Virus record (IMG/VR): IMGVR_UViG_3300031949_000027
Coordinates: 2,437-66,436 of that record
Reading direction: 5' to 3' (one strand)
Origin: a virus
Lineage: Duplodnaviria > Caudoviricetes
DNA: 64,000 nucleotides
Part shown: positions 1 through 64,000 of the stretch, piece by piece
Layout of the letters: the number at the start of each line of letters is the position of its first letter
How positions within the stretch are numbered: the stretch's first letter is position 1
Translations under genes and position numbers: made by a program
The notes under the pieces: generated by a model
What the model saw: the letters and a program-made list of their open reading frames with translations, nothing else
Told to the model about the DNA's origin: nothing
Database searches by the model: none

Positions 1-90
1 GAATTAGTGCCCAATTTATTTGATGATGATAGGGTGAAATTTATGAGAGAGGTTTTTGAAAATCGTATATCAGAACTGGAGAAGAAATGA
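1..90 (+). CDS. 3' end of a gene truncated by the window edge
   Basis: Frame 1 is open from base 1 (ELVPNLF...LEKK) to TGA 88-90, with ATGA overlap into the next gene. Confidence 0.55.
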   Translation, partial: ELVPNLFDDDRVKFMREVFENRISELEKK

Positions 91-368
91 AAGAAGATAA
101 AACAAACAGAATAAAACTAAGCGTAGAACAGTGTAATGTAGCTATGCGTTTATGTGCTGCCGAACTTGATTATAGGCTTAACGAAAAAGGTTCAGGAACT
201 TTTAGCAGCAGACACGAAATACAGGGTTGTGTCACAGAAGAATACCACGAAGCAGTGGTAGCATTGAAAACTAACGATGTTGAACATTATAAAAAAGAAC
301 TATTAGACATTGCAGTAAGTTGCATCTTCGGTGTTGCCTGTATTGAATCAAAAACAATAGAATGGTAA
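87..368 (+). CDS. MazG-like NTP pyrophosphohydrolase
   Basis: HEIQGCVTEEYHE...KELLDIAVSC resembles the EExxE / ELxD acidic helices of the MazG fold. Confidence 0.5.
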   Translation: MKEDKTNRIKLSVEQCNVAMRLCAAELDYRLNEKGSGTFSSRHEIQGCVTEEYHEAVVALKTNDVEHYKKELLDIAVSCIFGVACIESKTIEW

Positions 369-375
369 GAAAAAA

Positions 376-987
376 ATGAGCCACACAGAAAAGAGAATTA
401 AAATAGCTTCGTTTGAAAGAAAGTTTAATCCACAAATAACCGGGAGTCATTGTGCTTTTAATGACAAGCATTTCATTGATTATAAAGATGAATGTTATAT
501 CCATCCGCAACTAAAAATAATTATCTGTAAGAAATGCAGGTTTGCGGAGAACGAGAAACAAGTTACAGAGAAGTTTCATAATGTTCCGAGAGAATACAAC
601 GGCTATATTTATCAATCAACATTGGAAAGCGAATTCGCAAAACAACTTGACCTAAAAGTAAAGGCGAGGCTAATCAAGAGTTGGGATAAACAAGTCAAGA
701 TTGAAATAAATGTAAAGATATTTGACCCTTATGATGTTCCTGTTCTTACTGCTGAAACAATGACTGAACTACATAAGCAAGGAATTAAAGCATACCATAT
801 CACTAACTACTTTATGGATTTTGTTGTAATCAATCAAGATGATTCAAGAACATTCTATGAAACAAAAGGGATGGAGCTGTCGGTTTGGAAACTAAAATTC
901 AGATTGACCGAAATGATATTCAGGAACAAAATTCAAATTGAAGTCATAAAGAAACAGGGCTACAAACCGAAAAAGAAGGGCAAATGA
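376..987 (+). CDS. DUF1064-like PD-(D/E)xK endonuclease
   Basis: YNGYIYQSTLE...W..QV...YFMDFVV...ETKG pattern; Cys/His-rich N-terminus. Confidence 0.65.
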   Translation: MSHTEKRIKIASFERKFNPQITGSHCAFNDKHFIDYKDECYIHPQLKIIICKKCRFAENEKQVTEKFHNVPREYNGYIYQSTLESEFAKQLDLKVKARLIKSWDKQVKIEINVKIFDPYDVPVLTAETMTELHKQGIKAYHITNYFMDFVVINQDDSRTFYETKGMELSVWKLKFRLTEMIFRNKIQIEVIKKQGYKPKKKGK

Positions 988-1823
988 GTTTAAGAATAAT
1001 AGCTGAAGGAGTAGGAGTTCAGACGGTTACACTTTATTTTATGAGTTCATTGGGAATTATACCAAGAGCTGACTATGCCATTTTTGCAGATCCGGGAGCG
1101 GAAAAGAATGCTACTTATCGTTATCTGGAATACTTGAAAGGATGGCAGCAAAAAAATAACGGCATACCACTTATACATTCTACATTACGTTCAACGATTA
1201 AGGAAGATTTGATAAATGGAACAAATTCTACTGGAAATAGATTTGCTTCAATACCTGCATTTACTCTTAATGTAAAAGAAAATAGTAAGGGTATGTTAAG
1301 AAGACAATGCACCAATGAATACAAAATAATGGTAGTAGATAAAGAGATTCAAAAATTATATGGATTACCGAAATGGGGACGTATTCCAAAAACAGAAATA
1401 TGGATGGGAATAACTTTAGATGAAATTGAGAGAGCGAAACCAGACATAGATAAAAAGCAAAAATGGAAAATTAGAGTATATCCTTTTCTTAATCTTAACT
1501 GCAGTTTTTTCCCACAATCACTAACAAGATCAGATTGCACACAATGGTTACTAAACAACAATTTTCCTATCCCTCCCAAAAGTGCTTGTTTCTTTTGCCC
1601 TTATCAGGGAGACAATCAATGGTTAGAGATCAAACAAACTGAACCAGAGAATTTTCAAGAAGCCGTAATGTTAGATAAGAAAATCAGAAATTCGACAAAG
1701 AAGGGAGTGAGAAATCCTATTTATCTTCATGGTAGTTGTAAACCTTTGGACGAAGTAGATTTTAATGAATCTCAGGAAGAATTATTTAATAATTCTTGTG
1801 ATGGAGGATATTGCGGACTATGA
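984..1823 (+). CDS. PAPS-reductase-like adenine nucleotide alpha-hydrolase with Cys clusters
   Basis: EGVGVQT (variant of GxGVQS), IFADPGAE, SACFFCP, C-terminal CDGGYCG. Confidence 0.7.
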   Translation: MSLRIIAEGVGVQTVTLYFMSSLGIIPRADYAIFADPGAEKNATYRYLEYLKGWQQKNNGIPLIHSTLRSTIKEDLINGTNSTGNRFASIPAFTLNVKENSKGMLRRQCTNEYKIMVVDKEIQKLYGLPKWGRIPKTEIWMGITLDEIERAKPDIDKKQKWKIRVYPFLNLNCSFFPQSLTRSDCTQWLLNNNFPIPPKSACFFCPYQGDNQWLEIKQTEPENFQEAVMLDKKIRNSTKKGVRNPIYLHGSCKPLDEVDFNESQEELFNNSCDGGYCGL

Positions 1824-3061
1824 TTGAACTAAACAAAACCTATCCGGGCAATGCACTTGAAATCCTGAAACAATTCCCGGATGAATACTTTCATTGTTGT
1901 ATCACCAGTCCCCCCTATCTTGGATTAAGAAGCTATAACACCGAGCCACAAATTTGGGAAGATCGCCGAAAATGTAATCACGAATGGCAAGAAGAAATCA
2001 TAACCAATAATTCAGGCGGAGGATGGAACAACCCGGAAACCAGACACCAATATCCAACAATGCGATTGAGAGACCCGGCGAAAGAAAACAAATCAAAAGT
2101 TTCTCAAGGTTGTTACTGTAAACATTGTATGGCTTGGAAAGGAGAGTTGGGGTTAGAACCAAAACCAGAACTCTATCTCGATCATCTGTTACAAATATTC
2201 ACGGAAGTAAAAAGAGTATTAAGGAAAGATGGAACGCTATTTGTCAATCTCGGTGATAAAACAGATAACAAGGGGATGTTGCAATTACCTCATAGGTTTT
2301 CAATTATGATGGTAGATGAATTAAAATTTATTTTAAGACGCAACATCATTTGGCATAAACCGGGAATTATGCCAACATCACAAAAAGATAATTTCAGTTT
2401 AGATTATGAAGACATATTCTTCTTCACTAAATCACAGAAATATTATTTTGAACAGCCATTAGAAGAAGCAATGTATGACGGAAGAAAAGACACAATGTTT
2501 AAGGGAAGTAAGAAATATGATAATCCAAATATTAGCCCGGATGGAGCGGTCAATACATTTGCTAAAGAAGGACACGAAAGATGGATGGAGGTAAACGGAA
2601 AGAAGATGAGAATTATGAGATCGGTATGGACAATACCAAGCGAAGCAATAATCGAAAACCATTACGCCACATATCCACAAAAACTTGTAGAGAGAATTAT
2701 TAGATATTCTTGCCCGGAAGAAATTTGTAATAAATGCAACACACCTGCACTAAAAGTATTTGTAGGTAAGGGAGGCGGGATAGGCGAATCAATGCATGAT
2801 CACAAAGACAACATAATAAAAGGAATGAGAGCAACGAATAAGAAAGCAAAAGGTGGGCACGGATATCACCGAATAGAAGAAAAGATAGTTTGTAACTGCT
2901 ACGAAGGTTTTCATCCGGGAGTAGTTTTAGATCCATTCATCGGGAGCGGGACAACAGGGATTGTAGCCCGGAAGCTGAACCGTAACTATGTGGGAATAGA
3001 TTTAGCCTATCATCAAATCAACGAAGACCGGACAAACAAGGAATTAGGCTTTTTCCGTTAA
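1820..3061 (+). CDS. N4-C/N6-A DNA methyltransferase, beta class
   Basis: Catalytic TSPPY precedes SAM-binding VLDPFIGSGTT; ATG 1820 overlaps upstream TGA; two Cys-rich insertions. Confidence 0.9.
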   Translation: MIELNKTYPGNALEILKQFPDEYFHCCITSPPYLGLRSYNTEPQIWEDRRKCNHEWQEEIITNNSGGGWNNPETRHQYPTMRLRDPAKENKSKVSQGCYCKHCMAWKGELGLEPKPELYLDHLLQIFTEVKRVLRKDGTLFVNLGDKTDNKGMLQLPHRFSIMMVDELKFILRRNIIWHKPGIMPTSQKDNFSLDYEDIFFFTKSQKYYFEQPLEEAMYDGRKDTMFKGSKKYDNPNISPDGAVNTFAKEGHERWMEVNGKKMRIMRSVWTIPSEAIIENHYATYPQKLVERIIRYSCPEEICNKCNTPALKVFVGKGGGIGESMHDHKDNIIKGMRATNKKAKGGHGYHRIEEKIVCNCYEGFHPGVVLDPFIGSGTTGIVARKLNRNYVGIDLAYHQINEDRTNKELGFFR

Positions 3062-3102
3062 AAAACCCACAATATTTATTTTCAAAACACCCCCCTTACC
3101 TA

Positions 3103-3133
3103 TTGACTATCTGTAAAGAAGTAGTTATATTTC
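3103..3133 (+). promoter_or_regulatory. Early promoter TTGACT-N17-TATATTTC
   Basis: Exact 17-nt spacing; preceded by CTTACCTA as at the 52956 promoter. Confidence 0.6.
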
Positions 3134-3182
3134 GGTAGCACAAAACACAACACATACACACAAACAAGAAAGGAACGCCGAC

Positions 3183-3695
3183 ATGGGAAACCCATCCAAC
3201 CTAACAGACCCTCACTATGAAGCATTGGGCAGAATAATAATATCTCTGCCAGATCGCAATGACGAAGTAAAGTGCTTACAAGTAAAAGAACTATTCAACG
3301 ATGAAGAAATATTCGACATCATTAACGACGAATGTTTTTTCTATGCAAAAGCATTTATTGAAAAATACCCCACGATAGAAGAAGCCCACTATTACGCTGA
3401 ACAGATTAAACGAATAAGCAATCCCTCCAAGTTACAATTACAAACATTATCCATAGAGATACCAGAAGATAGCTTTATCGGAAAGATAGGCTTAGCAGAG
3501 AACACAGGTGGAAATATTTTCAATGATGTAATTGAGTTGAAAGAAAGAAACGAAGTAATTGTAATTAGCTCAGACGGAATATTCATTTACTCAAGTTATG
3601 ACAATTACGAAGACGGAATATCCGTAGCACGGCACATATTTGAAGACGTAGCAGAGAAAGCATTTAACAAATCCCATCCAGAACTAAACCCATAG
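3183..3695 (+). CDS. Hypothetical protein
   Basis: 170-aa ORF with AC-rich leader and GAAAGGAA RBS. Confidence 0.75.
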   Translation: MGNPSNLTDPHYEALGRIIISLPDRNDEVKCLQVKELFNDEEIFDIINDECFFYAKAFIEKYPTIEEAHYYAEQIKRISNPSKLQLQTLSIEIPEDSFIGKIGLAENTGGNIFNDVIELKERNEVIVISSDGIFIYSSYDNYEDGISVARHIFEDVAEKAFNKSHPELNP

Positions 3696-3708
3696 AAGGA
3701 GTAATAAA

Positions 3709-3912
3709 ATGAAAAAAGAATTTAGTTGTCCTAATTGTAATTACGAGTTTGGCAAAGACGAAATAGTAGTAGCAGATACAGAGATCGGAAACCTTGCGGA
3801 GATAGGCTACCACAGTCATAATAATATAGAACTCGCATTGACTTGTGCTAATTGTGAAAAGAAGATTGTTATCAAACTAACAATATCAAAAATAGAAGTA
3901 GTGAGGGAATAA
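3709..3912 (+). CDS. Small zinc-ribbon protein
   Basis: CPNC...CANC; AGGAG RBS. Confidence 0.7.
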   Translation: MKKEFSCPNCNYEFGKDEIVVADTEIGNLAEIGYHSHNNIELALTCANCEKKIVIKLTISKIEVVRE

Positions 3913-4109
3913 TGGAACTTATCAGAGCAACCGAATTCGCAAAGAGAAAAGGAGTGAGCCGTCAAACGGTTCACTCTCTTATTCAATCCAAGAAACTCAA
4001 TACCAGAGAATTCGCCGGAATGAAGTTGATAGTTATGAATAAGAAAGCTACCAACTGGAAGCCGGAACCCGGGAAAAGAACAGACTTAAAGAAGGGAGTA
4101 AAAAAATGA
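3912..4109 (+). CDS. Excisionase-type HTH DNA-binding protein
   Basis: TEFAKRKGVSRQTVHSLIQSKKL helix-turn-helix pattern. Confidence 0.75.
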   Translation: MELIRATEFAKRKGVSRQTVHSLIQSKKLNTREFAGMKLIVMNKKATNWKPEPGKRTDLKKGVKK

Positions 4110-4546
4110 TTAACGATTATATTAGAAAACAAAATAAACTTATCAACTCTTTACCAACGGAACATTACATTCACACCGTAATTATCTCAAATGGTATGAA
4201 GTATGATTTAGCAGAACACCCTAAACTACATATCGCAATGTTAGAACTATTATCATCAGGCTTTGCCGTAAAGATGGGAGGAATAGGGAGCGGATTTTTC
4301 ACAGCGACAAAAGGCAAGTTTGAGTTTGTGTTCTTACACTCAAGGAGTGATAAAAAAACGCTTTGTGTTGTATCTATGAACAACAAAATGATATTTGAAT
4401 TCATAGCAGACACTAAATGCTTTTATAACTTCAAGTGTGAAAAGGGCAGACTTTACTATGATAGTTTATTCTTAGCTTGTAGCACAAAAGACTATACCTC
4501 AGTTGATCAACAGAATATTAAAAAGTTTGGAGGGCTACTAAAATGA
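4106..4546 (+). CDS. Hypothetical protein
   Basis: 146-aa ORF, ATGA-coupled. Confidence 0.7.
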   Translation: MINDYIRKQNKLINSLPTEHYIHTVIISNGMKYDLAEHPKLHIAMLELLSSGFAVKMGGIGSGFFTATKGKFEFVFLHSRSDKKTLCVVSMNNKMIFEFIADTKCFYNFKCEKGRLYYDSLFLACSTKDYTSVDQQNIKKFGGLLK

Positions 4547-4854
4547 AAACATACGCAGTATTTTTATTTGATGATGCTCAAGCGGACGCAAGAAGATATA
4601 CGTTTCTCAGAGACATCAACACAGACAACCCGGAGCAATTTGCTATTGATGAATATTGTGGCACAGAGCATAAACTAACTGATGATTACAAAAAAGTTAA
4701 AACATCAACTTGGGACGCAAGAATAACAATAAACAATATAAAGTTTGCTTCTCAGACAGTGGCATACATACCACACAACGGTGGTAAAGCAATAGTTCTT
4801 GCAGAGAGATACCCAAAGGTAAAATTCTCAGCTATGCAAGGAGGGACGGATTAA
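4543..4854 (+). CDS. Hypothetical protein
   Basis: 103-aa ORF, ATGA-coupled. Confidence 0.7.
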   Translation: MKTYAVFLFDDAQADARRYTFLRDINTDNPEQFAIDEYCGTEHKLTDDYKKVKTSTWDARITINNIKFASQTVAYIPHNGGKAIVLAERYPKVKFSAMQGGTD

Positions 4855-4855
4855 G

Positions 4856-5398
4856 ATGAATAATTTATATAAAGGCAATCATCCGTGTGCGGGATGCGGG
4901 AGAACAGGAGCGGAAAAATCGAGAATATATAAAGATGATTTATGTTATGATTGTAAGGAGTTAATAAGATTAGGACAGGGAGTAAAAAAAGAATCAAATA
5001 ATTTCGCAAGAGTATTTTTTCATAAAACAGATTCTTTTCTCCGGTCAACATATCAACAATTCGATAAAAAAGATAGTTACCTATACTCAGAACAAATAGC
5101 GTATGATGCAAAAGCAAACGACAAATTATTGGAATCGCTTGAAATGTTATTGAAAGCACTACATAGAGGGAGGAAGAAAGAAACCAAAGCACAATTAAGA
5201 ATAGGCGAGAACATACACGGAAGGGCAGACGAATACTATATTGAATCAGAGACAGCATTAACACTATTTAATTTTATCAAATCATTAGCGGAACATTCAA
5301 AGATAATCAAGAAGAAAGGATTTGAGGAAGGGAAATTGTTATTAATTAATTTGAATCAAGGGAAAATTACATTAAAAGAATTGGAGGAAAGAAAATGA
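4856..5398 (+). CDS. Hypothetical protein with N-terminal Zn-binding motif
   Basis: CAGC...CYDC; GGAGG RBS. Confidence 0.7.
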   Translation: MNNLYKGNHPCAGCGRTGAEKSRIYKDDLCYDCKELIRLGQGVKKESNNFARVFFHKTDSFLRSTYQQFDKKDSYLYSEQIAYDAKANDKLLESLEMLLKALHRGRKKETKAQLRIGENIHGRADEYYIESETALTLFNFIKSLAEHSKIIKKKGFEEGKLLLINLNQGKITLKELEERK

Positions 5399-5781
5399 TA
5401 AAGGAATTAACAGAGTTACAGCAGAAAGTTAAAGACCTATTGATTAAGGTTGAAGGACAAACACCGGAAGAAGCTAATTATAATCTGAGGGGGACAAATG
5501 AAGAAACGCTGAAGGTTTGGCTAAAAGAAATTAGTGAGAGAGGAGTCCGAGACCCTATTATGAAACATTCAATCAATCTACCCCCACAGTATAAAGTAGT
5601 AACTGTATATAACAGGCAGAAAGACAGAGAAGAAGGAGACGGCATCTATTGTGAGAACTCAGACTCTAATTGCTTACTACTATTCAAGGAAGATCACCTA
5701 TATCAATACACCAGAGACGAAGTAAAGGAATTGTTTGTATTAAGAGACCTAAAAGGGGACATAATACCTCTTGACATTTAG
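5395..5781 (+). CDS. Hypothetical protein
   Basis: 128-aa ORF, ATGA-coupled, GGAGG RBS. Confidence 0.7.
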   Translation: MIKELTELQQKVKDLLIKVEGQTPEEANYNLRGTNEETLKVWLKEISERGVRDPIMKHSINLPPQYKVVTVYNRQKDREEGDGIYCENSDSNCLLLFKEDHLYQYTRDEVKELFVLRDLKGDIIPLDI

Positions 5782-5801
5782 TAAAAAGGTTTGTAAATTT
5801 A
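5771..5801 (+). promoter_or_regulatory. Promoter TTGACA-N17-TAAATTTA
   Basis: Perfect -35 hexamer, 17-nt spacer, followed by the same AC-rich leader seen at 3141-3182. Confidence 0.55.
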
Positions 5802-5846
5802 CACCAGTAATTAACACACACAAAAAACAAGAAAGGAAGCCGACAA

Positions 5847-6344
5847 ATGACAACCAAACAAATCAACAAGATTGTTGAGGAGTTAGCCAGACCGGAATAC
5901 CGGAAAGGAACCGAAGGTCTATCTAACAATGAAGCATGGGCAAAAATTAAAGAGAACATCAAGACAAAAAACGAAGTTCTTTTTAACGACATCCAGAAAC
6001 TAACGGCAGACGAATTGAGAAAAAAAGGTTTTATGACCTTTATGTTTTGCTTATCCCTCCTCCAAGATAAAAACACATCAAACTATTCCAACGTAGAAAA
6101 GTTATCAGAGGAAAGATACAGAACATTAGATCAAATGGAAGCAATAAAAAAAGCAAAAGAGTTAAGCAAGATTAACAACTCATTTTGGACGGTTATAAAA
6201 AGTTACTCAGAAGATTTGAACTCAGAATGTTATTACATTGAAAATGGTATAGCATTGATAAACACATCAGAAGAACTAATCGGGGAATTCGAGAACGGTC
6301 AAGCAATTAAAAACTATTCACACAAACAAGAAAGGATTAAATAA
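5847..6344 (+). CDS. Hypothetical protein
   Basis: 165-aa ORF with GAAAGGAA RBS. Confidence 0.75.
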   Translation: MTTKQINKIVEELARPEYRKGTEGLSNNEAWAKIKENIKTKNEVLFNDIQKLTADELRKKGFMTFMFCLSLLQDKNTSNYSNVEKLSEERYRTLDQMEAIKKAKELSKINNSFWTVIKSYSEDLNSECYYIENGIALINTSEELIGEFENGQAIKNYSHKQERIK

Positions 6345-6345
6345 C

Positions 6346-7605
6346 ATGACAAAAGAATTCAAGATTCTTGACTACTGTTTCAGCTTCAAGGGATTGAAAG
6401 CAGAAATACAAGCCTTCGATCAATCCTTCAATCTTCTTACTCATATCAAATCCTACAAGATGGAACGGAGGGGAATTATCGAAATAGAAGAAATAACAGA
6501 AAAGGTATTTTTCATAATGTTCGGACAGGAACAGCTAAGACAGCCGGAAGAATTTGAAGTAAAGAAAAATCAATTTCTTGCTAAGTTGAACGGCAAAACA
6601 TTAACCATTGCAGAACTACCGGGAATAAAGAAAGAGATCAAAGAAATATTTAACGCTCACGTTTCGCTTGATGATAAAACAGAAACTCCTGAACAGCACG
6701 AAAAGGAATTGGTAGAGCGTAACAAGTTACATGCAGAACACGAAGCAATAAGACAGGAACAAAGCAAACAGAGAGAAATCCAGAAAGAAGCACTCATAAA
6801 AGATTATCCATATCTGCAAACAGCATCAAAGGATATATCCGCACGCATACTCGCAACAAAGAACATTCGCATTGAACTTGAAAGAGCATATCCCGGACAC
6901 AAATTCTCAATTACTTCTGAAACATTTTCCGGCGGGGACTCAATAGACGTTAGATGGACGGACGGAGTAACAGAGAAGGAAATAAGAGACATCATTGGCA
7001 AATATCAAGAAGGACATTTTGACGGTATGACCGATAGCTATAACTATTCTCGAGATCCTTTCAGTGATATTTTCGGCGGTGCAAAATATGTTCATGGCAC
7101 AAGATCATACACAATGGAAAAGCAAAAAGAACTTGCTGAAAAGTTAGGCTATGAAATAACATTCAACGAGTATAAGAGTTTCAAAGTTACAAAGGAAGGA
7201 AGACAAGAAGATCAGGAGTTCAGCGACATACTAAGGTCAACCTCATTTTATACTAAGCCTGAACATCCAACCAACGGCGGAAGAAACATTGAAATCTCAT
7301 CAGCCAGTGGTATAAAAATCCAAGAGAATAAAGAGAAAGGCGGAATTGAAATAAACTTCTCAACTAAACCAACGGCGGAAGTAATAAGCAAATTAAAATC
7401 TAATGGTTTTAGGTGGAACGGAAGAACTAAGGTATGGTATAAGAAGATGTCAGAAAATGCGAGAATTTTCGCTGAAAGTCTAACCTACGGCGGAAAAACA
7501 ACAAATGATTCAATAGATGATCCAGAAGAAGAACTAATTACTCAAGAACAACAGACATTTGAAAGAGATTTACAGAGAGAGGCTATCAGCGAACAAGAAC
7601 AATAA
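6346..7605 (+). CDS. LPD29-like (large polyvalent protein-associated) domain protein
   Basis: KNIRIELERAYPGHKFSITSETFSGGDSIDVRWTDG...FDGMTDSYNY; C-terminal GIEINF..KP...LKSNGFRW...WYK domain. Confidence 0.7.
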   Translation: MTKEFKILDYCFSFKGLKAEIQAFDQSFNLLTHIKSYKMERRGIIEIEEITEKVFFIMFGQEQLRQPEEFEVKKNQFLAKLNGKTLTIAELPGIKKEIKEIFNAHVSLDDKTETPEQHEKELVERNKLHAEHEAIRQEQSKQREIQKEALIKDYPYLQTASKDISARILATKNIRIELERAYPGHKFSITSETFSGGDSIDVRWTDGVTEKEIRDIIGKYQEGHFDGMTDSYNYSRDPFSDIFGGAKYVHGTRSYTMEKQKELAEKLGYEITFNEYKSFKVTKEGRQEDQEFSDILRSTSFYTKPEHPTNGGRNIEISSASGIKIQENKEKGGIEINFSTKPTAEVISKLKSNGFRWNGRTKVWYKKMSENARIFAESLTYGGKTTNDSIDDPEEELITQEQQTFERDLQREAISEQEQ

Positions 7606-7609
7606 AAAC

Positions 7610-7673
7610 GATTGATTCTTATTTGCCTTGAGTCTCTCAGGTCGGTGTAGAGATTCGGCAGAGGGAGTTAATC
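7610..7673 (+). other. Long irregular RNA hairpin
   Basis: 7610-7619 pairs with 7664-7673, TGCC 7624-27 with GGCA 7657-60, GAGTCTCT 7630-37 with AGAGATTC 7649-56; several G-U pairs. Confidence 0.5.
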
Positions 7674-7679
7674 AACGAG

Positions 7680-7720
7680 ACCCCTGAAGGTTAAATGGTT
7701 TGCTTTCAGGGGTTTTTTTT
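7680..7720 (+). terminator. Rho-independent terminator
   Basis: ACCCCTGAA / TTCAGGGGT 9-bp stem followed by a T run. Confidence 0.7.
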
Positions 7721-7729
7721 ATATGTTTG
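7699..7729 (+). promoter_or_regulatory. Bacteroidota-type promoter TTTG-N19-TATGTTTG upstream of terS
   Basis: Matches the TTTG-N19-21-TAnnTTTG consensus; terS ATG lies 7 nt downstream. Confidence 0.5.
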
Positions 7730-7735
7730 CACCAA

Positions 7736-8191
7736 ATGGAAAAGCAAGAAAAGGAAATAAAAAAGAATAAGGGTGGAAGACCATCAAAAAAAGATAAAGT
7801 CAAATGGGATGCAGTGAAATTGCTTTATGAGAGAGGGTTTATAGATACAGAAGTTTGTAAAATAATTGGAATTAACGAATCAACATTAACAAGATGGAAA
7901 CAAAAACACCCAAACTTATGCACGTCCATAAAAGAATGGAAGCGAGAAGCAGACGAGAAAGTTGAGAAAGCATTATTTTTAAGAGCAATAGGTTATGAGC
8001 ACGATGATTTATATATCACCCAACATCAGGGGGAAATTATTGAGAAGAAAATAAAAAAATATTATCCACCTGATACTGCAGCAGCATTTATCTGGTTGAA
8101 AAACAGGAAGCCAAAAGAATGGCAAGATAAATATGGGATAGAACATAGCGGTGATATAATAGTAAACATCAGAGGGCTAAAGAAGTTTTGA
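7736..8191 (+). CDS. terS: Terminase small subunit
   Basis: GGRPS, HTH, EKALFLRAIGY...YPPDTAAAFIWLKNRKPKEWQDK; ATG 7736 preferred over the track's TTG 7700, which lies inside the terminator. Confidence 0.85.
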   Translation: MEKQEKEIKKNKGGRPSKKDKVKWDAVKLLYERGFIDTEVCKIIGINESTLTRWKQKHPNLCTSIKEWKREADEKVEKALFLRAIGYEHDDLYITQHQGEIIEKKIKKYYPPDTAAAFIWLKNRKPKEWQDKYGIEHSGDIIVNIRGLKKF

Positions 8192-8324
8192 TTACGGAGT
8201 ATTTTATCGAGTAAACACCAATAATGCGATTACAGCCAAAAAAATTCTTTATTAGAAGCTATTAGAGACACGAACTCAGGGCAGGACGATATAAGTATCG
8301 AACAATCATTCACTACAATACAAA

Positions 8325-8621
8325 ATGATTAGATGGATTAAAAGAAAACCTTTCATCAGATGGATTGCTAAGAAAAGATTATTGAATCTGCAAAAACAAT
8401 ACAGAAGATTTAGTAAGCAATGGGAACACCATCAAACCAATATGCACATAGCAGCATTAAGATTGTTGGAAGCCAGGATAACTTATTATGAAAAATGTTT
8501 TCTTGCTTGGGGAAAATACCGTCCTGAATTCTCGTTTGATGAGCAACAGCTAATAAAATATGAGAACGAATTAAAAGAGTTACAAATACCTTTCCGATTA
8601 AACTTCTTCGAGTTAAACTAA
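8325..8621 (+). CDS. Hypothetical protein
   Basis: 98-aa ORF between terS and terL. Confidence 0.6.
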   Translation: MIRWIKRKPFIRWIAKKRLLNLQKQYRRFSKQWEHHQTNMHIAALRLLEARITYYEKCFLAWGKYRPEFSFDEQQLIKYENELKELQIPFRLNFFELN

Positions 8622-8622
8622 A

Positions 8623-10215
8623 ATGGATTTCGATTTACAACCAATACAATCAGACCTTTGGGATATTTACGAACACGGACCTGAAACCAAAATAGGATTT
8701 GGCGGACCGCGAGGAGGAACAAAAAGCCATAGTGCAGATGCTATGATGCTGATGAGAAGAATAAAATATCCCGGCACGAATGGATTGTTCATAATGAGAG
8801 TATATCAGGACATGATGGATATTCATATTAGACCTATGTTTGATGCTTACCCTGAACTGGAAGCCGGATTCACCAAACAGCCGGATATGATATTGAAGAT
8901 GAGCAACGGCAGTTACATTAGATTTTTATCAGGTGAGAATCTTGAATCATTTCAGAAAAGGAAAGGCAGAGGATTTGCAGATGTGATGATAGATCAGTCA
9001 GAACTATTTACAAAGGAAGAATTAGAATTTCTTTACACGATCAACAGATCAGTAAAACCCGGCATTACACCTAAAACTTTAATGTGTTTCAATCCCGGCA
9101 ACATTGGGCACGCATACCACAAGAGAGTATTTTACGATAAGATATATGAAGGTAATGAGAACCCCGAAGACTTTGCATACTTACAGGCGAAGGGATGGGA
9201 CAACGCATACTGGAGTATCAAAGAAATGGCACGATTCAAAGGACTGGAACCAAAAGAATTAAACGCCGAGCAAATACTTGAATTAGTTGAGGACTATCAT
9301 CAGCTCCCGGAGAAAGAACGATTCAACATCTTTATAAAAACAGATTACGGTAAAGTTCTTGACGGACAGCCAGAGAATAAACGGCGAGCAGAACTGTTCG
9401 GCGATATGGAAATTTTTGAAGGTATGTTCTTTGAAGACTTCCGTTATAGACATCACGTTATCAAGGATTACAAACTAAATTCATTGCGGGCAACAATGGG
9501 AGGACTGGATTATGGCAACACCACTGCATTAACGATATTGCAGAGAGATACCGAAGGGTCAATGATTGCAGCCGGAGAATGTTTCCTACCAAACCTAACA
9601 AACCCATCAGAAAGAGCAAACGAAATTACAGACTACTTGCTTGAGAAAGAACTTTATCATCTTGAAATCATATACGACACAGATATGGAAATCAGTCAGT
9701 TGAGTAATATCGGAGTTGACAAAACACCGATAGTAATATTCAGGGACATCTTCAAGCAGAGGATGGGAGATAAAGCCCCACGTATGAGAGTAGTCAATAA
9801 GAAATCACTTGATAAGAACAAACCTTATCGAACAGTAGTAAATGATGCGGTGAAAGAATACCTGCATATAAAAAGAATCTGTATCAAATGCGGTAAGGAA
9901 GTAAACAAGAAATTAAAAGAGTGTTCCCTTTGCAAATTACCACCGGCAGAACAAAGCAATTTATATGTATCAAGTGATTGCCATCAATTGATAAAGTTTT
10001 TCAGCGAGGCTATATTTGATCCAAATGATCCATCAGGCGGAGACTTTGAGCGAAATACAATGCCAAAGAAAGATCATCAATACGATAGTTTCAAATATGT
10101 ATTTATGGCATTGGTAACACCAAAGAAAAAACCAGAGGATAAAAGACCTAACTGGTTGAAGAAGATACAGCGAGAAGCACAGACAAATCAAAAACCAAAG
10201 TTTATGGGAGTATAA
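8623..10215 (+). CDS. terL: Terminase large subunit
   Basis: Walker A GGPRGGTKS, Walker B-like VMIDQSE, FNPGN coupling motif, nuclease GLDYG and DHQYDSFKY. Confidence 0.92.
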   Translation: MDFDLQPIQSDLWDIYEHGPETKIGFGGPRGGTKSHSADAMMLMRRIKYPGTNGLFIMRVYQDMMDIHIRPMFDAYPELEAGFTKQPDMILKMSNGSYIRFLSGENLESFQKRKGRGFADVMIDQSELFTKEELEFLYTINRSVKPGITPKTLMCFNPGNIGHAYHKRVFYDKIYEGNENPEDFAYLQAKGWDNAYWSIKEMARFKGLEPKELNAEQILELVEDYHQLPEKERFNIFIKTDYGKVLDGQPENKRRAELFGDMEIFEGMFFEDFRYRHHVIKDYKLNSLRATMGGLDYGNTTALTILQRDTEGSMIAAGECFLPNLTNPSERANEITDYLLEKELYHLEIIYDTDMEISQLSNIGVDKTPIVIFRDIFKQRMGDKAPRMRVVNKKSLDKNKPYRTVVNDAVKEYLHIKRICIKCGKEVNKKLKECSLCKLPPAEQSNLYVSSDCHQLIKFFSEAIFDPNDPSGGDFERNTMPKKDHQYDSFKYVFMALVTPKKKPEDKRPNWLKKIQREAQTNQKPKFMGV

Positions 10216-10221
10216 AAACAA

Positions 10222-12399
10222 ATGATAAAGCAAACTAACCGAGATTGGAATATTAGGGATGAACAAACAATCTATGAATGTATGAGGTTGTTTGAAAACA
10301 CATCAGCACAGTTCAACTCATTCTATGAAGAACAAACAGAACTATTTGATTTCACGGTAGCAAAGTTGCAATGGGAGAAAAAGATAAAAGCACAATTGGA
10401 CGCAGACGGCAGACCGGCATTTAGTTACAATCTCATCAGGACAATATTGAATGTAATATTCAGCATCGAGCGAGATAACAGAAAGAAGGGCAAAGCATCA
10501 CCGAGAACCGGAGGCGACACAGAACTTGCAATGACAATATCACAGGTCTTACAATACTATCTATACCGGGCAGGATTCAGCAAAGCACAGAAGCGAGTCT
10601 TTATGGATAAGATTGTAGCACGACTTGGAGTTTGGCATTTGGCTTGGAGATATAATGGAAGTGAAGATGAACTCGGTAGTCTGTTCATAGAATCAGTTGA
10701 CCCCAGAGGATTGGCTTGGGAACTGAACTATGACGACCCACTTTGGGAGAATAGTTCGTATGTTTTACGGAAGCACGAAAAGAGTGTTGAAGAAATAATC
10801 AACACCTATGCTTTACACGATAACGAATTGCGACAGGAAATAGAGAAGGAAGCAAAAATATTCTTTGAAGCAGATCCACAGCGAGGGAAATGGATAAGCA
10901 GAAGATTGAAAGCATTGTTCTCGGCAGTGTATGAGACGGCAACCGGATATAGCGGGAGGAACGATAACCTATTCCGAAACTACTTGCAGTGGTGGAACCC
11001 GGGAAATGGAAAGTTTGATATACTTGAACTGCACGAAAAGCGGATGGAGCGAAGATTAATAGTGAAGGATGCAAACAGGCAGAAATTGATAGACATCACA
11101 GAGCCATACCACTCAGAATACAAAGCACTTGAACTAAGACCATTTGATGGTTACGATTTCGACCCGGAGATCATCGGCAGAATAAAAGACAGATACGCAA
11201 TAGAAGGCGAAGCCGATATTGACTTAATGAACCGAAGATTTGTAACGGCAGTAATACCATCATTCTATCTGAAAGCAAATGAACAGCCTTACCCATTCGA
11301 CAGCAAATATTATGTTTACATTCCTGAATATTGCTATGACACACACGCAGACCCGATAAAACTGCAATCAGTAATTGACGACATCAAAGACCCTCAGCAG
11401 GACTTCAACAAAGCACGATCACTCATTCTTGAATTGTTAGCAAGATACAGTAACAAGGGTTGGATATTGGATGAGAACGCTATTGATGGATTGGAAGAAG
11501 ATTGGACGACCAACAGAATCACACCATACCGAAGGGTCAGAGCAGGATATATTTCAATGATAAAACCGGAAGAAGGACAGACGATCTCACCTGAACTAAT
11601 CAGGATGCCGGGAGAAACACAGCAGTTGATGAAAGTAATTACCAATGCGGATGATGAAGTAAGAGGAACAAAATCACCCGGAGTAACATCAGGCAGACAC
11701 TTTATTGCGAAAGAAGAACGACAGGCAAAGAGTTTCACTATGATCTTAGAGACAAGAGACAATGCGCAGAAAGCAGTTTATGAACTTGCACTTGATTTCA
11801 TTCAGCATTATGTAAAGACACAGGAAGTAATAAGAATCACCAGAGACATAATGCCGGGACTGGAAGAAGACAAGGAAATAGTATTGAACCAGAGAACATA
11901 CGGCAAGGATGAAAGCGGTATGCTTGAGGAAAGAGTAGTCAATGATATTGACGCATATAAATACGACATCGAAATAGCAGACGAACCATATTCAGCATCA
12001 GCACAGGAGGAGAGATACAGTAAGTTAGGCGACATTTTCAATGCAACAATAGCAGTTGACATTAAGAGAGCAGATGCAATGCTACCAATAATGGTAAGGG
12101 CAGCGGGAACACCGGAAGGAGAAAAGATACTTGAGGCTTGGAAAAAACTTGAGGAACCAACACCTCAGCAACAGCAACTACAAGAAATGATGACAAAGAT
12201 TCAGATGATAATGGCGAAGCTCGAAATAGAAGATAAGCAGGCAGAAGTAGAGGGAAAAGAACTTACCAACGTGAAGACGGCAGAAGAAATAAAAAAATTG
12301 CAAATTGAAAATGTTTTTTCTACATTAGCACCACAGAATAACGGAAACAACGGCAAACCAAAACCTAAAGACAAACAGAAAGAGGAGAAAGCAAAATGA
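10222..12399 (+). CDS. Portal protein, P22-like
   Basis: 725 aa immediately after terL; DGRPAFSYNLI..ERDNR, IKDPQQDFNK, coiled-coil C-terminus. Confidence 0.9.
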   Translation: MIKQTNRDWNIRDEQTIYECMRLFENTSAQFNSFYEEQTELFDFTVAKLQWEKKIKAQLDADGRPAFSYNLIRTILNVIFSIERDNRKKGKASPRTGGDTELAMTISQVLQYYLYRAGFSKAQKRVFMDKIVARLGVWHLAWRYNGSEDELGSLFIESVDPRGLAWELNYDDPLWENSSYVLRKHEKSVEEIINTYALHDNELRQEIEKEAKIFFEADPQRGKWISRRLKALFSAVYETATGYSGRNDNLFRNYLQWWNPGNGKFDILELHEKRMERRLIVKDANRQKLIDITEPYHSEYKALELRPFDGYDFDPEIIGRIKDRYAIEGEADIDLMNRRFVTAVIPSFYLKANEQPYPFDSKYYVYIPEYCYDTHADPIKLQSVIDDIKDPQQDFNKARSLILELLARYSNKGWILDENAIDGLEEDWTTNRITPYRRVRAGYISMIKPEEGQTISPELIRMPGETQQLMKVITNADDEVRGTKSPGVTSGRHFIAKEERQAKSFTMILETRDNAQKAVYELALDFIQHYVKTQEVIRITRDIMPGLEEDKEIVLNQRTYGKDESGMLEERVVNDIDAYKYDIEIADEPYSASAQEERYSKLGDIFNATIAVDIKRADAMLPIMVRAAGTPEGEKILEAWKKLEEPTPQQQQLQEMMTKIQMIMAKLEIEDKQAEVEGKELTNVKTAEEIKKLQIENVFSTLAPQNNGNNGKPKPKDKQKEEKAK
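11410..11484 (+). repeat. Copy 1 of a 75-bp direct repeat (portal codons 397-421); copy 2 at 12423-12497
   Basis: Manual alignment: 65/75 nt and 24/25 aa identical. Confidence 0.95.
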
Positions 12400-12527
12400 A
12401 CAGAATCCCAAAACTTACTATAAAAGCACGACCACTAATCCTTGAACTCTTGGCAAGATACAGCAACAAGGGTTGGATTCTTGATGAGAACGCTATTAAA
12501 AAATACAAGAAGAAGTATATCAAATAA
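12396..12527 (+). CDS. 43-aa microprotein carrying a portal-derived segment (absent from ORF track)
   Basis: MNRIPKLTIKARPLILELLARYSNKGWILDENAIKKYKKKYIK; GAGGAG RBS at 12382-87; ATGA coupling to the portal stop; synonymous-dominated divergence from portal. Confidence 0.8.
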   Translation: MNRIPKLTIKARPLILELLARYSNKGWILDENAIKKYKKKYIK

Positions 12528-12542
12528 AGTGAGAGTGGCAAT

Positions 12543-12770
12543 ATGAGTTTTCCAGAAATGATCTACCGAACAATAACCTTTTTATTTTCAGACCTATGGG
12601 TATATGTAGGACTGATACTTCTGATAATTACGATTAGGGGGGACATCACCATAGCAATGAAAGCAACCGGAGATTTTTTCAAAAGAGTATCGGCGAGACT
12701 ACAACAGAAAAAAATAGAAGATGCGAACCGGGAAAAGCTCAGACAGAAAGCGACACAATACAAACCTTAG
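12543..12770 (+). CDS. Small membrane protein
   Basis: Hydrophobic N-terminal helix, basic tail. Confidence 0.65.
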   Translation: MSFPEMIYRTITFLFSDLWVYVGLILLIITIRGDITIAMKATGDFFKRVSARLQQKKIEDANREKLRQKATQYKP

Positions 12771-13022
12771 ATGGAAAAAGTAAAAATACATACATTGAAA
12801 CGAGAAATCGAGGAAGCAAGGGAAAATTGCACTAACCCGGTAACAAGGGATGCACTCGACAGAATTATGAAATCAGTTCAGGTATGCCCGGCACAGTTTC
12901 TCAGAATTACGAAGATGTATGAAGAAGTATTGAAGATCAGGAACAGCAATCGGCAGATGAGCAATTTCACCAAGTTAGAAATATTAGAAAACTTCCAAGA
13001 GAAGACAGCAGCAGGATTTTAG
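12771..13022 (+). CDS. Hypothetical protein
   Basis: 83-aa ORF abutting the upstream stop. Confidence 0.65.
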   Translation: MEKVKIHTLKREIEEARENCTNPVTRDALDRIMKSVQVCPAQFLRITKMYEEVLKIRNSNRQMSNFTKLEILENFQEKTAAGF

Positions 13023-13044
13023 AAACAACAGGAAAGAACAGCAA

Positions 13045-13299
13045 ATGCGATACGAACTTTGCGAATATAAACCAATCCGGGAATTTGGTTACGGTTGGGT
13101 AGCAATATTAGAATTTGACAGCAAGGAGGAAGCTGACAAAGCAAAATTAGCCAAAGAAAATCCTAATAATTTTATGGTTAGGGAAAAAAGAGAAATCCCA
13201 AAATCATCATATCGAGGAGCGAACCCAAATCTATCAGCGACCAAACGCAGAGAATTATTTAATTCAACTGACCCCAAAGAATTCAGAAAGATAATGTGA
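13045..13299 (+). CDS. Hypothetical protein
   Basis: 84-aa ORF within the operon. Confidence 0.6.
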   Translation: MRYELCEYKPIREFGYGWVAILEFDSKEEADKAKLAKENPNNFMVREKREIPKSSYRGANPNLSATKRRELFNSTDPKEFRKIM

Positions 13300-13529
13300 T
13301 GGAAATAATAATGGGTCCTGCAACATTTATGGAACAATTCAATGATGTAAAAGAAGACAGGGAAAGGTCTATTGCATTTATTAAAGTAAGGAAAGACAGA
13401 GTATTTATAAACACTGAGATATACACTGGCAATGAAAATATAGATACTCTCGATTATTACACTAACGATTTAGCACTAATGCTTCACCTATTAAAAACCA
13501 AACATAAAATAAAGGAACAGGAACTATGA
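13296..13529 (+). CDS. Hypothetical protein
   Basis: 77-aa ORF with overlapping start and stop; start may be ATG 13299. Confidence 0.6.
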   Translation: MMEIIMGPATFMEQFNDVKEDRERSIAFIKVRKDRVFINTEIYTGNENIDTLDYYTNDLALMLHLLKTKHKIKEQEL

Positions 13530-13762
13530 AAGAATTAGCAGAACTCCTCATCCAAAAACTTGTTGACAAACCAAAGGAAGTCCGCATCGAGGAGAAGGTA
13601 GAAGAAGGAACAATCAAATTAAAAGTTCACGTAGCCACAGACGACATAGGCAAGATCGTAGGGAAGAAAGGACAGAACATAGGCGCATTGCGAACCCTCC
13701 TGAAAGCAATCGGAGCCAAGGAAAGTAAAAAGAGAGTTTTATTAGATATAGATGAGTATTGA
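13526..13762 (+). CDS. khpA: KH-domain RNA-binding protein, KhpA/YlqC (UPF0109) family
   Basis: MKELAELLIQKLVDKPKEV...DDIGKIVGKKGQNIGALRTLL; 78 aa; GxxG loop. Confidence 0.9.
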   Translation: MKELAELLIQKLVDKPKEVRIEEKVEEGTIKLKVHVATDDIGKIVGKKGQNIGALRTLLKAIGAKESKKRVLLDIDEY

Positions 13763-14144
13763 TATGTTCAAAGTTCCAGAAGAATTCAGAGTAACAAAAG
13801 AAAGAGAACCACTCATAGGGACAGATGAAACAGCAGGGAACAACGGCTGTTTTTATGCAGTGTTTCGAGGCTACCATGTAAGGATGATAGCCAGTGATGG
13901 TTTAGGATGGGAACACGTTTCGGTATCGGTCAACAGAGACAGGACACCAACTTGGGAAGTAATGAACGCCGTTAAAGATTTATTTTGGGGAGGAGAAGAT
14001 ACAGTCATTCAATATCATCCGAAGAAATCCGAGTATGTAAATTGCCATCCAAACGTATTGCATCTATGGAGACCGATAGGAATAGAACTTCCTCTCCCGG
14101 ACAAACTAATGGTAGGAATTCCAGATCAGGAAGACATCAACTAA
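13752..14144 (+). CDS. Conserved phage protein (WEHVSVS...PTW...HPNVLHLWRP family)
   Basis: Recognisable motif string; function unknown. Confidence 0.75.
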   Translation: MSIDMFKVPEEFRVTKEREPLIGTDETAGNNGCFYAVFRGYHVRMIASDGLGWEHVSVSVNRDRTPTWEVMNAVKDLFWGGEDTVIQYHPKKSEYVNCHPNVLHLWRPIGIELPLPDKLMVGIPDQEDIN

Positions 14145-14160
14145 ATAAAGGAATACAGAA

Positions 14161-14439
14161 ATGCAGAAGAAGCAAACAGAACAGCAGATCATCGAGCAGG
14201 TAAAATCAAAGTGGATTAAATTTGCAATAGTTACCAGACTACCGAAGACAGTAAGAATCACGGTAAGAAGTAAAGAAAAAGAGGACAACACAAACACATT
14301 GCTTGGGATGATAGTTTGGTTTCCACGATGGCGATGTTATGCGTATGAACCTTATCCCGCAACCATTTATGAAAAAGTATGTATGAGGGATATAGCAAAC
14401 CTTTTAGAATTACTGACAAATAACCAAAGGATAAAATAG
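14161..14439 (+). CDS. Hypothetical phage protein
   Basis: LGMIVWFPRWRCY...CMRDIA pattern. Confidence 0.7.
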   Translation: MQKKQTEQQIIEQVKSKWIKFAIVTRLPKTVRITVRSKEKEDNTNTLLGMIVWFPRWRCYAYEPYPATIYEKVCMRDIANLLELLTNNQRIK

Positions 14440-14441
14440 AA

Positions 14442-15932
14442 ATGCAGAAAAAAATATACTTGATGCTCGGTAGAATTGGCGACATACTTAATATCATTCC
14501 GGCAATAAAATACGAATCACAGCAACACAATTACAAACCTAAAGTAATTGCAGCAAAGAAATATGCAGATGTTCTTGATGGATTTAACTTTCTTGAGAAA
14601 GTAGAATTTCCCGGAGAATTCACTGACACAGCAGGAGCGGTGATATTTGCACAAAGAAATTATCCAGAATACATATTGGTAAATTGTGCAGTGTATGGCA
14701 GGAACTATAAGGTAAATAAAAAATGCAGTTCATTTCTTAGGGAGGCTTGGAGATTATCACATTGCCCGGTAGCATGGGGGAAGTTACCATTGAACGTAAC
14801 GAACAGAAATCAAGAAAGAGAAAATGCCATATTAAATTTCCTTGAGATAAGTGAAAATAAAAAGCCAATAGTTCTAACAGCGTTAAGCGGAACATCATCA
14901 CCCTTCCAATACAGAGAACTATTGTTGAATAAACTCACAGAAAGATTATGTGAAAAATTTTTAATCATTGACATATCGGAATTAAAAGCACACCGGATAT
15001 ATGATCTACTTTCGCTATACGAAAGAGCAAGATGTTTGATAGCGATAGATTCAGCCCCCCTACATTTAGCAGAAGCAATGCCGAGAACTCCGCCCAAACT
15101 TCCGGTAGTAAGTTTAATATCAGACCTGAAAGATACTTGGCATCAATCCAGTTGGAGAAGAAACCATATACTAAGAGTTCTTTATTCAGAAGTGCCAAAC
15201 AGGATGGAAGAAATAATTCAGGCAGCGATAGAGGGACATAATCTTCCAACATCGGCAATTCATTTAGTAACAAGTTCAGCAAACAATTCAGATAAAGAGA
15301 CAAAAATAAGAAAACATATTGCCTTAGCATCTTGGACTAAGGAAAGAATAATAGCAGGTTACGGCAGATGGTTTTTACATTTTTACGAGAGTAACAAAAT
15401 ACCGAAAGTAAAAAAGATGATAGATGATGCCTATCAAGAAACGTGCAGAGGAGACATCATACTAATAACCAATGCCGATATAAATTTTGTTCCCGGCATA
15501 ACAGGTTGGATATTGCACGAAACAGAAAGACACGGAGCTGTTTATTTTCATCGGCATGATTTCCCAAAGATAGAAGATAACTTCATATCAGAAGATCAGG
15601 TAGCAGAAGGCAAGTGGTATCCGGGAAGCGATACATTTGCATTTACAAAAGAATGGTGGAAAGAACATCACGAAATATTCCCTGATATGTATTTCGCAAG
15701 AGAGGCGTGGGATATGATAATGCGAAATATGATTAAGCGATCTGGAGGAGTAGAAATACACAATGCCATCTATCACGAAAAACATCCTTCATTTTGGGAA
15801 GCAAAGCAAAATAGTAATTGCAGGGAGAATCTTATAAACCGAAGTTTAGCAAAAAAATGGTTAGAACAATACGGCGGAGATTGGAACGACTGGAAATTTA
15901 CAGCACAGCAACTTAAAGGATTATACAAATGA
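14442..15932 (+). CDS. Two-domain glycosyltransferase (GT9/heptosyltransferase-like plus GT-A-like)
   Basis: GRIGDIL...P and IDSAPLHLAEA (GT9); C-terminal DIILITNADI motif. Confidence 0.7.
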   Translation: MQKKIYLMLGRIGDILNIIPAIKYESQQHNYKPKVIAAKKYADVLDGFNFLEKVEFPGEFTDTAGAVIFAQRNYPEYILVNCAVYGRNYKVNKKCSSFLREAWRLSHCPVAWGKLPLNVTNRNQERENAILNFLEISENKKPIVLTALSGTSSPFQYRELLLNKLTERLCEKFLIIDISELKAHRIYDLLSLYERARCLIAIDSAPLHLAEAMPRTPPKLPVVSLISDLKDTWHQSSWRRNHILRVLYSEVPNRMEEIIQAAIEGHNLPTSAIHLVTSSANNSDKETKIRKHIALASWTKERIIAGYGRWFLHFYESNKIPKVKKMIDDAYQETCRGDIILITNADINFVPGITGWILHETERHGAVYFHRHDFPKIEDNFISEDQVAEGKWYPGSDTFAFTKEWWKEHHEIFPDMYFAREAWDMIMRNMIKRSGGVEIHNAIYHEKHPSFWEAKQNSNCRENLINRSLAKKWLEQYGGDWNDWKFTAQQLKGLYK

Positions 15933-16603
15933 AATATGAACTTATCACTAACTTGAGAATCATACCCGGAACAGAGGGGATATTAGTCCCGGATTATGAT
16001 AATACTGCCTCAAAAGAAATTGAGAAAAAGAAACGTCTTGATTGGGACGACAACTTTTCAGGCATCGAGGAAATACAGCAACTCAAGAAAGGGGATATTG
16101 TTATTGATGCTGGAGCGTGGATAGGAGACAGCACAGAAGTATTCCTGAAAAAGGGTTGTATTGTTCACGCATTTGAACCGAGATCGGATAATTTTATTTG
16201 CTTATTGAATAATTGTCCGTATGCACAGTGCTATAACATTGCATTAGGAACTGGGGAAAATTACGGCACAGACAGGCGAGGCGGAAACACGGGCGGTTAT
16301 CCTTTGATTGGTGGGAATAAAATAACATTTCGATTAGATTCGTTTTGGAAAGGAAGATTAGCTTTCCTCAAAATTGATGTTGAAGGATATGAAGCCGAAG
16401 TATTACGTGGTGGATATTTAACTATTAAAAATCTTCATCCCACAATCCACATAGAAATAAATCCTTTCGCTCTTGCACAGTTTGGAGAGACGGCAGAATC
16501 AATAACAAATATATTTATAGATTTGGGATATAAAAATTTCAGGGAAGTTTATCGTTACAAAGAAATAACGGGGCAAGAACATTGGGACATAATAGCAAAA
16601 TGA
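15929..16603 (+). CDS. FkbM-family methyltransferase
   Basis: VIDAGAWIG, VHAFEP, FLKIDVEGYEAEVLRG. Confidence 0.9.
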   Translation: MKYELITNLRIIPGTEGILVPDYDNTASKEIEKKKRLDWDDNFSGIEEIQQLKKGDIVIDAGAWIGDSTEVFLKKGCIVHAFEPRSDNFICLLNNCPYAQCYNIALGTGENYGTDRRGGNTGGYPLIGGNKITFRLDSFWKGRLAFLKIDVEGYEAEVLRGGYLTIKNLHPTIHIEINPFALAQFGETAESITNIFIDLGYKNFREVYRYKEITGQEHWDIIAK

Positions 16604-17556
16604 AATATTTATTAATTACAACCACAGGGAACAGAAACACAGGGGACGAACTAATAAGAATCGGAGTTCAGAATCTTGTAAAAATGATAGACCCGGAAGC
16701 AGAGTTTGAATTACTTGATAAAGAGACTGATAGTTGGCAGCCAAGAGAATTTAATAAAGCAATATTATGCGGTATGCCGTTATTCTGGAACAATGAAGTA
16801 AGCACATCACAGTCAATATCTTGGTGGGGAATGATGATGAAAGGATGGATATCAGAAAGGAAAAAAGATTTTTTAATTTTAGGTGTTGGAAATGTTATTG
16901 GCGAATACATAGAAGACCTTTTCACTTATGCTACGGCAGTTCAGCAGGCAATAGACAGAGCTTTTGCAGTAACAGTAAGAAATTTTGTTGGAAATCACCC
17001 TGACCTTATAGACAGCGTTTGCCCCTCTGTATTTGCAGTAGAGGAAATAAAAGAACCAAAATATAAACTATGTAACTTTATGCCGGATGGAGCTCACGAC
17101 AGTCATTTTAATCCTAAAGAAGCAAGGATATGGCAGAATATACTTCCTGAAATAAACAGGTATTGTTTAGCAAACGATTATTATTTCATTGTTCATTCAC
17201 ATAAAGATTATAGAATAGAGAAGCCCGAAGAATTGGGATGGAATGAGGACCGGATAATTTATTTTGACACAGCAGAGGAATACCTTAATATTTATGCACA
17301 GGTTAAATGCTATTTTGGAAACAGGATGCATGGATCTGTAATAACAATGGCATTAGGAAGACCTTCATTAGCGATAGGCTATGAAAGCAGGGGATTGATG
17401 GTAAGGAAAGTTGGCGGGGAAGTAATGCTACCCTCAGAGGTTAAAATCTCCGATATAGTCAAATTAGAGAACAATAGTCCCCCCGTAATCCCGGAAATAA
17501 TAATAAATGAAGAAATAAAACTGCTTACTTTATTAAGAGAATTTATAGAGGCTTAA
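16600..17556 (+). CDS. Polysaccharide pyruvyl transferase family protein
   Basis: GNRNTGDELI, VTVRN, GNRMHGSVITMALGRP..IGYESR; ATG 16600 overlaps the upstream TGA. Confidence 0.75.
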   Translation: MKYLLITTTGNRNTGDELIRIGVQNLVKMIDPEAEFELLDKETDSWQPREFNKAILCGMPLFWNNEVSTSQSISWWGMMMKGWISERKKDFLILGVGNVIGEYIEDLFTYATAVQQAIDRAFAVTVRNFVGNHPDLIDSVCPSVFAVEEIKEPKYKLCNFMPDGAHDSHFNPKEARIWQNILPEINRYCLANDYYFIVHSHKDYRIEKPEELGWNEDRIIYFDTAEEYLNIYAQVKCYFGNRMHGSVITMALGRPSLAIGYESRGLMVRKVGGEVMLPSEVKISDIVKLENNSPPVIPEIIINEEIKLLTLLREFIEA

Positions 17557-17557
17557 A

Positions 17558-17731
17558 ATGGAACCAATAACATTGAATCATTCAGCAGAACCAGTTATAA
17601 GAGCAATAGCACTTATAGTAATGATCGCAATATCCGGCTTAGGTTGGGCGATGGTATATCAATTCAATAAAGATAATGAAGGATTGTTAGCAGAGAATAC
17701 GGTTCTTAAAAAGAAGTTGGGTAAAGAATGA
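17558..17731 (+). CDS. 57-aa single-pass membrane protein (absent from track)
   Basis: MEPITL...IALIVMIAISGLGWAMVY...KKKLGKE; fills the gap and is ATGA-coupled to the next gene. Confidence 0.6.
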   Translation: MEPITLNHSAEPVIRAIALIVMIAISGLGWAMVYQFNKDNEGLLAENTVLKKKLGKE

Positions 17732-18375
17732 AATTATTATCCTTAATAATGACGCATAAAGAAGCCGAGCCAACAGTTCTAAGGCATCCGCACCTTTGGA
17801 CAAAACACACAGGAGAAGTATTATTTATTTCACCAGTAGATAGTAAGATGAATATCCAGAATCTATTTACTGAATTGGGGATAGGGTTTGCTGAACATCA
17901 CGGCGAAATATCAGCACAGAGAATAATTAATGTTTTCAAATTTGCACTACAACAAGATTGGACTCACTTACTCTTGATGGAATACGATTCTTTCGCATTA
18001 GCATTGCCAAAAGAAGTAATGCCAGAACCGGGAGGAGTTTCAGCAGCAGTTTATTCACAGAACAAACCACATAAATACAGAGGGAAATTTTATCTTCACT
18101 ATCCGATGTTATTTACAAGAGAAGGGATGCAGAAAGTTTACGATAAATTAGACACAGTAAAAACAAAGGATAGATTTTTCTCTGATCGGTTTATCGGCAG
18201 AGCAGTTGAATACGCAAAAATACCAGTTAATAATTTACTCATAAAGAAAAAAGCATTTTCAAAAAACACAATCTTACCCGAACATTATCCAAAGCTCAGG
18301 AAAGCAGTAAAAAACGGCGCAGTATTTTTTCACGGAATCAAGGATGAAGAAACACTTAAAATAATTATAGGATGA
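17728..18375 (+). CDS. Probable glycosyltransferase-like protein
   Basis: LLLMEYDS (DxD-like) and FFHGIKD; located in the glycan cassette. Confidence 0.4.
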   Translation: MKLLSLIMTHKEAEPTVLRHPHLWTKHTGEVLFISPVDSKMNIQNLFTELGIGFAEHHGEISAQRIINVFKFALQQDWTHLLLMEYDSFALALPKEVMPEPGGVSAAVYSQNKPHKYRGKFYLHYPMLFTREGMQKVYDKLDTVKTKDRFFSDRFIGRAVEYAKIPVNNLLIKKKAFSKNTILPEHYPKLRKAVKNGAVFFHGIKDEETLKIIIG

Positions 18376-18382
18376 ATTGAAA

Positions 18383-18661
18383 ATGATAATTCTTGAATTA
18401 CCTATTATTTTTTGTAAAAATTACGATGCTATTGAGAAAGCGAAAGAGCAGGGAATAGAATTACCTGATAGAGATGAATATACAACTAATTGCACTTTCT
18501 TTATACCGGAGGCTACATACATAAGAGTTACAGAAACAGAAGGTAAAGCAACAATTCTTTTGGATTGTAATGTTAATGGGGAAATATTTCAGATAGATGC
18601 AGTTTATGAAACTGCAATAAATATTGTAAAGAATGCAGTAAAAAAACTAATTACAGAATAA
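18383..18661 (+). CDS. Hypothetical protein
   Basis: ORF in operon; ATG 18383 or TTG 18377. Confidence 0.65.
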   Translation: MIILELPIIFCKNYDAIEKAKEQGIELPDRDEYTTNCTFFIPEATYIRVTETEGKATILLDCNVNGEIFQIDAVYETAINIVKNAVKKLITE

Positions 18662-18671
18662 AGGCACAATA

Positions 18672-20408
18672 ATGAAAGTTGATATAGGAATACCAGTAGA
18701 TTTAGAAATACTAATTGAAACAAGATTACTCGCCCAAGCTAATTCAGGAGGAGGGAAAAGTTATTTAATAAGAAAAATACTTGAAGCGACACACGGTAAA
18801 GTGCAGCAGATAGTTCTCGATCTTGAAGGTGAGTTCTCATCACTTCGGGAGAAATTTGATTTCATTGTATTCGGAGAGCAGGGAGATTACCCGGTAAACA
18901 TACGCTATGCAGAAAAGACAGCAAGGACACTTCTCGAATTAAACGTATCGGCAATAATAGATTTGTATGAACTCAAGCATCATGAGCGCATTACATTCGT
19001 TAAGCGGTTTCTTGACTCGATGATAAATGCACCAAAGAATTTATGGCACTCTTGTTTAGTAATAGTTGATGAAGCACATGTCTTTTGCCCGGAGAAAGGA
19101 CAATCGGAAGCGATGGGATCTGTAATAGACTTATGCACAAGGGGAAGGAAGCGGGGATATTGTGCAGTATTAGCCACACAACGATTAAGTAAACTTCATA
19201 AAGATGCAGCAGCAGAATGTAATAACAAGCTGATCGGGCGGACAGGACTCGACATTGATATGAAAAGAGCAGGAGAAGAATTAGGATTTACGAGCAAACA
19301 GGATATACTTTCACTAAGAAACTTATCACCGGGAGAGTTCTATGCTTTTGGACCGGCAATAAGCAACAAAATCGAATTAATAAAAATCGGGAAGGTGATA
19401 ACGAGCCATCCAAAAACAGGAGCGAGGTTAGTTGCTATCCCTCCTGCAAGCGATAAGGTTAAAAAAGCACTAAGCAGAATAAAAGAACTCCCGGAAGAAG
19501 CGGAGAAAGAATTAAAAACCCTTGATGATTATAGAAAAGAGATTAACTCTTTGAGAGGGAAATTAAGGTTTGCAGAGAAACAGCAACCAGTTATTAAATC
19601 AGATGATGGGAAATTGAAGGATGAAATCTCTGGTTTGAAAATAAAGTTGATAAGTAAAGAAAAAGAAATATTATACTGGAGCAAAAACATAGACAGAATC
19701 AAAACAACTTATGAAGGTTTTATTATGAAATATAAAGACGCATTGAAAAAAGTTGGAGAGTCAATAGACCAATTACTTAAAATGGGAGTTCAATTAAACC
19801 TTCCAAAACCAGAAGAAATTAAAATCCAAGATGTCAGCATAAAACATCAGCCAATTATCAAACAGGACAAACAACAAACAAAATATTATCCAAGAGAAAC
19901 CTTGCAGAATTATAAATCGGCAAATAACGATGGCGAAACTAAACTCCGGGAAGGTGCAAGAAGAATGTTGGCAGCATTGGTTCAATGGTTCCCAAACGGA
20001 ATGACCGAAGGACAAATGCGATCACACGCCGGGCTAAAGAATAGCGGGACATATTCAGCGTATAAGACGGATCTCAAAAGAGCAGGTTTTCTTGATGTCC
20101 GCAGCGATGGATTGTTTTATGCAACAGAGTCGGCAATAGACTGGTTGGGACACGACATACCATCACCGGCTACAACGGAAGACGTATTAAATGTATGGAA
20201 CCCAAAACTAAGATTGGGAGCGAGAAGAATGTTGGAAGTTCTAATTCGTTACAACGGTGAATTTATTTCAGATGAGCAACTTCAACAGGAATCAGAACTG
20301 GCTAACTCCGGGACTTATAGTGCTTATAAAACAGAACTCAAAACCGCTCAACTTGCAATCATAAAGCAAGGAATGATAGCAGCGAATAAAGAAACACTAT
20401 TCTTATGA
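18672..20408 (+). CDS. HerA/DUF87-type P-loop ATPase with coiled coil and two C-terminal winged-helix-like repeats
   Basis: ANSGGGKS, IVDEAH, RGRKRG, LATQR; repeat LRxGARRML...NSGTYSAYKTxLK occurs twice. Confidence 0.8.
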   Translation: MKVDIGIPVDLEILIETRLLAQANSGGGKSYLIRKILEATHGKVQQIVLDLEGEFSSLREKFDFIVFGEQGDYPVNIRYAEKTARTLLELNVSAIIDLYELKHHERITFVKRFLDSMINAPKNLWHSCLVIVDEAHVFCPEKGQSEAMGSVIDLCTRGRKRGYCAVLATQRLSKLHKDAAAECNNKLIGRTGLDIDMKRAGEELGFTSKQDILSLRNLSPGEFYAFGPAISNKIELIKIGKVITSHPKTGARLVAIPPASDKVKKALSRIKELPEEAEKELKTLDDYRKEINSLRGKLRFAEKQQPVIKSDDGKLKDEISGLKIKLISKEKEILYWSKNIDRIKTTYEGFIMKYKDALKKVGESIDQLLKMGVQLNLPKPEEIKIQDVSIKHQPIIKQDKQQTKYYPRETLQNYKSANNDGETKLREGARRMLAALVQWFPNGMTEGQMRSHAGLKNSGTYSAYKTDLKRAGFLDVRSDGLFYATESAIDWLGHDIPSPATTEDVLNVWNPKLRLGARRMLEVLIRYNGEFISDEQLQQESELANSGTYSAYKTELKTAQLAIIKQGMIAANKETLFL

Positions 20409-21130
20409 TCCCTGATATAGTTTACATTTACGGCGATGGTTGTTCAAAGTGGAGAAGTAGAGAAATGAAATACTCTCTCCGTTCACTTGAAAAGTTCGGC
20501 AAGAACTATGGGGAGGTTTATATAGTTGGAGATAAACCCCTCTATTTGAATGACAAAATTATTCATATTCAGAAAACAGATGATCTTTTACATTTGAAAG
20601 AAAGAAGGATTTGCGAGAAAATATTAACTGCTTGTAAGACGAAAGAAATTTCAGATCCATTTATATTTTTTAACGATGATTTTTTTCTGGTAAAAGAGAT
20701 AGACTTTGCAACATTGGATTATTATTATTTCGATAATCTTGAGAGCAAAGCAAAAAGAAGACCAAAAAACGATGCTTACAAAAAAGCATTAATTAACACA
20801 GCAAATATTTTGAATGAGAGAGGCTTATCAATAACGCATTTTGATATACACTACCCGATGAAATATTACAAAGAGAAATTTATTAAGGTTATGGAGCAAT
20901 ACGATTGGGACAAAGCAAGAGCAGGTTATGTTATTAAATCTCTTTACGCAAACACAATAAGAATCGCAGGAAAATTAAGAGTGGATAAAAAAATGCCACC
21001 TTCGCATAGTAAAAATGAAATCCGGAAATATATTTCAGAGACAGATTTATTCAGCACAGATGATATAACAAGAGCAATAGCAGAGACATTCGAGAGTCTT
21101 TACCCTGATAAGAGTTCGTATGAAAAATAG
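20405..21130 (+). CDS. Stealth-family-like sugar-phosphate transferase
   Basis: PDIVY, EMKYSLRS, FIFFNDDFF. Confidence 0.65.
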   Translation: MIPDIVYIYGDGCSKWRSREMKYSLRSLEKFGKNYGEVYIVGDKPLYLNDKIIHIQKTDDLLHLKERRICEKILTACKTKEISDPFIFFNDDFFLVKEIDFATLDYYYFDNLESKAKRRPKNDAYKKALINTANILNERGLSITHFDIHYPMKYYKEKFIKVMEQYDWDKARAGYVIKSLYANTIRIAGKLRVDKKMPPSHSKNEIRKYISETDLFSTDDITRAIAETFESLYPDKSSYEK

Positions 21131-21135
21131 GTTGT

Positions 21136-21166
21136 TTTGATATTTGATAAAAATATTCTAAGTTTG
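21136..21166 (+). promoter_or_regulatory. Bacteroidota-type promoter TTTG-N19-TAAGTTTG
   Basis: Exact consensus at the start of a 268-nt intergenic region. Confidence 0.6.
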
Positions 21167-21171
21167 AGCAA

Positions 21172-21372
21172 GAACTGGTGGAAATGTTCTTCGTTCCCTC
21201 CAATCTTTCTTGTGTTGTGTTGAAGGGGGTCTGAAAAATGGCTCCCTTCTGATTAATAATATTGATGGACTCCTGACTTAATAGGGAGGCAATAATCGTA
21301 AATAAATAGAAGAATTATGAAACGGTTGTAGGTTCTGGATAAAGACTCCGGGATTTGCAACCGTTTTTTATT
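21172..21372 (+). ncRNA. Candidate sRNA or attenuator leader of the capsid operon
   Basis: Upstream promoter; hairpin 21222-21249; 20-bp G-U-rich hairpin 21320-21366 followed by a T run; no ORF. Confidence 0.4.
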
Positions 21373-21398
21373 TATAATAAATATTAGGGAATACTACA

Positions 21399-21731
21399 AT
21401 GAAAGAACAAAGTTTAAGAGAAAAAGTTTCAGGGAAATTAAATCTTGCAGGGGATATTAAAGAAGCAAAAATTCAGACATCAATCGGAGATGTGAAAAAG
21501 GTTGATGGAAAAATATCAGCAAGATTTGAAATTTCCGGATTACCAAGCAAAAGAAAGGACGGTAGTTATTCTGACTCTTACAAAACCATTCCTAAGATAT
21601 TTGATACGATAGAAAAATTCAGCGAATATGCAACGATGTTTTTTAATGCAAGCGATGATGAAATAATAAAGATGTGTCAGGCATCTTATTTATCTAATTC
21701 CGGACCAGTAGCAAACAAAATGGCACACTAA
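21399..21731 (+). CDS. Small pre-capsid protein with SLREKVSGKLNL motif
   Basis: 110-aa ORF with AGGGA RBS. Confidence 0.75.
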   Translation: MKEQSLREKVSGKLNLAGDIKEAKIQTSIGDVKKVDGKISARFEISGLPSKRKDGSYSDSYKTIPKIFDTIEKFSEYATMFFNASDDEIIKMCQASYLSNSGPVANKMAH

Positions 21732-21733
21732 TA

Positions 21734-22177
21734 ATGGGAACATTAAATAACGAATTAACAATGTATAGGAGTGCATCTAAAATGACAAATGATGAGGAAG
21801 AAAAGAGACGGCAAAAAATAAGAAATAATGTTGCTAAGAAATTAAACTTGGGCAATAAGCCAAAAAAGGAAACACCCCCCGAATGGACGAAACAAAAACC
21901 CGGTTCGGTTGCAAATGTTAATTCATCAGATCAGGTAAGAACGTCAAAACAGATTACAGATATTGATAAGAAAAACAGACCACAGGGAGACAATACTAAG
22001 CCAATACTTACTGAAAAAACAAAAACCACTCCGAGTAATAAAACAAATGTTTTAGGCAACATTCCTTTAACCGGCAGAAAAATAGTTGGGAATGTTACTG
22101 AAATGATGAGCGAAAAAGATTTAGAAGTAAAAAATAAAAAATACAAATCACAAACAAACACAATATTAGGGAGATAG
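21734..22177 (+). CDS. Basic low-complexity protein sharing the capsid N-terminus and the KLNL motif
   Basis: MGTLNNELTMYRSA versus capsid MGTLNKDVAMYRTA; IRNNVAKKLNL. Confidence 0.75.
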   Translation: MGTLNNELTMYRSASKMTNDEEEKRRQKIRNNVAKKLNLGNKPKKETPPEWTKQKPGSVANVNSSDQVRTSKQITDIDKKNRPQGDNTKPILTEKTKTTPSNKTNVLGNIPLTGRKIVGNVTEMMSEKDLEVKNKKYKSQTNTILGR

Positions 22178-22181
22178 AATA

Positions 22182-23567
22182 ATGACAGACTTATATGCAG
22201 ATATGCTGAACAAAGGCTCGAAAGACGAAGATAAAGAAATTCAAGCCATCAAAGAGATGAACCCGGAAGAAGTTGCGGAAGCAATAAAAATTCTCGATGA
22301 AAAAATTGACGGAACCTTAGAAGATAAGGAGACTCCGGCAAAAGAATCAACAGAAACCGAACCAAAGGCGAAGGACACTTCTGATGATACAAAAGTCGAA
22401 GAAGGAAAGAAACCGGAAGAAGAAGCGGAACCGGAAAAAGAAGTTGAGGAAAAAGAGAAAGAGAAAGACAAAGACTTCAAGTTGACTGAAGAACTAATCA
22501 GCAAACAGTCAGAAGAAGATCGAGGAATCCTCAACAACTATAAAGACAAGAGCAAGGATGAAATAGCTCAGGCAGTAGCCCACGCAGTAGCGATGAAATC
22601 TCCTTATCTCAAGGACAACGAAGAAATGATTGCTCAGATGAAAGAGCAGTTCCTTGAGAAAAGTGGAGATGAGCTAATAAAAATTCTTGTTGATGTTCAA
22701 AGAGAAGCCGGTAAATCCGAATCTCAGGCAGCATTAAAGCCTAAAGTCGAGCCAATAGAATTTCCTGTCATTCCAGAAAACGACCCGGAAATAAAAAAGA
22801 TACTTGAGAAAGAGACATTAAAACGTCTCAAAATCAAATATCCGAATATGCCCGAAGTTGAATCAATGAACTCGGAAGAATATAAAGAGTTCAGGAGAGA
22901 CCTTGACGTAGATAATCCTGACAACGAATTCAGAACACATAAGACTCAGGCAGAAGAAATTGTTAAGGAAGAACTATCAAAAGTAATTTATGTCCAGAAG
23001 AATCTTCCTAATCTTTATGAAGAATCTCCACAGGAAGTATTACCATTGCTAACTCCAGAAACCTTACCAAGATTAAAAGCACTCAACGATAATCCTTACG
23101 GTGTTCTCGTAGAGGACCTCCAAACCGAAATCGAAAACATCAGAAAAGGATTAAAGAAATATGGATTAACCGAAGCTGATTTGGGGGTAGATTTAACTAT
23201 CACCAAAGATGATAAAGGAAATCCTTTCAATGCCGTATTTAATAAATTGATAACAGTAGGGACAAATGAAAAAGGCGAAGCAATTCCATCAAATGATATT
23301 ATTGGAAGACGAGGCAAAACATTCTGGTTGAAGCCGGGTGCGTTGGCAAGAAAATTCCGGGAAGAATATGACGATAAGATCCTCACTGAATTTGTCAATA
23401 AGAAAACACAGGGCGACAGATTGCAGAAGGACAAAGTGAAAGAGGCAACATTGAGAGAGGCATCAGGAAGGGGTTCGGGAGGAAGTAAAATCCTGACAGT
23501 CGAAGACATTGAAAAAGCCAGTCCAGATCAGGTCAAGAAAATTATTGCTGATATGGAAAAAAATTAA
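22182..23567 (+). CDS. Capsid scaffolding protein (putative)
   Basis: Highly charged, helical, immediately upstream of the major capsid gene. Confidence 0.65.
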   Translation: MTDLYADMLNKGSKDEDKEIQAIKEMNPEEVAEAIKILDEKIDGTLEDKETPAKESTETEPKAKDTSDDTKVEEGKKPEEEAEPEKEVEEKEKEKDKDFKLTEELISKQSEEDRGILNNYKDKSKDEIAQAVAHAVAMKSPYLKDNEEMIAQMKEQFLEKSGDELIKILVDVQREAGKSESQAALKPKVEPIEFPVIPENDPEIKKILEKETLKRLKIKYPNMPEVESMNSEEYKEFRRDLDVDNPDNEFRTHKTQAEEIVKEELSKVIYVQKNLPNLYEESPQEVLPLLTPETLPRLKALNDNPYGVLVEDLQTEIENIRKGLKKYGLTEADLGVDLTITKDDKGNPFNAVFNKLITVGTNEKGEAIPSNDIIGRRGKTFWLKPGALARKFREEYDDKILTEFVNKKTQGDRLQKDKVKEATLREASGRGSGGSKILTVEDIEKASPDQVKKIIADMEKN

Positions 23568-23598
23568 ATAAAAATTTATTAGGAGTTTATAAAATATT

Positions 23599-24897
23599 AT
23601 GGGAACATTAAACAAAGACGTTGCAATGTATAGAACTGCATTGCAGAAAGACTTCACAAACAGTGAGTGGTTTCAGCCACCAGTTTGGGGAGACTTAATG
23701 GGGTATCCCGGCGGAAAAGATCAATACGGCTATCCAACTTCAGTTCCTTATGGTGCGTTAAGAAATAAAACAGTTGCTCCATCAGGCAAACCAATAGAAG
23801 TTCTCTTAGATTGGTTTCATGATGGTGGTTGGGATATGGATATTCCGGTTCTGTTACCACTTGTTGACCCTCCGAAAAGAGGAGATCAACAGGCTAAAGG
23901 TTTCGGTGAAGATCGTAGATGGGTTTACAGAAAAGGATATTTCACACAAATCAGAAAACCCGTTAAAGTTAGCGATGGTTCATACGGTGATATGGCTATA
24001 AATCCACAACTGGTAAAACGATTGATGAGCAGAGTAAAAATTGATCTTCAGAAATTCAATACAGATTTAATGCTACACTCTCCATATCAGGCTGTTTACA
24101 GAGGATATGATGATAACCTGATAGAGACCCCTGAGCTTGCCGGTATATGCACTCAGAAATCTCATCCTAATTTCTTCATCGAGGGCTATGGAAAGGTGGC
24201 ATATAATTCAAACAACACCACTTATGAAACTGCTATTGCAGCATTGTTAAACAATCTCGGTGCAGGTGATGAATTCACAATGAAGACTCTCCGTAAAATG
24301 CAGATGGCAGCTAACGAACTTACAATCGGTTATCCGACAGTAACAGTTATGGGACATCCGATAAAAGGAGTTGTGATATTGAATGACAGACAATTTGCTC
24401 AACTTGCAGAAGACCCACTGTTTGAAAGAGTTCATATCGCACTTATTACTGCCGAAGGAAATAAAGCAGCAATGTTCACAGGTGCTTATGAAGCACACTT
24501 AGTAGAAGGCACGTTGATTCTTATTGATGTTAATAATCCGGGCATCTGGTTAGATGGTGATACAGGTTATGACGCAACAAGAGGAATTATCAATTATGGT
24601 AATCCGAATCCGATAAAGAATCCTATTCATAACTCGGACATCAAGGTAGCCATTTATCTCGGTGCATCTGCTCTGCTTGCTGCAAATAACAAACAGTTGA
24701 GAATGGAAGATGAGATTGATGATTTCGGTAACATCAAGGAAACAGCATCTATTACAGCACGTGGATTTACAAGAGCAGACAACAGCAATACCGACAGGAA
24801 GGTAGCAGCAGCAGACTTCAAGCCAAACTCAAGTTCACTTGTTGTAGCAACATACACACCGCAGAACATAGCATGGCAGACCGGCACAAGTTCATAA
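23599..24897 (+). CDS. Major capsid protein
   Basis: 432 aa after the scaffold; AGGAG RBS; GDQQAKGFGED...TQIRKPV and EDEIDDFGN patterns resemble N4-gp56/DUF4043-type coat proteins. Confidence 0.8.
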   Translation: MGTLNKDVAMYRTALQKDFTNSEWFQPPVWGDLMGYPGGKDQYGYPTSVPYGALRNKTVAPSGKPIEVLLDWFHDGGWDMDIPVLLPLVDPPKRGDQQAKGFGEDRRWVYRKGYFTQIRKPVKVSDGSYGDMAINPQLVKRLMSRVKIDLQKFNTDLMLHSPYQAVYRGYDDNLIETPELAGICTQKSHPNFFIEGYGKVAYNSNNTTYETAIAALLNNLGAGDEFTMKTLRKMQMAANELTIGYPTVTVMGHPIKGVVILNDRQFAQLAEDPLFERVHIALITAEGNKAAMFTGAYEAHLVEGTLILIDVNNPGIWLDGDTGYDATRGIINYGNPNPIKNPIHNSDIKVAIYLGASALLAANNKQLRMEDEIDDFGNIKETASITARGFTRADNSNTDRKVAAADFKPNSSSLVVATYTPQNIAWQTGTSS

Positions 24898-24938
24898 GCT
24901 AAATAATTATTAAAAAATTAAATTAGGAGAAATTTATT

Positions 24939-25271
24939 ATGTCAGGAATCGGGCAAAGAGCAGGTTGGTCTCACCCATACGTGGGCGACAGACCCAGAGA
25001 GGTTTTGAAATTAACTGAGGTTCAGGAAGCAACCCTCAAACAATTCATTGGTTTTGCAGCTAAAGAAGTAGATGGCGATCCAACAGAACAGTTTATACTT
25101 ACGTATGACGGGACAGATGCACCTACATTAACAGATTACGCAACAACACCAATCGGAACAATAATATTGACTCCGAAAGTAGCGAGTGTTGCGATGTATC
25201 AGCATCAGGCTCAATCAGATCCGGCAGTTGTTGGAGATTGGGCGAGCGTTGCTAAAACAACAGTAACATAA
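24939..25271 (+). CDS. Probable capsid decoration protein
   Basis: Directly after the capsid gene, strong RBS, followed by a terminator-like hairpin; paralogous to the N-terminus of 32285-33025. Confidence 0.55.
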   Translation: MSGIGQRAGWSHPYVGDRPREVLKLTEVQEATLKQFIGFAAKEVDGDPTEQFILTYDGTDAPTLTDYATTPIGTIILTPKVASVAMYQHQAQSDPAVVGDWASVAKTTVT

Positions 25272-25291
25272 ACCACTTATTAAAAAAAATC

Positions 25292-25319
25292 AATTCGCCC
25301 CATTAACTTGGGGCGAGTT
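25292..25319. terminator. Terminator-like hairpin
   Basis: AATTCGCCCCA / TGGGGCGAGTT 11-bp stem; A run upstream, short T run downstream. Confidence 0.6.
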
Positions 25320-25348
25320 TAATAAACACAAGATAGGAGAATACTAAG

Positions 25349-25822
25349 ATGGCAACCATCTATTCAACTTTCGATCACACTATGAAGATACCGCCAAACT
25401 TCAAAGGTTTAGCAGGGAAGGGAGGATTTACTAAGGAATTTAAGGCAGGAGAACCAGTCGAAGTCCCGGACAAGATAGCTGCTTACTACACAAAGAATTG
25501 GTCGAAAAAATACAAATATGCACAACATATTGAAGCCCCCCCTTTTTATACACCAGAAGAAGAAAAAGAACCGGAACCGCCAAAAGTTTTTGAACCGTTA
25601 GAATTCTTAGATGCCAATTATAACAATATTGAAGAAGCACTTGAAAAAGTTGAAAAGAGAGAAGACCTTCTCGCATTGGCAAAATTTTTACGCTTAGGCA
25701 GTTACTTCAAACAAAAGAATGAACGAATCAAAGAGCGAATCATAGCTGATATTAAAGCCAAGAAAGCACAGCAAGAAAAACTTGACAAGCAGTCGGCAGG
25801 TAAAGCGGGGGCAGAAGAATAA
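25349..25822 (+). CDS. Hypothetical head-module protein
   Basis: 157-aa ORF with AGGAG RBS. Confidence 0.7.
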   Translation: MATIYSTFDHTMKIPPNFKGLAGKGGFTKEFKAGEPVEVPDKIAAYYTKNWSKKYKYAQHIEAPPFYTPEEEKEPEPPKVFEPLEFLDANYNNIEEALEKVEKREDLLALAKFLRLGSYFKQKNERIKERIIADIKAKKAQQEKLDKQSAGKAGAEE

Positions 25823-26520
25823 TGCCTCGCTCAACGGACATATTATCCAGAATTTACAGGAATCTAAGGAGACACGGAATTTCTCTGAATGATTTATTAG
25901 ATCAGGAAGTCTTTGACGAAATGATGTTGGGTCAGGACCGGATAATAAGTGAAATCTTTCCTGATAAAATAATTACCATAGCTTTTGTTGAAGGGCTGGA
26001 CACATATCCATTAACAACAGATGAAGAAGACATAACAAGAACGAATATTGCATCAGTAAAAGTTGTAAAACTACCTGCCGGATGGGCGAGCAATAGTGGA
26101 TTAACAGATTTTAACAATCAAGCAATGTTCTCAAAAGGATTCAGCGTAATCCCAAATGATTTATTTGTAGAAACAGTAAACGCAAATCCTGATCTGGAAG
26201 GAAGACCCAAAATAGCGACAATTATAAACAATGAATTAAAAGTTTATCCAGCCCCGACAGAAGAAGAAGAAGACGAACAAATTCAATTATATGCTTATAT
26301 CAGTTCATCAGCAGGAATAATCAACAAAGAAAACGAGCCGGAGCTGAGGAATGATTTTGATAAGGCATTAGAAAAATACGCAACTTCTCAAATTCTTGGA
26401 GGAGATGAGGGGGACAAATACCTTGCTGAATTTCAAAATGAAGTTAAAAGATTATCGCCAATACAGAACAGAAAACACCACAACTTAACCAGACAACCAA
26501 TATCAGGATTTCTTGGATAA
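25822..26520 (+). CDS. Head-tail adaptor (putative)
   Basis: Position and size typical of P22 gp4-like or T7 gp11-like proteins. Confidence 0.5.
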   Translation: MPRSTDILSRIYRNLRRHGISLNDLLDQEVFDEMMLGQDRIISEIFPDKIITIAFVEGLDTYPLTTDEEDITRTNIASVKVVKLPAGWASNSGLTDFNNQAMFSKGFSVIPNDLFVETVNANPDLEGRPKIATIINNELKVYPAPTEEEEDEQIQLYAYISSSAGIINKENEPELRNDFDKALEKYATSQILGGDEGDKYLAEFQNEVKRLSPIQNRKHHNLTRQPISGFLG

Positions 26521-26523
26521 AAA

Positions 26524-27177
26524 ATGCCAACACCTAAATTTGATAAACTTTGTATTGAATTAGTAAAGCGGATTCCTGATCAGTTGCAGGATGATACCTT
26601 TGTGCCGGGAAGCGGAGAACTTCCAGATGCTTTTTTATTAAAGGCAGAAATAATTATTGATTTTATCAATAGGGCTTTACAAACATTTTTTAATTTATCT
26701 TGGCAGAAATTAGAAGAGAAAGTGCAGGCATTTATAAATACATTCCCTGAAATGCAGAAAGTAAGTGATGAAGAAGCACTTACAGCCGGAATATTTGAAA
26801 TTGAAGATCCCTACTTAGATTTTTATAAAATCATTGGTGCATTTATCACAGGAGATACGATTGAAGGGCGAATTTATGCAAAACCAAAAGCTGAAAATCT
26901 TTATACTCATTTTTTAGCGGGGAAATATAAAAGTTATCAGGCAACGGTAAGCGACCCGGCAATAATACAAGTAGAAAAAAAATTAGAAGTATTTCCGAAA
27001 GACACATCATTTGCTAATATCAATTTCCATTACATAAAACTTCCACTTGATCCAGAAACCGGGAATCCATTTATTCAGGATGGAGATTATGACAGTCCAT
27101 TTGCAGAACAATGGCATAAAGAAATTGTGAATATCGCTTATGGATTATGGTTAGAAGAAGCAGCACAAACACAATAG
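26524..27177 (+). CDS. Head-tail or neck protein (putative)
   Basis: Similar length and style to the preceding gene (F.E..H..I..YA-like end); synteny. Confidence 0.45.
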   Translation: MPTPKFDKLCIELVKRIPDQLQDDTFVPGSGELPDAFLLKAEIIIDFINRALQTFFNLSWQKLEEKVQAFINTFPEMQKVSDEEALTAGIFEIEDPYLDFYKIIGAFITGDTIEGRIYAKPKAENLYTHFLAGKYKSYQATVSDPAIIQVEKKLEVFPKDTSFANINFHYIKLPLDPETGNPFIQDGDYDSPFAEQWHKEIVNIAYGLWLEEAAQTQ

Positions 27178-27180
27178 AAA

Positions 27181-27201
27181 ATTGAACAATGATTGTTCAA
27201 T
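27181..27201. promoter_or_regulatory. Perfect 10-bp inverted repeat ATTGAACAAT-G-ATTGTTCAAT
   Basis: Seen directly in the intergenic gap. Confidence 0.5.
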
Positions 27202-27333
27202 CAATATCAACACAGAATTTTCACACAGTAGAAATCAAAAGCAACACAAGATATGCAAGGATAAGAGACGGAGGACACTGGTTCAAAGTTTTTATAAAAT
27301 GTTTCATTAAATTTTGGATAAAACCAAGTTACT

Positions 27334-29838
27334 ATGGCAAAGGAAAAGCAAAACTGGAAACCGATTGACCTTATGGATGTTCTTGGTATGGCTTCTAATC
27401 CTGTTAATCCGGGAACCAAGTTTGCCAAACGATTATTGAATGTTTATACTCACGAAAAGCCGGGTGCTTTAACATTAAGACCGGGTTACGCTCCAAAATA
27501 TATCGCTCCAACACATAGCACACTTATAAGCACATCAGTAATAAACTTCGCTCCATTTTTTGATCGTCAGGCAGATCCCGAAGGAGTAGAAATAATTTGT
27601 GATATACAAAAAGGAATTGTCCAAGCATTAGAAGGATTCGGACCGGGAGGCAGAATTGTAGCAAATACAATGGAAGGATTTCAGTTTTGGGTTAGACCTT
27701 ATTGGGACGGAACTCAATGGTTGAATAATTGGCAATGGGTTAATAAAACCATCATAACCATAATTGAACAAGTAGATGCAACATTCAAAACTCACTTCAG
27801 AATCTTTGGAGATTTTCAGGTTCACGGAATAGCAACAGATTCACTTATAGGATGGACGATCTACAATGTAGATAAAGACGAGTATGCGAAAATAATAACT
27901 AATGAAGCAACAGACGTTATCGGTAATTATGGTTACAATGATATTAACATTACTGTATTCTTAAATAGTTGGGAGGTTGATGATGTAATAATAATGTCAA
28001 GAAATTGGATTGATATTGACACTCAGCTTGAATTCTTTAATAACATAGAAAAGGAAGATATTGTATTTCACAGAATAAATAATGATTTAAGAATAGGATT
28101 CGGAGGTAGAGAAAATAGACCGGGCTTGATGGTAGGTTATAGAAAAAACTTTTACAAAACATCAGAACTCGATTTTTCAAATTTTCACCCTGCTCTATTG
28201 TTGCCTGATGTTATAGAAAAATTCTCAAAAACCGATGGAGTTATTGTTGAGAACGCAGTGATAAGCGAACAGGCAAGAAATGATTATGTAATAGGAACAG
28301 AAACAGGAGTAGGCGGGACATTTGCAGCAGGGACTTATAATATAAAAATGACCGTATTGCTTGATAACTATGCAGAGCAATTAGTGGCAGAAAAGAGCGT
28401 AACGATAGGCGATGATTACGATATAAGATTATATGCCTTAGTAAAATTAGGCAGAGAAAGTTTACGTTCAATAAAATTAAAATTTTATTTGAGTCCTGTT
28501 AATGATGATCTAAATTTTTATTTGTATGGCACACAAGACTTAAAGACGATAGATGAATACACACCGGAAGAATTAAAGATCAATGATGGCGGTTATGTTG
28601 TTACGCCAGTATTCAGTCTATCAGGAAGCGGAGAATATTACAATGAAGAAGATGCACTATCAATAACAGATGAAGCAAACACAATCGGAGGATGGCAGAA
28701 TCAATCTCATCCCGATTGGGTATTTTCCTCAATTGATACTTTTACATTTGCTTGGGGAGATATAACGGCACAAAGCGGGACATATTATTTCCTCCTGAGA
28801 AACACTACTGGACTCGCAAGAAATATGAAAATCGTATCACCTTTGATAGCAACAGCGAAAAGAAAATTTACGATAGAATTTTACGCAATACCTGATTTCG
28901 CAACTACAAGCATAAGGGTATCATCAACCGGGACGAGTGAATTTATAGATATATCCATAACTACAAGTGGGAGTTGGGTGCTATGTTCAGCAGAATTAGA
29001 AATACAAGGCTCATTAGTTCTCAGCATAGATGCAGTTAATAATCCTTTAATGATAGGGATAGACAGTCTTACTATTACGCCAACAGAGTCAGTTCAGGCA
29101 GGAACAGAAATAAGTTCTGAAATGGCTTATACACCTACCTTTGATATTGTTAAGGGATGGGATCAAGCATTAGTAAAAAGAGGAAGGGTTTATTATTTGA
29201 ATCCTTATTTGGAAAAAAGATATGAAAACTTTCTTGTTGTATCTCATATAGCTCCTACAAATACTTTTATGTGGGATATAGCATCATTCAGTAACTTCCG
29301 GGAACTCGAGAATAATGACAGCAATACAACAATAGCGATAGAACTTTTACAGAATGATGAGATTTTAATTTTGAAAGATTCATCAGTAACTACTCTTATT
29401 GATGATGGACTTGTAGGAATAATGAGACAGCCGATTTACGGAGTTGATTTAGTTTCAAGAGTATCAATTGTAAACATAAACGGATTAGTATTCTGGTGTG
29501 GGAAAGAGGAAATTTATTTAGTTAATATTGGGAGTTCTTTAATCCCGAAACCACTATTAAAAGATACGATCAGAGACCTATACTTAGCGATTGAAGATAA
29601 GACAAAAATATTTGGGACAAGAAATAGATTTAATACTTTCAGAATCAGGATAAACGATTCAGAACAAAAGACAGAATATTTATTAACAGAGAACGGATGG
29701 GTTGAGGAGAGGAAATGGCATTTCCCTGAAATTTATAGAAGCGGATTTAATAATCTTCTTTATTTTTTGAGTAACGGAATTATCTATGAAGAAAACGTTG
29801 ATTTTTCATTAACCGAAGTTCCCTATGGAGAACCATAA
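27334..29838 (+). CDS. Tail nozzle/stabilisation protein (P22 gp10 or T7 gp12-like, putative)
   Basis: 834 aa, beta-rich, follows the adaptor genes. Confidence 0.55.
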   Translation: MAKEKQNWKPIDLMDVLGMASNPVNPGTKFAKRLLNVYTHEKPGALTLRPGYAPKYIAPTHSTLISTSVINFAPFFDRQADPEGVEIICDIQKGIVQALEGFGPGGRIVANTMEGFQFWVRPYWDGTQWLNNWQWVNKTIITIIEQVDATFKTHFRIFGDFQVHGIATDSLIGWTIYNVDKDEYAKIITNEATDVIGNYGYNDINITVFLNSWEVDDVIIMSRNWIDIDTQLEFFNNIEKEDIVFHRINNDLRIGFGGRENRPGLMVGYRKNFYKTSELDFSNFHPALLLPDVIEKFSKTDGVIVENAVISEQARNDYVIGTETGVGGTFAAGTYNIKMTVLLDNYAEQLVAEKSVTIGDDYDIRLYALVKLGRESLRSIKLKFYLSPVNDDLNFYLYGTQDLKTIDEYTPEELKINDGGYVVTPVFSLSGSGEYYNEEDALSITDEANTIGGWQNQSHPDWVFSSIDTFTFAWGDITAQSGTYYFLLRNTTGLARNMKIVSPLIATAKRKFTIEFYAIPDFATTSIRVSSTGTSEFIDISITTSGSWVLCSAELEIQGSLVLSIDAVNNPLMIGIDSLTITPTESVQAGTEISSEMAYTPTFDIVKGWDQALVKRGRVYYLNPYLEKRYENFLVVSHIAPTNTFMWDIASFSNFRELENNDSNTTIAIELLQNDEILILKDSSVTTLIDDGLVGIMRQPIYGVDLVSRVSIVNINGLVFWCGKEEIYLVNIGSSLIPKPLLKDTIRDLYLAIEDKTKIFGTRNRFNTFRIRINDSEQKTEYLLTENGWVEERKWHFPEIYRSGFNNLLYFLSNGIIYEENVDFSLTEVPYGEP

Positions 29839-30780
29839 ATGACAGATGCCGGACACGGGATACAAATAGATATTCAGAGTGCAGTAATATCAGTATTTGA
29901 ACAATCAAACGCAGCGATTAGGTATAATCTCGGTTACATTTCAGGTGAATTTAATGAAAATATTACATCAGAAAATTTATATGTAAGGATATGGTTCCAG
30001 CGAGGAATCAATTTAGAATGGGAGAACATTCAATTCACGTTAAATGCCGGAAGAAAATCATTCAGGCAAAAACTTCCTGCCGGGCTGACGGTAGCAGCAT
30101 TTTACGCACAGCTTTACGGATGGATAGTCCCGGAAGAAAACAAACCGGATCTGATAGAATTTGAACTAATTGATTTTGAATTATCAATAAAAGAAATACA
30201 GATTGGTAAATACGGAGGCGAGCCATTAGGACTTGCCACAGGAGAAGAACCACCACCACCACCACCGGTTGAAGAATTTTTAATGTATATTGATATTATA
30301 GGAGAAGTAGAGGCTTCAAGTGCAAGAGCGGTATGGTTTACTACACACGAAGCAACAACAAGAGTTATTTATGGGTTGTCGCCAGTAGCAATGACTAACG
30401 AGGTTGAAGATTTAACATTTACGCAATTTCACTCGATCATATTGACTGATCTGGAAGTCAATAGACTTTATTATGCTCAGTTCTTCTCAATAAGTAAAAT
30501 AACAGGAGAGGAAATAAATAGCGATGTTAAGTCATTCTTTACCGGACCGGAATTAACGATAACTAATTTCCTTGATAATCCAGATGTTGATTTTGGAATA
30601 AAAGCAAAAAATGAGTTAGAAATAGCAAACATATTGGGAGAAGCAGATTATTTGCTAACAACTGAACCAGAGGGCGAAGGAGAAATTATTTTTGTAGGTG
30701 GAGATTTCAGCACTCATACAAAAATAGAACTTGCAGTAACAAACATAATCGGGAATGATTTTGACACAATAGTTTCATAA
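29839..30780 (+). CDS. Virion protein with fibronectin-III-like domain
   Basis: ARAVWFTTHEATTRVIYG...HSIILTDLEVNRLYYAQ. Confidence 0.55.
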   Translation: MTDAGHGIQIDIQSAVISVFEQSNAAIRYNLGYISGEFNENITSENLYVRIWFQRGINLEWENIQFTLNAGRKSFRQKLPAGLTVAAFYAQLYGWIVPEENKPDLIEFELIDFELSIKEIQIGKYGGEPLGLATGEEPPPPPPVEEFLMYIDIIGEVEASSARAVWFTTHEATTRVIYGLSPVAMTNEVEDLTFTQFHSIILTDLEVNRLYYAQFFSISKITGEEINSDVKSFFTGPELTITNFLDNPDVDFGIKAKNELEIANILGEADYLLTTEPEGEGEIIFVGGDFSTHTKIELAVTNIIGNDFDTIVS

Positions 30781-30793
30781 AGAGGTAAAATAA

Positions 30794-32263
30794 ATGCAAA
30801 TATTAAATATTAACCAACAGATGCAACCGAGAATGCAGAAGACGATTAAAAAAGAATTGCTGATAAACGGCGGAGATTTAGATTTATATCTTGATATTTT
30901 TCTTACTGAAAAAAATGGTGAGACAAGAAAAATTCTAACGAAGAAAGCAGATAGTATTCTCGCCAATTTTATGAGAATACTTTATATAATGATGGGTAGA
31001 GACGTAAGGAATAATGTTCTTGGAGGGACATTTTACAGATTAGGTCATACATTCACGGGGTCAAGCATTACTAACGTAACTGAAGGAGCGAGTTCAAGAT
31101 TCAGAATACAAGGGACAACAAATTTATTTATTGATTATCCTTCAAATGGTATAATAACACTTGGAGGTTTTAAGGGCATAACTCTCGCAGGCAGATTCAG
31201 TTACAACAAAATTAGTAATTCTATAATAGATATAATCGGGACAACTTACTCCGTAGGATGGACAGCAGGGACAGGCGGAGGTGCGTGTTATTTTCCATTA
31301 ACAGCGATTGGCTATCCAAATTATGCTACATTCAAAAATCAAGGGATAGTTGTAGGAACAGGTGATGAACCAGTAGTGATAGACGATCAACAATTAGATG
31401 CACAAGTGCCAAACGGTTCTGCAAATGGTATGCTCACTTATGGTTCAACTATTGTTTCACAAGACACAAACGACAGCACGTCAGCACAGATAACTATAAC
31501 CAGAACATTTATTAACAATGCTTCAGACTTAGTAGCAGTAAGTGAAATCGGTTATTTAATGCAAGCCGGAGATAGTAATTACGTATTTATGGTAATGAGA
31601 GATATTCTCGGAAGTGTAGTGAATGTAGGTAGCGGAGCAACACTAACAGTAAATTACAGAATAAAGACGGTTCTTGATACAGGCACAGATCCCGGAGGTT
31701 TCCTTGTATCATTTATGAGATTACTTTATAGACATATAGGACAGACGACAAGAGCAATTTTTGATATTGATAATGTCAGTCAAACGTATTATCCAAATCC
31801 GGCATCGTTTCTTGTATCTCATGGTGGAGGTATTACGACAGAAAACCCGGCTACCGGCGAACTTCAAGTAGGTTACAAATTTGGAATAGTATTAGGTAGA
31901 GGGAATTCCGCAGTTGCTATGGGAGACTATTACCTTGAGACCCCTATCGTTCATGGAGAAGGAACAAATGAGATGTTGTATTATGGATGCTTTGTCGAAG
32001 GATTTACAATCGGTGCGGGTTATGCTGAATTTAGTATATTCAAAGCAATAGAAAATAATTCTGGAGTTTCGATAGATGTTGAAGAATATGTTCTTACGGT
32101 TGCTTCTGATGATGCTTCATCATTTAGTGATACTTTTAGAGATTGTGCCAACTTATTTACGATGACAAGAAATGTATTAACAAGCCCGGTAACGGTTGCA
32201 GATCAGGAAATATTAAAAGTTATTTACACTCTAAGATGTGTGGTTCCGGGAAGTTCTTCATAA
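30794..32263 (+). CDS. Tail structural protein with two copies of a GIVxGxG domain
   Basis: GIVVGTGDEPV...ITRTFINN and GIVLGRGNSAV...IFKAIENN. Confidence 0.65.
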   Translation: MQILNINQQMQPRMQKTIKKELLINGGDLDLYLDIFLTEKNGETRKILTKKADSILANFMRILYIMMGRDVRNNVLGGTFYRLGHTFTGSSITNVTEGASSRFRIQGTTNLFIDYPSNGIITLGGFKGITLAGRFSYNKISNSIIDIIGTTYSVGWTAGTGGGACYFPLTAIGYPNYATFKNQGIVVGTGDEPVVIDDQQLDAQVPNGSANGMLTYGSTIVSQDTNDSTSAQITITRTFINNASDLVAVSEIGYLMQAGDSNYVFMVMRDILGSVVNVGSGATLTVNYRIKTVLDTGTDPGGFLVSFMRLLYRHIGQTTRAIFDIDNVSQTYYPNPASFLVSHGGGITTENPATGELQVGYKFGIVLGRGNSAVAMGDYYLETPIVHGEGTNEMLYYGCFVEGFTIGAGYAEFSIFKAIENNSGVSIDVEEYVLTVASDDASSFSDTFRDCANLFTMTRNVLTSPVTVADQEILKVIYTLRCVVPGSSS

Positions 32264-32284
32264 TAAAACAAACAGGAGAACATT

Positions 32285-33025
32285 ATGAAAATAGGTAGAA
32301 AAGAGGGTTGGGAAGTTTCCCTAACAGGTTTCAATGTCGGTGATGTTGGCATAACGCCGGAACAGTTGCCGATGTTTGACCAGATATTAGCTTGGAAAAC
32401 AAAAGGGATGAAGGGAAAGCCGGTTATAAACTTTATTCTTATCTATAATGGCACAGAAGAATTAACACTAACAGAATTTGCTAATACACCGATAGGGACA
32501 GAAATAAGAACCCCAAAAGTAGATGGAATATTTTGTTATTATCACGAAGCAAAATCAAGTCCTGCGTCTGCTGATGATTGGGCGATATTGCCAAAGGATG
32601 TTGATCTGAGTTCAATAATAACAATGCAGGAACAAATCACAGATTTGCAAGGAAAGGTAAGACCATATAAAGTTTATACTGCATTGCTTAGTCAATCGGG
32701 GACGAATGCGCCGGTTGCAACAGTTTCGGAAAACACTATTGGAAATATTGTTTGGAGCAGACAAGGGCAAGGAATATATCATGCAACGCTTAATAATGGT
32801 TTCCCAGAGGGCAAAACAGTTATTACGCCAGAATATATAAATTATATCGGCATGTTCGAAGAAAGTGTATTATACGTGATACCACGAAGAAATTATAGAT
32901 TGAATACAAATGTTATTGAAGTGTTCACAAGTCCTGTTCAAGCAGAAGGTAATCAATTATTGTTTGGCGTATCTTTAGATGGTTACCATAATATATCACC
33001 TTTTGAAATCAGAGTATATCCATAA
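32285..33025 (+). CDS. Virion protein: decoration-like domain fused to a YKVYTALLSQSGT domain
   Basis: N-terminus paralogous to 24939-25271; C-terminal motif recalled from Bacteroidota phage tail proteins. Confidence 0.6.
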   Translation: MKIGRKEGWEVSLTGFNVGDVGITPEQLPMFDQILAWKTKGMKGKPVINFILIYNGTEELTLTEFANTPIGTEIRTPKVDGIFCYYHEAKSSPASADDWAILPKDVDLSSIITMQEQITDLQGKVRPYKVYTALLSQSGTNAPVATVSENTIGNIVWSRQGQGIYHATLNNGFPEGKTVITPEYINYIGMFEESVLYVIPRRNYRLNTNVIEVFTSPVQAEGNQLLFGVSLDGYHNISPFEIRVYP

Positions 33026-33031
33026 AGAAAA

Positions 33032-33157
33032 ATGAAGCATAAAAAAGGACATAAGATAACTTGGTATTATGAATCTGGATTTATTGCCGAGTGTGATAGA
33101 AAAAAATGTATCATCAATAAAATTGCTAAGAAGATAAGAAAAAGGAAAAAGAATTGA
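33032..33157 (+). CDS. 41-aa basic hypothetical protein (absent from track)
   Basis: MKHKKGHK...KRKKN; fills the gap and overlaps the next start. Confidence 0.4.
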   Translation: MKHKKGHKITWYYESGFIAECDRKKCIINKIAKKIRKRKKN

Positions 33158-33519
33158 GTCAGATTGAAGAACAAAAAAAGAAATCGAGTTGGATTTGGTT
33201 AGTGCTATTCGTAGCTGCAATTAGCTACCGGGAAATTCAGATATTGATTGATCGAGGCAGTTGGAATAAAGAAGATTACTGGATTCCATTATGGTATATC
33301 AAATGGACTTCTAAATGGAAAAACTTCGATTCATTTCATTCTATTATGGGATTAGCTGTTTTGTTTTTATTGGAGTTTGCCGTTGCTTATTTACCAACAT
33401 ACTACTTAGGATTTTTACCGGACTGGATTAACTATCAATTATGGGTTATTGTTTATTGGTTAGCTTTGTATCAGTTACGGAATTTATTTATGCACGTAGT
33501 TTTTAAGAAAAGGAAATAA
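33154..33519 (+). CDS. Membrane protein in the lysis module
   Basis: Three hydrophobic segments. Confidence 0.6.
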   Translation: MSQIEEQKKKSSWIWLVLFVAAISYREIQILIDRGSWNKEDYWIPLWYIKWTSKWKNFDSFHSIMGLAVLFLLEFAVAYLPTYYLGFLPDWINYQLWVIVYWLALYQLRNLFMHVVFKKRK

Positions 33520-33520
33520 A

Positions 33521-33763
33521 ATGATTGAAGTGTTATTTACAATAATGACCACAGTATTAAGTTCGCTGGCATTAATATTCCTTAAACACATTACAAAAAA
33601 GATTGATAGATCAAACAATCGTGGGAGGCTGATGAATTACAAAATAGAAACACTTGTGGATTGCACTGCTGATCAGTTTGGCAATGGAAAATTCAGAAAT
33701 AATTTTGATAAAGTATTAGAGAAAAAAATGAAAGAAGACGATTTTATTTATAAAGAGATATGA
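33521..33763 (+). CDS. Holin/antiholin-like single-TM protein
   Basis: N-terminal TM, charged tail, upstream of the endolysin. Confidence 0.5.
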   Translation: MIEVLFTIMTTVLSSLALIFLKHITKKIDRSNNRGRLMNYKIETLVDCTADQFGNGKFRNNFDKVLEKKMKEDDFIYKEI

Positions 33764-33797
33764 AAAAGCAACATCAACAAATAATAAGAGGTATAAA

Positions 33798-34151
33798 ATG
33801 ACACTTACAATGCTGTTCACCCTTGTAGTAATTGCAATACTTGGGATTTTACCTGAACAACTTATCGCTATACTAATGCCAGTAGTGGTATGGTTAGCAT
33901 CAGGATTCGTAAATTGGTTAAAAGCTACGCTTGGCTCAGAAGGATTTGGAGGGACGGTGTTAGTAACACTTATCGTTCCATTGTTATCCCTATTAGCTTC
34001 TTGGTTGGCGGGTTTAATTGTTCCCGATATGAGTTTTTGGGGATTATTTTTCTTAGGACTGATTGGCGTGTATATCAACGAAGTAATCAAACAATGGCAA
34101 CAGTCAGTAACAGGGAAGCAAAAAAAGGTCAAGAAGAATTTAATTGGATAA
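33798..34151 (+). CDS. Holin (putative)
   Basis: Multiple TM helices, basic C-terminus, directly upstream of the endolysin. Confidence 0.65.
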   Translation: MTLTMLFTLVVIAILGILPEQLIAILMPVVVWLASGFVNWLKATLGSEGFGGTVLVTLIVPLLSLLASWLAGLIVPDMSFWGLFFLGLIGVYINEVIKQWQQSVTGKQKKVKKNLIG

Positions 34152-34162
34152 ATAATTTATCA

Positions 34163-34192
34163 AAGGCACTCTCTGAAATATGTGAGTGCCTT
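34163..34192. other. Hairpin between holin and endolysin
   Basis: AAGGCACTC / GAGTGCCTT perfect 9-bp stem, 12-nt loop. Confidence 0.55.
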
Positions 34193-34207
34193 CAATAAAA
34201 GATTATT

Positions 34208-34801
34208 ATGTATAAATACGACAGAGAATCATTTTATAATCATTACCGGAATAGTTTCGGGAAATTAACACAAAAGCAGGTTGAGGGATTAGAATTTCTT
34301 TTGGGAAAACTCGAAAACTCAATAAGAATAGAATCTAATGCCAAACGTGCTTATGTTTTAGCTACAATTAAGTGGGAAACGGCAGACACATTTCAGCCAG
34401 TAACGGAATACGGCTCAATTGCATACTTGAAAAGTAAAAAATACTTCCCTTACATAGGCAGAGGATATGTTCAATTAACTTGGAAAGAGAACTTTAGAAA
34501 ATTTGGCAATGCTCTTAACATTGATTTAGTAAGCAGACCTGAACTTGCGAATGACCATGAGATGGCTTGGAAGATATTAGAAATGGGAATGACGGATAAT
34601 TTCGGTATTCAAGACCCTGATTTTACGAAATACACACTTGAAGATTTTTTTAATAAAGATAAGAGCGATTACTTAAACGCTCGATTGATAATCAATCCGG
34701 GAGACAAAGAGAGCTATGAGCCGATAAAAGTAATTGCGGAAAAATTCTATCATTGTTTAACAGCGAGTATAATCACAGAAAAGGATTTTGATAAATTATG
34801 A
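34208..34801 (+). CDS. Endolysin, glycoside hydrolase family 19
   Basis: AYVLATIKWET..FQPVTE; YIGRGYVQLTWKENF. Confidence 0.9.
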   Translation: MYKYDRESFYNHYRNSFGKLTQKQVEGLEFLLGKLENSIRIESNAKRAYVLATIKWETADTFQPVTEYGSIAYLKSKKYFPYIGRGYVQLTWKENFRKFGNALNIDLVSRPELANDHEMAWKILEMGMTDNFGIQDPDFTKYTLEDFFNKDKSDYLNARLIINPGDKESYEPIKVIAEKFYHCLTASIITEKDFDKL

Positions 34802-35181
34802 AAACAGATATATGGAAAGTATTGATTGTAATACTTCTTGGGATAACATTGTTTTTTGTTATTACCAATTCCTGCAAAGAGCAGCCGGATTTGGAGACAA
34901 TACATCAGGCTTTTGCAGAGAACCAAAGACAGATTGAGAGCATCAACGAGGAAATAAAAGGAATAAGAAAATCAGTTGATGAATCTCTTACACATATAGA
35001 TAGCTTAAATAGATCAAACGAAAAAACAATTAAAAGGTTCGGTTATGAAATATCTCAGATGGATGAAATGTTCAAAAACAGTTCTGATACTTTGCTTGTT
35101 AATGCCGTTATACGGTATTTCTCAGACAGATTCTACAACGAAATACCAGAATTTTTCCAGACAGCAACTCCTAACTTTTGA
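34798..35181 (+). CDS. Spanin-like protein
   Basis: N-terminal hydrophobic anchor ending ITNSC, coiled coil, follows the endolysin. Confidence 0.55.
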   Translation: MKTDIWKVLIVILLGITLFFVITNSCKEQPDLETIHQAFAENQRQIESINEEIKGIRKSVDESLTHIDSLNRSNEKTIKRFGYEISQMDEMFKNSSDTLLVNAVIRYFSDRFYNEIPEFFQTATPNF

Positions 35182-35455
35182 GTTACAGCGAGTAGCGAGG
35201 ATATTTCCACAAGCGGAAAGTTATTATCATCAGAATAAAACAAAAGACGAGATCAATGCCAAACAAAGTGAGGTTATTGACACTCTCTTAGTTGCATTTG
35301 AAAAGACAGAAGTAAGAGAGAAAATATACATCGAACAACTGAAATTGAAGGATGAAGAAATTGAAATTGTAAAGCCTAAATGGTGGCAGGAACCATTAGT
35401 AATAGTTGGGGAAATAATTTTAGCACTTATAACCGGAGTAATGATCGCTAAATGA
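35045..35455 (+). CDS. Second spanin-like protein overlapping the previous gene
   Basis: Signal peptide (start 35045 or 35063), coiled coil, C-terminal TM; Rz/Rz1-like overlap. Confidence 0.55.
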   Translation: MKYLRWMKCSKTVLILCLLMPLYGISQTDSTTKYQNFSRQQLLTFELQRVARIFPQAESYYHQNKTKDEINAKQSEVIDTLLVAFEKTEVREKIYIEQLKLKDEEIEIVKPKWWQEPLVIVGEIILALITGVMIAK

Positions 35456-36198
35456 GATACCGATTTGACAACATACCGAACCTGAATACTGCTTTTGATT
35501 ATTTAGAAGAAGTAATCAAGCAACTAACAGGAAAGAAAGTTTCGGAACTTCCCCTTGTGAATCAAACTCCTGAGATGGCAAGATTTATCAAGAAAGTTTC
35601 AGAGACTTCCTATCAAGAATACATAAAAATTGATGGAGCAATTCGTTTACTTAGTGGAGGAGGTGGAGGTAGTGCATTTATAGAAATGCGAGTTAGCGGA
35701 GGCTTTATACAATGGAGAGACGACCCCGCAGGTGCTTGGACGAACTTAATTGCTATCGCAGACTTACAAGGAGAACCCGGTCCACCCGGACCGCCGGGAA
35801 CAGTAGAAGATGGCGACAAAGGAGATATTACTGTATCAGGCACAGGGACAGTATTCACAATCAACCCAAGTAAAGTTATAGAGACTAAAATTGCTGATAA
35901 TGCAGTAACGGCGAATAAGATTGCGAGTAATGCAGTAGTAGAGGCAAAGATAAATAATAATGAAGTAACAGAAGCTAAACTTAAACTCAGCGACAATACA
36001 ACAGGAGATTTTTCAAATATTAAACACGGATTTGTTCCAAAAGGGCTTGATGATCCAGCAAAGTTTTTAAGAAGTGATGGAACTTGGGCAGCGATTGTAA
36101 TGGCAGGATTATTAACAGCGTCATTGATAGCAGCGATAGTAAACGAAATAAATCCTGTATCTAATTTAAGCACAGTAGTAACTTTAACAGCGAGCTAA
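35452..36198 (+). CDS. Tail fibre-like protein
   Basis: GEPGPPGPPG, DGDKGDITVS, KIADNAVT-type repeats. Confidence 0.7.
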   Translation: MRYRFDNIPNLNTAFDYLEEVIKQLTGKKVSELPLVNQTPEMARFIKKVSETSYQEYIKIDGAIRLLSGGGGGSAFIEMRVSGGFIQWRDDPAGAWTNLIAIADLQGEPGPPGPPGTVEDGDKGDITVSGTGTVFTINPSKVIETKIADNAVTANKIASNAVVEAKINNNEVTEAKLKLSDNTTGDFSNIKHGFVPKGLDDPAKFLRSDGTWAAIVMAGLLTASLIAAIVNEINPVSNLSTVVTLTAS

Positions 36199-36200
36199 AA

Positions 36201-36788
36201 ATGAAAGTGCAAATATATGTAAGGCTTGATGAGTGCGATCTAAATGGAAAGGTGATCAGGAAAGGCAGATATAAAAAAGCAAATTCACTTGTGCAGGCAT
36301 TTATGGCATACTTAGCAGCAAGCCATATTACAGGCTCTGTTACAAATGTTCCCGATACGTCTAATACAAATAGAACTCTCAATTTTGCAGTCAATCCATT
36401 ATCTTGGTGGGGTGGAACAGGCGGGAAAGCAGTAGGAGGGATTACTGCTTATGGGATTGTTGCGGGGATAGGGACAAATGCAGTTGCAATTACAAATTAC
36501 TCACTTCAAACTTTAATTGCTCATGGAACAGGTGCGGGACAGTTAACTTACGGGGCAATGGTTGAAACAAGTTCTTGGACTGTTTCAGGTAGTGCATCAT
36601 TTTTTGAAGCCACACGAACACTAATAAATAATTCAGCAGGAAATATTACAATAGAAGAAATTGGATTTATTGTAAATCTTTCCTCCACAACGCATAGATT
36701 TTTATGGGACAGAACCTTAACCGGAGGTTACACTGTAAACGTAGGTGCGGGAGTAATAATAAATTACAAATGGCAGATAAGCGTGTAA
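36201..36788 (+). CDS. Tail protein, paralog of the repeated domain in 30794-32263
   Basis: GIVAGIGTNAV...GQLTYG...TRTLINNS..ITIEEIG. Confidence 0.65.
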   Translation: MKVQIYVRLDECDLNGKVIRKGRYKKANSLVQAFMAYLAASHITGSVTNVPDTSNTNRTLNFAVNPLSWWGGTGGKAVGGITAYGIVAGIGTNAVAITNYSLQTLIAHGTGAGQLTYGAMVETSSWTVSGSASFFEATRTLINNSAGNITIEEIGFIVNLSSTTHRFLWDRTLTGGYTVNVGAGVIINYKWQISV

Positions 36789-37135
36789 TGAAAATCAGAG
36801 CAGGGAAACAGGAAGACTTAGAGCAACTAATGAAATTAGCAGAAAAGCATAATATACTTTTACCGGGAGAAGGAACAATATTCGTTGCTGAAACAGAAGC
36901 GGGAAAGATAGAAGGTTTTGTAAATATGAGATCGGTGATGATGATCGAGCCGTTTATTTGTGAGAATCCTTTGGTAGCGAACAAGATATGGGAATACATA
37001 AAAGAAAGATCAGAAAAAGGAAACATTAAAATATTACGATGCTTCGCTCAGAAGAAACATACGAAGTTATTCAAAAGACTTGGTTTTTATCGTATATTTG
37101 CGAAAAATATACCATTAGAAATTAACTTTTATTAA
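36788..37135 (+). CDS. GNAT-fold protein
   Basis: MKIRAGKQEDLEQL...LFKRLGF; position before ejection genes as for P22 gp14 or T7 gp13; start 36788 preferred. Confidence 0.65.
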   Translation: MKIRAGKQEDLEQLMKLAEKHNILLPGEGTIFVAETEAGKIEGFVNMRSVMMIEPFICENPLVANKIWEYIKERSEKGNIKILRCFAQKKHTKLFKRLGFYRIFAKNIPLEINFY

Positions 37136-37150
37136 AAAGGAGATGATAAT

Positions 37151-37741
37151 ATGGCAGGACCATCAAAACAAGAACAGGCTTCCCAAAGTTATTATGATGA
37201 AATAGGCGGACTTAAAACAGATGTAAAAAATAGATTTGACAACTATAAAGATCCCTTCGATTACGGTCAAATATCAAAAAATGTAGAAGATGTTTACGGC
37301 GGATATGAAGACATAATCAACCGGGACACAGCAGAGCAGATCGCAAAACAGCAAGCGGGAGCGGGTTCTTCTTTGGCATCAAGAGGGATTACAGGAGGTT
37401 CGGTATTAACAGACACACAATCCGGGATAGCTTCTAATATCAACAAAGGGAAAATGAACGCTCTTTCAAATCTTGGAATAGGGAAATCTTCTGCCTTAAC
37501 TGATTTAATGGAATATTTCAATCAATTAAAGTTTGGGAAAGAACAGGCAGCAACAGGAGTTGATTTTGGGAATATAGGAAATCTATTCAGGAAATTCGGA
37601 TTAAAGGGCGGAGCGATAGCAGGACTCGAAGACGATACTTGGCTTGATGATATCTTAGGAATAGCCAAGACTGCGAGTGGTTTCATACCGGGAATTGGCA
37701 GTCTAATGGGCAGTGGTGCAGCAACAGGAGGAGGAGGATAA
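37151..37741 (+). CDS. DNA ejection/pilot protein (putative)
   Basis: Gly/Ala/Ser-rich (LASRGITGGSV); synteny. Confidence 0.6.
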   Translation: MAGPSKQEQASQSYYDEIGGLKTDVKNRFDNYKDPFDYGQISKNVEDVYGGYEDIINRDTAEQIAKQQAGAGSSLASRGITGGSVLTDTQSGIASNINKGKMNALSNLGIGKSSALTDLMEYFNQLKFGKEQAATGVDFGNIGNLFRKFGLKGGAIAGLEDDTWLDDILGIAKTASGFIPGIGSLMGSGAATGGGG

Positions 37742-37742
37742 A

Positions 37743-38960
37743 ATGGGAATTGCAAAATCACTTAGGAAAGTAGATTATCTTTCAGATGTTGGGAATGATC
37801 TAACAAATCTTGCAAACATACTTGAAATCAATAGGAAAAAAGAAGAACAAAAACAGTTTATCAATACAGTAGTTGGACTTTACAACAAATGGGAACAAGG
37901 GCAAGATAAAGCGAAAATGAAAAGCGACCTGAAAGAGGGAGGTCAGGTAACGAATGTTCTTTCTCCTGATAACGTTAGAGGAATGACGGGAGAGAAGCCA
38001 ACCGGACTTAACTTAAAAACTAATGTTCCTGAAAACATACAAACAGATTTATCAAAGCAACCACCGATGGCTCCGGAAACTCAAACGAGAGAAATCTCTC
38101 CTCAAGAAAGATATATGAAAAGCGAGGAAAATCTTAGTGAATTTATGAAAGCTATTGTTCCCCTGATTATGAATCCCGATGTAGATCAAAATTTGATGTC
38201 GAAGACCAATGTATTAAGCGGACTCGCTTCTCAAGAGACAGAGAAACTGAGACCGAAAGAACCAACATATTTTGAATTGAGTCCGGGAGAGAAACAATTC
38301 AAGAGAGACGAAAAAGGCGTATCAGAAGTTGCCTCTAATCCAAAGTTAGATACATCAGAGATTGAAGAATATGAGAGAGACGAAAACGGCAATTACAAAG
38401 TTTATAATATTGAAGGACAGAAGTATTATAATAAATTGAAAAAAGATGCTCAAGGTAAAAAGGTCGGAGAAGAACTTACCAGAATACCAAAATCTGGAGA
38501 AGGCGGGACGACTATCAATATGCCGGAAAATCCTCCTGATATTTCTCAGCAAGAAAAAGATTTAACAAAATCTTGGGACAATTATGAATTTTATGATAAA
38601 AAGACAAAAGACCTTGCAGTAGAACTAAAGAAGAAACAGGATGAATACAAAACCGCTTCAGCAGAAAATCAGAAACTAATCAGAGCAAGAATAGATGAAA
38701 TAAATGACGAACTTGGCAAAGCAGATGAACAGAAAAATATCTGGTTTACAGATGTTAAGGCTACAACCAACCAGACGGCGAATAAATTAAATAGCAAAAT
38801 GCCGGGATTTGAAAAAATATATAATCTATTATTTCAATCACCAGAAGTAAAAAGCAAGGACTCAAAGAAAATAGATAAACTTGTAGAGAGAGAAATGGAA
38901 GGGGCAAGCGATGATGCTAAGAGATGGATGAAAAGACTTCTTAAAGCAAGGGCTTTCTAA
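37743..38960 (+). CDS. Ejection protein (putative)
   Basis: Charged and helical; GGAGG RBS before ATG 37743. Confidence 0.55.
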   Translation: MGIAKSLRKVDYLSDVGNDLTNLANILEINRKKEEQKQFINTVVGLYNKWEQGQDKAKMKSDLKEGGQVTNVLSPDNVRGMTGEKPTGLNLKTNVPENIQTDLSKQPPMAPETQTREISPQERYMKSEENLSEFMKAIVPLIMNPDVDQNLMSKTNVLSGLASQETEKLRPKEPTYFELSPGEKQFKRDEKGVSEVASNPKLDTSEIEEYERDENGNYKVYNIEGQKYYNKLKKDAQGKKVGEELTRIPKSGEGGTTINMPENPPDISQQEKDLTKSWDNYEFYDKKTKDLAVELKKKQDEYKTASAENQKLIRARIDEINDELGKADEQKNIWFTDVKATTNQTANKLNSKMPGFEKIYNLLFQSPEVKSKDSKKIDKLVEREMEGASDDAKRWMKRLLKARAF

Positions 38961-41900
38961 ATGGCTAAACAACCTTTTGAAGATTTAACAACGATTGCAG
39001 ATAAGATACAGAATAAATACAATCTCGAATGGAAGGGGAAAACCACAACTCAAACCGATGATCTCACCGAGATAGCAGATCGTTTAGACCAAAAATTAAA
39101 AAAACAAACCGAAGAATATGTTGGCATAACCGAGCCAGAATACGGCGAAGACTATGGAGTCCCGGAAGGATTTATTGACTATGATTCTCTTGGAGCGACA
39201 AGAGAGGAACGTCTCAAGAAAAGCAAAGAACAATTAGGAGTTAAAGAATCTATCGGTAGCCAATTTCCCGGACAGATCCCATTTGCAATAGAAACTCCTG
39301 AAACATCAACCGCTAATGTATTTGAATCACTATTACAGCCAGAAACAACCGTAGCGGAATCAACTCTTTCTACATTAAAACCAATTCAAAAAGAAGACGT
39401 TTTAACTATTGATGAAATTAAAAAACAGGAACGTCAGGAAGAAGGGACACGCAGGTTAATTAAATCTTTGCAGGATTATGAAAAAGGGACAAGTGTTTTC
39501 GGAACGCCAAACGCTATTCAGTTAGCGATTGAACACGAAAAGAAGATAAAAGAAAACCCATACTCAATGACAAGCGAAGAAGCTGAGCAATATTACGCAC
39601 AGAATCAGCATTTATTAAAAGACCTGACAAATACTTCGAGACGAATGTTAAAAGACATTCCAGTAATAGGGCAAATAACAAATACACTTCTTTATCATGT
39701 AAATCCAGAAGGATTCAGATATGCGGTAGCAGATGAATTAAGACAAAACAAATCGGCAGTAAATAAATATGCTGATTACGCAGCAGAATTTGCTGGGAGC
39801 CTTGCAGGGCTATTCTCGATAGGAGGAGGAATCCATCAAGGAGTAAATACAATCAAAGCGATTGAAACCCTTGCTAAAACAAATCCAAAGATAGCGAAAG
39901 CCATTTCAGCCTTTATTTCGGGGACGACTTATGGAGGATTGGGCGAAGCTGAAAAACTGGCATCAGGATTAGTTACGCCGGAAGGAGCGATAGCCAATAG
40001 TCTTGCATCAGGATTGGTATGGACAGCATTTACACAGGTTGGCACAAAAGATTGGTTAAAACTTCAAAAGAAGATCACACCAACAGTAGTCCCCGAAGGT
40101 CAGTCATTACAAGGATTTATTCCTAAATGGAAAACCGTATTAAACGGACAGAAGGTTAATGTAGGTTATGTTAAAGACAAAGGATTTTTATCAACACAAA
40201 TTGGTAATTGGTTAATAGATACAGGGATAGTAACGGCGGTAGGGACGGTATCTCATAAAGTTGCAAGAGCAGTTGATGATTCTGAAAGAAACGATACACC
40301 ACTGGTTAAGGAATTACAAAAACAATTTACAGAAATAGACCTTACACAGACTGGAATTGAATTTGCCATAAATGCAATTTTCACAGGCTCGATACCAAAA
40401 CAATATGGTAAAATGCCTCCACCGTCAATTAAAGAATCAAAAATATTTGAACAAAAATTACTTCCCGGTGAAAGGAAAGTTGATGAAACAGTAAGACAAT
40501 CAATGAAGCCGATTTCGCCATTCGCACCAACTGATATTAAAAAACCTTTTGTAACACCAACGACAGTTCCTCCGCCGGTTAAAACTCCCGAAGAAAAAAT
40601 TCAGGATATTGAATTAACACCCGAACCACCAGTAACAGAACTGCAAGCGGGAATGACGATAGAAGAAGAAACTCCTATCCTTGAAAACATTGTAAATAAA
40701 GTCGTAAATGGTGAAACTTTATCCGAGCAGGAAACACAGCTTCAAAGCAAATATCCGAACTACATTAAAACTAAAGTCAGAAGTATTCAGGAATCTCCGG
40801 AATTCAAACAGGCACAGTCCGAGTTACGTCAGCAGGAAAAACAGAAAGCCAAACTTGATACCGATAACTATGTGGAGCTGAGCAGACAATTCAAGAACGC
40901 ACAGCGAAAGAGAAACATTTACGATGTTGAAGTATTGAGAGAAGGTATTGCGGATATTACCTCTCCAGAAATAAAAACCAAAGCAGAAACATTATTAGTT
41001 GAGGCAGAAAAGCACAACCAAAATCTGACAGAGAGAAATAAATTTACCCTTGAGAATTTAAGCCGGAAGAAATACGGCACAATGGATCTCAGAAGCCTAA
41101 CCGAAGAACGGCAGCAAGGTTTGTTGAACGAATACAATGCAATGAAGAAACAAGGAATCACAGAGTTCAAGCAAATCCAAACTATTAAGCCAATAATTAA
41201 AAAAGGAGTAACAGATGCCATACAAGAGCGAAGCCCAGAGGAAATACTTCAACGTGAACCGGAAGAAACTGGAATCACAGGGGGTGAACGTGGAGGAATT
41301 CAACCAAGCATCAAAGGGGAAAAGCCTACCGAAAAAGGTAAGCAAGAAGAAATCACCGAAGCGGAAAAAGAAGGTTTCCTTACGAGACCGGGTAAGGAAG
41401 AAACTCAACCTGTAACGGAAATTCCCGCCGATACTAAAAGAAAAGAAAGCAAAGTATTTTATCGAGGCGGAGGCGAAGGCTCGATGCCGAGAGGGAAAAC
41501 AGCCCAAGACGTTATTAACTATGAAACCAAAGAATTAGGCAACAATATTCAGATTGAACCTAATATTAAATTAGGTGAAATACCATCAGAGAAATTAGTT
41601 TGGCTTACAGAAGAAGAAAAAGACGCTATCGAATATGGTGATGTTGACGAGATAGAACTTGAGGGAGAATATAGAATTATTGCAAGAGATCAGGACGGAG
41701 GGATATTAGTTGAGAAGAATTATAGGGAAATAGAACCCGAACCAACAGAAGCTCAGAAGGAAGCCGGGAATTACAAAAAAGGACACATTAAGAGAGACGA
41801 ACTTGATATATCAATAGAAAATCTGAAAGGTTCAACGCGGTCCGGCACAGACAAATCCGGGAAGAAATGGGAAATTGAATTACAGAATGATTACGGTTAT

Positions 41901-44900
41901 ATCAAAGGAACCTTGGGAAAAGATAAAGATCATCTTGACGTATTCTTATCAGAAGATTATCAGGAAGACTCACCAGTATTCATAGTCAACCAAACAACCC
42001 CTGAAGGTAAATTCGATGAACATAAAGTAATGCTCGGATTTACAAATATTGAAGATGCTGAACAATCTTATGTTTCTAATTACGAAGAAGGTAAAGCAAA
42101 CTATTCAGATGTAGTTGAAATGAGTATGGATGAGTTTAAGGAATGGAGTAAAGATCAGGAATTAATTAAGAAACCGGCTAAACAGAAAGAAAAATATCCT
42201 GATAATGCTTTTGCTGTCAAATTAAAATCAGGTAAAATTATTGCTGATGCTGATGCGAAAAATCATACTGAAATAGTTGAAAAGAATAATATCAATGAAG
42301 ATGATGTTATTGATATAGGTTTTATTAAAGACAACGAATTCTTAACCACAAAAGAATACACAGATAAAGTAAAAAGTGAGATTCAGCAACCCTCGAATAA
42401 TCTTGCTGCAATCAAGCGGATGATTGATGAGGGGAAATCATTAAAACAAATTTCGGATGCCCTAAATATTTCTTATGAAGAAGCAAGAAAAATAAGCGAT
42501 GAAATTTTATCGAAAAGAAAGCCGATAGAAGAAGTTGAGGAAACGAATATCGCCACAGATGCAAAAGGCTACCCAATAGTAACCGATAATTATGGCTATG
42601 ACCATACAATAAAACTTTGGGGAACACACATAGTCAGGACAAGTCCGGTTAAAGAAGAAGTAACAGAGAGCGGAATAAAGACAAGTAATTTTACGTTAGG
42701 CGGTTTGGGATGGGAATGGTGGGGATTCAAAAAGCAGGGAGATATTTGGGAAGGTTATGTAGAGGGATTTGAAAACGAATTTGGAAGTTTCTCTGAAAGC
42801 GAATTAAAAGAAAACGGAGTTAAGATTGTTACAGACCCAAAAGAATTACAAGAACTTAATCCTCCAATAGAGTGGAAGTGGAAACAGAAGAAAGCAACGG
42901 CAGAGAAAAAACCGACTAAGGCTCCGGAGCCACGACCAAAAATTGAAACAAAACCTGTAAAGCCAAAAGACACAGGAATTATTGACAAGGATATGACCGA
43001 CCTGATTAACGGTCTATTGGCAGATGATACAGCTCTCCAATTAAAGAAACCACAGCAGCCGGGATACAAAAAGGATATTGGACCGAAGGCTGTTACCGGG
43101 AAGAAACCAATTTTCAGAAGTGCAGCGATAAAATATGAAGGTAAAGTTTATGAGGGGATCAATCATTGGGACGCAACAGATAAAGCCGGGATAAGAATTG
43201 AAGATGAAGTAATACCATTTGAAGATTACGGATTTGTAACAAACGAAGGAAAATTTGTATCAACAATAGAAGCGGAAAAATTAGTAGGTGAGGTAGGCGT
43301 TTCTTCGGAAGATGCAATCACTAATAAATATCTTAAAAAACCTACCGCTAAAGAAATAGAAAAAGTTGAGAAAAAAGCAGGAAAATATTACAAACCTTTA
43401 TTTCAATTAAAACCCGGTGAAAGGATATCACCAGAGAAACAGTTAAAGGCAATCCAACTTGTAGAAAAATTCATTGGTAAAGAAGTTTACGAATTTAATA
43501 ATATGGTTTTCGCAGTAGAACAGGCATTTGGAAGAGAGACGATAGAGAAACTATTACCTGCACTAAAAGCAGGATATACGGCATATCTGAGTAATGTTTC
43601 TAATGAAGTGTATGACAAGATGGATAAACCCGATTATGTAAGGAAATTCACACTTGATAAGCCGGAGGGAAAAGTCCCAATAGAGGGCAGACCTGCACTT
43701 CATACAGAAGTTAGACAGCTTCTAATTGATGTGAATAAAATGACACCCGCACAGGCTGATTATAAGCTCAAGGGGACTGATATTAAAACTCTTGAGATAT
43801 GGAAGAAAGAACTTACAGAAAGAGCGGAAGCTAAAGGAGAGACAGGAATATCGAGACCTTTCATCCAGAGAGTAAGAGAAGAAATTCGAGCCGGAAATGT
43901 TTTAACCAAAACTCAACTTGAAAATATTGCTAAAGAATTTGATATTACAGATCCCAACGTAGCGAAGGAACAGGCTGAACTTGCTATTGTTGCCGAAGCA
44001 AGAAAGATTATCAGCGAAACTAAGGACGAGAAAGAGGCTTACGATAAGGTTGTCCAGATGTATCAGAATCAGCCTAATCTTACTCACAGGACAAATATAT
44101 CAGTAGAGAATCAGCAATATTCAACTCCGGCTCCTATATCTTATGTAGCAGGATTATATGTAGCAGACGGAGTTGGGAACGGTGATGTATTAGAACCATC
44201 AGCCGGAAACGGTATGCTCGTTATTGCATTTAACACAGGTCAAGTTTATGTAAATGAAATTGATGAAATAAGAAATGCTAATTTAAGACAGACCGGATAT
44301 GAGGGTATTGCGAATATTGATGCAGAGAAGCACGATAATATTTTTGGTAAAAAGTTTGATGGAATAATAACCAACCCTCCTTTTGGTAGTGCAGAGACAA
44401 AGAAGTTTAATGATTATAAGTTAGTAAAACTTGAACACATCATGGCAGCCAACGCACTCAAGCAAATGCAAAAAGACGGAAGGGCAGCGATAATAATTGG
44501 AGGACATAACAGATACGACAATAAAGGAAGATTACAGAACGACAGAACCTTCTTTAATTGGCTGAACCATCATTACAATGTAGATGCAGTATTAAATATT
44601 AGCGGTGATCTTTACAAGAAACAGGGGACACAATCCCCGATAAGGCTAATTTTAATCAACGGAAGAAAAGAAATACCACAAGGAGCAGCACCCTTATTTG
44701 ATGCACAGAAGGATGCAGAGATAAAAGATTTTGAAGATTTGTATAACAGAATAAAGGAGATCAGAAATGAAACTCTATTACGATCAGAACCTAATGCCGA
44801 GCGAGGACTTGGCGGAACTTCTGATGTGCGAAGTCCCGGCAGAAAAGATATTCAAAAACCCGGAAGAACTGAAACCATACCTGAGAAAGAGATTAGCAGA

Positions 44901-47900
44901 CCTGATACGGAAAAGCCCTCAGAACTTACAGAAGTTGGAGACACTGGTTTACGACCTTCTGGAACAGGAGAACCCATATCTGGAAAGCCCGGAAGAACTG
45001 GCAGACCTGATATTGGAAAGCCCACATTACCGGGAAGTGCTTCAGAACAAGGAAAAGGAAAAACCGGAAGTATTGACACAGGAAGAAGCGGAAAAGATAT
45101 TCAACGAGGCTTCAATAGAGAACCTGCTTCAGTTACTCCACGCACAATTTTAGAGGTAGATAAACCCTTCCTACCATACAAAGCAGAATCAGGAGGAGTT
45201 TCGCTTGATACAGTCATACCTCGAAATATGTCTTATGAAACATCTAAGCAACTTAAAATACTTACGGAAGACGTTGGCGGAGATATAGATCAATATGTAG
45301 TAGATAAACTTGAATACAAAGACAAGGAAGAACTTTACAGCCATCTTGGAGCGGAACAGATTGACGCAGTAGCTCTTGCCATTGTCGCAATAGAAAAGAA
45401 TCAAGGTATGATTATTGGCGATATGACCGGAGTAGGAAAAGGAAGAATAGCAGCATCGGTTATAAGGTATGCAGTTAATAATGGTTTCAAGCCAATTTTC
45501 TTTACAGAGAAAGCAGATTTGTTTTCTGATTTTTACAGAGACTTAGTAGATACCGGAAACAAAGAATTAAATCCATTCATAGTAAATAGCCCAAGTTCTA
45601 AGAATTCACCGGATATTGTTGATGAAGATGGCAACGTAATTCACAAAGCGTATGCAGGTGATAAAAAGAATGAAGCATTAAGGACCGGGGATATAGGAGG
45701 ACACGATTTTGTATTATGCACTTATTACCAAGTAAACAGTGAGAAACGAGGATTAAAGAGAAACTTTGTTTCAGATTTGGCAGAGGGAAATATTGTAGTA
45801 TTAGATGAAAGTCATAATGCAAGTGGAGACTCAAACACAGGAATATTTTTTAGTGGAATCGTCCAGAAAGCAAAGGGAGTAACATATCTCTCAGCTACAT
45901 TTGCAAAGAGACCGGACAATATGCCTATCTATGCAGTTAAGACAGCGATAAGCGAAGCCAATCTTACAGAATCTCAACTTGTAGAAGCGATTGAAAAAGG
46001 CGGGGTAGCACTACAAGAAATAGTTTCAACCGATATGGTAGAAGCCGGTCAGATGATTAGAAGGGAAAAAAGTTATGAAGGAATAAAAATTGGTTATAAG
46101 CCTTTGGTTGAAAAGAAATCCGAGCATACCATAATAGTAGATAATGTTACTGGAATAATCAGAGATATTATAGACTTCCAAAGTGAATACATTAAGCCTA
46201 TTGTTGATGGGATGGACACAGAAGCAGCACAAGATGGAGAAAGAGTTGCTATTGAAGGCGGAACAAATATGGCAGGAGTTGATAATACTCCATTTGCATC
46301 AAAAGTATTTAATGTTATTGACCAATTACTCTTTTCATTAAAAGCAGATTCCGCAGCCGATGAAGCAATACAAGCTATAAAGAAAGGACAAAAACCTGTT
46401 ATCGCAGTAAAGAATACTATGGAATCTTTTCTCGATTATCTTGGAGCAGAGGAAGGAGAAATTATAGAGAATACTGATTTCAGCACAATCCTTGAAAGAG
46501 GATTAAAAGGATTATTCAGAATTAGGAGAAGGGACGCAACCGGAGAAGGAGTCGCCGATGAATTATCAATGAATGATTTATCACCAGAAGGTAGAGCAGA
46601 ATACAAAAGAATTCTTGATAAGATAAATACAACATCAGTTGGAATAACAATTTCACCGATAGACCATATTATTTATAGATTAAATAAAGCAGGATATAAA
46701 GTTGGCGAGATAACAGGAAGAGATATAAGGCTTAAATTCAGAGACGATGGAAAAGCGATTATTGAAAACCGGACGGAAAAAGATAAAAAGAAAATCTTAC
46801 GAGAGTATAATAATTGGGGAAATCCCGGACAGCCAAGAGGAGTAGAAGGCGATAAAGATATTATATTGATAATAAACTCCTCCGGCTCCACAGGAAGGTC
46901 AGCACATTCATCTCCAAAGTTCAAAGATCAGCGTCAAAGAATGATGGTTACGGTTCAGATTGAACTTAACATCAATACAGAGATTCAGAAGCGAGGAAGG
47001 ATAAACAGAACAGGTCAAGTCAACAAACCAGAATATGTTACTTTATCAAGTGCTATCCCGGCAGAACAAAGATTATTGATGATGGCAAAGAAGAAATTAA
47101 AATCCCTTGATGCGAATGTATCATCAGATCAGAGTCAGGCAGGGACAACATTCGAGGCGAATGATTTTCTAAATAAATATGGCGATAGAGTAGTAATAGA
47201 ATATTTGAAAGAGAACCGGGAACTGAATGATATGCTTTTAGATCCGCTAAGAATGAACGCAATGAATGAAGAAGAACTCGAAAAATTTGTTACAAAAGAA
47301 GATGCAGCACATAAAGTAACAGGCAGAGTCGCAATACTGCCGACACAATTACAGGAAGAATTTTATAAAGAGATCGGACACAGATACGATGATTTTATTG
47401 AATATAAAGATTCGATTGGAGAAAACGACCTTGAAGTAAAAGTAATGCCTCTGGAAGCTCTTACAACGAATAGCAGGATGCTTGTAGCTGGTAAAGGAGG
47501 TGTAAGCCCATTCGGTAAAGATTCAATGTTAGAAACAGCAGAAATAAACGTATTGAAAAAACCACATCGAATGGAAAAGATCAATGAGTTTCTTGAAAAA
47601 TATCTTGAAGGCAAGGGGAAGGAAGAAAAGAAAAAAGAACTCATTGCAGATCAAAAAATATTTTGGAAAGGATGGGTTGAAACTCACGTTGACCGGAAAA
47701 AAGAAGTCATTGCTAAAGATTTGAAAATTAGTAAGGAAGATTTGAATAAACACCTTGCCGGAGGATTATCTGTTCAAGATATGATGAAAATATATCCTCA
47801 ATTAGTAGGTAAGGAAGTATTTATAGAAATGGAATTTTCTAAATATGCTGACCTCGTTAACAGATTTTTAGTTCAAGAGGATTTCATAATCAATAATATC

Positions 47901-50900
47901 TTTGGTAGATATGAAATAGGTAGCGTCTATAAATTACCATTAGTAAGAGATAATGTTTCTCCAACTTATTCAAATGCTATATTCTTAGGTTGGGATGTAA
48001 ATCCAAAGAGAAAAAACCCTTATGCTCCAAGTGCTATCAAATTAAAATTTGCAGTTGCAGATAGCAGACAGATAGTCCCAATTCCTGCATCACAAAGAGA
48101 TTGGTTAAATGACATAACGAGTGAAAGTTATAGTTTAAGTCAATGGCAGAAGAACGACATACTTTCTGATTGGGATAATGCTCTCCCGGATAACAGAAGG
48201 GAATTAAAAAATATTGTTACCGGGAATATACTTCAAGCGGTTGGCGACGTGAAGGGTGGGCAGTTAATTTCATACACCACAAAAGATGGAGGAATAAAAC
48301 GAGGAATACTGATTAAAGATAATAGAGCGATCAGCAGTGATGAAATTAGAGTCCCGATTAAGAGAGCAAGGAAATTCATACAGCAAATAGATATGGGAGA
48401 TTTCATCGAAAGTGTTGGCGGTGAAATAACTCTTATAAACGAGAGAGATAGAACATGGTCAATCGAAGTCCCGGCAAGTAAAGCAAAGGGAGGAAAGTAT
48501 TACCTTGATGAAGGAATAAAGAAACTCGTTAAGAATGGCAGGTTCGATAAATGGGGTAATACTATGAAAGCAGAACTGTCAAAAACAAACCTTGATGCTA
48601 TGATTGATTTGCTACAAGATGATTTTGGAATATCGGTTAGACTTTCTCAAGAACAAATAAAAAGAATCGGTGATGATAATTTACAACTAAGACCGGGAAA
48701 GATTTATAAAGATAGTTTTGGTAACGATGTTCCGGTTCAATATTCAAAAGCACACGAATTCACAGAAGATAATTATTATCTTAAAAAAGGGATTGTTGAT
48801 TTTGAAATTATACCTCCACAAAATGTATATTGGACGAGGGAACATATTAAATCTTACGATTATTCAGATGATTTTATTAAAACACTGCCTAAATTAAAAA
48901 AAGGAGATTTTGGTTATGAAGAAGGAAAAGAAAAATTCGCTGTCCAAATTGGAGGAGCCAAAACATTTGACTCTGAAACCGGCAGATGGAGAATCTCTAT
49001 CAGTAGCACAGCAACTCCGTCAGCATACTCCGAAGAAATCATCCACTACTTACAAGAAGTCATTGGAGAAGTTTCGCCAGAAATGGCACGGAGAATTAAC
49101 GAATGGGAATCAGACCTAAAAGAAGTTGCTAAAGCAGGAGGGATAAGCATACCGGAAGGGTATGAAACTTTTGCACAGGCGATGGTATTCACACATCTTG
49201 GATATGCTGAGGAGAATCCAGATGTAGCAGAACTGTTTGAAGTGCCAAAAGATATTCGGGATTGGTTCACTAACGAGATCCTCAACAAATCTATTTCCGG
49301 CAAAGCAAACATATCTGATTTATTAAAAGGAGAATCACAGAGAGAAGCGATCAGACTACCATCCGGTAAAATTGACAATTCATTACAAAACTTCCGGCAG
49401 AAAAGACAGGGAATGGCGATACCTTCTGAACTAATACCGATTGAAGATAAGCGGATTAAAAAGGGTCAGGAAGTATATGCTCAGTTAAAATCACAGTTCG
49501 GACCGTTAGCAGATGTTTATCCGCAGTGGCACAGGACTATGAGGCAGGAATATGGCAAAGAATTTGAAAGAGAATCGAGAAAAGTATGGAATGAAATGAA
49601 AGGGATTTTACATCAATTAAAACCTGCACCAAAAGAACTCATCGAGAAAGTTGAGTCCAAAGGATTGGTTATTGATAAAAATTCTATTGCTACCTATAAG
49701 ATTAAAGGCGAGCCAAAAGAGTATGTTGGAATAAGCACACCAGATAAAGCAGTTTCAAGAATATTCGAGCTAAGTAAACTTGATGAAGGATTAAAAACAT
49801 TCCCACCAACATCTCTACAATTAAAGAAGCCAAAGGACTTTAAGAAACCAATGAAGGACCGCGAAGAAAGATTCTTTGGAAAGAAAACAGAAACAGAGAT
49901 AGCGAGAGAACAGGGAAGGGAACCCGAGAGCGGAGAGGGCAACGTAGTTGATTTTGGAGCAGGATTAGGCAACGTCTTCACTGCAACAGCAGACAAGATA
50001 AACGAATTTGTCCGTAACAATAAACTTGAAAAAGAATTCGGCATCGAGAGCGACCCAAAGTTAAAGAAATTGTATAGAGAACTTCTTACAGCTCCCCAAT
50101 GGTTTTTCGATAAAGAACCTCAACTGAAAAGAGTTTGGGATATTATTGATAGGCATTTCGTAAGAAACGTAAACGAAGAAACAGCGATACTCCGGGAGGA
50201 TAAATGGAAAAACAGTAAGACTTGGAGAAAACTAACTGACATCGAACATAAAGAATTTTTATCAGCACTTGAAGAATACGAACAGACTCAATATGAATTG
50301 CAGAGAGACGGAGACGATCTTGAACTACTCGATTGGGCTGATTATGCAGATGAGTTTGCATTGACTCCAAAAGTAACAGAATTCTTATTCACTACATATA
50401 AGCCTACAATTGAGACAGCACTTGACATGGTGAAAGATGTTGACCGATACAAGATCATAAACGAGACCGAACACAATCCATATTTACAGAATTATTATGA
50501 AGCCAAAGGAACTAATGTAAAACAGCAACGATTAGATAATGAATTAGATAAAGCTAAAACAGAATTCTTTGATGATGATCCTAATTCGGAAGCCTTATAT
50601 GAAAATGAACTTGCAAATATGGTAAGGAACAAAAAACCAGTAGATGAAGTAAAGGCACTCGAATTAGTTTGGAAAAATAATCCTAACCTAAGAGAGACAT
50701 TAGCAGAAGTATTGATTGATAAGAAATATGAACGGATAGACGGCAAAGCATATTTCCCATCATCCAGACTTGATAAGAAATATTATCTAAGCGGATTTAA
50801 GAAAACGACATCAGAAGAAAAACTTCTTCAAGGAAAATTTGACGATAGATTTTTTACAACAAACGAGAATCTATCTACATTAGAAAAAATTAAAACTCAA

Positions 50901-52898
50901 CTTGAAACTCAGGGATATAATGTAAAGGTAGGAAAGTTCGCTGATGCACAGGAAGAAATATTACAAAATGCTGTTACTCAGGAAGACATACTCGATCTCG
51001 CATTATCAGCAGGAATAGAACAGGACAATCCGACACTTGAAAGACTTGTTAAAACAATTCAGGCAAAAGGTTTCAGCAGACATTTTATTCCAAAGAGATT
51101 CATTCCGGGATTTGGATATAACACCAAGAACTTTGAAGAAGCTATTTTCAAGTATATCGGTTCTGTTCCCTTCTATAAGAATAGAACGATTGGCAGTAAA
51201 GAACTCGGTAAAACAATGGGTCAGCTAAAACATCAGGGGGTATTGAAGCCCGGTTCAACAAACGACAGATACGTTCAGGATCTCAAAAATAAGATTGAGA
51301 ACAGAGACGTAAAATTATCACAAGCATTAAGAGCGGTAGCATCAACATACTACCTTGCATTATCACCCGCATATTTATCACAGCAGATAGTTCAGCCATT
51401 AAATACACTTCTGCCATTGCTGCCGATAACAGCAAAAGAACTCGGATTGAATAAGATAGAAGCAGAGAAAGCATTTGGAGAGGCATTATATTCATCACTT
51501 GGATATTGGGCTTGGAAAGTTTTTGATAAAATAAATAGAATGACAGGCAGACCTACTAATCAAACATTCGGATTAGATCCTTCATTCTTAACAATGATGC
51601 GATCACTTGAAAGACAGGGAGTAGGAAAGCCATTACGTTCTCTTGAACTCGTAGGACATCAGGTTGACCCGAAAAAGCATTATGCCGATGATGCAGTATC
51701 AAAAGCAGGAGGCTCAATATCTTGGATAGCTAAGATCGCAGGTATGCCCGGCATTATGGTTGAGGATTTTACAAGAACAATAGGTATAAGAGCATTATAT
51801 ACGTTAGGTAAGAAAGCAGGATTAAGAGGAGATAAACTTGAAGACTTTATTTCAACTAATATTGCAAAGAGTTACGGACCGGCTTCAGGAAGATTAGCGA
51901 AACCTCCGGGATATTACATAGCGGGAGAGGGAAGAACAAAACCAGTAAAGGAATTAGCACAGTCAGTAATTGAATCATGGCTAACATTTAAGAACTTTGC
52001 TTTTATGAATTACGGACAATGGGGAAAAACTTGGAGAGTATTGAAAGAAGATAATATGTTCAGACCGATGGCTTACAAGTTAGGATCTCAAATTGGGTTA
52101 GCAGGATTAAAGTATATGATGTGGACTTCATCAATATTAACACTGTTAAGCGGACTCTATGCTTTATTGAATGTTACTGAAGACCCGGAAGAACAATACG
52201 AAGAATTGTTTTTACATTTCAATAAACTGGTTCCGGGATTAGGTGATGCACTATATCGAGGAATAGCATCAATAACTTTCAAGGTTGATCTATCCGCTCT
52301 GTTTGCACAGACAGCACCAATAGAAGAACCATTTACAAAAGATGTAATTCAACTTATTGGCGGAGCTCCTGCATCAGCAGCAAAAGATATAATTGAGGGA
52401 AGACTACCAAGAGCAGCGAGAGGATTCCAGATAGCGGGAAATTGGGAAGAAGGCGGAGTGAAATTAGGAAGCAGGAAACTTATTCCACCAGAAGAAATAA
52501 CAGAAGAAGAAAAGACAAAAAGAAAACTTGGTTATAATCCTTTGAGAATGGCAGACGTATATCAGAAAGAAAATACCCGGCAATTCAAATCGAAGCAATA
52601 CACCGACATCATCAGGAATAAAGTAGAAGATGAAATTATTCCATTGATCGAAAAGGGCAGAGGAAAAGAAGCGAGACAAATTTTCGCTAAACTTTATGAA
52701 GATATGAAAGCTGATAGTGTTTTAACAGAAGGACAAATGAAATCAATAACCGGAGTCAACGGTTTTATTTCACAGGTAGTATTAACCAGACTTAAAGACA
52801 GCGAGAGAGAAATAATTAAGAACTGGAAGAACAACGGAAAGCAAAAAATTAACAGCCGGGACAGAAGCAGATCCGGCAACAGAGATCGAACCCGATAA
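38961..52898 (+). CDS. 4645-aa large polyvalent (DarB-like) protein
   Basis: InPase-like domain (EPTEAQKEAGNYKKGH...DYGYI...DHLDVF, about 41730-42150); DUF2958-like segment; N6-A methyltransferase (VLEPSAGNG, NPPFG 44373-87); strawberry-notch SF2 helicase (GDMTGVGKG 45417-43, DESH, QKRGRINRTGQ); EEIIH degenerate zincin motif. Confidence 0.88.
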   Translation: MAKQPFEDLTTIADKIQNKYNLEWKGKTTTQTDDLTEIADRLDQKLKKQTEEYVGITEPEYGEDYGVPEGFIDYDSLGATREERLKKSKEQLGVKESIGSQFPGQIPFAIETPETSTANVFESLLQPETTVAESTLSTLKPIQKEDVLTIDEIKKQERQEEGTRRLIKSLQDYEKGTSVFGTPNAIQLAIEHEKKIKENPYSMTSEEAEQYYAQNQHLLKDLTNTSRRMLKDIPVIGQITNTLLYHVNPEGFRYAVADELRQNKSAVNKYADYAAEFAGSLAGLFSIGGGIHQGVNTIKAIETLAKTNPKIAKAISAFISGTTYGGLGEAEKLASGLVTPEGAIANSLASGLVWTAFTQVGTKDWLKLQKKITPTVVPEGQSLQGFIPKWKTVLNGQKVNVGYVKDKGFLSTQIGNWLIDTGIVTAVGTVSHKVARAVDDSERNDTPLVKELQKQFTEIDLTQTGIEFAINAIFTGSIPKQYGKMPPPSIKESKIFEQKLLPGERKVDETVRQSMKPISPFAPTDIKKPFVTPTTVPPPVKTPEEKIQDIELTPEPPVTELQAGMTIEEETPILENIVNKVVNGETLSEQETQLQSKYPNYIKTKVRSIQESPEFKQAQSELRQQEKQKAKLDTDNYVELSRQFKNAQRKRNIYDVEVLREGIADITSPEIKTKAETLLVEAEKHNQNLTERNKFTLENLSRKKYGTMDLRSLTEERQQGLLNEYNAMKKQGITEFKQIQTIKPIIKKGVTDAIQERSPEEILQREPEETGITGGERGGIQPSIKGEKPTEKGKQEEITEAEKEGFLTRPGKEETQPVTEIPADTKRKESKVFYRGGGEGSMPRGKTAQDVINYETKELGNNIQIEPNIKLGEIPSEKLVWLTEEEKDAIEYGDVDEIELEGEYRIIARDQDGGILVEKNYREIEPEPTEAQKEAGNYKKGHIKRDELDISIENLKGSTRSGTDKSGKKWEIELQNDYGYIKGTLGKDKDHLDVFLSEDYQEDSPVFIVNQTTPEGKFDEHKVMLGFTNIEDAEQSYVSNYEEGKANYSDVVEMSMDEFKEWSKDQELIKKPAKQKEKYPDNAFAVKLKSGKIIADADAKNHTEIVEKNNINEDDVIDIGFIKDNEFLTTKEYTDKVKSEIQQPSNNLAAIKRMIDEGKSLKQISDALNISYEEARKISDEILSKRKPIEEVEETNIATDAKGYPIVTDNYGYDHTIKLWGTHIVRTSPVKEEVTESGIKTSNFTLGGLGWEWWGFKKQGDIWEGYVEGFENEFGSFSESELKENGVKIVTDPKELQELNPPIEWKWKQKKATAEKKPTKAPEPRPKIETKPVKPKDTGIIDKDMTDLINGLLADDTALQLKKPQQPGYKKDIGPKAVTGKKPIFRSAAIKYEGKVYEGINHWDATDKAGIRIEDEVIPFEDYGFVTNEGKFVSTIEAEKLVGEVGVSSEDAITNKYLKKPTAKEIEKVEKKAGKYYKPLFQLKPGERISPEKQLKAIQLVEKFIGKEVYEFNNMVFAVEQAFGRETIEKLLPALKAGYTAYLSNVSNEVYDKMDKPDYVRKFTLDKPEGKVPIEGRPALHTEVRQLLIDVNKMTPAQADYKLKGTDIKTLEIWKKELTERAEAKGETGISRPFIQRVREEIRAGNVLTKTQLENIAKEFDITDPNVAKEQAELAIVAEARKIISETKDEKEAYDKVVQMYQNQPNLTHRTNISVENQQYSTPAPISYVAGLYVADGVGNGDVLEPSAGNGMLVIAFNTGQVYVNEIDEIRNANLRQTGYEGIANIDAEKHDNIFGKKFDGIITNPPFGSAETKKFNDYKLVKLEHIMAANALKQMQKDGRAAIIIGGHNRYDNKGRLQNDRTFFNWLNHHYNVDAVLNISGDLYKKQGTQSPIRLILINGRKEIPQGAAPLFDAQKDAEIKDFEDLYNRIKEIRNETLLRSEPNAERGLGGTSDVRSPGRKDIQKPGRTETIPEKEISRPDTEKPSELTEVGDTGLRPSGTGEPISGKPGRTGRPDIGKPTLPGSASEQGKGKTGSIDTGRSGKDIQRGFNREPASVTPRTILEVDKPFLPYKAESGGVSLDTVIPRNMSYETSKQLKILTEDVGGDIDQYVVDKLEYKDKEELYSHLGAEQIDAVALAIVAIEKNQGMIIGDMTGVGKGRIAASVIRYAVNNGFKPIFFTEKADLFSDFYRDLVDTGNKELNPFIVNSPSSKNSPDIVDEDGNVIHKAYAGDKKNEALRTGDIGGHDFVLCTYYQVNSEKRGLKRNFVSDLAEGNIVVLDESHNASGDSNTGIFFSGIVQKAKGVTYLSATFAKRPDNMPIYAVKTAISEANLTESQLVEAIEKGGVALQEIVSTDMVEAGQMIRREKSYEGIKIGYKPLVEKKSEHTIIVDNVTGIIRDIIDFQSEYIKPIVDGMDTEAAQDGERVAIEGGTNMAGVDNTPFASKVFNVIDQLLFSLKADSAADEAIQAIKKGQKPVIAVKNTMESFLDYLGAEEGEIIENTDFSTILERGLKGLFRIRRRDATGEGVADELSMNDLSPEGRAEYKRILDKINTTSVGITISPIDHIIYRLNKAGYKVGEITGRDIRLKFRDDGKAIIENRTEKDKKKILREYNNWGNPGQPRGVEGDKDIILIINSSGSTGRSAHSSPKFKDQRQRMMVTVQIELNINTEIQKRGRINRTGQVNKPEYVTLSSAIPAEQRLLMMAKKKLKSLDANVSSDQSQAGTTFEANDFLNKYGDRVVIEYLKENRELNDMLLDPLRMNAMNEEELEKFVTKEDAAHKVTGRVAILPTQLQEEFYKEIGHRYDDFIEYKDSIGENDLEVKVMPLEALTTNSRMLVAGKGGVSPFGKDSMLETAEINVLKKPHRMEKINEFLEKYLEGKGKEEKKKELIADQKIFWKGWVETHVDRKKEVIAKDLKISKEDLNKHLAGGLSVQDMMKIYPQLVGKEVFIEMEFSKYADLVNRFLVQEDFIINNIFGRYEIGSVYKLPLVRDNVSPTYSNAIFLGWDVNPKRKNPYAPSAIKLKFAVADSRQIVPIPASQRDWLNDITSESYSLSQWQKNDILSDWDNALPDNRRELKNIVTGNILQAVGDVKGGQLISYTTKDGGIKRGILIKDNRAISSDEIRVPIKRARKFIQQIDMGDFIESVGGEITLINERDRTWSIEVPASKAKGGKYYLDEGIKKLVKNGRFDKWGNTMKAELSKTNLDAMIDLLQDDFGISVRLSQEQIKRIGDDNLQLRPGKIYKDSFGNDVPVQYSKAHEFTEDNYYLKKGIVDFEIIPPQNVYWTREHIKSYDYSDDFIKTLPKLKKGDFGYEEGKEKFAVQIGGAKTFDSETGRWRISISSTATPSAYSEEIIHYLQEVIGEVSPEMARRINEWESDLKEVAKAGGISIPEGYETFAQAMVFTHLGYAEENPDVAELFEVPKDIRDWFTNEILNKSISGKANISDLLKGESQREAIRLPSGKIDNSLQNFRQKRQGMAIPSELIPIEDKRIKKGQEVYAQLKSQFGPLADVYPQWHRTMRQEYGKEFERESRKVWNEMKGILHQLKPAPKELIEKVESKGLVIDKNSIATYKIKGEPKEYVGISTPDKAVSRIFELSKLDEGLKTFPPTSLQLKKPKDFKKPMKDREERFFGKKTETEIAREQGREPESGEGNVVDFGAGLGNVFTATADKINEFVRNNKLEKEFGIESDPKLKKLYRELLTAPQWFFDKEPQLKRVWDIIDRHFVRNVNEETAILREDKWKNSKTWRKLTDIEHKEFLSALEEYEQTQYELQRDGDDLELLDWADYADEFALTPKVTEFLFTTYKPTIETALDMVKDVDRYKIINETEHNPYLQNYYEAKGTNVKQQRLDNELDKAKTEFFDDDPNSEALYENELANMVRNKKPVDEVKALELVWKNNPNLRETLAEVLIDKKYERIDGKAYFPSSRLDKKYYLSGFKKTTSEEKLLQGKFDDRFFTTNENLSTLEKIKTQLETQGYNVKVGKFADAQEEILQNAVTQEDILDLALSAGIEQDNPTLERLVKTIQAKGFSRHFIPKRFIPGFGYNTKNFEEAIFKYIGSVPFYKNRTIGSKELGKTMGQLKHQGVLKPGSTNDRYVQDLKNKIENRDVKLSQALRAVASTYYLALSPAYLSQQIVQPLNTLLPLLPITAKELGLNKIEAEKAFGEALYSSLGYWAWKVFDKINRMTGRPTNQTFGLDPSFLTMMRSLERQGVGKPLRSLELVGHQVDPKKHYADDAVSKAGGSISWIAKIAGMPGIMVEDFTRTIGIRALYTLGKKAGLRGDKLEDFISTNIAKSYGPASGRLAKPPGYYIAGEGRTKPVKELAQSVIESWLTFKNFAFMNYGQWGKTWRVLKEDNMFRPMAYKLGSQIGLAGLKYMMWTSSILTLLSGLYALLNVTEDPEEQYEELFLHFNKLVPGLGDALYRGIASITFKVDLSALFAQTAPIEEPFTKDVIQLIGGAPASAAKDIIEGRLPRAARGFQIAGNWEEGGVKLGSRKLIPPEEITEEEKTKRKLGYNPLRMADVYQKENTRQFKSKQYTDIIRNKVEDEIIPLIEKGRGKEARQIFAKLYEDMKADSVLTEGQMKSITGVNGFISQVVLTRLKDSEREIIKNWKNNGKQKINSRDRSRSGNRDRTR
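41215..41415 (+). CDS. Nested gene 1 (+1 frame of the giant gene): 66-aa basic protein
   Basis: AAGGAG 41203-08, 6 nt before ATG; ends SLRDRVRKKLNL, matching two other phage proteins. Confidence 0.7.
   Translation: MPYKSEAQRKYFNVNRKKLESQGVNVEEFNQASKGKSLPKKVSKKKSPKRKKKVSLRDRVRKKLNL
44767..45153 (+). CDS. Nested gene 2 (+1 frame): 128-aa acidic helical protein
   Basis: AAGGAG 44754-59, 7 nt before ATG; amphipathic L/E pattern; the host frame here is a G/R/P/S-rich linker. Confidence 0.6.
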   Translation: MKLYYDQNLMPSEDLAELLMCEVPAEKIFKNPEELKPYLRKRLADLIRKSPQNLQKLETLVYDLLEQENPYLESPEELADLILESPHYREVLQNKEKEKPEVLTQEEAEKIFNEASIENLLQLLHAQF

Positions 52899-52907
52899 GC
52901 CCTCCCC

Positions 52908-52946
52908 TATAAGTGCCTGTAAAAGCTGACGTTATAGGCACTTATA
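52908..52946. other. 15-bp inverted repeat at the late/early module junction
   Basis: TATAAGTGCCTGTAA-N9-TTATAGGCACTTATA (one G-T pair); no U tract. Confidence 0.7.
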
Positions 52947-52955
52947 CCTTACCTA

Positions 52956-52986
52956 TTGACAAATGAACAATCGTTCACTATATTTG
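52956..52986 (+). promoter_or_regulatory. Promoter TTGACA-N17-TATATTTG with TGAAC-N4-GTTCA operator in the spacer
   Basis: Direct reading; the ORF track's TTG start at 52956 is actually this -35 box. Confidence 0.75.
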
Positions 52987-53021
52987 CACAGCACGAAGAA
53001 CATAATATAGGAAACAACACA

Positions 53022-53261
53022 ATGAAATCAATTCAAGATATTGTTATAGAACTAAAGGGCATCGTAAAGAAAACTCAAATCATTATGGATATCCGTTTGG
53101 GTAATCACGGTATCACTGCAACAAAGATTGGAAACAGTTACGCCATTGAAGATGCAGTTGCTAAGAAATACATCAACACAAGAAAAAAACTACACACACA
53201 GAAACAACACAGAAAGGGAACAAAAAATGAAATCTCTTTGTCAACTAATCAAACCAAATGA
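53022..53261 (+). CDS. Excisionase-type HTH protein (Cro-like candidate)
   Basis: IRLGNHGITATKIGNSYAI; first gene after the operator-containing promoter. Confidence 0.6.
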   Translation: MKSIQDIVIELKGIVKKTQIIMDIRLGNHGITATKIGNSYAIEDAVAKKYINTRKKLHTQKQHRKGTKNEISLSTNQTK

Positions 53262-53904
53262 GAATCTCAATTACAACGAAATAAATATTGTAGTTGCCCA
53301 GACCACTCCCTATGATTCTCGTTTAACAATTTATCCTTTTACAAACTGCTATCCTTTTGATAGATCAACCAATATTGCCAAGTGGAATGAGATTGCTTGT
53401 AAAATATTTTATTCTGAACACAGAGAAGTTGTTACCCTAACACCGAATATGGAGACACCAAAAGAATCTTTGAACTATCAAGTAGTATTTTCGTCAGACA
53501 ATGGCAAATTCAGAATAAGAGCATCAATACATCAGAAACACTTTGACAATGAAAATGCTTTAGAAGCAATCAAAGTAACGATGAAAAAAGTTATCGAAGC
53601 TGTAAATAAGATCATCGAAACGGCTTGGATGCACAATAAGATGTTACAATGCTTCCCGGAATTTAATCAGGAAGTAACGAAGGATTTAGCACTTACTATA
53701 AATAAAAACATCACGGATCTCGAGGCACTCAAAACCGACATAGGGAACATCAAGCGCATTTACATAGATGATAAAACATTGATGCAGAAGTTTGACGAAT
53801 TAAGCACATTGGTTACAAATATTAAAAAAGACATAGATGTTTGGCTTCCATTTCTTCCGGCGAAACCTCATTTAAGAGTAAAAAGAAAAAGAGCAGGGAA
53901 ATAA
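53227..53904 (+). CDS. Hypothetical protein
   Basis: ATG 53227 with GAAAGGGAA RBS and AC-rich leader. Confidence 0.7.
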   Translation: MKSLCQLIKPNENLNYNEINIVVAQTTPYDSRLTIYPFTNCYPFDRSTNIAKWNEIACKIFYSEHREVVTLTPNMETPKESLNYQVVFSSDNGKFRIRASIHQKHFDNENALEAIKVTMKKVIEAVNKIIETAWMHNKMLQCFPEFNQEVTKDLALTINKNITDLEALKTDIGNIKRIYIDDKTLMQKFDELSTLVTNIKKDIDVWLPFLPAKPHLRVKRKRAGK

Positions 53905-53907
53905 ATA

Positions 53908-54168
53908 ATGGCATCGGACGGACTTTCAGAATTAGCGAAAAAAGGTAAATGTAGAATTTGTTATCGTGTAAGAGAAACAATCACGAAAGTAAAAGCAGTT
54001 GGAGAAGTGCATCATGGGTATGCAACCGGACATATTTGGGAATGTATTGATAAAAAAGAATGTGAGAAGAAAGCAAAAGAAAAAATCGAGAAGAAAGCAA
54101 AAGATTGGGAACTTATAAAAATCGCTTTACGGCGGGGAAGTTATAAAGGATATATATGGAGAAGTTAG
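53908..54168 (+). CDS. Hypothetical Cys/His protein
   Basis: CRIC...HIWEC..C. Confidence 0.6.
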   Translation: MASDGLSELAKKGKCRICYRVRETITKVKAVGEVHHGYATGHIWECIDKKECEKKAKEKIEKKAKDWELIKIALRRGSYKGYIWRS

Positions 54169-54416
54169 AATCATCAGAACAAACTATATGCGAAAGTTGC
54201 GGAGAGAAAGCACACGGAGAGGATATTGATATGATGTATTGCAGACATTGTAATGACCACGCAACCTTTATAGATGTTTCTGATTGCCCGGATTGCAATG
54301 GCACAGGAGAAACAGACGTAATTGATACGAGTAAAGTTAATTCACAGACTATTGATATACCTTACAAGAAAGTTAAGTGTGAGAATTGTAACGGAGAGGG
54401 TTGGGTAGAAACATAA
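54156..54416 (+). CDS. Zinc-finger protein with DnaJ-type CxxCxGxG repeats
   Basis: CESC, CRHC, CPDCNGTG, CENCNGEG. Confidence 0.7.
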   Translation: MEKLESSEQTICESCGEKAHGEDIDMMYCRHCNDHATFIDVSDCPDCNGTGETDVIDTSKVNSQTIDIPYKKVKCENCNGEGWVET

Positions 54417-55048
54417 TGAAAACAATAAAACAAAAACTTGAAAAGGCAGTTGCCAAACTAACCTTTGATGAGTTTAAGCACGAATATAAATTAGATGATA
54501 TAATAGTTCCATCAGTAACTCAGACAATCAAAATAGCAGGACTGATTGATTTATCATTTGTAGATAAAGAATTACTTGCATACAAATCAGACTTAGGGAA
54601 CAAAGTTCACAAGACAACAGAACTTTATGATACAAACAATCTTGATGAGAAAACCTTACACCCGGTATTAATAGGATATTTATTGGCTTGGAAAAAGTTT
54701 ATTTGGGATTATCGTTTCAAATCACTTTTTATTGAATTGGCTATGGTTCACCCATTATACAGATATGCAGGAAGGATTGATCGAATTGGAACTATTATAG
54801 ACAGTAATACTATTGCTCAAGTTGACATTAAGACCGGAGTAAAACATCACTCATACGCTATCCAGTCAGCAGGATATACCGAACTATATAATTATGGTAA
54901 GCCTAAGAAAGAACAGATCAAGCGAAGATTTACCGTTTACCTGAACGAAGACGGCACTTACAAAGTAGAAGAACACAAGAAAGCAACAGATATTAAAATA
55001 TTTATGGCAGCATTAACAATTTGTAATTATATGAGGAACCATAAATGA
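54416..55048 (+). CDS. Cas4/RecB-like PD-(D/E)xK exonuclease
   Basis: VPSVTQ, GNKVH, YAGRIDR, VDIKTG, IQSAGY. Confidence 0.85.
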   Translation: MKTIKQKLEKAVAKLTFDEFKHEYKLDDIIVPSVTQTIKIAGLIDLSFVDKELLAYKSDLGNKVHKTTELYDTNNLDEKTLHPVLIGYLLAWKKFIWDYRFKSLFIELAMVHPLYRYAGRIDRIGTIIDSNTIAQVDIKTGVKHHSYAIQSAGYTELYNYGKPKKEQIKRRFTVYLNEDGTYKVEEHKKATDIKIFMAALTICNYMRNHK

Positions 55049-55173
55049 TTTATATAAATGGATGCACAATGTATGAATTTCAGTTCTGGAGACTTTGTGT
55101 TTATTTAACCAAGAAAGATTTTAGAGTTAAAAATAATAAACCATATTTAAGAATAGAATGGAGTCCAAAATGA
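55045..55173 (+). CDS. 42-aa hypothetical protein (absent from track)
   Basis: ATGA overlaps at both ends. Confidence 0.5.
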   Translation: MIYINGCTMYEFQFWRLCVYLTKKDFRVKNNKPYLRIEWSPK

Positions 55174-55862
55174 AGACAGAAAAAGGGAACAGTATCAGTG
55201 TAAACATTGATACCACCAAAGAAAAACAGAAAGTCGCCGATGTTCCGGCATTGTGCAAGAAAGCAGAATTAGTTATTACTAATCAGGAACAACTTGATAT
55301 TGCAAGCGATGTGCTGAAAGATGTTAAGGCACGATACAAAGAACTTGACAATCAGAGAAAGAGTATTACCCAACCTCTGGATGCAGCCAAGAAGCAGGTA
55401 ATGGAATTGTTTCGTCTTCCCTTAGAACTTCTGGAGGGTGCTGAAAGGAAAATCAAGGGATTGATGATAGGCTACACTAATGAACAGGAGCGTAAAGCCA
55501 GAGAAGAACAGGCACGATTACAGAAACTTGCCGATGCCGAAGCTGCAAAACAAAAAAAGATTTTAGATGAGAAGATCGCAAGAGCAGAATTATCCGGGAA
55601 AACAGAGAAGGTTGAAGAACTCGAAGCACAGAAAGAGGCAGTAGTCCCTATTGATGTTCCGGTAATATCAGCGAATGTTGATACACCGACAGGGATCTCT
55701 TACAGAGAGAAATGGAATGCAGTAGTCATTGATGAAAAATTAGTTCCGAGAGAATACCTGATAGTTAATCAACAGGCACTTGATAAAGTTGCACAGGCAA
55801 CAAAGGGTAGCCTACAAATACCGGGAGTAAGATTTGACAAGAGCAAAGTAGTAGTAGCATAA
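55170..55862 (+). CDS. Conserved coiled-coil phage protein of recombination modules
   Basis: RKSITQPLDAAKK...VPREYLIVN pattern. Confidence 0.7.
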   Translation: MKTEKGNSISVNIDTTKEKQKVADVPALCKKAELVITNQEQLDIASDVLKDVKARYKELDNQRKSITQPLDAAKKQVMELFRLPLELLEGAERKIKGLMIGYTNEQERKAREEQARLQKLADAEAAKQKKILDEKIARAELSGKTEKVEELEAQKEAVVPIDVPVISANVDTPTGISYREKWNAVVIDEKLVPREYLIVNQQALDKVAQATKGSLQIPGVRFDKSKVVVA

Positions 55863-56170
55863 TGAAAGTAGTAATACGGTTCGGGACTTTTGGTTTAGAA
55901 ATAGCGGAATATGTTTCCGAGACCAAGAAACTATTCAGGGCTAAGAAGATACCCAACAATAATATATTGCTTGAATTTTATGGTGGATGGATAAAAAAAG
56001 CCGATGCGATATATGTTGGAGAGTTATCAGCGAAGATTTTATCTATTGTTAATAAATATCACATAGCACGAAAGAGACGAGAAAGAAAGATTGACAAGAT
56101 TTATCAGGAAACTAATAAAGAGTTTGGAGAGTTGATACAGAAATTAAAAGATTTACAGAAAGGAAAGTAA
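55862..56170 (+). CDS. Hypothetical protein
   Basis: 102-aa coupled ORF. Confidence 0.65.
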   Translation: MKVVIRFGTFGLEIAEYVSETKKLFRAKKIPNNNILLEFYGGWIKKADAIYVGELSAKILSIVNKYHIARKRRERKIDKIYQETNKEFGELIQKLKDLQKGK

Positions 56171-56171
56171 A

Positions 56172-56453
56172 ATGAGCGAATCAGAAATAGAAGATTTGCT
56201 AAGATTGAGTATATCTAAGTGGGGTAAAAATCTACAAAGAATATTGATGGTAGAAGAATGTTCAGAATTGGTTAAAGTTATCTGTAAAGAAATCAGAGCA
56301 GAAAAATGTGATAGGTTAAATAAAGCCGTTTGTGAAGAACTGGCTGATGTGAAAATTATGCTCAAACAAATGGAACTTATTTATAGTCCAGAACTTATTA
56401 AGAAATTTGAAGCAGAAAAACTATTAAGATTAAAAGAAAGATTGGAGGAATAA
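56172..56453 (+). CDS. MazG-like NTP pyrophosphohydrolase
   Basis: MVEECSEL...EELADVKIM. Confidence 0.8.
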   Translation: MSESEIEDLLRLSISKWGKNLQRILMVEECSELVKVICKEIRAEKCDRLNKAVCEELADVKIMLKQMELIYSPELIKKFEAEKLLRLKERLEE

Positions 56454-56454
56454 A

Positions 56455-57042
56455 ATGAAAAAGCAGACAAGAAAGAAAAAAGTAATCCCGAAGAAGAAGT
56501 TGAGTAATCTAACGCCAGAGAAAGCATTTCTTAAAGCATTTTTAGCTTTGCAAAGTGAATTACCGGAATTAAAGAGAACGGAGAAAGTCAACGAAGATGG
56601 ACGTGTATATTCATACACTCCACTACCTATAATGAGAAAGGTATTACAGCCATTACTAACCAAACACGGATTTATGTATGCTTGGGACTCAAGAGAAGTG
56701 GATAATAAAAGGATAGAATACACCTGCATACTTACTCATATTGACGGACACTCAAAAACATCGAGCATAATTGCTGAAAAGGACAGCACAGCAGATATGA
56801 ATAATATTCAGGCAGTTGGCAGCACAACGACATACTTGCAGAGATACACGCTTAAAGCCGTTCTCGGTTTAACTTCTGCCGATGATGATGATGATGGGAG
56901 ATCAGCAGGGAAGAAGAATAAAAGAGAAGAAATCCCGGAACCAAAACCTAAGCCCAAACCAGACGGAGAGCATAATAAAGTAGTTCAAGAAATTTTAACA
57001 TTCAAAGAAGGAGAAAAAAAAGATGATAGCCCTAAGACCTAA
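56455..57042 (+). CDS. erf: ERF-family single-strand annealing protein
   Basis: YSYTPL...LTKHG...QAVGSTTTYLQRYTLKAVLGL..DDDDG. Confidence 0.88.
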   Translation: MKKQTRKKKVIPKKKLSNLTPEKAFLKAFLALQSELPELKRTEKVNEDGRVYSYTPLPIMRKVLQPLLTKHGFMYAWDSREVDNKRIEYTCILTHIDGHSKTSSIIAEKDSTADMNNIQAVGSTTTYLQRYTLKAVLGLTSADDDDDGRSAGKKNKREEIPEPKPKPKPDGEHNKVVQEILTFKEGEKKDDSPKT

Positions 57043-57970
57043 AATCAATGTTGATAAGAGAGGGAAGATCACAACCGGGATAAAAGCGATCTCGGAAAAG
57101 ACACAAAAGGAATATCCGAAAGCAACGGATTATTTTGTCATTGAGGATTTTCCTGAATTGGTAAAATGTTATGGCGATAAGCCTAAGAAACTTGTTTTGT
57201 TTTTCCCGGATAATGAAATTGAAAGTTTCTTTAGTGCTGATATGGTTCTGTATGGAGGCAACCAAACACTTATCCGTAAATGCGATGGTTCAGAATGTTT
57301 GCACAGAATAGACGAGGAAGTTGCGGGGCAAAAATATGTAGCCGGAGAAATAAGCGAATGTGTTTGCACTCAGTTACCGGAAGATGATAAGAAGCGATGT
57401 AAAGTTGCTACTTATCTCAAAGCCTATGTAGCAGATACCAAAACAGGGAAAATAGAAAATCCATTGTGTTATTTGTTTTACACTGGCTCACGAAACTCAG
57501 CCGAAAATCTTTTCTCGGAATTGAAGAAAATAAGAAATTTACTCGGAGGCAATTTAGTTGGTATTCCTTTCGGTCTATCAGTAGAAATGGTATCAGGGAG
57601 AACAGAAGCAAAACAAAAATTCCCTATTTGGAGTCTCCAAGTATTAGGGACTACAAGCCAATTAAGGGCAGCAATGGAATCTTATCTATTCGATTATAAA
57701 GAAATTCTGAAACTTGATACCGAGAAGATCAATGCTCAATTAGAAGAACATAAACCAGAGAAGGAACTAAGCGAAGACGAAAAAGAAGCAATCAGAATAA
57801 TGACTAATCCTCAATACTGGAATAAAGAAATTCAGAATTTGAAAACCTTAGAAGAAGTGAGTAAATTTGAAAAGAGTTATCACTTAGAACTATCTCAGTT
57901 TGGCGGTGATGATGAGCGGATGATTCAAGCTACTATTGAAGAAAAGAAAAAATCATTTGCTAAAAAATAA
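57023..57970 (+). CDS. Gp3-like (recombination directionality factor-like) protein
   Basis: GKITTGIK...YPKATDYF, CDG...C...C, GSRNS pattern. Confidence 0.6.
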   Translation: MIALRPKINVDKRGKITTGIKAISEKTQKEYPKATDYFVIEDFPELVKCYGDKPKKLVLFFPDNEIESFFSADMVLYGGNQTLIRKCDGSECLHRIDEEVAGQKYVAGEISECVCTQLPEDDKKRCKVATYLKAYVADTKTGKIENPLCYLFYTGSRNSAENLFSELKKIRNLLGGNLVGIPFGLSVEMVSGRTEAKQKFPIWSLQVLGTTSQLRAAMESYLFDYKEILKLDTEKINAQLEEHKPEKELSEDEKEAIRIMTNPQYWNKEIQNLKTLEEVSKFEKSYHLELSQFGGDDERMIQATIEEKKKSFAKK

Positions 57971-58003
57971 TTTATTCATTTATTAAATAATAGGAGAAAT
58001 CTT

Positions 58004-58426
58004 ATGAAACTCAAAACGCTTTTGAGTCAAGTGTATTTTGTGTTACTACTTGTAGCACTAATATTCACGGTGAATTGCAACGGACAGCCTAAATCTGATT
58101 ATGAGATTGGCAGTAACACCGTAGCCGGAGCGGTTCAATACAAGTTCTTTCTTGAAAAGAAGTCTGCTAATCCCTATAAACTACAAGAGGGGATTGACTA
58201 CTTAGACCCCAATGGAGATGGAAACTATTCAGATTCTCTTTCCGCAATAGGGAGTAATACATCACCCTTATTTATAGTAAAACTTGATAATGATGGTTCA
58301 GAATACAGAGTAGCAATTGTAGCCGTAAGCAATGCAGGAATTTACTCAGGGATGGGAATAAATACAGGAAATGTTAATCAATCCCCGAATATCCCGGCAG
58401 GGGTATTTTTTAGGAAAAAGACTTAA
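58004..58426 (+). CDS. Exported protein, FN3/Ig-like
   Basis: Signal peptide ...LIFTVNCNGQ; YRVAIVAVSNAG strand pattern. Confidence 0.6.
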   Translation: MKLKTLLSQVYFVLLLVALIFTVNCNGQPKSDYEIGSNTVAGAVQYKFFLEKKSANPYKLQEGIDYLDPNGDGNYSDSLSAIGSNTSPLFIVKLDNDGSEYRVAIVAVSNAGIYSGMGINTGNVNQSPNIPAGVFFRKKT

Positions 58427-58854
58427 TGCTACCGTTCTTCATTGGAGCATGGTTGACTATTTCAACAGTTTTAACCTCCGATTTGGTTGAATGGCAGCCA
58501 TCGCTCCAGAGCGGTATAATTCTGATCGAGTTCAATGAAACATCAGGAGGCAATCATCCAAGTATGACGGATATCAACAATTATACAATAGTTGATAGTG
58601 AAGGTAAAATATATAGGAAAGATGCAATAGCAAGGATTATAAAAATAACTGATGATGCAGGAGAAATTATTCCTTCTTATTCAACGATCATTGCCTTAAA
58701 GTGTGAAAGATTGAAATACAAAACAAGCTATGCAATTTTAGTTCAAGGAATAAGAAACAGATCAGGAGAGTTACAGCAACCCGATACATCTTATTATTAT
58801 TTTAATGGATATGCACCAAACTTAATCAATACACCAGATGCAACGCTCAGATGA
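58426..58854 (+). CDS. Exported Ig-like protein
   Basis: Hydrophobic N-terminus; IEFNE...NYTI...YAILVQGIRN pattern. Confidence 0.5.
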   Translation: MLPFFIGAWLTISTVLTSDLVEWQPSLQSGIILIEFNETSGGNHPSMTDINNYTIVDSEGKIYRKDAIARIIKITDDAGEIIPSYSTIIALKCERLKYKTSYAILVQGIRNRSGELQQPDTSYYYFNGYAPNLINTPDATLR

Positions 58855-59051
58855 ATCTGATCAGATATATAGTTAAAATTTATAGACCATACAGGGAGAA
58901 TAAATCAGTAATTGCAGCAGAAGTTACTATGGTTGTCTATGAATCAAATAAACGAAAAGCACTTGATGTAGTAGAAAATAGATATAAGGATTTTGTTTTA
59001 ATTTCAATTGAAAATTCTTTTAAGTATGAAACTAAACTTTTGGCACTTTAA
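58851..59051 (+). CDS. Hypothetical protein
   Basis: 66-aa ATGA-coupled ORF. Confidence 0.6.
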   Translation: MNLIRYIVKIYRPYRENKSVIAAEVTMVVYESNKRKALDVVENRYKDFVLISIENSFKYETKLLAL

Positions 59052-59090
59052 CTAATAGAACCAACCAACAAATAAAAGGAGTATAGAATT

Positions 59091-59537
59091 ATGGCAAAGC
59101 AGAAGAAGAAACGAAACCCCAACAAACTCGGACCGAAATTAGTTGAAAAGAAAACTAAGAAAAAAGCCGAGAAGCCTTCCGAAAAACCTGCTGACGTAAC
59201 AACAATGACTCACGTTCAGGTGATTAGCCGTCAGCGAGAATTAACCACAAAAGAAACGGCAGATTGTGGAGGAGAACTCGCAACAAAAGAACTTCAACTC
59301 GATCAGGTTAGGAAAGAGAAGAAGGAGTCAGACCGGGAATTTGATAACACGATCAAAGACCATCTTAGTAACATTATGCGGTTATCTCTGGCTATTGATA
59401 CCGGGATAATGACAACCAATGTTGAATGTGAAGTTGTCCTTGATCGGGCGAAAGAGAAGAAAACCTGCTATCCTAAAGATGGCAGCGAAAGTTTTGTTTT
59501 ACCAATGACAACGGATGATTTTGACCTCCTGACCTAA
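59091..59537 (+). CDS. Conserved phage coiled-coil protein
   Basis: AAGGAG RBS; GGELA...VECEV...PMT pattern. Confidence 0.7.
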   Translation: MAKQKKKRNPNKLGPKLVEKKTKKKAEKPSEKPADVTTMTHVQVISRQRELTTKETADCGGELATKELQLDQVRKEKKESDREFDNTIKDHLSNIMRLSLAIDTGIMTTNVECEVVLDRAKEKKTCYPKDGSESFVLPMTTDDFDLLT

Positions 59538-59538
59538 A

Positions 59539-61434
59539 GTGGAAGAAGTCAAAGAAATAGTAAAGCAATCCATCAGGGAACTTGCCGGAGTATGTAACTA
59601 TGCAAGTTCTCTTGATGGTTTGGGATTCAGCAAAGTAGATACTGTTTTTGGGCACTCTCTTGCACAGCAGGAAGATTGGACTCCGAAACAATTAAAATCA
59701 GCCTGTAATCTTGTAATTAAATATCAGGGACAGTTATCAGGGATTGATAAAGAAAAAGTAAAGGAACTAATGAACTCGCTGGAAGAAAAAATACAAAAAG
59801 ATTCAGTTGCAAAGTTGGCAGATATGAAAGTTAACCTGCTTACTGATCGGAACGGTGGTAAGAGATTAGCTGTAACCTTCCCCTATGACCGGGACACACT
59901 GGAAAAGATTAAAACTCTGGAAGGTAGAAGATGGAACCCCGATTTCCTTCGTTGGGAATTACCTATAATGAATCTGCCAAGATTAAAAGAACTGTTTCCA
60001 TTAGCGACATTTTCAGACGGATTAAAAGAACTGGAAGAAGCTCAGGAACAGAAAGACCAGATGATTATTGAAGAATTCAAAAAGATTGTTGCGGATCTCG
60101 ATTTGACAAAACCGTTACTGAATGGTAAGACACTCTTTAAGCATCAAAGAGATGGAATATTGAGGATGCTGAAATACCGGAGACAGATCCTTGCAGACGA
60201 TATGGGATTGGGAAAAACACTACAAGCATTAGTAGTAGCCAAAGAATTATCCGAGCGATACGGATGGTATGTGATAATAATTTGTCCTGTTTCTCTTAAA
60301 GAAATTTGGGAGAGAGAAGCCAAATCATTAAAAATATCTAAGTTAAAATTCTCGGTTCATTCTTGGGCTAAAATACCAGCTCCTCCACCAAAAGAATATA
60401 TGATGATTGCTGATGAAGCACATTACGCACAGGCGGGGATAAAGACATTGAGAGGGAAAGCCTTTCTTACACTTGCAGACAGCGATAATTGCAGAGCTTG
60501 TTATTGTTTAACCGGCACACCAATAAAGAACGGCAGACCGATTAACATATTCCCACTGCTACAAGCTACAAAACACGAACTCGCAAAAGATACAAGATAT
60601 TTTCAATTAAGATTTTGTAATGCTCACCTTCGACAAATAGGCAGGAGGAACAAGAAGCAATTTTGGGACGTTACTGGTTCATCACATCTTGACGAACTTA
60701 ACCAGAAGGTAAAGACAGTAATGATACGAAGAACAAAAACAGAGTGCCTTGACCTACCGGAGAAATTAAGAGTATTGAGAGAAGCAGAACTATCAAAGGA
60801 ATCAATAGAAGTTTATAATACAACGCTGAATAAACTCCGAACAACATATCAGGAACGATTAAAGAAAGGCGAGATTAAAGAGGGCGGGGAAGAAATGATA
60901 ATGTTGCAGCACTTGGCACACGCAGGAGCAATAGGAAAAATAGAAACGGCTTATGAACTTGCTGAAGAAGTAATCGAAGAAGGCAATCAGGTAGCAATAT
61001 ATTCAACCTTTATTGAACCACTAAAAACATTAAGAGATAAATTCTTAAAAGAAAATATCCCGGTAGATATGCTGATAGGTGAAACCAAAGACCGGCAGAA
61101 GCTCGTAGATAACTTTTTGGCAGGTAAGAGCAGAGTCTTTCTGTTAAGTTCAGCAGGAGGGGTGGGAATAGACCTTTACACAGCAACCACAATCATATTG
61201 ATTAACCGGGCTTGGACCCCGGGAGACGTGGTTCAGATTGAGGACAGGCTACACAGGATAGGGCAGCAAAATGCCGTAACAAGTGTTTGGTTACAATACG
61301 GTGAAGTTGACAAGCATGTAGATGCTGTATTGGAGAGTAAGAGTATGAACATATCCGAAGTGCTAAAGAACAAATCTACCGGAGCTGATGATATAATAAC
61401 GTTTGCAAAGAAATTCTTTAAGAAAGAAGATTGA
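59539..61434 (+). CDS. SNF2-family helicase with HARP-like domain (SMARCAL1-like)
   Basis: LADDMGLGKT, DEAH, LTGTP, QIEDRLHRIGQ; FPYD...IKTLEGRRWNP...W. Confidence 0.9.
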   Translation: MEEVKEIVKQSIRELAGVCNYASSLDGLGFSKVDTVFGHSLAQQEDWTPKQLKSACNLVIKYQGQLSGIDKEKVKELMNSLEEKIQKDSVAKLADMKVNLLTDRNGGKRLAVTFPYDRDTLEKIKTLEGRRWNPDFLRWELPIMNLPRLKELFPLATFSDGLKELEEAQEQKDQMIIEEFKKIVADLDLTKPLLNGKTLFKHQRDGILRMLKYRRQILADDMGLGKTLQALVVAKELSERYGWYVIIICPVSLKEIWEREAKSLKISKLKFSVHSWAKIPAPPPKEYMMIADEAHYAQAGIKTLRGKAFLTLADSDNCRACYCLTGTPIKNGRPINIFPLLQATKHELAKDTRYFQLRFCNAHLRQIGRRNKKQFWDVTGSSHLDELNQKVKTVMIRRTKTECLDLPEKLRVLREAELSKESIEVYNTTLNKLRTTYQERLKKGEIKEGGEEMIMLQHLAHAGAIGKIETAYELAEEVIEEGNQVAIYSTFIEPLKTLRDKFLKENIPVDMLIGETKDRQKLVDNFLAGKSRVFLLSSAGGVGIDLYTATTIILINRAWTPGDVVQIEDRLHRIGQQNAVTSVWLQYGEVDKHVDAVLESKSMNISEVLKNKSTGADDIITFAKKFFKKED

Positions 61435-61437
61435 TAA

Positions 61438-61677
61438 ATGCGTCTTAAAAAAATAAAACTACGAGATAGCTTAGAAGAAACAATCATATCGGAATTTGAA
61501 AAAACTTATTCTCAAACTTCCGGCATAGCTGTCAACATTTATTATTCTAAGAAAAGAAAAAAATGGGTAGCGTATTGTTTTGACTCTAAGAAGATTGAAG
61601 ACCCCGACCTAATTACATTGTTAGGGAAAATGACAGATTATATAAACAAGAGAAAATATAAATTTGTGAAAGAATAG
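61438..61677 (+). CDS. Hypothetical protein
   Basis: 79-aa ORF. Confidence 0.6.
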   Translation: MRLKKIKLRDSLEETIISEFEKTYSQTSGIAVNIYYSKKRKKWVAYCFDSKKIEDPDLITLLGKMTDYINKRKYKFVKE

Positions 61678-61678
61678 T

Positions 61679-61710
61679 TTGCATCTTAACAAAACAAAAT
61701 ATAGTTTTAG
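61679..61710 (+). promoter_or_regulatory. Promoter TTGCAT-N17-TAGTTTTAG
   Basis: Same layout as the other promoters; followed by CACA. Confidence 0.4.
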
Positions 61711-61726
61711 CACAGGAATTAAACTT

Positions 61727-61782
61727 GTTGGGCGAGATAAGGAATTATAGGCATCAATAAGCCCAACTGTTGATGCTTTTTT
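61727..61782 (+). promoter_or_regulatory. Leader with terminator and pseudoknot-type pairing
   Basis: GTTGGGC 61727-33 complementary to GCCCAAC 61761-67, which lies in the loop of GCATCAA / TTGATGC followed by T6. Confidence 0.45.
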
Positions 61783-61788
61783 CATTTT

Positions 61789-62307
61789 ATGACGGAGATT
61801 GATATGGAAAAATTCTATAACCTACCACACCATAACCAAGCATTTAACAACCAAAAGATTCAAAAATATTTGAGCAAATTTTCTGAAGAAGATAAATTTT
61901 GTTTCTATGGGATATTCTGGATTCTTATGGAAATGTTTCATCAGGAAAACAATAAAATTTCACTACCAGTATTAAATACGAAAATAGCCGAATACCAACC
62001 TTATACAGGAGGACACGGTTTTCTTACTCAACTAAAAGACGCATTAAACATTATGATTGAGGTAGGACTGATAGAAAAAGAAATAACAGATGATAAAGAA
62101 TATACAGAATATTATTATTCACCATATCAAAGATTAGTATTACAATCAAAAGCAAATCACCAGAGCAAACTATCAGAGACAAATCAAAAATTAAATAATA
62201 AAGTAACCGAGCAGGAAGGACTAATCAAGAGACTGAATGACAAAATAGATTTCCTAAAATCAGACAAAAAACAGATCAAAGAAAAAATTATAAAGACAAA
62301 ATTTTAA
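61789..62307 (+). CDS. DUF4373-like replication-associated protein
   Basis: FYGIFWILMEMF motif, upstream of the initiator. Confidence 0.5.
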   Translation: MTEIDMEKFYNLPHHNQAFNNQKIQKYLSKFSEEDKFCFYGIFWILMEMFHQENNKISLPVLNTKIAEYQPYTGGHGFLTQLKDALNIMIEVGLIEKEITDDKEYTEYYYSPYQRLVLQSKANHQSKLSETNQKLNNKVTEQEGLIKRLNDKIDFLKSDKKQIKEKIIKTKF

Positions 62308-62331
62308 TATAATTAACACAAGAGAATCACA

Positions 62332-63096
62332 ATGCCGAGAGGAAGAATCTTGAATAAGAAGATAAGTTTTGATGAAGTTGTAGCGAAACTCACGCTCAAG
62401 TCAGCCCTTTTTTTCACTTGGAGCATCCCTCATCTTGATGTTGGAGGGAAAATTTTAGGTGATCTTAACTATTTGAAGGGCAACATAGTTCCATATCGCA
62501 ATGATATTTCGGTCAAAGACATACAGAAATGTATTGATGAACTTGAAGAATATGGACTGGTTATCGTTTATGGGGACAACCATAAGTATTTGAAATTTAA
62601 GGGGTTTGAGAAGAATCAAACAGTCAACATAGACAAGGAAGCAAAATCAGAAATACCAGATCCCGCTCCAGAGTTAAGCCAGAGCAACGCCGGAGAAACT
62701 CCCGGTAAAGTAAAAGAGAAAGTAAAAGAGAAAGTAAAAGAGAAAGAGGAAACCCCTCATCCCCTCTCTCTCTTTATTAAAGAAAATTTATTATCAGTGA
62801 GTAAACTTGAAAAACAATTAACTGAATCAGACTGTATAAAATTATATGGCGAATATTCAGATAAGCTATTGATGGAAGTTTTACAGGATATGGATAACTA
62901 CAAACCATTACTAAAAAAATATAAATCAGTAAATCTAACTTTACGCAAGTGGTTGAAAATCAGAGAGGAGCGGAGAAATGGCAACGAAGAAAAAGGAGGA
63001 GATAATATCAATTGGGGCAGGCATAGAAAAGGCGATCTCGATATTAGTAAATACGCAAGAGAACTCGCAACAGAAACTCCTGCAAAAGAGAAATAA
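62332..63096 (+). CDS. Phage replication initiator (replisome-organiser type)
   Basis: MPRGRILNKKI...FFTWSIPHLDVGG N-terminal domain, repeat linker, C-terminal helical domain. Confidence 0.75.
   Translation: MPRGRILNKKISFDEVVAKLTLKSALFFTWSIPHLDVGGKILGDLNYLKGNIVPYRNDISVKDIQKCIDELEEYGLVIVYGDNHKYLKFKGFEKNQTVNIDKEAKSEIPDPAPELSQSNAGETPGKVKEKVKEKVKEKEETPHPLSLFIKENLLSVSKLEKQLTESDCIKLYGEYSDKLLMEVLQDMDNYKPLLKKYKSVNLTLRKWLKIREERRNGNEEKGGDNINWGRHRKGDLDISKYARELATETPAKEK
62707..62742 (+). repeat. 3 x 12-bp tandem repeat AAAGTAAAAGAG (iteron candidate)
   Basis: Three exact copies; adjacent inverted repeat 62737-49 / 62763-75 (12/13). Confidence 0.7.
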
Positions 63097-63610
63097 AAAA
63101 CCGTATCTCAATTGGCTACCGGAAGAATACAAAACCAAATATGAGTCAACGGATCTATTATATTCTTTTTGTGTAGAAATATTCAGCAGGGTTGAAACAA
63201 ATATGCGAGAGGATATTCCAGAGACCACAATGCGATCTTGGTTTATCGAATTTATAAAAGCGGGCTGGACCAAGCAGATAGTTCAGCGAAGGTATAAAGG
63301 TTTAATCAGGAAGCCCAAGTTTGGTTCAATAGATTTCAGTAATTGGGTAAATGCTGTTCCGGTTTACGCAGAAGATGAAATTATGATATTAGTAGGTCAA
63401 AGAATGGATGCTATCATCAAGAAGGGAGAACAATTAATAAAAAACAAGGTTAAGATTCTTTCACTTACAGATGAAGAAAAGAGAATAATAGAAGTAACAC
63501 TTTCAAATGAATTGAAAGCCATAATGCTAAATGAAAGACTCAGAGCAATAGATGATTATAAAGATAAAAGGAGAGAGCGGTTGCGAAATAAAATGAAAGG
63601 AGATAAGTAG
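62978..63610 (+). CDS. Helicase-loader-like partner of the initiator (putative)
   Basis: GAGGAG/GGAG RBS; overlaps the initiator by 119 nt; lambda O/P-like synteny. Confidence 0.5.
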   Translation: MATKKKEEIISIGAGIEKAISILVNTQENSQQKLLQKRNKKPYLNWLPEEYKTKYESTDLLYSFCVEIFSRVETNMREDIPETTMRSWFIEFIKAGWTKQIVQRRYKGLIRKPKFGSIDFSNWVNAVPVYAEDEIMILVGQRMDAIIKKGEQLIKNKVKILSLTDEEKRIIEVTLSNELKAIMLNERLRAIDDYKDKRRERLRNKMKGDK

Positions 63611-63676
63611 CCTCCGGGTTTTGAGTTGGGACTAATGAAACAGTTTCCGACAAGGCAACAAATAACGGAGGTTTTT
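63610..63676 (+). terminator. Nested-hairpin terminator
   Basis: GCCTCCG / CGGAGGT outer stem plus T run; inner GTTGGGA / TTCCGAC stem. Confidence 0.5.
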
Positions 63677-63683
63677 ATTTAAG

Positions 63684-63806
63684 GTATAACAGGATGGAAA
63701 CTAACCGGCTGCCCGGAATAAGGAATTAAGTTTTATGAACAAACAAATTAAAATAAATAGTATCAACCGAGATTGTGAAAGCAGTCCGGTTGAGTTTTTG
63801 TTATAT
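63684..63806. other. attC-like imperfect palindrome (123 nt)
   Basis: GTATAAC...AACCGGCTGC and GCAGTCCGGTT...GTTATAT arms with single extrahelical bases. Confidence 0.5.
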
Positions 63807-63823
63807 TTGTTTTTGGCGGGCAG

Positions 63824-64000
63824 ATGCCTCTTTTAATAAAAACATATTTGAAGGAAGTAGAGGGGAAGGGACAGAGTTTGTTTGCCAAAGAATTTATTAA
63901 ACAAGGAACTAAAATTTATGAGGATAATCCTTTGTTGGATAGAATATTAGAAAAGCAAGAAGTTGAGAAATTACATTCAGTAATAAAAGAGTTTGTAGAA
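63824..64000 (+). CDS. SET-domain protein, 5' part (runs off the window; absent from track)
   Basis: MPLLIKTYLKEVEGKGQSLFAKEFIKQGTKIY resembles the SET N-terminus G.GLFA...I.KG..I. Confidence 0.6.
   Translation, partial: MPLLIKTYLKEVEGKGQSLFAKEFIKQGTKIYEDNPLLDRILEKQEVEKLHSVIKEFVE

Follow-up and report, generated by a model that had tools for sequence, protein, structure and literature searches.

Why does this phage carry, directly behind its portal gene, a second copy of 25 portal residues, and is the small peptide that would contain them a selected product? The locus lies in a stretch of viral DNA (the window) comprising bases 2437–66436 of a 66,436-nt uncultured virus record. The window has a G+C content of 36.6% and is coded almost wholly on the + strand. 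The features on which the question turns are as follows.

8623–10215, + strand: ORF for the large terminase (TerL).
10222–12399, + strand: P22-type portal gene, 725 aa (PF16510 match, E 5.9e-63; AlphaFold pLDDT 85; Foldseek).
11410–11484, + strand: resident portal segment K397–I421, spanning the first stem helix in its C-terminal half and the initial 11 residues of the clip.
12382–12387, + strand: Shine–Dalgarno (SD)-like GAGGAG, located within the final codons of the portal and 8 nt upstream of the mini-ORF start.
12396–12527, + strand: mini-ORF of 43 codons, in ATGA overlap with the portal stop; its own stop lies 15 nt before the next gene.
12396–12422, + strand: first 9 codons of the mini-ORF, which together with the leader from 12379 resemble the 5′ end of the downstream small membrane gene in relatives (a suggestive match).
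12423–12497, + strand: portal-segment copy of 75 nt, with 10 mismatches (9 synonymous plus S400P).
12498–12542, + strand: Lys-rich 9-codon tail, TAA stop and 15-nt spacer, with no significant similarity to the portal 3′ ends or leaders of relatives.
12543–12770, + strand: conserved small membrane-type gene, 75 aa, which in relatives adjoins the portal directly or follows variable cargo.

As we argue below, the reading that we favor, at about even confidence, is that the mini-ORF is a young chimera born by recombination, probably translated and with no demonstrated selected function.

The repeat is sharply delimited. Positions 11410–11484 and 12423–12497 form a direct repeat with 65 of 75 nt identical (87%), and mini-ORF residues 10–34 copy portal residues K397–I421 with 24 of 25 residues identical, which bears out the coordinates and alignment given by the initial annotation. 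Both copies are in frame with their ORFs, and both boundaries fall exactly on codon boundaries. Similarity stops abruptly at either end, leaving flanks at chance identity; tblastn alignments of 32 aa that seemed to carry the homology into the Lys-rich tail were rejected as a K/E scoring artefact. The ten mismatches (T/C, C/A, T/C, T/C, G/C, A/G, T/C, A/T, T/C and G/T) fall out just as had been described, nine of them in seven synonymous codons and one changing Ser400 to Pro. Only two internal DNA repeats were found in the 64-kb window, this pair being one. The other, 21731–21776 versus 23596–23641, is also a short copy of a structural-gene piece: it places the major capsid N-terminus at the start of a 147-aa gene at 21734, whose homolog in the closest relative (L030) has no such piece. 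Short structural-gene copying thus recurs in this lineage.

Two minor readings of the repeat were considered first. Since the record is a single metagenomic contig, a strain-variant fragment might have been stitched in during assembly. The longest exact word common to the two copies is 15 nt, which makes confusion in a k-mer graph implausible, and the insert has unique flanks and a clean ORF fitted between two genes; we therefore regard an artefact as highly improbable. Lower still is our estimate for a DNA or RNA element, namely a template/variable pair of a diversity-generating retroelement (DGR), a portal gene-conversion cassette or a structured RNA. Such systems do have diverged direct repeats of coding segments as their raw material, but the data already largely refute them here. 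The mismatches are not adenine-specific, contrary to what template adenines in a DGR would leave, and a conversion cassette would exchange one residue only. Structure does not exceed that of shuffled sequences (z-score −0.06), direct repeats on one strand allow no antisense pairing between the copies, and Rfam yielded no credible match, only two sub-threshold matches to eukaryotic RNA families elsewhere in the region.

The mini-ORF had been credited with its own ribosome-binding site and with a start coupled to the portal stop, and both hold. Its ATG (12396–12398) overlaps the portal TGA (12397–12399) as ATGA, and GAGGAG is found at the position listed above. In the window, SD-type motifs precede 60% of gene starts, compared with a background of 15–18%; for the strongest SD class the figures are 22% of gene starts and 2% of other ATGs. 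G content peaks at −12 to −8 before gene starts, which places the GAGGAG of the mini-ORF where genuine ribosome-binding sites sit. It is among the strongest SD motifs in the window and has ideal spacing. Signs of decay were sought in the form of stops, frameshifts and loss of the start, and the mini-ORF has none: it is intact, with SD and coupled start in place. At the gene junctions from 8623 to 17556, the mini-ORF aside, every gap is at most 23 nt, and the mini-ORF fits this tight, coupled gene packing of the operon. Judged by these signals, translation is likely. A minus-strand ORF at 12365–12541 and a promoter-like site at 12541–12514 were both judged spurious, the genome being coded almost entirely on the + strand.

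The same overlap could in principle serve a different purpose. Because the mini-ORF lies in the −1 frame of the portal and the sequence A AAA TGA is present (12393–12399), a P-site tRNA-Lys might slip on A_AAA before the TGA and continue into ATG-AAC, giving some portal subunits a 43-residue tail with a second stem/clip piece. Stimulation could come from the SD-like GAGGAG upstream, for which dnaX and prfB offer precedents. We nonetheless consider −1 slippage very improbable: the site lacks a canonical X XXY YYZ heptamer, no structure follows it (z-score −0.06), ordinary ATGA coupling fully explains the arrangement, and no relative has it.

To place the copied piece in the portal, a profile search of 1.8 billion representative proteins provided a 122-sequence alignment, from which AlphaFold produced a portal model with a pLDDT of 85.4 and a pTM of 0.81; a first model built from a 13-sequence alignment had been discarded (pLDDT 42). 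The best Foldseek fold matches of the model are the P22, Pan3 and Sf6 portals, and a sequence search of solved structures returned matches too distant for direct residue mapping. In the model, a helix (384–410) is followed by a short strand/helix (beta/alpha) region (411–456), a second helix (457–474), a loop and a long kinked helix (491–530). This matches the order of elements in portals, namely stem helix, clip, stem helix, tunnel loop and long helix (PMC6702177). Thus, K397–I421 is predicted to comprise the C-terminal half of the first stem helix and the beginning of the clip, supporting the earlier assignment of the piece to the stem helix leading into the clip. The portal stem is a ring of 24 helices, clip strands make inter-subunit contacts, and the clip is the adaptor site and, with reference to work on T4, the terminase-contact region (PMC6702177). 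The segment is also strongly conserved. Across 13 portals it is invariant at 19 of 25 positions, and it lies inside the best conserved part of the protein, where sliding-window identities between portals are highest (339–500). At the copied segment, these identities show no sharp switch of the kind that a recombination breakpoint within the portal would leave.

With 43 aa, 25 of which copy a stem/clip interaction surface, the product has the size and composition of a microprotein-type mimic. It is far from a portal in its own right: only these 25 residues are homologous, the full portal fold that defines PF16510 is lacking, and the mini-ORF has no Pfam or PHROG match of its own. One may ask whether the mini-ORF encodes a functional microprotein that mimics the portal stem/clip, arose within this lineage, depends on portal coupling for its translation and is maintained under purifying selection. 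We hold this alternative to be possible, though short of probable. In it, an amphipathic helix and the first clip strand would occupy the docking surface of portal neighbors or of clip partners. The peptide could cap unassembled portal monomers and so time ring assembly, compete for a clip partner such as terminase or adaptor, or act as a decoy for a host portal sensor such as Avs4. If the peptide is a mimic, competition at the stem/clip inter-subunit or partner-binding surface would be the likeliest mechanism, this being where subunit contacts and the docking of adaptor and terminase are described (PMC6702177). In favor of a mimic are the intact ORF with its strong SD and ATGA overlap, and the origin of the piece in the best conserved portal part, in a stem/clip region with the published contacts (PMC6702177). 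A Pro at the first turn would also be compatible with a shortened helix beginning there. On the other side, 25 residues that lack the other half of the helix and the remainder of the clip would offer a small surface to a sensor of the whole portal fold. Exclusion of related phages, which the initial annotation had also raised, is hard to envisage, as the phage's own portal would present the same sequence.

Further copies were sought broadly among relatives. Degenerate codons for the core motif were scanned against IMG/VR (viral), JGI metagenomes and GTDB genomes, and related loci were also collected by portal similarity, from the contigs with the closest portals and from the Logan/ENA collections. 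In more than 20 distinct related portal loci no second copy of the motif was found, even at 10–11 of 25 identities; each holds the portal's own copy only. Among 5.8 billion proteins, the search for homologs of 23–76 residues returned the query itself only; GenBank phages gave no match for the mini-ORF by blastn or tblastn, and the ESM Atlas gave no usable match. A 103-aa protein called as a portal fragment (P0049) was rejected as an analogue, as it ends in a non-portal C-terminus, appears to be a truncated or chimeric gene call and lacks a recorded gene. By these searches, the mini-ORF is a singleton, which counts against the functional alternative. The initial annotation had named relatives lacking the ORF as a refutation of its reading; the more than 20 loci do lack it, but this is a weak and not a decisive objection, since the best portal in the 5.8-billion-protein search is only 79% identical to the resident one. 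Relatives sit in Bacteroidota MAG bins.

The case for selection on the peptide had been built on the substitution pattern, with the argument that neutral decay would not give it. Part of this argument survives. When a copy born in this genome and then drifting neutrally was simulated, ten differences with at most one residue change arose with P = 0.0003–0.002, so that neutral decay in situ is rejected, and duplication within this lineage would consequently imply real purifying selection. The other part does not, because capture of the fragment from a relative gives the same pattern. Across the same 75 nt, pairs among 16 distinct portals differ at 8–16 nt with 0–3 residue changes, and the portal of the closest known relative (P0002, 79% identical overall) encodes exactly these 25 residues, its 16 nt differences being synonymous throughout. 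On this comparison, the resident/mini pair, with 10 nt and one residue, is an ordinary portal–portal pair. Since genuine portal pairs show it, a fragment from the portal of a related phage would arrive with the pattern already in place. The dN/dS of the mini-ORF against the portal, as a comparison of paralogous sequences, is thus confounded by selection at the level of the portal, and protein-level selection on the peptide is not established by it. The substitution pattern therefore fits a functional mimic that arose in situ and capture from a relative equally well. As to the one residue change, S400 is invariant in the 16 portals and Pro occurs in the mini copy only; this is what a fragment freed from portal constraint would show first, although a helix starting at the Pro would be compatible with it too. 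A general caution follows for such analyses: where a copy may stem from a diverged homolog, a comparison of paralogs dominated by synonymous differences is no proof of selection.

What, then, was the source of the copy? The nearest known DNA is the resident portal (10 differences), followed by portals with 14–15 differences, and the mini copy and the resident portal share the lineage-specific states Ser14/Ile19/Leu20. The copy would thus have come either from the resident lineage or from a close relative outside the sampled ones. Proximity to the resident portal and the shared residues fit a functional copy made within the lineage, for which, as noted, neutrality would be rejected. In the viral, metagenome and genome scans, among the 5.8 billion proteins and in four contigs, no portal came nearer to the mini copy than the resident portal does, which counts against capture.

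The position of the mini-ORF offers a further line of evidence. The slot between the portal and the small membrane gene is empty in L003, L005, L018, L030, L038 and L041, whereas other relatives carry cargo there: a 66-aa ORF (phrog_774) in L001, a 91-aa ORF in L002, a 121-aa ORF in L004, a 112-aa ORF in L039, and a 93-aa plus a 42-aa ORF in L037. Relatives thus have five other cargo sets or none, and none of them has the mini-ORF copy. As the slot holds unrelated cargo or nothing in relatives, the mini-ORF occupies a hypervariable recombination slot; that this slot carries accessory genes in relatives would suit a functional peptide as well. Recombination is also evident around it. TerL shares 71% identity with its counterpart in L001/L004 but only 22% with the one in L030, the N-terminal part of the portal (residues 1–396) is closest to L030 (84%), and the downstream genes are closest to L018. 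Judged by these affinities, the genome is mosaic relative to its kin.

The flanks of the copied segment were compared with the same relatives. The stretch 12379–12425, spanning the leader and the first nine codons, was aligned with the starts of the next gene; against 151 unrelated gene starts, the scores for L001 and L018 rank in the top 0.7% and those for L039 and L041 in the top 2%. This moderately significant match suggests an in-frame fusion of the portal piece to a duplicate of the next gene's start. A start borrowed in this way would explain the ribosome-binding site and the coupled ATG of the mini-ORF without selection. The 3′ 45 nt of the mini-ORF region, compared with the portal 3′ ends and next-gene leaders of relatives, gave no supported match (rank fractions 0.05–0.9).

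Based on these findings, we propose a plausible origin for the mini-ORF. Through non-allelic (illegitimate) recombination in the hypervariable slot that separates the portal from the following conserved gene, 75 nt out of the best conserved portion of a P22-type portal gene would have come to stand, in frame, behind a new 5′ end. The downstream small membrane gene would have supplied this 5′ end as a duplicate of its leader and roughly its first 9 codons. As donor of the portal piece we consider a co-infecting close relative most likely, with a portal that diverged chiefly at synonymous positions. In this way the mini-ORF would have acquired a functional ribosome-binding site together with its coupling to the portal stop, and its peptide is probably produced late in infection, together with the portal. 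The small number of residue changes would then be a legacy of purifying selection on the full-length portal of the donor and not on the peptide. In this account we infer who the donor was, in which order the events took place, that the ORF is translated and that its product has no selected function. A truncated copy, sharp homology boundaries, a variable junction and absence from kin are each observed at the locus, as expected of such a chimera. Several observations run against it: the ORF is intact, the strong SD stands at ideal spacing, the fit to the operon is tight, and the repeat boundaries are exact to the codon. In addition, no donor is nearer than the resident portal (10 versus 14–15 differences), the likeness of the 5′ flank is only moderately significant, and the 3′ flank lacks an identified source.

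The mini-ORF is reminiscent of the remnants and chimeric ORFs found at mosaic junctions of phage genomes, which arise by recombination between diverged phages (PMC3945230). Like these, it is a sharp-edged, truncated copy of a neighboring essential gene, situated at a variable junction of a mosaic genome and absent from kin. Unlike typical remnants, it is in frame and intact, with a strong ribosome-binding site, a coupled start and neither stop nor frameshift, and it may already be expressed.

A second resemblance is to the microProteins (miPs) of eukaryotes, such as Id and LITTLE ZIPPER, which are dominant-negative fragments. The mini-ORF product would likewise consist almost wholly of one interaction surface copied from a larger, oligomeric protein, with no other domains, and from this likeness competition for the copied surface would be expected. 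It differs in that the copy consists of only half a helix and one strand. With respect to the P22-type portal family (PF16510), the copy matches the resident stem/clip segment at 24 of 25 residues, but a product of 43 residues without wing, crown, barrel or second stem helix is a fragment of the family and not a member of it.

Either outcome would be informative for phage biology. A functional peptide would be a naturally occurring self-mimic of a virion assembly hub in microprotein form, and would provide a simple means of approaching portal oligomerisation, motor docking or portal-sensing immunity. If the mini-ORF is instead a fresh product of recombination, as we favor, the locus would offer a clean snapshot of gene birth in a phage, in which part of an essential gene now follows a borrowed start signal and is probably translated already.

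The portal gene and the mini-ORF behind it stand in a −1 frame relation, and the portal gene ends in the sequence A AAA TGA (window 12393-12399). P-site slippage of tRNA-Lys on this sequence could carry ribosomes into the mini-ORF frame, which might yield a minor extended portal product. On the opposite strand, two features overlap the mini-ORF:

12365-12541, minus strand, antisense ORF of 58 codons
12541-12514, minus strand, promoter-like site (10 of 12 matches)

A similar antisense ORF (11394-11762) lies over the portal's own copy of the repeat. The antisense ORF and promoter-like site over the mini-ORF most probably arise just because the coding strand is rich in A.

The window DNA contains a second short intragenomic copy, in which 21731-21776 matches 23596-23641 (46 nt, 80% identity). 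Here, the first 14 residues of a 147-aa gene product starting at 21734 copy the N-terminus of the major capsid protein, with 9 of 14 identical. The homologous 146-aa gene in the closest relative (L030:9597-10037) has no capsid-like N-terminus.

The large terminase subunit (TerL, 8623-10215) is 71% identical to those of the related loci L001 and L004 and just 22% identical to that of L030 (771-2219), although the L030 portal is the closest (79%). TerL is swapped among phages with closely related portals. A few genes 3′ of the portal, a gene for a small KH-domain protein (KhpA-type, PF13083) is kept in several relatives, and it is therefore a stable component of the late region of this phage group:

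window 13526-13762, KH-domain gene
L030:5211-5447, KH-domain gene
L039:6630-6866, KH-domain gene
L041:6135-6371, KH-domain gene

Contigs with related portals (L032-L036) were binned in Bacteroidota MAGs (Sphingobacteriaceae, Bacteroidales), and one in a Pacearchaeota bin. This binning contrasts with the clear Shine-Dalgarno enrichment at gene starts in the window, a feature unusual among Bacteroidota-associated genomes.

Between the portal gene and the conserved small membrane gene, related loci carry small accessory ORFs that are unrelated and differ by relative:

L001:5105-5305, accessory ORF region
L002:5816-6091, accessory ORF region
L004:6170-6535, accessory ORF region
L039:5174-5512, accessory ORF region
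L037:2411-2825, accessory ORF region

One of these ORFs matches phrog_774, and the remainder have no family. The portal-adjacent slot looks like a moron-type hot spot that merits mining.

Follow-up and report, generated by a model that had tools for sequence, protein, structure and literature searches.

The window, a 64,000-nucleotide stretch of phage DNA, contains a giant gene for a polyvalent protein (Table 1). The phage is uncultured and was recovered from a soil metagenome, and its portal protein has no close cultured relative. Pfam searches of the giant protein found an InPase domain (aa 930-1064; E=2e-48), a methyltransferase region (approximately aa 1770-1855) and a Sno/SNF2-type helicase (aa 2130-2826; Helicase_C_4 at 5e-26, AAA_34 at 1e-18 and ResIII at 2e-7), and the MTS/UPF0020 matches to the methyltransferase were slightly below their cut-offs. 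Several unrelated conflict/effector domains are therefore joined in one polypeptide in a phage context (portal, major head protein), as in the polyvalent proteins described previously; that study treats InPase as specific to those of the phage type, for which packaging in the virion is probable (Iyer et al. 2017, PMC5512222). The giant protein of the window is presumably packaged in the virion.

Inside the giant gene lies a complete ORF in another frame of the same strand, with its own start and stop codons. This ORF, n1, begins with the residues MPYKSEAQRKYF. An earlier note on this DNA had pointed to a +1-frame ORF preceded by AAGGAG at 6 nt and to a low-complexity host linker over the same span, and all of these features were present. 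Across n1 the host frame encodes KGVTDAIQERSPEE..., a stretch with many E, G, R and Q residues. A TAA codon in the n1 frame lies just 5' of the n1 ATG. Shine-Dalgarno-like sites precede approximately half of the genes in the window, and the strong six-base form precedes 10 of 70. A 66-aa ORF in an alternative frame is by itself unremarkable here because the giant gene is purine-rich and contains four + strand ORFs of at least 60 aa in its other frames, n1 included.

Table 1. Positions of the host gene, the nested ORFs and their signals and motifs in the window.
Feature	Position	Strand	Remarks
Host giant gene	38961..52898	+	4645-aa polyvalent protein; the exact protein is a called gene in a public collection
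n1 (nested gene)	41215..41415	+	66 aa, pI 10.8, frame +1 of the host ORF
Shine-Dalgarno-like AAGGAG of n1	41203..41208	+	exactly 6 nt 5' of the n1 ATG; kept in the closest relative, G001
n1 conserved domain (aa 1-42)	41215..41340	+	motifs MPYKSxAQxxYF, GVxVxEW(N/D), SKGKxLPxK
n1 variable tail, lysine-rich	41341..41412	+	contains two G-AAA-AAG runs
n1 C-terminal motif SLRDRVRKKLNL	41377..41412	+	predicted helix at aa 56-63
Matching motif SLREKVSGKLNL	21411..21446	+	near the N-terminus of the 110-aa gene 21399-21731
Matching motif KIRNNVAKKLNL	21815..21850	+	inside the 147-aa gene 21734-22177
Weaker motif copy TIADKIQNKYNL	38991..39026	+	residues 11-22 of the giant protein; kept in G001
AAGGAG of n2	44754..44759	+	7 nt 5' of the n2 ATG; kept in G001
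n2 (second nested gene)	44767..45153	+	128 aa, pI 4.6, frame +1; host linker between methyltransferase and helicase
n3 (weak third candidate)	48916..49119	+	67 aa, frame +1; AAGGAG at 48901, 9-nt spacing

The n1 product belongs to a very large, nameless family of proteins from uncultured phages, which consist of a three-helix domain of approximately 42 residues and a lysine-rich tail. A profile search with the family returned 1903 clusters (counted at 50% identity) at E<=1e-3 and 564 at E<=1e-10, and 113 relatives in IMG/VR were 55-83% identical to n1 over aa 1-42. In most of the best 150 profile matches (E of 3e-26 to approximately 3e-19), the match started at residue 1 and the domain occupied residues 1-53, proteins of 150-1000 aa included; n1 is likewise domain-first, with a K/R-rich tail after it. 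The motifs that define the family, an MPYKSxAQxx(Y/F)F start, a central GVxVxEW(N/D) and SKGKxLPxK, all fall within the first 45 or so residues of n1, at the extreme N-terminus, and the basic tail follows. In our alignment of the family (A1), P2, S5, Q8 and V26 were invariant and M1, Y3, K4, F12, E28, S33, K34, G35, L38 and P39 were at least 90% conserved; n1 has every one of these residues. AlphaFold2 predicted three short helices for the domain, with a mean pLDDT of 88. Three forms of the family were seen: a stand-alone gene of 45-60 aa in phage head or cargo modules, the N-terminal module of larger glycine-zipper proteins, and the out-of-frame nested form. The fused forms carry glycine zippers, NUDIX and DUF6321. 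Stand-alone homologues were plentiful in these searches with the 66-aa product, which bears out the likeness to small stand-alone phage proteins that the earlier note had drawn.

None of the 81 small called relatives has a Pfam domain on record, and the few that are named are called "hypothetical protein". Searches of n1 against Pfam and PHROGs gave nothing significant, and the family has no Pfam or PHROG model. The family profile had no accepted match among PDB sequences, where MatP was rejected at E=0.73, and a Foldseek search against the PDB and a wide VIA-align search found no match to n1. A BFVD fold search returned uncharacterised small proteins only, blastn of the n1 region returned nothing useful, and tblastn of n1 and of P0023 against 50,697 phage records from GenBank yielded no match and a single hit at E=0.4, respectively.

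DUF3008 (PF11450) comprises small phage or bacterial proteins with a similar MPxKSxAQ start and a KGxLP motif toward the end; to our knowledge, it has no known function. A DUF3008 cluster was the nearest named neighbour of n1 in a protein atlas (score 0.82, to be taken as a lead only), and the name appeared on one BFVD row at E=9. Membership was rejected: the DUF3008 HMM (gathering score 24 bits) matched neither n1 at E<=10 nor the 82 family members at E<=1, nor did it match G000, G001, G002, G004 or G005 in six frames at E<=10. The Lsr2/H-NS-type domain (PF23359) is also a short helical domain followed by a basic loop, and the S-K-G-K-x-L-P of n1 is similar to its S-x-R-G-R-I-P minor-groove hook. 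Sub-threshold Pfam matches to Lsr2_DNA-bd were found in 4 of 82 family members (best E=0.0086). The n1 protein had no HMM match to this domain, no profile match to solved Lsr2 or H-NS and no fold match, and it was not assigned to it. The resemblance is a hint that the n1 protein may bind DNA.

Nesting was found repeatedly in this family. The 81 loci comprise 38 stand-alone copies, 9 fused copies and 34 that are nested in ORFs longer than 250 aa, the longest exceeding 2000 aa. Besides the window, the nested loci of viruses number 33 in IMG/VR, each on its own contig, and they represent at least five host contexts with flanks that fall into at least 5 unrelated clusters. The nested start lies 44 to 2572 codons into the host ORF. 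Both the start and the stop of the nested ORF were kept in 34/34 loci, the ATG was invariant across 12 aligned nested loci, and all loci start with M. An in-frame stop lies 1-20 codons 5' of the nested starts, at 1-2 codons in many loci. Several nested lineages have no obvious Shine-Dalgarno sequence and only an A-rich leader. The claim of a nested gene read through by the giant ORF therefore held. No interruption of the +1 frame was seen in the closest relative or in another 32 loci of viruses; neither a lack of stand-alone homologues nor a broken +1 frame in close relatives was found.

T-poor sequence does yield long open frames, and the giant gene has three other + strand ORFs of at least 60 aa out of frame. 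Even so, we consider it negligibly likely that n1 is a fortuitous ORF of a T-poor, purine-rich linker or results from a frameshift error in the assembly. Against this speak the 1903 homologous clusters, the closed other frames of the stand-alone homologues and the same arrangement on the separate contigs of the 33 other loci. In ENA, a separate contig (66,433 bases) also encodes a giant protein that is nearly identical and falls into the same 90% cluster.

The two frames were also compared by codon position, and the nested frame is under purifying selection. Mean pairwise differences at nested codon positions 1, 2 and 3 were 0.21, 0.13 and 0.37. In three host groups, the host-frame position with the greatest variability in the flanks was position 3 (0.38-0.60), but inside the overlap its variability was among the lowest (0.04-0.08); the nested frame of those lineages had a normal coding pattern. 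A blind, sliding comparison with G001 over the full 4645 codons gave clear phase inversions at the n1 region and at a second region, n2, along with three other, weak flags. Blind scans of two other lineages flagged their own n1 region most clearly, among weaker flags. The host frame is also held open by selection. When the n1 protein was kept fixed and codons were drawn with the codon usage of the genome, the host frame was free of stops in 1e-4 of the simulated runs. The synonymous codons of n1 are restricted, with third-position T nearly absent (1.5% compared to 27.4% genome-wide), and thus the host frame meets no stop. Stand-alone copies have T at 108 of 502 potential stop contexts, and stops are present in that other frame.

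These data bear on two further explanations. If n1 were a recently swallowed, unexpressed relic, it would be conserved only through the needs of the host frame, and an open host frame does constrain the sequence to some degree. The constraint seen is the opposite of host-frame selection: in three lineages with strongly diverged or unrelated flanks, the positions that vary most are the third positions of the nested codons, and those of the host codons are among the positions that vary least. The host-frame product is also of low complexity, and the nested start and stop persist in all 34 loci; we regard a relic as very unlikely. Alternatively, the conservation could reflect an RNA or DNA element within the giant gene, such as a structure or binding site. 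In favour of this, nucleotide conservation does form an island with sharp limits between otherwise unrelated genes, but variability follows a period of three bases that is in phase with the nested ORF, the island begins exactly at the invariant ATG, and stand-alone genes encode the same protein with different codons. This leaves an element of this kind with hardly any probability. Read as a whole, and from sequence, n1 is very probably a real, independently translated gene that lies wholly inside the giant gene, one base out of frame, and we infer internal initiation at the nested ATG.

The earlier note had left open whether n1 was overprinted or captured. Capture was upheld and de novo overprinting was not: n1 is the older partner, because the small-gene family is far wider than any host and hosts of different lineages share only the overlap. 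Other hosts had no similarity to the giant of the window beyond the overlap itself, and DNA conservation between lineages starts at the ATG and stops at the LPKKV codons, where the conserved domain of n1 (aa 1-42) also ends. A tree of the domain (46 columns) was poorly resolved and does not separate one ancient capture from several, although its starred branches force at least two state changes. In the group A comparison, the sole homology seen was in the downstream part, between L011 and both L028 and L064; the upstream part of group A hosts had no homology to the separate upstream ORFs of L028, L043 and L064. The flanks of the stand-alone copy L074/L075 likewise had no homology to group B hosts.

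Genes inside genes are known from phages, such as Rz1 inside Rz, the spanin genes of phage lambda, and genes B, K and E inside A/C and D of phiX174. In these cases the embedded and host genes are both functional, the hosts are of normal size, and the embedded genes are generally regarded as younger and overprinted. As in these systems, n1 is complete, with a start, ribosome-binding site and stop in another frame of a longer gene on the same strand. In contrast to them, it comes from an old family of 1903 clusters that also occurs free and fused and in unrelated hosts, and the new reading is the linker of the host. The arrangement is the reverse of classical overprinting: an old gene was swallowed. 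Nothing ties n1 functionally to lysis.

The fused forms raise the possibility that programmed frameshifting links the n1 domain to the host polypeptide, so that it is not a free protein. The likelier version would start at the nested ATG and slip by -1 within the lysine-rich tail, at G-AAA-AAG, into the host frame, which would place the MPYKS module before the downstream ~3800 residues as in natural in-frame fusions. Members of the family often form the N-terminal module of a large protein, two such runs occur in the nested frame of the n1 tail, and in L028, L043 and L064 the family gene lies only 44-49 codons into the host ORF, where one slip would mimic the fused architecture. However, lysine-rich tails with A runs are equally found in stand-alone copies and are not specific to nesting, the heptamers, judged by inspection, are imperfect in that they start with G instead of A, no nested copy has lost its own stop codon, and the fused-form proteins have no homology to the host giants. 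Entry by +1 slippage from the host frame is unlikely since many loci have a stop in the nested frame only 1-2 codons ahead of the ATG, with no conserved slippery codon there. Overall, frameshifting is an improbable explanation, and a free n1 protein is preferred.

The second inverted region of the blind scan, n2, has one stand-alone homologue. An IMG/VR pattern scan found no relatives of n2, and it had no Pfam match. The evidence for n3 as a nested gene is weak: it was flagged by the codon-phase scan, yet the host frame is better conserved there than the nested frame, and a homologue search found none. Inter-domain stretches of polyvalent proteins have been regarded as linkers or processing sites, and neither "overlapping" nor "frameshift" is in the text of that study (Iyer et al. 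2017, PMC5512222). In contrast, two inter-domain stretches of the giant protein in the window are the out-of-frame shadow of small genes. A literature search on genes embedded in polyvalent proteins, and on DUF3008, gave nothing specific.

Gene callers, which do not allow a gene inside a gene, miss n1. A collection of 15 billion proteins contains the host protein and neighbouring proteins of the same contig, but n1, n2 and three nested homologues are absent from it, in agreement with the prediction that n1 would be invisible to standard annotation. On the dual-coding reading, annotation would have overlooked two genes with good support in a single phage, and in 33 other loci of viruses the n1-type gene. 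Such genes would be recoverable at scale by pairing a codon-phase scan with searches for embedded relatives of small genes that also occur free.

Stand-alone copies were found between TerL and portal, after portal, before TerL, after a virion structural protein, and after ddrB-ParB, ferritin or 1000-aa proteins; one copy (L116) lies among small genes with no assigned function and no recognisable head context. Judging from gene neighbourhood and composition only, we tentatively suggest a small, basic head protein as the n1 product. It would be made late with the packaged giant, and perhaps be associated with DNA by way of the lysine tail or serve as a module for head targeting. The family is a very common, entirely uncharacterised small basic protein of environmental phages, found beside packaged cargo proteins.

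The family usually takes one of two forms, a free gene among those for the head, packaging or cargo, or the opening module of larger glycine-zipper proteins. In the lineage of the window and in several others, we propose, a long ORF has been extended through the small gene out of frame, giving a disordered, E/G/R/Q-rich linker between domains, while the swallowed gene retains its own start codon, ribosome-binding region and stop codon. Both frames are under selection, with the amino acids of n1 conserved and its synonymous codons limited. Capture would be a concrete assembly route for giant multidomain phage genes and a source of their linkers. A still more speculative generalisation is that giant phage ORFs of the polyvalent type grow by engulfing neighbouring small genes. 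An upstream ORF would lose its stop and read through the small gene, out of frame, into the next gene; the engulfed gene would stay active from its own start, and the read-through would turn into a disordered linker. If this is true, many "low-complexity linkers" of giant phage proteins would be shadows of living genes, the count of small phage genes would be systematically too low, and a nested position may determine when, or in what ratio to the packaged giant, small head proteins are made.

The weakest support for n1 as a gene is its C-terminal motif, although the sharing of this motif is statistically real in the genome of the window. The motif had been reported to match the genes at 21399 and 21734 with different codons. 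Within the window this was correct: in a six-frame search of its whole length, SLRDRVRKKLNL had its top match at 21411 (8/12 identical, BLOSUM score 37) and its second-best at 21815 (7/12, score 35), compared to 28 for the next best. Among 300 shuffled queries, none reached 37 and 0.7% reached 35, and the DNA differs among all three sites. The match did not carry over to G001, where the motif is gone at two of the four sites, the nested protein and the 21734 homologue. In five relatives, the C-terminal motif of the nested protein showed no matching co-variation with the N-terminal motifs of other proteins. The gene at 21399-21731 sits in the head module, 5' of the major capsid gene.

The giant ORF of the window has the domain organisation that Iyer et al. 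2017 (PMC5512222) defined for phage polyvalent proteins, and the source record is a soil-derived virus contig of 66,436 bases, rated complete. An earlier note had proposed a gene in the +1 frame of this host ORF, preceded by AAGGAG and lying over a low-complexity linker of the host frame. Everything it stated about the sequence was correct. The nested gene, n1, runs for 66 codons from ATG to TAA, with AAGGAG 6 nt before the start, and the host frame across it reads KGVTDAIQERSPEE..., with abundant E, G, R and Q. The n1 ATG is immediately preceded by a TAA in its own frame, and across nested loci of other viruses a nested-frame stop lies 1-20 codons before the start. The ATG was invariant in 12 of 12 aligned nested loci, and M came first at every locus. 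The closest relative, G001, keeps AAGGAG for both n1 and a second nested gene, n2. SD-like sites precede about half of the window's genes, and some nested lineages have an A-rich leader only. The start of n1 is probably independent of the host. The description "invisible to standard annotation" was borne out by exact look-ups in a collection of 15 billion proteins, from which n1, n2 and the nested copies of G001, G003 and G004 are absent, although the giant, 21399 and 21734 proteins of the same contig are present.

Features of the window, segments flagged by the codon-phase scan, and nested starts in whole contigs
Feature	Location	Remarks
Portal	10222-12399	source genome
Motif [KRN][VI]xxK[LY]NL	21411-21446	near N-terminus of 21399 product; gene just upstream of capsid gene
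Motif	21815-21850	inside 21734 product; same head module as 21399
Motif	38991-39026	residues 11-22 of giant protein
Motif		C-terminus of n1
Major head protein	23599-24897	source genome
Giant ORF	38961-52898 (+)	4645 codons
InPase	giant aa 930-1064	Pfam, 2e-48
Small methyltransferase domain	giant aa about 1770-1855	Pfam
Strawberry-notch/SNF2-type helicase	giant aa 2130-2826	Pfam
AAGGAG of n1	41203-41208	
n1	41215-41415	+1 frame
n2	44767-45153 (+)	128 aa, acidic, pI 4.6, +1 frame; SD 44754-44759
n3	48916-49119 (+)	67 aa, +1 frame; SD 48901-48906
Flagged segment	41172-41678	n1
Flagged segment	42270-42515	saturated, badly aligned stretch
Flagged segment	44718-45167	n2
Flagged segment	48864-49013	n3
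Flagged segment	49389-49514	marginal window
Nested start, window	codon 751 of 4645	whole contig
Nested start, G001	codon 717 of 4655	whole contig
Nested start, G002	codon 1535 of 2528	whole contig
Nested start, G003	codon 2572 of 3561	whole contig
Nested start, G004	codon 1573 of 2546	whole contig
Nested start, G005	codon 512 of 1666	whole contig

The n1 product (P0001) had no match in Pfam or PHROG. A scan of IMG/VR found 113 relatives, and 80 were kept, with 49-91% identity (mostly 55-83%) along the first 33-57 residues or so. A further 81 small proteins (41-103 aa) came from an index of 5.8 billion protein clusters; no Pfam domain is recorded for any of them, and where a name is given, in a few cases, it is 'hypothetical protein'. 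Searching 1.84 billion representatives with a profile of the family alignment (A1) yielded 1903 clusters (50% identity) at E<=1e-3 and 564 at E<=1e-10. Members share the motifs MPYKSxAQxx(Y/F)F, GVxVxEW(N/D) and SKGKxLPxK, and after these comes a variable lysine-rich tail. An AlphaFold2 model built from A1, confident at a mean pLDDT of 88, shows three short helices plus an extended basic tail. Among the 80 kept loci plus the window, the check for homologues of the 66-aa product found 38 stand-alone copies (45-67 codons, other frames closed). In another nine the domain is fused in frame at the start of a protein of 99-451 aa, and the profile search added many more such fusions, up to about 1000 aa. 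The remaining 34 of the 81 are complete genes nested out of frame, always one base downstream relative to the host frame, in ORFs of 269 to more than 2000 codons. The n1 ORF is evidently not due to chance.

Frame-specific selection was assessed. Among nested copies (21 distinct sequences), pairs differed on average by 0.206, 0.132 and 0.370 at nested codon positions 1, 2 and 3. Host-frame positions were compared in three host groups with alignable flanks (group C being the window and L046). Under normal coding, position 3 is expected to be the most variable, and this was the case in the flanks, with host position 3 values of 0.41 and 0.43 in group A, 0.48 and 0.60 in group B, and 0.54 and 0.38 in group C. 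In contrast, in the overlap with the conserved domain, host position 3 was among the least variable (0.082, 0.041 and 0.083, respectively) and host position 1, which is nested position 3, was the most variable (0.25, 0.17 and 0.25). Variability in the overlap follows the codon phase of the nested frame in all three groups. A blind sliding scan (40 codons) of the whole giant gene against G001, with overall codon-position values of 0.21, 0.16 and 0.45, flagged five places. In 40-codon scans of G004 and G003, each against G002, the n1 segments gave the clearest flags, along with some divergent stretches.

A host-frame stop arises when a nested codon ending in T is followed by one starting with AA, AG or GA, and such contexts are frequent, given how many K, N, E, D, R and S residues n1 contains. 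Stand-alone copies carry T in 108 of 502 of them. Nested copies have none by definition, and the independent observation is overall depletion of third-position T, at 0-4% compared to 4-27% in stand-alone copies. Within the window, third-position T is 1.5% in n1, 9.4% in n2 and 27.4% genome-wide. When the n1 protein was encoded with synonymous codons drawn from its own genome's usage, the host frame remained free of stops in 1e-4 of 20,000 trials, and for n2 in none. A host frame open so far beyond chance, together with the depletion of T, indicates that both frames are maintained.

The hosts are largely unrelated to each other. In a tblastn search of all loci with the window's giant protein, only the close relative (L046/G001) had full-length similarity; 20 of the 32 other nested loci matched, most of them only in the overlap itself (residues about 748-830). 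Clustering of the flanks, taken up to about 1000 codons, gave nine upstream and five downstream groups, with no cross-similarity found between groups. DNA from 12 nested loci of different groups was conserved from the ATG to the LPKKV codons, and upstream of the ATG the sole common feature was an A-rich patch. No nested copy was found within 3 kb upstream in other InPase-bearing relatives of the giant. The claim of a captured gene was upheld: no host comes near the breadth of the family, and outside the overlap the host-frame reading is without homologues. Hence the small gene is the ancestral partner and the host linker the derived reading. The 3561-aa host in G003 (L112, 19424-30109) is very unlike the window's giant, with BspA-type leucine-rich repeats (LRR_5, 2e-44) and otherwise no Pfam domain.

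At L028, L043 and L064, the nested start lies just 44-49 codons into the host, which may represent an intermediate between the free and deeply nested states. The host ORFs at these loci (about 2850-3180) measure 269 to at least 1083 aa, and two of the loci stop at a contig edge. Downstream of the nested copy, the host in G005 (L011) shares homology with the hosts of L028 and L064, and thus the upstream extension varies around one junction. A tree of 46 columns was too poorly resolved for counting captures, but its well-supported branches force at least two state changes.

Of the 11 AAGGAG sites in the giant gene, three have an ATG 6-9 nt on that opens a +1-frame ORF of at least 66 aa. These ATGs (41215, 44767 and 48916) begin n1, n2 and n3. 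Gene n2 falls within the linker that separates methyltransferase and helicase in the host, and is 70% identical to its counterpart in G001; read in the host frame, the same bases give 55%. Its homologue P0251 (47% identity, 93% coverage), located on L113, is stand-alone, since the other two frames of its 556-base contig are full of stops. Nested position 3 of n2 is the most variable against both G001 (0.34 versus 0.19 and 0.15) and L113 (0.71 versus 0.35 and 0.30). From these comparisons, n2 is regarded as a real gene. The third, n3, is a weak candidate: it was flagged by the phase scan, yet its host frame is better conserved (54.5% versus 49%), and a homologue search found none.

Phages offer classical cases of genes embedded out of frame (Rz1 in Rz; B, K and E in phiX174) and, therefore, the kind of arrangement is already known. 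What is new is the direction, with a giant ORF swallowing an old, widespread gene, and its recurrence among unrelated hosts. The read-through serves as a linker, at least two such genes occur in one giant ORF, and the family and its nested members lack annotation. Literature searches found no report of a small gene nested out of frame in a giant polyvalent ORF, and the words 'overlapping' and 'frameshift' are absent from the text of the polyvalent-protein paper (PMC5512222).

The earlier note had also supported n1 by a motif shared with 21399 (110 aa) and 21734 (147 aa), two stand-alone head-module genes. Statistically this held: in a six-frame search of the window with SLRDRVRKKLNL, the top two matches were sites in these genes (scores 37 and 35; shuffled queries, mean 27.4, maximum 36), and the pattern [KRN][VI]xxK[LY]NL, although chosen post hoc, gave 4 hits against 0.11 expected. 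As support for n1 it is weak. Of the four sites, G001 retains the pattern only in the giant protein and in its 21399 homologue; its nested tail is SLKKKVMKKLGY, and the motif is also gone from the 21734 homologue. A search of four other genomes turned up no co-varying motif. The motif is real in the window's genome and may mark head-targeted proteins, but its conservation is too low to carry weight, and the case for n1 rests elsewhere. It sits at, or close to, the N-terminus in the giant and the two head-module proteins and could act as a signal for head targeting or mark a protease site.

Stand-alone copies of the n1 family lie between TerL and portal (L012), directly after portal (L044), ahead of TerL (L076), after TerL (L117, L118) or after a virion structural protein (L081); the context of L116 was uninformative. 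At L114 and L115 (1-6165), the copy directly follows genes for ddrB-ParB (~1500 aa), ferritin/Dps-like and ~1000-aa proteins, a block resembling cargo genes joined into one ORF elsewhere. The fused forms have long low-complexity stretches, glycine zippers and repeated AK-x-AA motifs (in-frame examples with zippers and AK-x-AA are P0089, P0090, P0094, P0097, P0110, P0130 and P0135), sometimes with a C-terminal DUF6321 (3 of 20 tested) or NUDIX (1 of 20). Our best guess is that the ~45-residue domain with its lysine tail constitutes a small basic protein associated with the head, which could be supplied by a free gene, by N-terminal release from cargo proteins or by a nested gene. The only hints of DNA binding are charge (n1 has a pI of 10.8) and weak Lsr2-like hits, and fold and family searches gave no match supporting any mechanism. 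A test for membership of DUF3008 was negative.

Elsewhere in the giant gene, the stretch at 42270-42515 differs from G001 at near saturation, about 0.5 at each codon position with 70% amino-acid difference. It appears to be a hypervariable or non-homologous insert with conserved domains on either side.

What the first reader, a model, noticed from the sequence alone, without database searches (positions are those of the whole stretch)
44754..45153. Second nested gene occupies exactly the linker between the methyltransferase and helicase domains
Seen: a 128-aa +1-frame ORF with AAGGAG 7 nt upstream. It is Leu/Glu-rich and amphipathic, with internal repeats (PEEL twice, LADLI twice). The main frame over the same bases reads as G/R/P/S-rich disorder, and the ORF begins just after the MTase domain and ends just before the strawberry-notch ATPase. 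Inference: the disordered linkers of large polyvalent proteins may be shifted-frame shadows of real genes. This one could be a chaperone, inhibitor or antitoxin for the adjacent enzyme domains. If general, it is an overlooked gene class.
Basis: partly seen in the sequence, partly recalled or inferred. Interest (0 to 1): 0.76.

Follow-up and report, generated by a model that had tools for sequence, protein, structure and literature searches.

The report
Hidden gene inside giant phage gene
A 128-residue folded protein is encoded in a shifted reading frame inside the floppy linker of a 4645-residue phage protein. Selection acts on the hidden protein and the linker is merely kept open, so this is a real gene that annotation misses.

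Summary
ORF 44767-45153 lies in the +1 frame of the 4645-aa polyvalent gene (38961-52898). AAGGAG sits 7 nt upstream. The ORF fills the G/R/P/S/T-rich linker between the methyltransferase and strawberry-notch helicase modules.

It is a real gene.
- **Family:** it aligns end to end with an unnamed ~130-aa family. That family also occurs free-standing (L001, L083) and fused to membrane proteins.
- **Selection:** in relatives the wobble signal jumps from the main frame to the nested frame exactly over the ORF (chi-square p 1e-8 to 1e-22, three clades). The nested protein is better conserved than the linker (0.72 against 0.57 identity).
- **Fold:** AlphaFold gives pLDDT 90, with no known fold match.
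- **Spread:** all 74 related viral contigs with the giant gene carry such an ORF.
- **Main frame:** it stays open only through biased nested codon choice (0 of 51 risky wobble positions are T).
- **Contrast:** fusions without the nested gene have a short ordinary linker.

ORF length alone is a weak test (P 0.002 to 0.2). The feature is not universal among methylase-helicase proteins. Function is unknown; my best guess is a co-expressed partner of the giant protein. An earlier report of this scan on the sister nested gene (41203-41415) already mentioned this one.

The parts
38961..52898 (+). Giant polyvalent gene (4645 aa) that hosts the nested gene. Modules: InPase, adenine methyltransferase, strawberry-notch-type helicase, long C-terminal part.
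   Evidence: ORF list and translation. Pfam InPase 930-1064, MTS/UPF0020 1770-1855, AAA_34 2130-2378, Helicase_C_4 2566-2826.
44268..44765 (+). Methyltransferase module: the Pfam-matched core and its conserved C-terminal part, ending in the motif DFEDLYNRI.
   Evidence: Pfam. The C-terminal stretch aligns with relatives L003, L005, L006, L084 and L087.
44752..44754 (+). TAA stop in the +1 frame, 4 codons before the nested ATG. It closes the nested frame on its 5' side.
   Evidence: Sequence and run boundaries. The same tight arrangement, 1-14 codons, is seen in relatives.
44754..44759 (+). Shine-Dalgarno sequence AAGGAG, 7 nt before the nested ATG. It also codes Lys-Glu in the main frame.
   Evidence: Sequence. 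Conserved in L003 and L004. Rare upstream of random ATGs, 1.4%. The start region is no more folded than shuffles, z +0.64.
44767..45153 (+). Nested gene, +1 frame, 128 aa, acidic (pI 4.6). Predicted fold has two short strands and seven helices. Member of an unnamed ~130-aa domain family.
   Evidence: family; selection on this frame; AlphaFold pLDDT 90, pTM 0.84.
44766..45155 (+). Main-frame linker, residues 1936-2065 of the giant protein. It is G/R/P/S/T-rich, basic and fast-evolving. It is kept open but is otherwise a by-product of the nested codons.
   Evidence: Composition and codon mapping. Lowest NTN-codon content of the gene. Main-frame identity 0.47-0.57 against 0.71-0.88 in the flanks. 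Openness is non-random given the nested protein.
45156..47438 (+). Strawberry-notch-type helicase module. Its conserved part starts right after the nested stop codon.
   Evidence: tblastn matches of relatives begin at residues 1-8 of 45156-46502. Pfam AAA_34 and Helicase_C_4.

Best explanation
Bases 44767-45153 code for two proteins at once.

**Shown.** The nested +1 frame encodes a folded, acidic 128-aa protein of an old but unnamed domain family, and purifying selection acts on it. The main frame over the same bases is only kept free of stop codons, so that the methyltransferase and helicase modules stay joined in one 4645-aa polypeptide. The glycine/arginine/proline/serine-rich 'disordered linker' is what the nested codons spell one base earlier.

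**Inferred: expression.** The nested protein is made by internal initiation at its own AAGGAG-N7-ATG on the mRNA of the giant gene. No promoter-like site lies upstream, and the start region is unstructured.

**Inferred: history.** The small gene is the older frame, because it also exists free-standing and fused to membrane proteins. The linker frame was laid over it when the methylase and helicase genes became one reading frame.

**Inferred, weak: function.** The gene has kept exactly this place between the two enzyme modules in several distant clades. Its product is therefore most likely a non-enzymatic binding partner of the giant virion/counter-defence protein, made from the same message. 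It could act in assembly or packaging, or as a regulator or inhibitor of the methylase-helicase pair. I put about 45% on a partner role, about 30% on an independent counter-defence factor, and the rest on other roles.
For: - **Family membership:** one 47%-identical homolog lies on contig L001, where only this frame is open. An exhaustive profile search found 13 proteins at E <= 1e-3, comprising small proteins of 110-143 aa and 344-487-aa proteins with hydrophobic N-terminal parts that look like membrane segments (by eye, not tested), one with two copies of the domain. The alignment is collinear end to end. L083 is also free-standing.
- **Selection on the nested frame:** flanks vary at main positions 1/2/3 as 81/56/275, the overlap as 43/25/22 (window against L003, p 1e-12). 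The same holds in four further pairs across clades A, C/D and E, p 1e-8 to 1e-22. Nested-frame identity exceeds main-frame identity in every within-clade pair. A sliding scan places the shift at 44688-45236.
- **Fold:** AlphaFold pLDDT 90, pTM 0.84, from only 14 sequences.
- **Spread:** 74 of 74 viral contigs with the giant gene have a +1 run of 134-183 codons ending at the helicase start. A GC-rich relative (L084) and a degraded one (L087) carry family members at the same place.
- **Main frame actively kept open:** with the nested protein kept and its codons resampled, the main frame stayed open in 0 of 4000 trials. T-ending codons make up 9% of nested codons against 28% in the gene, and none of the 51 codons that precede AA/AG/GA ends in T.
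- **Linker length tracks the nested gene:** about 40 ordinary residues in the L005 and L006 fusions, no linker in split loci.
- **Start signals:** conserved ATG and Shine-Dalgarno sequence, with a stop just upstream.
Against: - No expression data exist, so translation of the nested frame is inferred from evolution only.
- ORF length is not significant in several relatives (P up to 0.2).
- The nested ORFs of clades C/D, E and phage BS-TP4 are not demonstrably homologous to the family (hhalign E 0.26; weak HMM hits only; none for BS-TP4).
- For clade C/D only one of five AlphaFold models was confident.
- Nothing links the protein physically or functionally to the flanking domains. There is no Pfam, PHROG, NCBIfam, PADLOC, PDB or BFVD match.
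- The order of events (small gene first) rests on distribution only.
Confidence: 0.82

Rival explanations
1. Chance ORF. The linker is poor in hydrophobic (NTN) codons, which are the only codons that can create +1-frame stops. A long +1 ORF would then be a by-product of composition, and the AAGGAG would simply be a Lys-Glu pair.
For: The region has the lowest NTN-codon fraction of the gene, 0.15 against 0.26. The resampling null gives P of only 0.03-0.2 in several relatives. Minus-strand ORFs also pile up in such linkers.
Against: This cannot explain the free-standing and membrane-fused homologs. It also cannot explain the wobble shift to the nested frame, the higher conservation of the nested protein, or a pLDDT-90 fold.
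Confidence: 0.02
2. The nested frame is not a separate gene but an in-line domain of the giant protein, reached by programmed frameshifting. Either the ribosome shifts +1 into it and back out, or it shifts +1 to give a truncated methylase-plus-domain product.
For: Both frames are open and adjacent, and phages use frameshifting in structural genes (general knowledge). A truncated product ending at 45153 would stop exactly before the helicase.
Against: A +1-frame stop lies only 1-14 codons upstream of the conserved ATG in every clade. The domain's N-terminus coincides with the ATG in free-standing homologs. A Shine-Dalgarno sequence is present. The main frame is actively kept open through the whole segment, which would be pointless if ribosomes left it.
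Confidence: 0.04
3. A real nested gene whose product has nothing to do with the giant protein. It would be an independent accessory or counter-defence factor, for example an acidic inhibitor of a host defence protein, that rides in a tolerant linker because genome space is short.
For: The protein is acidic (pI 4.6) and helical with no catalytic motif. Family members occur away from any methylase or helicase (L001, L083) and fused to bacterial membrane proteins. The host protein belongs to the counter-defence polyvalent class (PMC5512222).
Against: The position between methylase and helicase is kept across clades that share only about 40% helicase identity, in a GC-rich lineage and in a degraded copy. 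That is more than hitch-hiking predicts. No fold similarity to known DNA mimics or inhibitors was found.
Confidence: 0.3

Closest known systems
Rz1 inside Rz (phage lambda spanin genes); genes B, K and E of phiX174 inside A/C and D
   Same: A complete gene with its own start signal lies in the +1 frame inside a larger same-strand phage gene, and both products are needed (own knowledge; phiX174 is cited in PMC8227390).
   Different: Here the host gene is a 14-kb polyvalent gene in a 66-kb dsDNA phage. The embedded protein is a 128-aa folded domain with free-standing relatives. The host frame over the overlap is a passive linker rather than a functional domain.
Hepatitis B virus polymerase spacer overlapping the preS/S gene
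   Same: A poorly conserved spacer between two enzyme domains of a large protein overlaps a gene in another frame. A model exists in which a short gene once lay between two genes that later fused (PMC8227390, section 8).
   Different: That is an animal pararetrovirus with a very compact genome. Here it is a tailed phage, the flanking domains are a methylase and a helicase, and the family is unrelated.
Methylase-helicase dyad of polyvalent proteins (P1 DarB type; Iyer et al. 2017, PMC5512222)
   Same: The host protein carries an adenine methyltransferase followed by a strawberry-notch/SWI2-SNF2-type ATPase in a multi-domain protein of a phage.
   Different: That paper does not use the words linker, overlapping or disordered at all. 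A nested gene in the dyad has not been described in the texts searched.
Overprinting theory: de novo frames shifted +2 are basic, hydrophobic-poor and disordered (Rancurel 2009; Willis and Masel 2018, as reviewed in PMC8227390)
   Same: The main-frame linker is the frame shifted +2 relative to the nested gene. It is basic (pI 9.45), poor in hydrophobic residues and of low complexity.
   Different: The usual case is a small new gene born inside an old large one. Here the small embedded gene appears to be the old one, and a piece of the large protein is the new frame.

Membership tests
Same-strand nested (dual-coding) gene pair | Both frames are free of stops over the whole overlap | tested here: met
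   The same holds in 74 of 74 related giant genes.
Same-strand nested (dual-coding) gene pair | Purifying selection acts on the embedded frame | tested here: met
   Variation peaks at nested codon position 3 and is lowest at nested position 2, in five pairs from three clades, p 1e-8 to 1e-22. The shift is localised to 44688-45236.
Same-strand nested (dual-coding) gene pair | Selection acts on the host frame within the overlap | tested here: met
   The main frame stayed open in 0 of 4000 codon resamplings of the nested protein. No T-ending codon precedes any of the 51 AA/AG/GA codons. Only openness is selected: main position 1 changes about as fast as the flanks' wobble sites.
Same-strand nested (dual-coding) gene pair | The embedded gene has its own translation start | tested here: met
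   AAGGAG-N7-ATG is conserved in L003 and L004, and the start region is unstructured. This is sequence-level evidence only.
Same-strand nested (dual-coding) gene pair | Both proteins are detected in infected cells | not testable with these tools
   Needs ribosome profiling or mass spectrometry.
Unnamed ~130-aa domain family (alignment A3) | Full-length collinear match with the shared motifs: N-terminal [IL][YF]Y..P..M, then LFM.[EQ]VP, L.PYL..R, the central helix, and the C-terminal LL..L | tested here: met
   Profile search hits E 2e-67 to 6e-4 covering positions about 1-130. Alignment. Six-frame HMM hits in L001, L083, L084 and L087.
Polyvalent protein with methylase-helicase dyad (DarB type) | A DNA methyltransferase and an SF2 ATPase lie on one polypeptide of a phage or plasmid, together with further effector domains | tested here: met
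   Pfam InPase, MTS/UPF0020, AAA_34 and Helicase_C_4 in one 4645-aa ORF. Virion packaging of the protein was not tested.
Programmed ribosomal frameshift product | The shifted frame is open upstream to a slippery site and has no start of its own | tested here: not met
   A +1-frame stop lies 4 codons before the ATG here and 1-14 codons before it in relatives. A Shine-Dalgarno sequence and ATG are present.
Toxin-antitoxin or immunity protein | Sequence or fold relation to a known antitoxin or immunity family, or a demonstrated toxic partner | tested here: inconclusive
   Only a sub-threshold NCBIfam hit, Xre_ParS antitoxin, E 0.053, 13.6 bits against a cut-off of 90. No PADLOC hit. No fold match.
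DNA-mimic anti-restriction proteins (Ocr/ArdA type) | Strongly acidic surface that mimics DNA, with a fold relation to known mimics | tested here: inconclusive
   pI 4.6, but no structural match. Best VIA-align Z is 3.2, to death-fold bundles.

The most novel reading that the evidence does not exclude
Long low-complexity linkers in giant phage proteins can be created when two enzyme genes fuse by reading through a small gene that lay between them. The linker would be the out-of-frame image of a still-functional gene. The hidden protein, made from the same message, would be a dedicated partner that controls or assembles the methylase-helicase machine. This would define a class of linker-shadow genes that gene callers cannot see, present in common human-gut Bacteroides phages.
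Probability: 0.35. Interest if true: 0.85.

Novelty: new variant of a known kind. Interest (0 to 1): 0.74.

Why it matters
- **Annotation gap:** standard gene calling forbids a gene inside a gene. This conserved, folded protein family is therefore invisible in every related phage genome. One such relative is a cultured Bacteroides phage whose sequence was detected in 31% of 930 Chinese gut viromes (PMC12694917), although its own +1 ORF is only a candidate.
- **Reversed polarity:** in the usual picture of overprinting a small new gene is born inside an old large one. Here the embedded gene appears to be the old, constrained one, and a stretch of the big protein is the passive frame.
- **Caution on disorder:** disorder and low complexity in giant multi-domain phage proteins should not be read only as linker biology.
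- **A testable origin for some linkers:** the finding gives a concrete route by which such linkers can arise.
- **A new candidate player:** it adds an unknown protein next to a counter-defence methylase-helicase pair.

Tried and rejected
- **ORF-length null.** It is significant here (P about 0.002) but not in several relatives, so I did not rest the case on it.
- **DNA and protein searches of GenBank phages and plasmids with the nested protein.** No match. A viral contigs pattern scan with P0001 or P0017 found nothing either.
- **Family naming.** No significant hit in Pfam, PHROGs, NCBIfam, PADLOC or PDB sequences. The ESM Atlas gave no usable hit.
- **Fold searches.** Foldseek against PDB and BFVD gave nothing at E <= 0.001. 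VIA-align against 48,161 chains gave a best Z of 3.2. This does not show that the fold is new.
- **Homology of the clade C/D nested ORFs to the family.** hhalign was not significant. Motif order and secondary-structure order are similar, but that is only suggestive.
- **Genomic context of free-standing members.** The alignment was too diverse for a genome-contig scan. A scan with P0012 gave only a marginal hit that the family HMM does not confirm. 401 genomes of that hit's phylum had no match.
- **Possible third nested gene at 48898-49119.** The main frame is better conserved than the alternative frame, so I rejected it.
- **Internal promoter.** None lies upstream of the nested start.
Full report
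**1. What is there**

The window is a complete 66-kb virus record. Its genes all lie on the + strand, and its GC content is 36.6%.

ORF 38961-52898 encodes a 4645-aa protein. Pfam finds an inorganic-pyrophosphatase-like domain, an adenine methyltransferase core, and the two halves of a strawberry-notch-type ATPase. The gene follows genes with weak tail-fibre-like matches and precedes an exonuclease-like gene.

Inside it, one base out of frame, lies ORF 44767-45153 (128 aa). AAGGAG sits 7 nt upstream, and a +1-frame stop lies 4 codons before the ATG. The 132-codon stop-free run is the longest +1 run in the giant gene; the next is 73 codons.

The nested protein has 24 Leu and 22 Glu and a pI of 4.6. 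The main frame over the same bases has G20 R13 P14 S12 T14 of 129 residues and a pI of 9.45.

**2. Is it more than chance?**

A +1-frame stop needs a T at main-frame codon position 2. The linker has the lowest NTN-codon content of the whole gene, 0.15 against 0.26. With the linker protein kept and its codons resampled, a run of 132 or more codons appears in about 0.2% of trials. The same test on relatives gives 0.006 to 0.2. ORF length is therefore suggestive but cannot decide the matter. The decision comes from three other lines of evidence.

**3. The nested protein belongs to a real family**

- A word-based search of 5.8 billion proteins found one homolog, P0003, at 47% identity.
- On its 556-bp contig (L001) only this frame is open. 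The frame that would correspond to the giant gene is closed.
- The start (Met-Lys-[Leu/Ile]-Tyr-Tyr) and the stop align between the two sequences, and many differences are synonymous in the nested frame.
- An exhaustive profile search of 1.8 billion representatives gave 13 hits at E <= 1e-3. Ten are small proteins of 110-143 aa. Three are proteins of 344-487 aa whose long hydrophobic N-terminal parts look like membrane segments (by eye; no topology tool was run) and that carry one or two C-terminal copies of the domain.
- All members align collinearly from end to end.
- L083 is a second truly free-standing copy.
- No library names the family.
- AlphaFold, given only these 14 sequences, predicts two short strands and seven helices with mean pLDDT 90 and pTM 0.84.
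- No solved or viral predicted structure resembles the model.

**4. Selection follows the nested frame**

A scan of viral contigs with the helicase N-terminus returned 80 loci.

- In 74 of them the giant ORF runs through, and every one has a +1 run of 134-183 codons that ends within a few codons of the helicase start. There are 65 distinct nested peptides.
- Between the window and L003, the 900-nt flanks differ at main-frame positions 1/2/3 by 81/56/275. The overlap differs by 43/25/22 (chi-square p 1e-12).
- Four other pairs in clades A, C/D and E behave alike, with p from 1e-8 to 1e-22.
- Main position 3 is nested position 2, and main position 1 is nested position 3. The wobble site has therefore moved to the nested frame.
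- Nested-frame identity is 0.72, 0.64, 0.64-0.77 and 0.92 in these within-clade pairs. Main-frame identity is 0.57, 0.47, 0.38-0.61 and 0.77.
- Nested position 3 changes about as fast as the wobble sites of the flanks (0.34 against 0.46; 0.47 against 0.47; 0.18 against 0.17). The linker's amino-acid sequence is thus nearly free.
- A 40-codon sliding scan over 9 kb places the shift at 44688-45167 (against L003) and 44709-45236 (against L004).

**5. The main frame is nevertheless kept open**

- With the nested protein held and its codons resampled from the gene's own usage, the main frame stayed open in 0 of 4000 trials in all nine sequences tested.
- The cause is visible in the codons. 51 nested codons precede a codon that starts with AA, AG or GA, and none of them ends in T.
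- T-ending codons are 9% of the nested gene against 28% of the giant gene.
- Both frames are therefore under selection: the nested frame for its protein, the main frame for continuity.
- The linker's composition follows from the code. All 22 nested Glu codons read as Gly (14) or Arg (8) in the main frame, and Leu codons read mostly as Thr or Pro.

**6. Natural controls**

| Case | Linker | Nested gene |
|---|---|---|
| L005, L006 (methylase fused to helicase) | about 40 residues, ordinary composition | none |
| L007-L009, L011 (two separate genes) | none | none, and no family member nearby |
| L084 (GC-rich 887-bp contig, P0007) | main frame open throughout as methylase C-terminus, linker and helicase N-terminus | family member in the +1 frame |
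| L087 (degraded copy) | truncated methylase C-terminus | truncated family member in the +1 frame |
| Acinetobacter phage MD-2021a, DarB-like protein | 150-aa acidic linker | no nested ORF |

In L084 the gene caller had picked the nested ORF. Some 'small proteins' in the databases are thus embedded copies. The Acinetobacter case shows that the arrangement is not universal.

**7. How it is probably expressed and how it arose (inference)**

- No sigma-70-like promoter lies upstream of the nested start.
- The start region is no more structured than shuffled sequence.
- AAGGAG-N7-ATG is conserved in L003 and L004. L010 has GTGAGG instead.
- The clades apparently from Bacteroides-type phages lack a Shine-Dalgarno sequence. 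That is expected for hosts that rarely use one (own knowledge).
- Internal initiation on the giant gene's message is the simplest reading.
- Frameshifting into the nested frame is unlikely. The frame is closed 1-14 codons before the ATG in every clade, and the ATG coincides with the N-terminus of free-standing homologs.
- The family exists outside any methylase-helicase context, and dyads without it have short linkers. The small gene is therefore probably the older frame, and the linker the overprinted one.
- The linker is the frame shifted +2 from the nested gene. It is basic and poor in hydrophobic residues, as reviewed for +2 de novo frames (PMC8227390).
- The same review describes a close analogue: the hepatitis B polymerase spacer over the preS/S gene.

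**8. Function**

Function is not shown. The conserved residues are mostly hydrophobic or structural, with no catalytic pattern. The protein is acidic. Relatives are fused to bacterial membrane proteins.

The fixed position between methylase and helicase across distant clades argues for a functional tie to the giant protein, as a partner, regulator or assembly factor. An independent counter-defence role is the main rival.

**9. Limits**

- There are no expression data.
- Homology of the clade C/D and E nested ORFs to the family is only suggested, by motif order, a weak collinear HMM hit and a similar order of predicted elements.
- The +1 ORF in the cultured Bacteroides phage BS-TP4 (L086 6603-6962, unannotated inside gp3) has no detectable relative and is only a candidate.

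**10. Relation to earlier work**

- **This scan:** an earlier report on the sister nested gene at 41203-41415 mentioned that a second hidden gene lies in the same giant gene. My sliding scan also flags that region.
- **Literature:** the texts I could search contain no description of a gene nested in the methylase-helicase linker of polyvalent proteins. The founding paper on these proteins does not discuss linkers or overlaps.

Noticed in passing
window 41160-41735: My sliding scan of codon-position variability against L003 and L004 also flags this stretch (main position 1 differences >= position 3 differences). It contains the other reported nested ORF, 41203-41415.
   Followed up: partly
window 48849-49148 (+1 ORF 48910-49119, 69 aa): This is a second flagged stretch with a 73-codon +1 run. 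The main frame is better conserved than the alternative frame in L003 and L004 (56/51% against 52/42%), so it is probably just a variable part of the giant protein and not a third nested gene.
   Followed up: yes
L084 1-887: A GC-rich metagenome contig is open throughout in the methylase-linker-helicase frame. The public gene call chose the nested +1 ORF (P0007) instead and split the main frame into pieces.
   Followed up: partly
L087 7658-8237: A 32-kb contig with DnaB-like and other cellular-looking genes carries a truncated methylase C-terminus with a truncated nested family member in the +1 frame. It looks like a decayed remnant of such a giant gene.
   Followed up: partly
L086 6603-6962 (Bacteroides phage BS-TP4, PQ571277.1, inside gp3): An unannotated 119-aa +1 ORF sits just before the helicase module of the 5391-aa 'hypothetical protein' of a cultured gut phage. 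It has no detectable relatives. Three minus-strand ORFs of 142-165 aa overlap the same stop-poor linker.
   Followed up: partly
P0013 (487 aa), P0006, P0008: Bacterial proteins with long hydrophobic N-terminal parts that look like membrane segments (by eye) carry one or two C-terminal copies (two in P0013) of the same domain. This hints at a binding or sensing module used outside phages.
   Followed up: no
L088 (Acinetobacter phage MD-2021a, 'N-6 DNA Methylase', 1987 aa): This DarB-like methylase-helicase protein has a linker of about 150 aa rich in Asp, Glu, Ser and Asn, with no +1 or +2 ORF longer than 59 codons. Long linkers are therefore not always shadows of nested genes.
   Followed up: yes
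window 44852-45079, minus strand: A 75-aa minus-strand ORF overlaps the nested gene. I saw no evidence for it, and it is probably another effect of the stop-poor composition.
   Followed up: no
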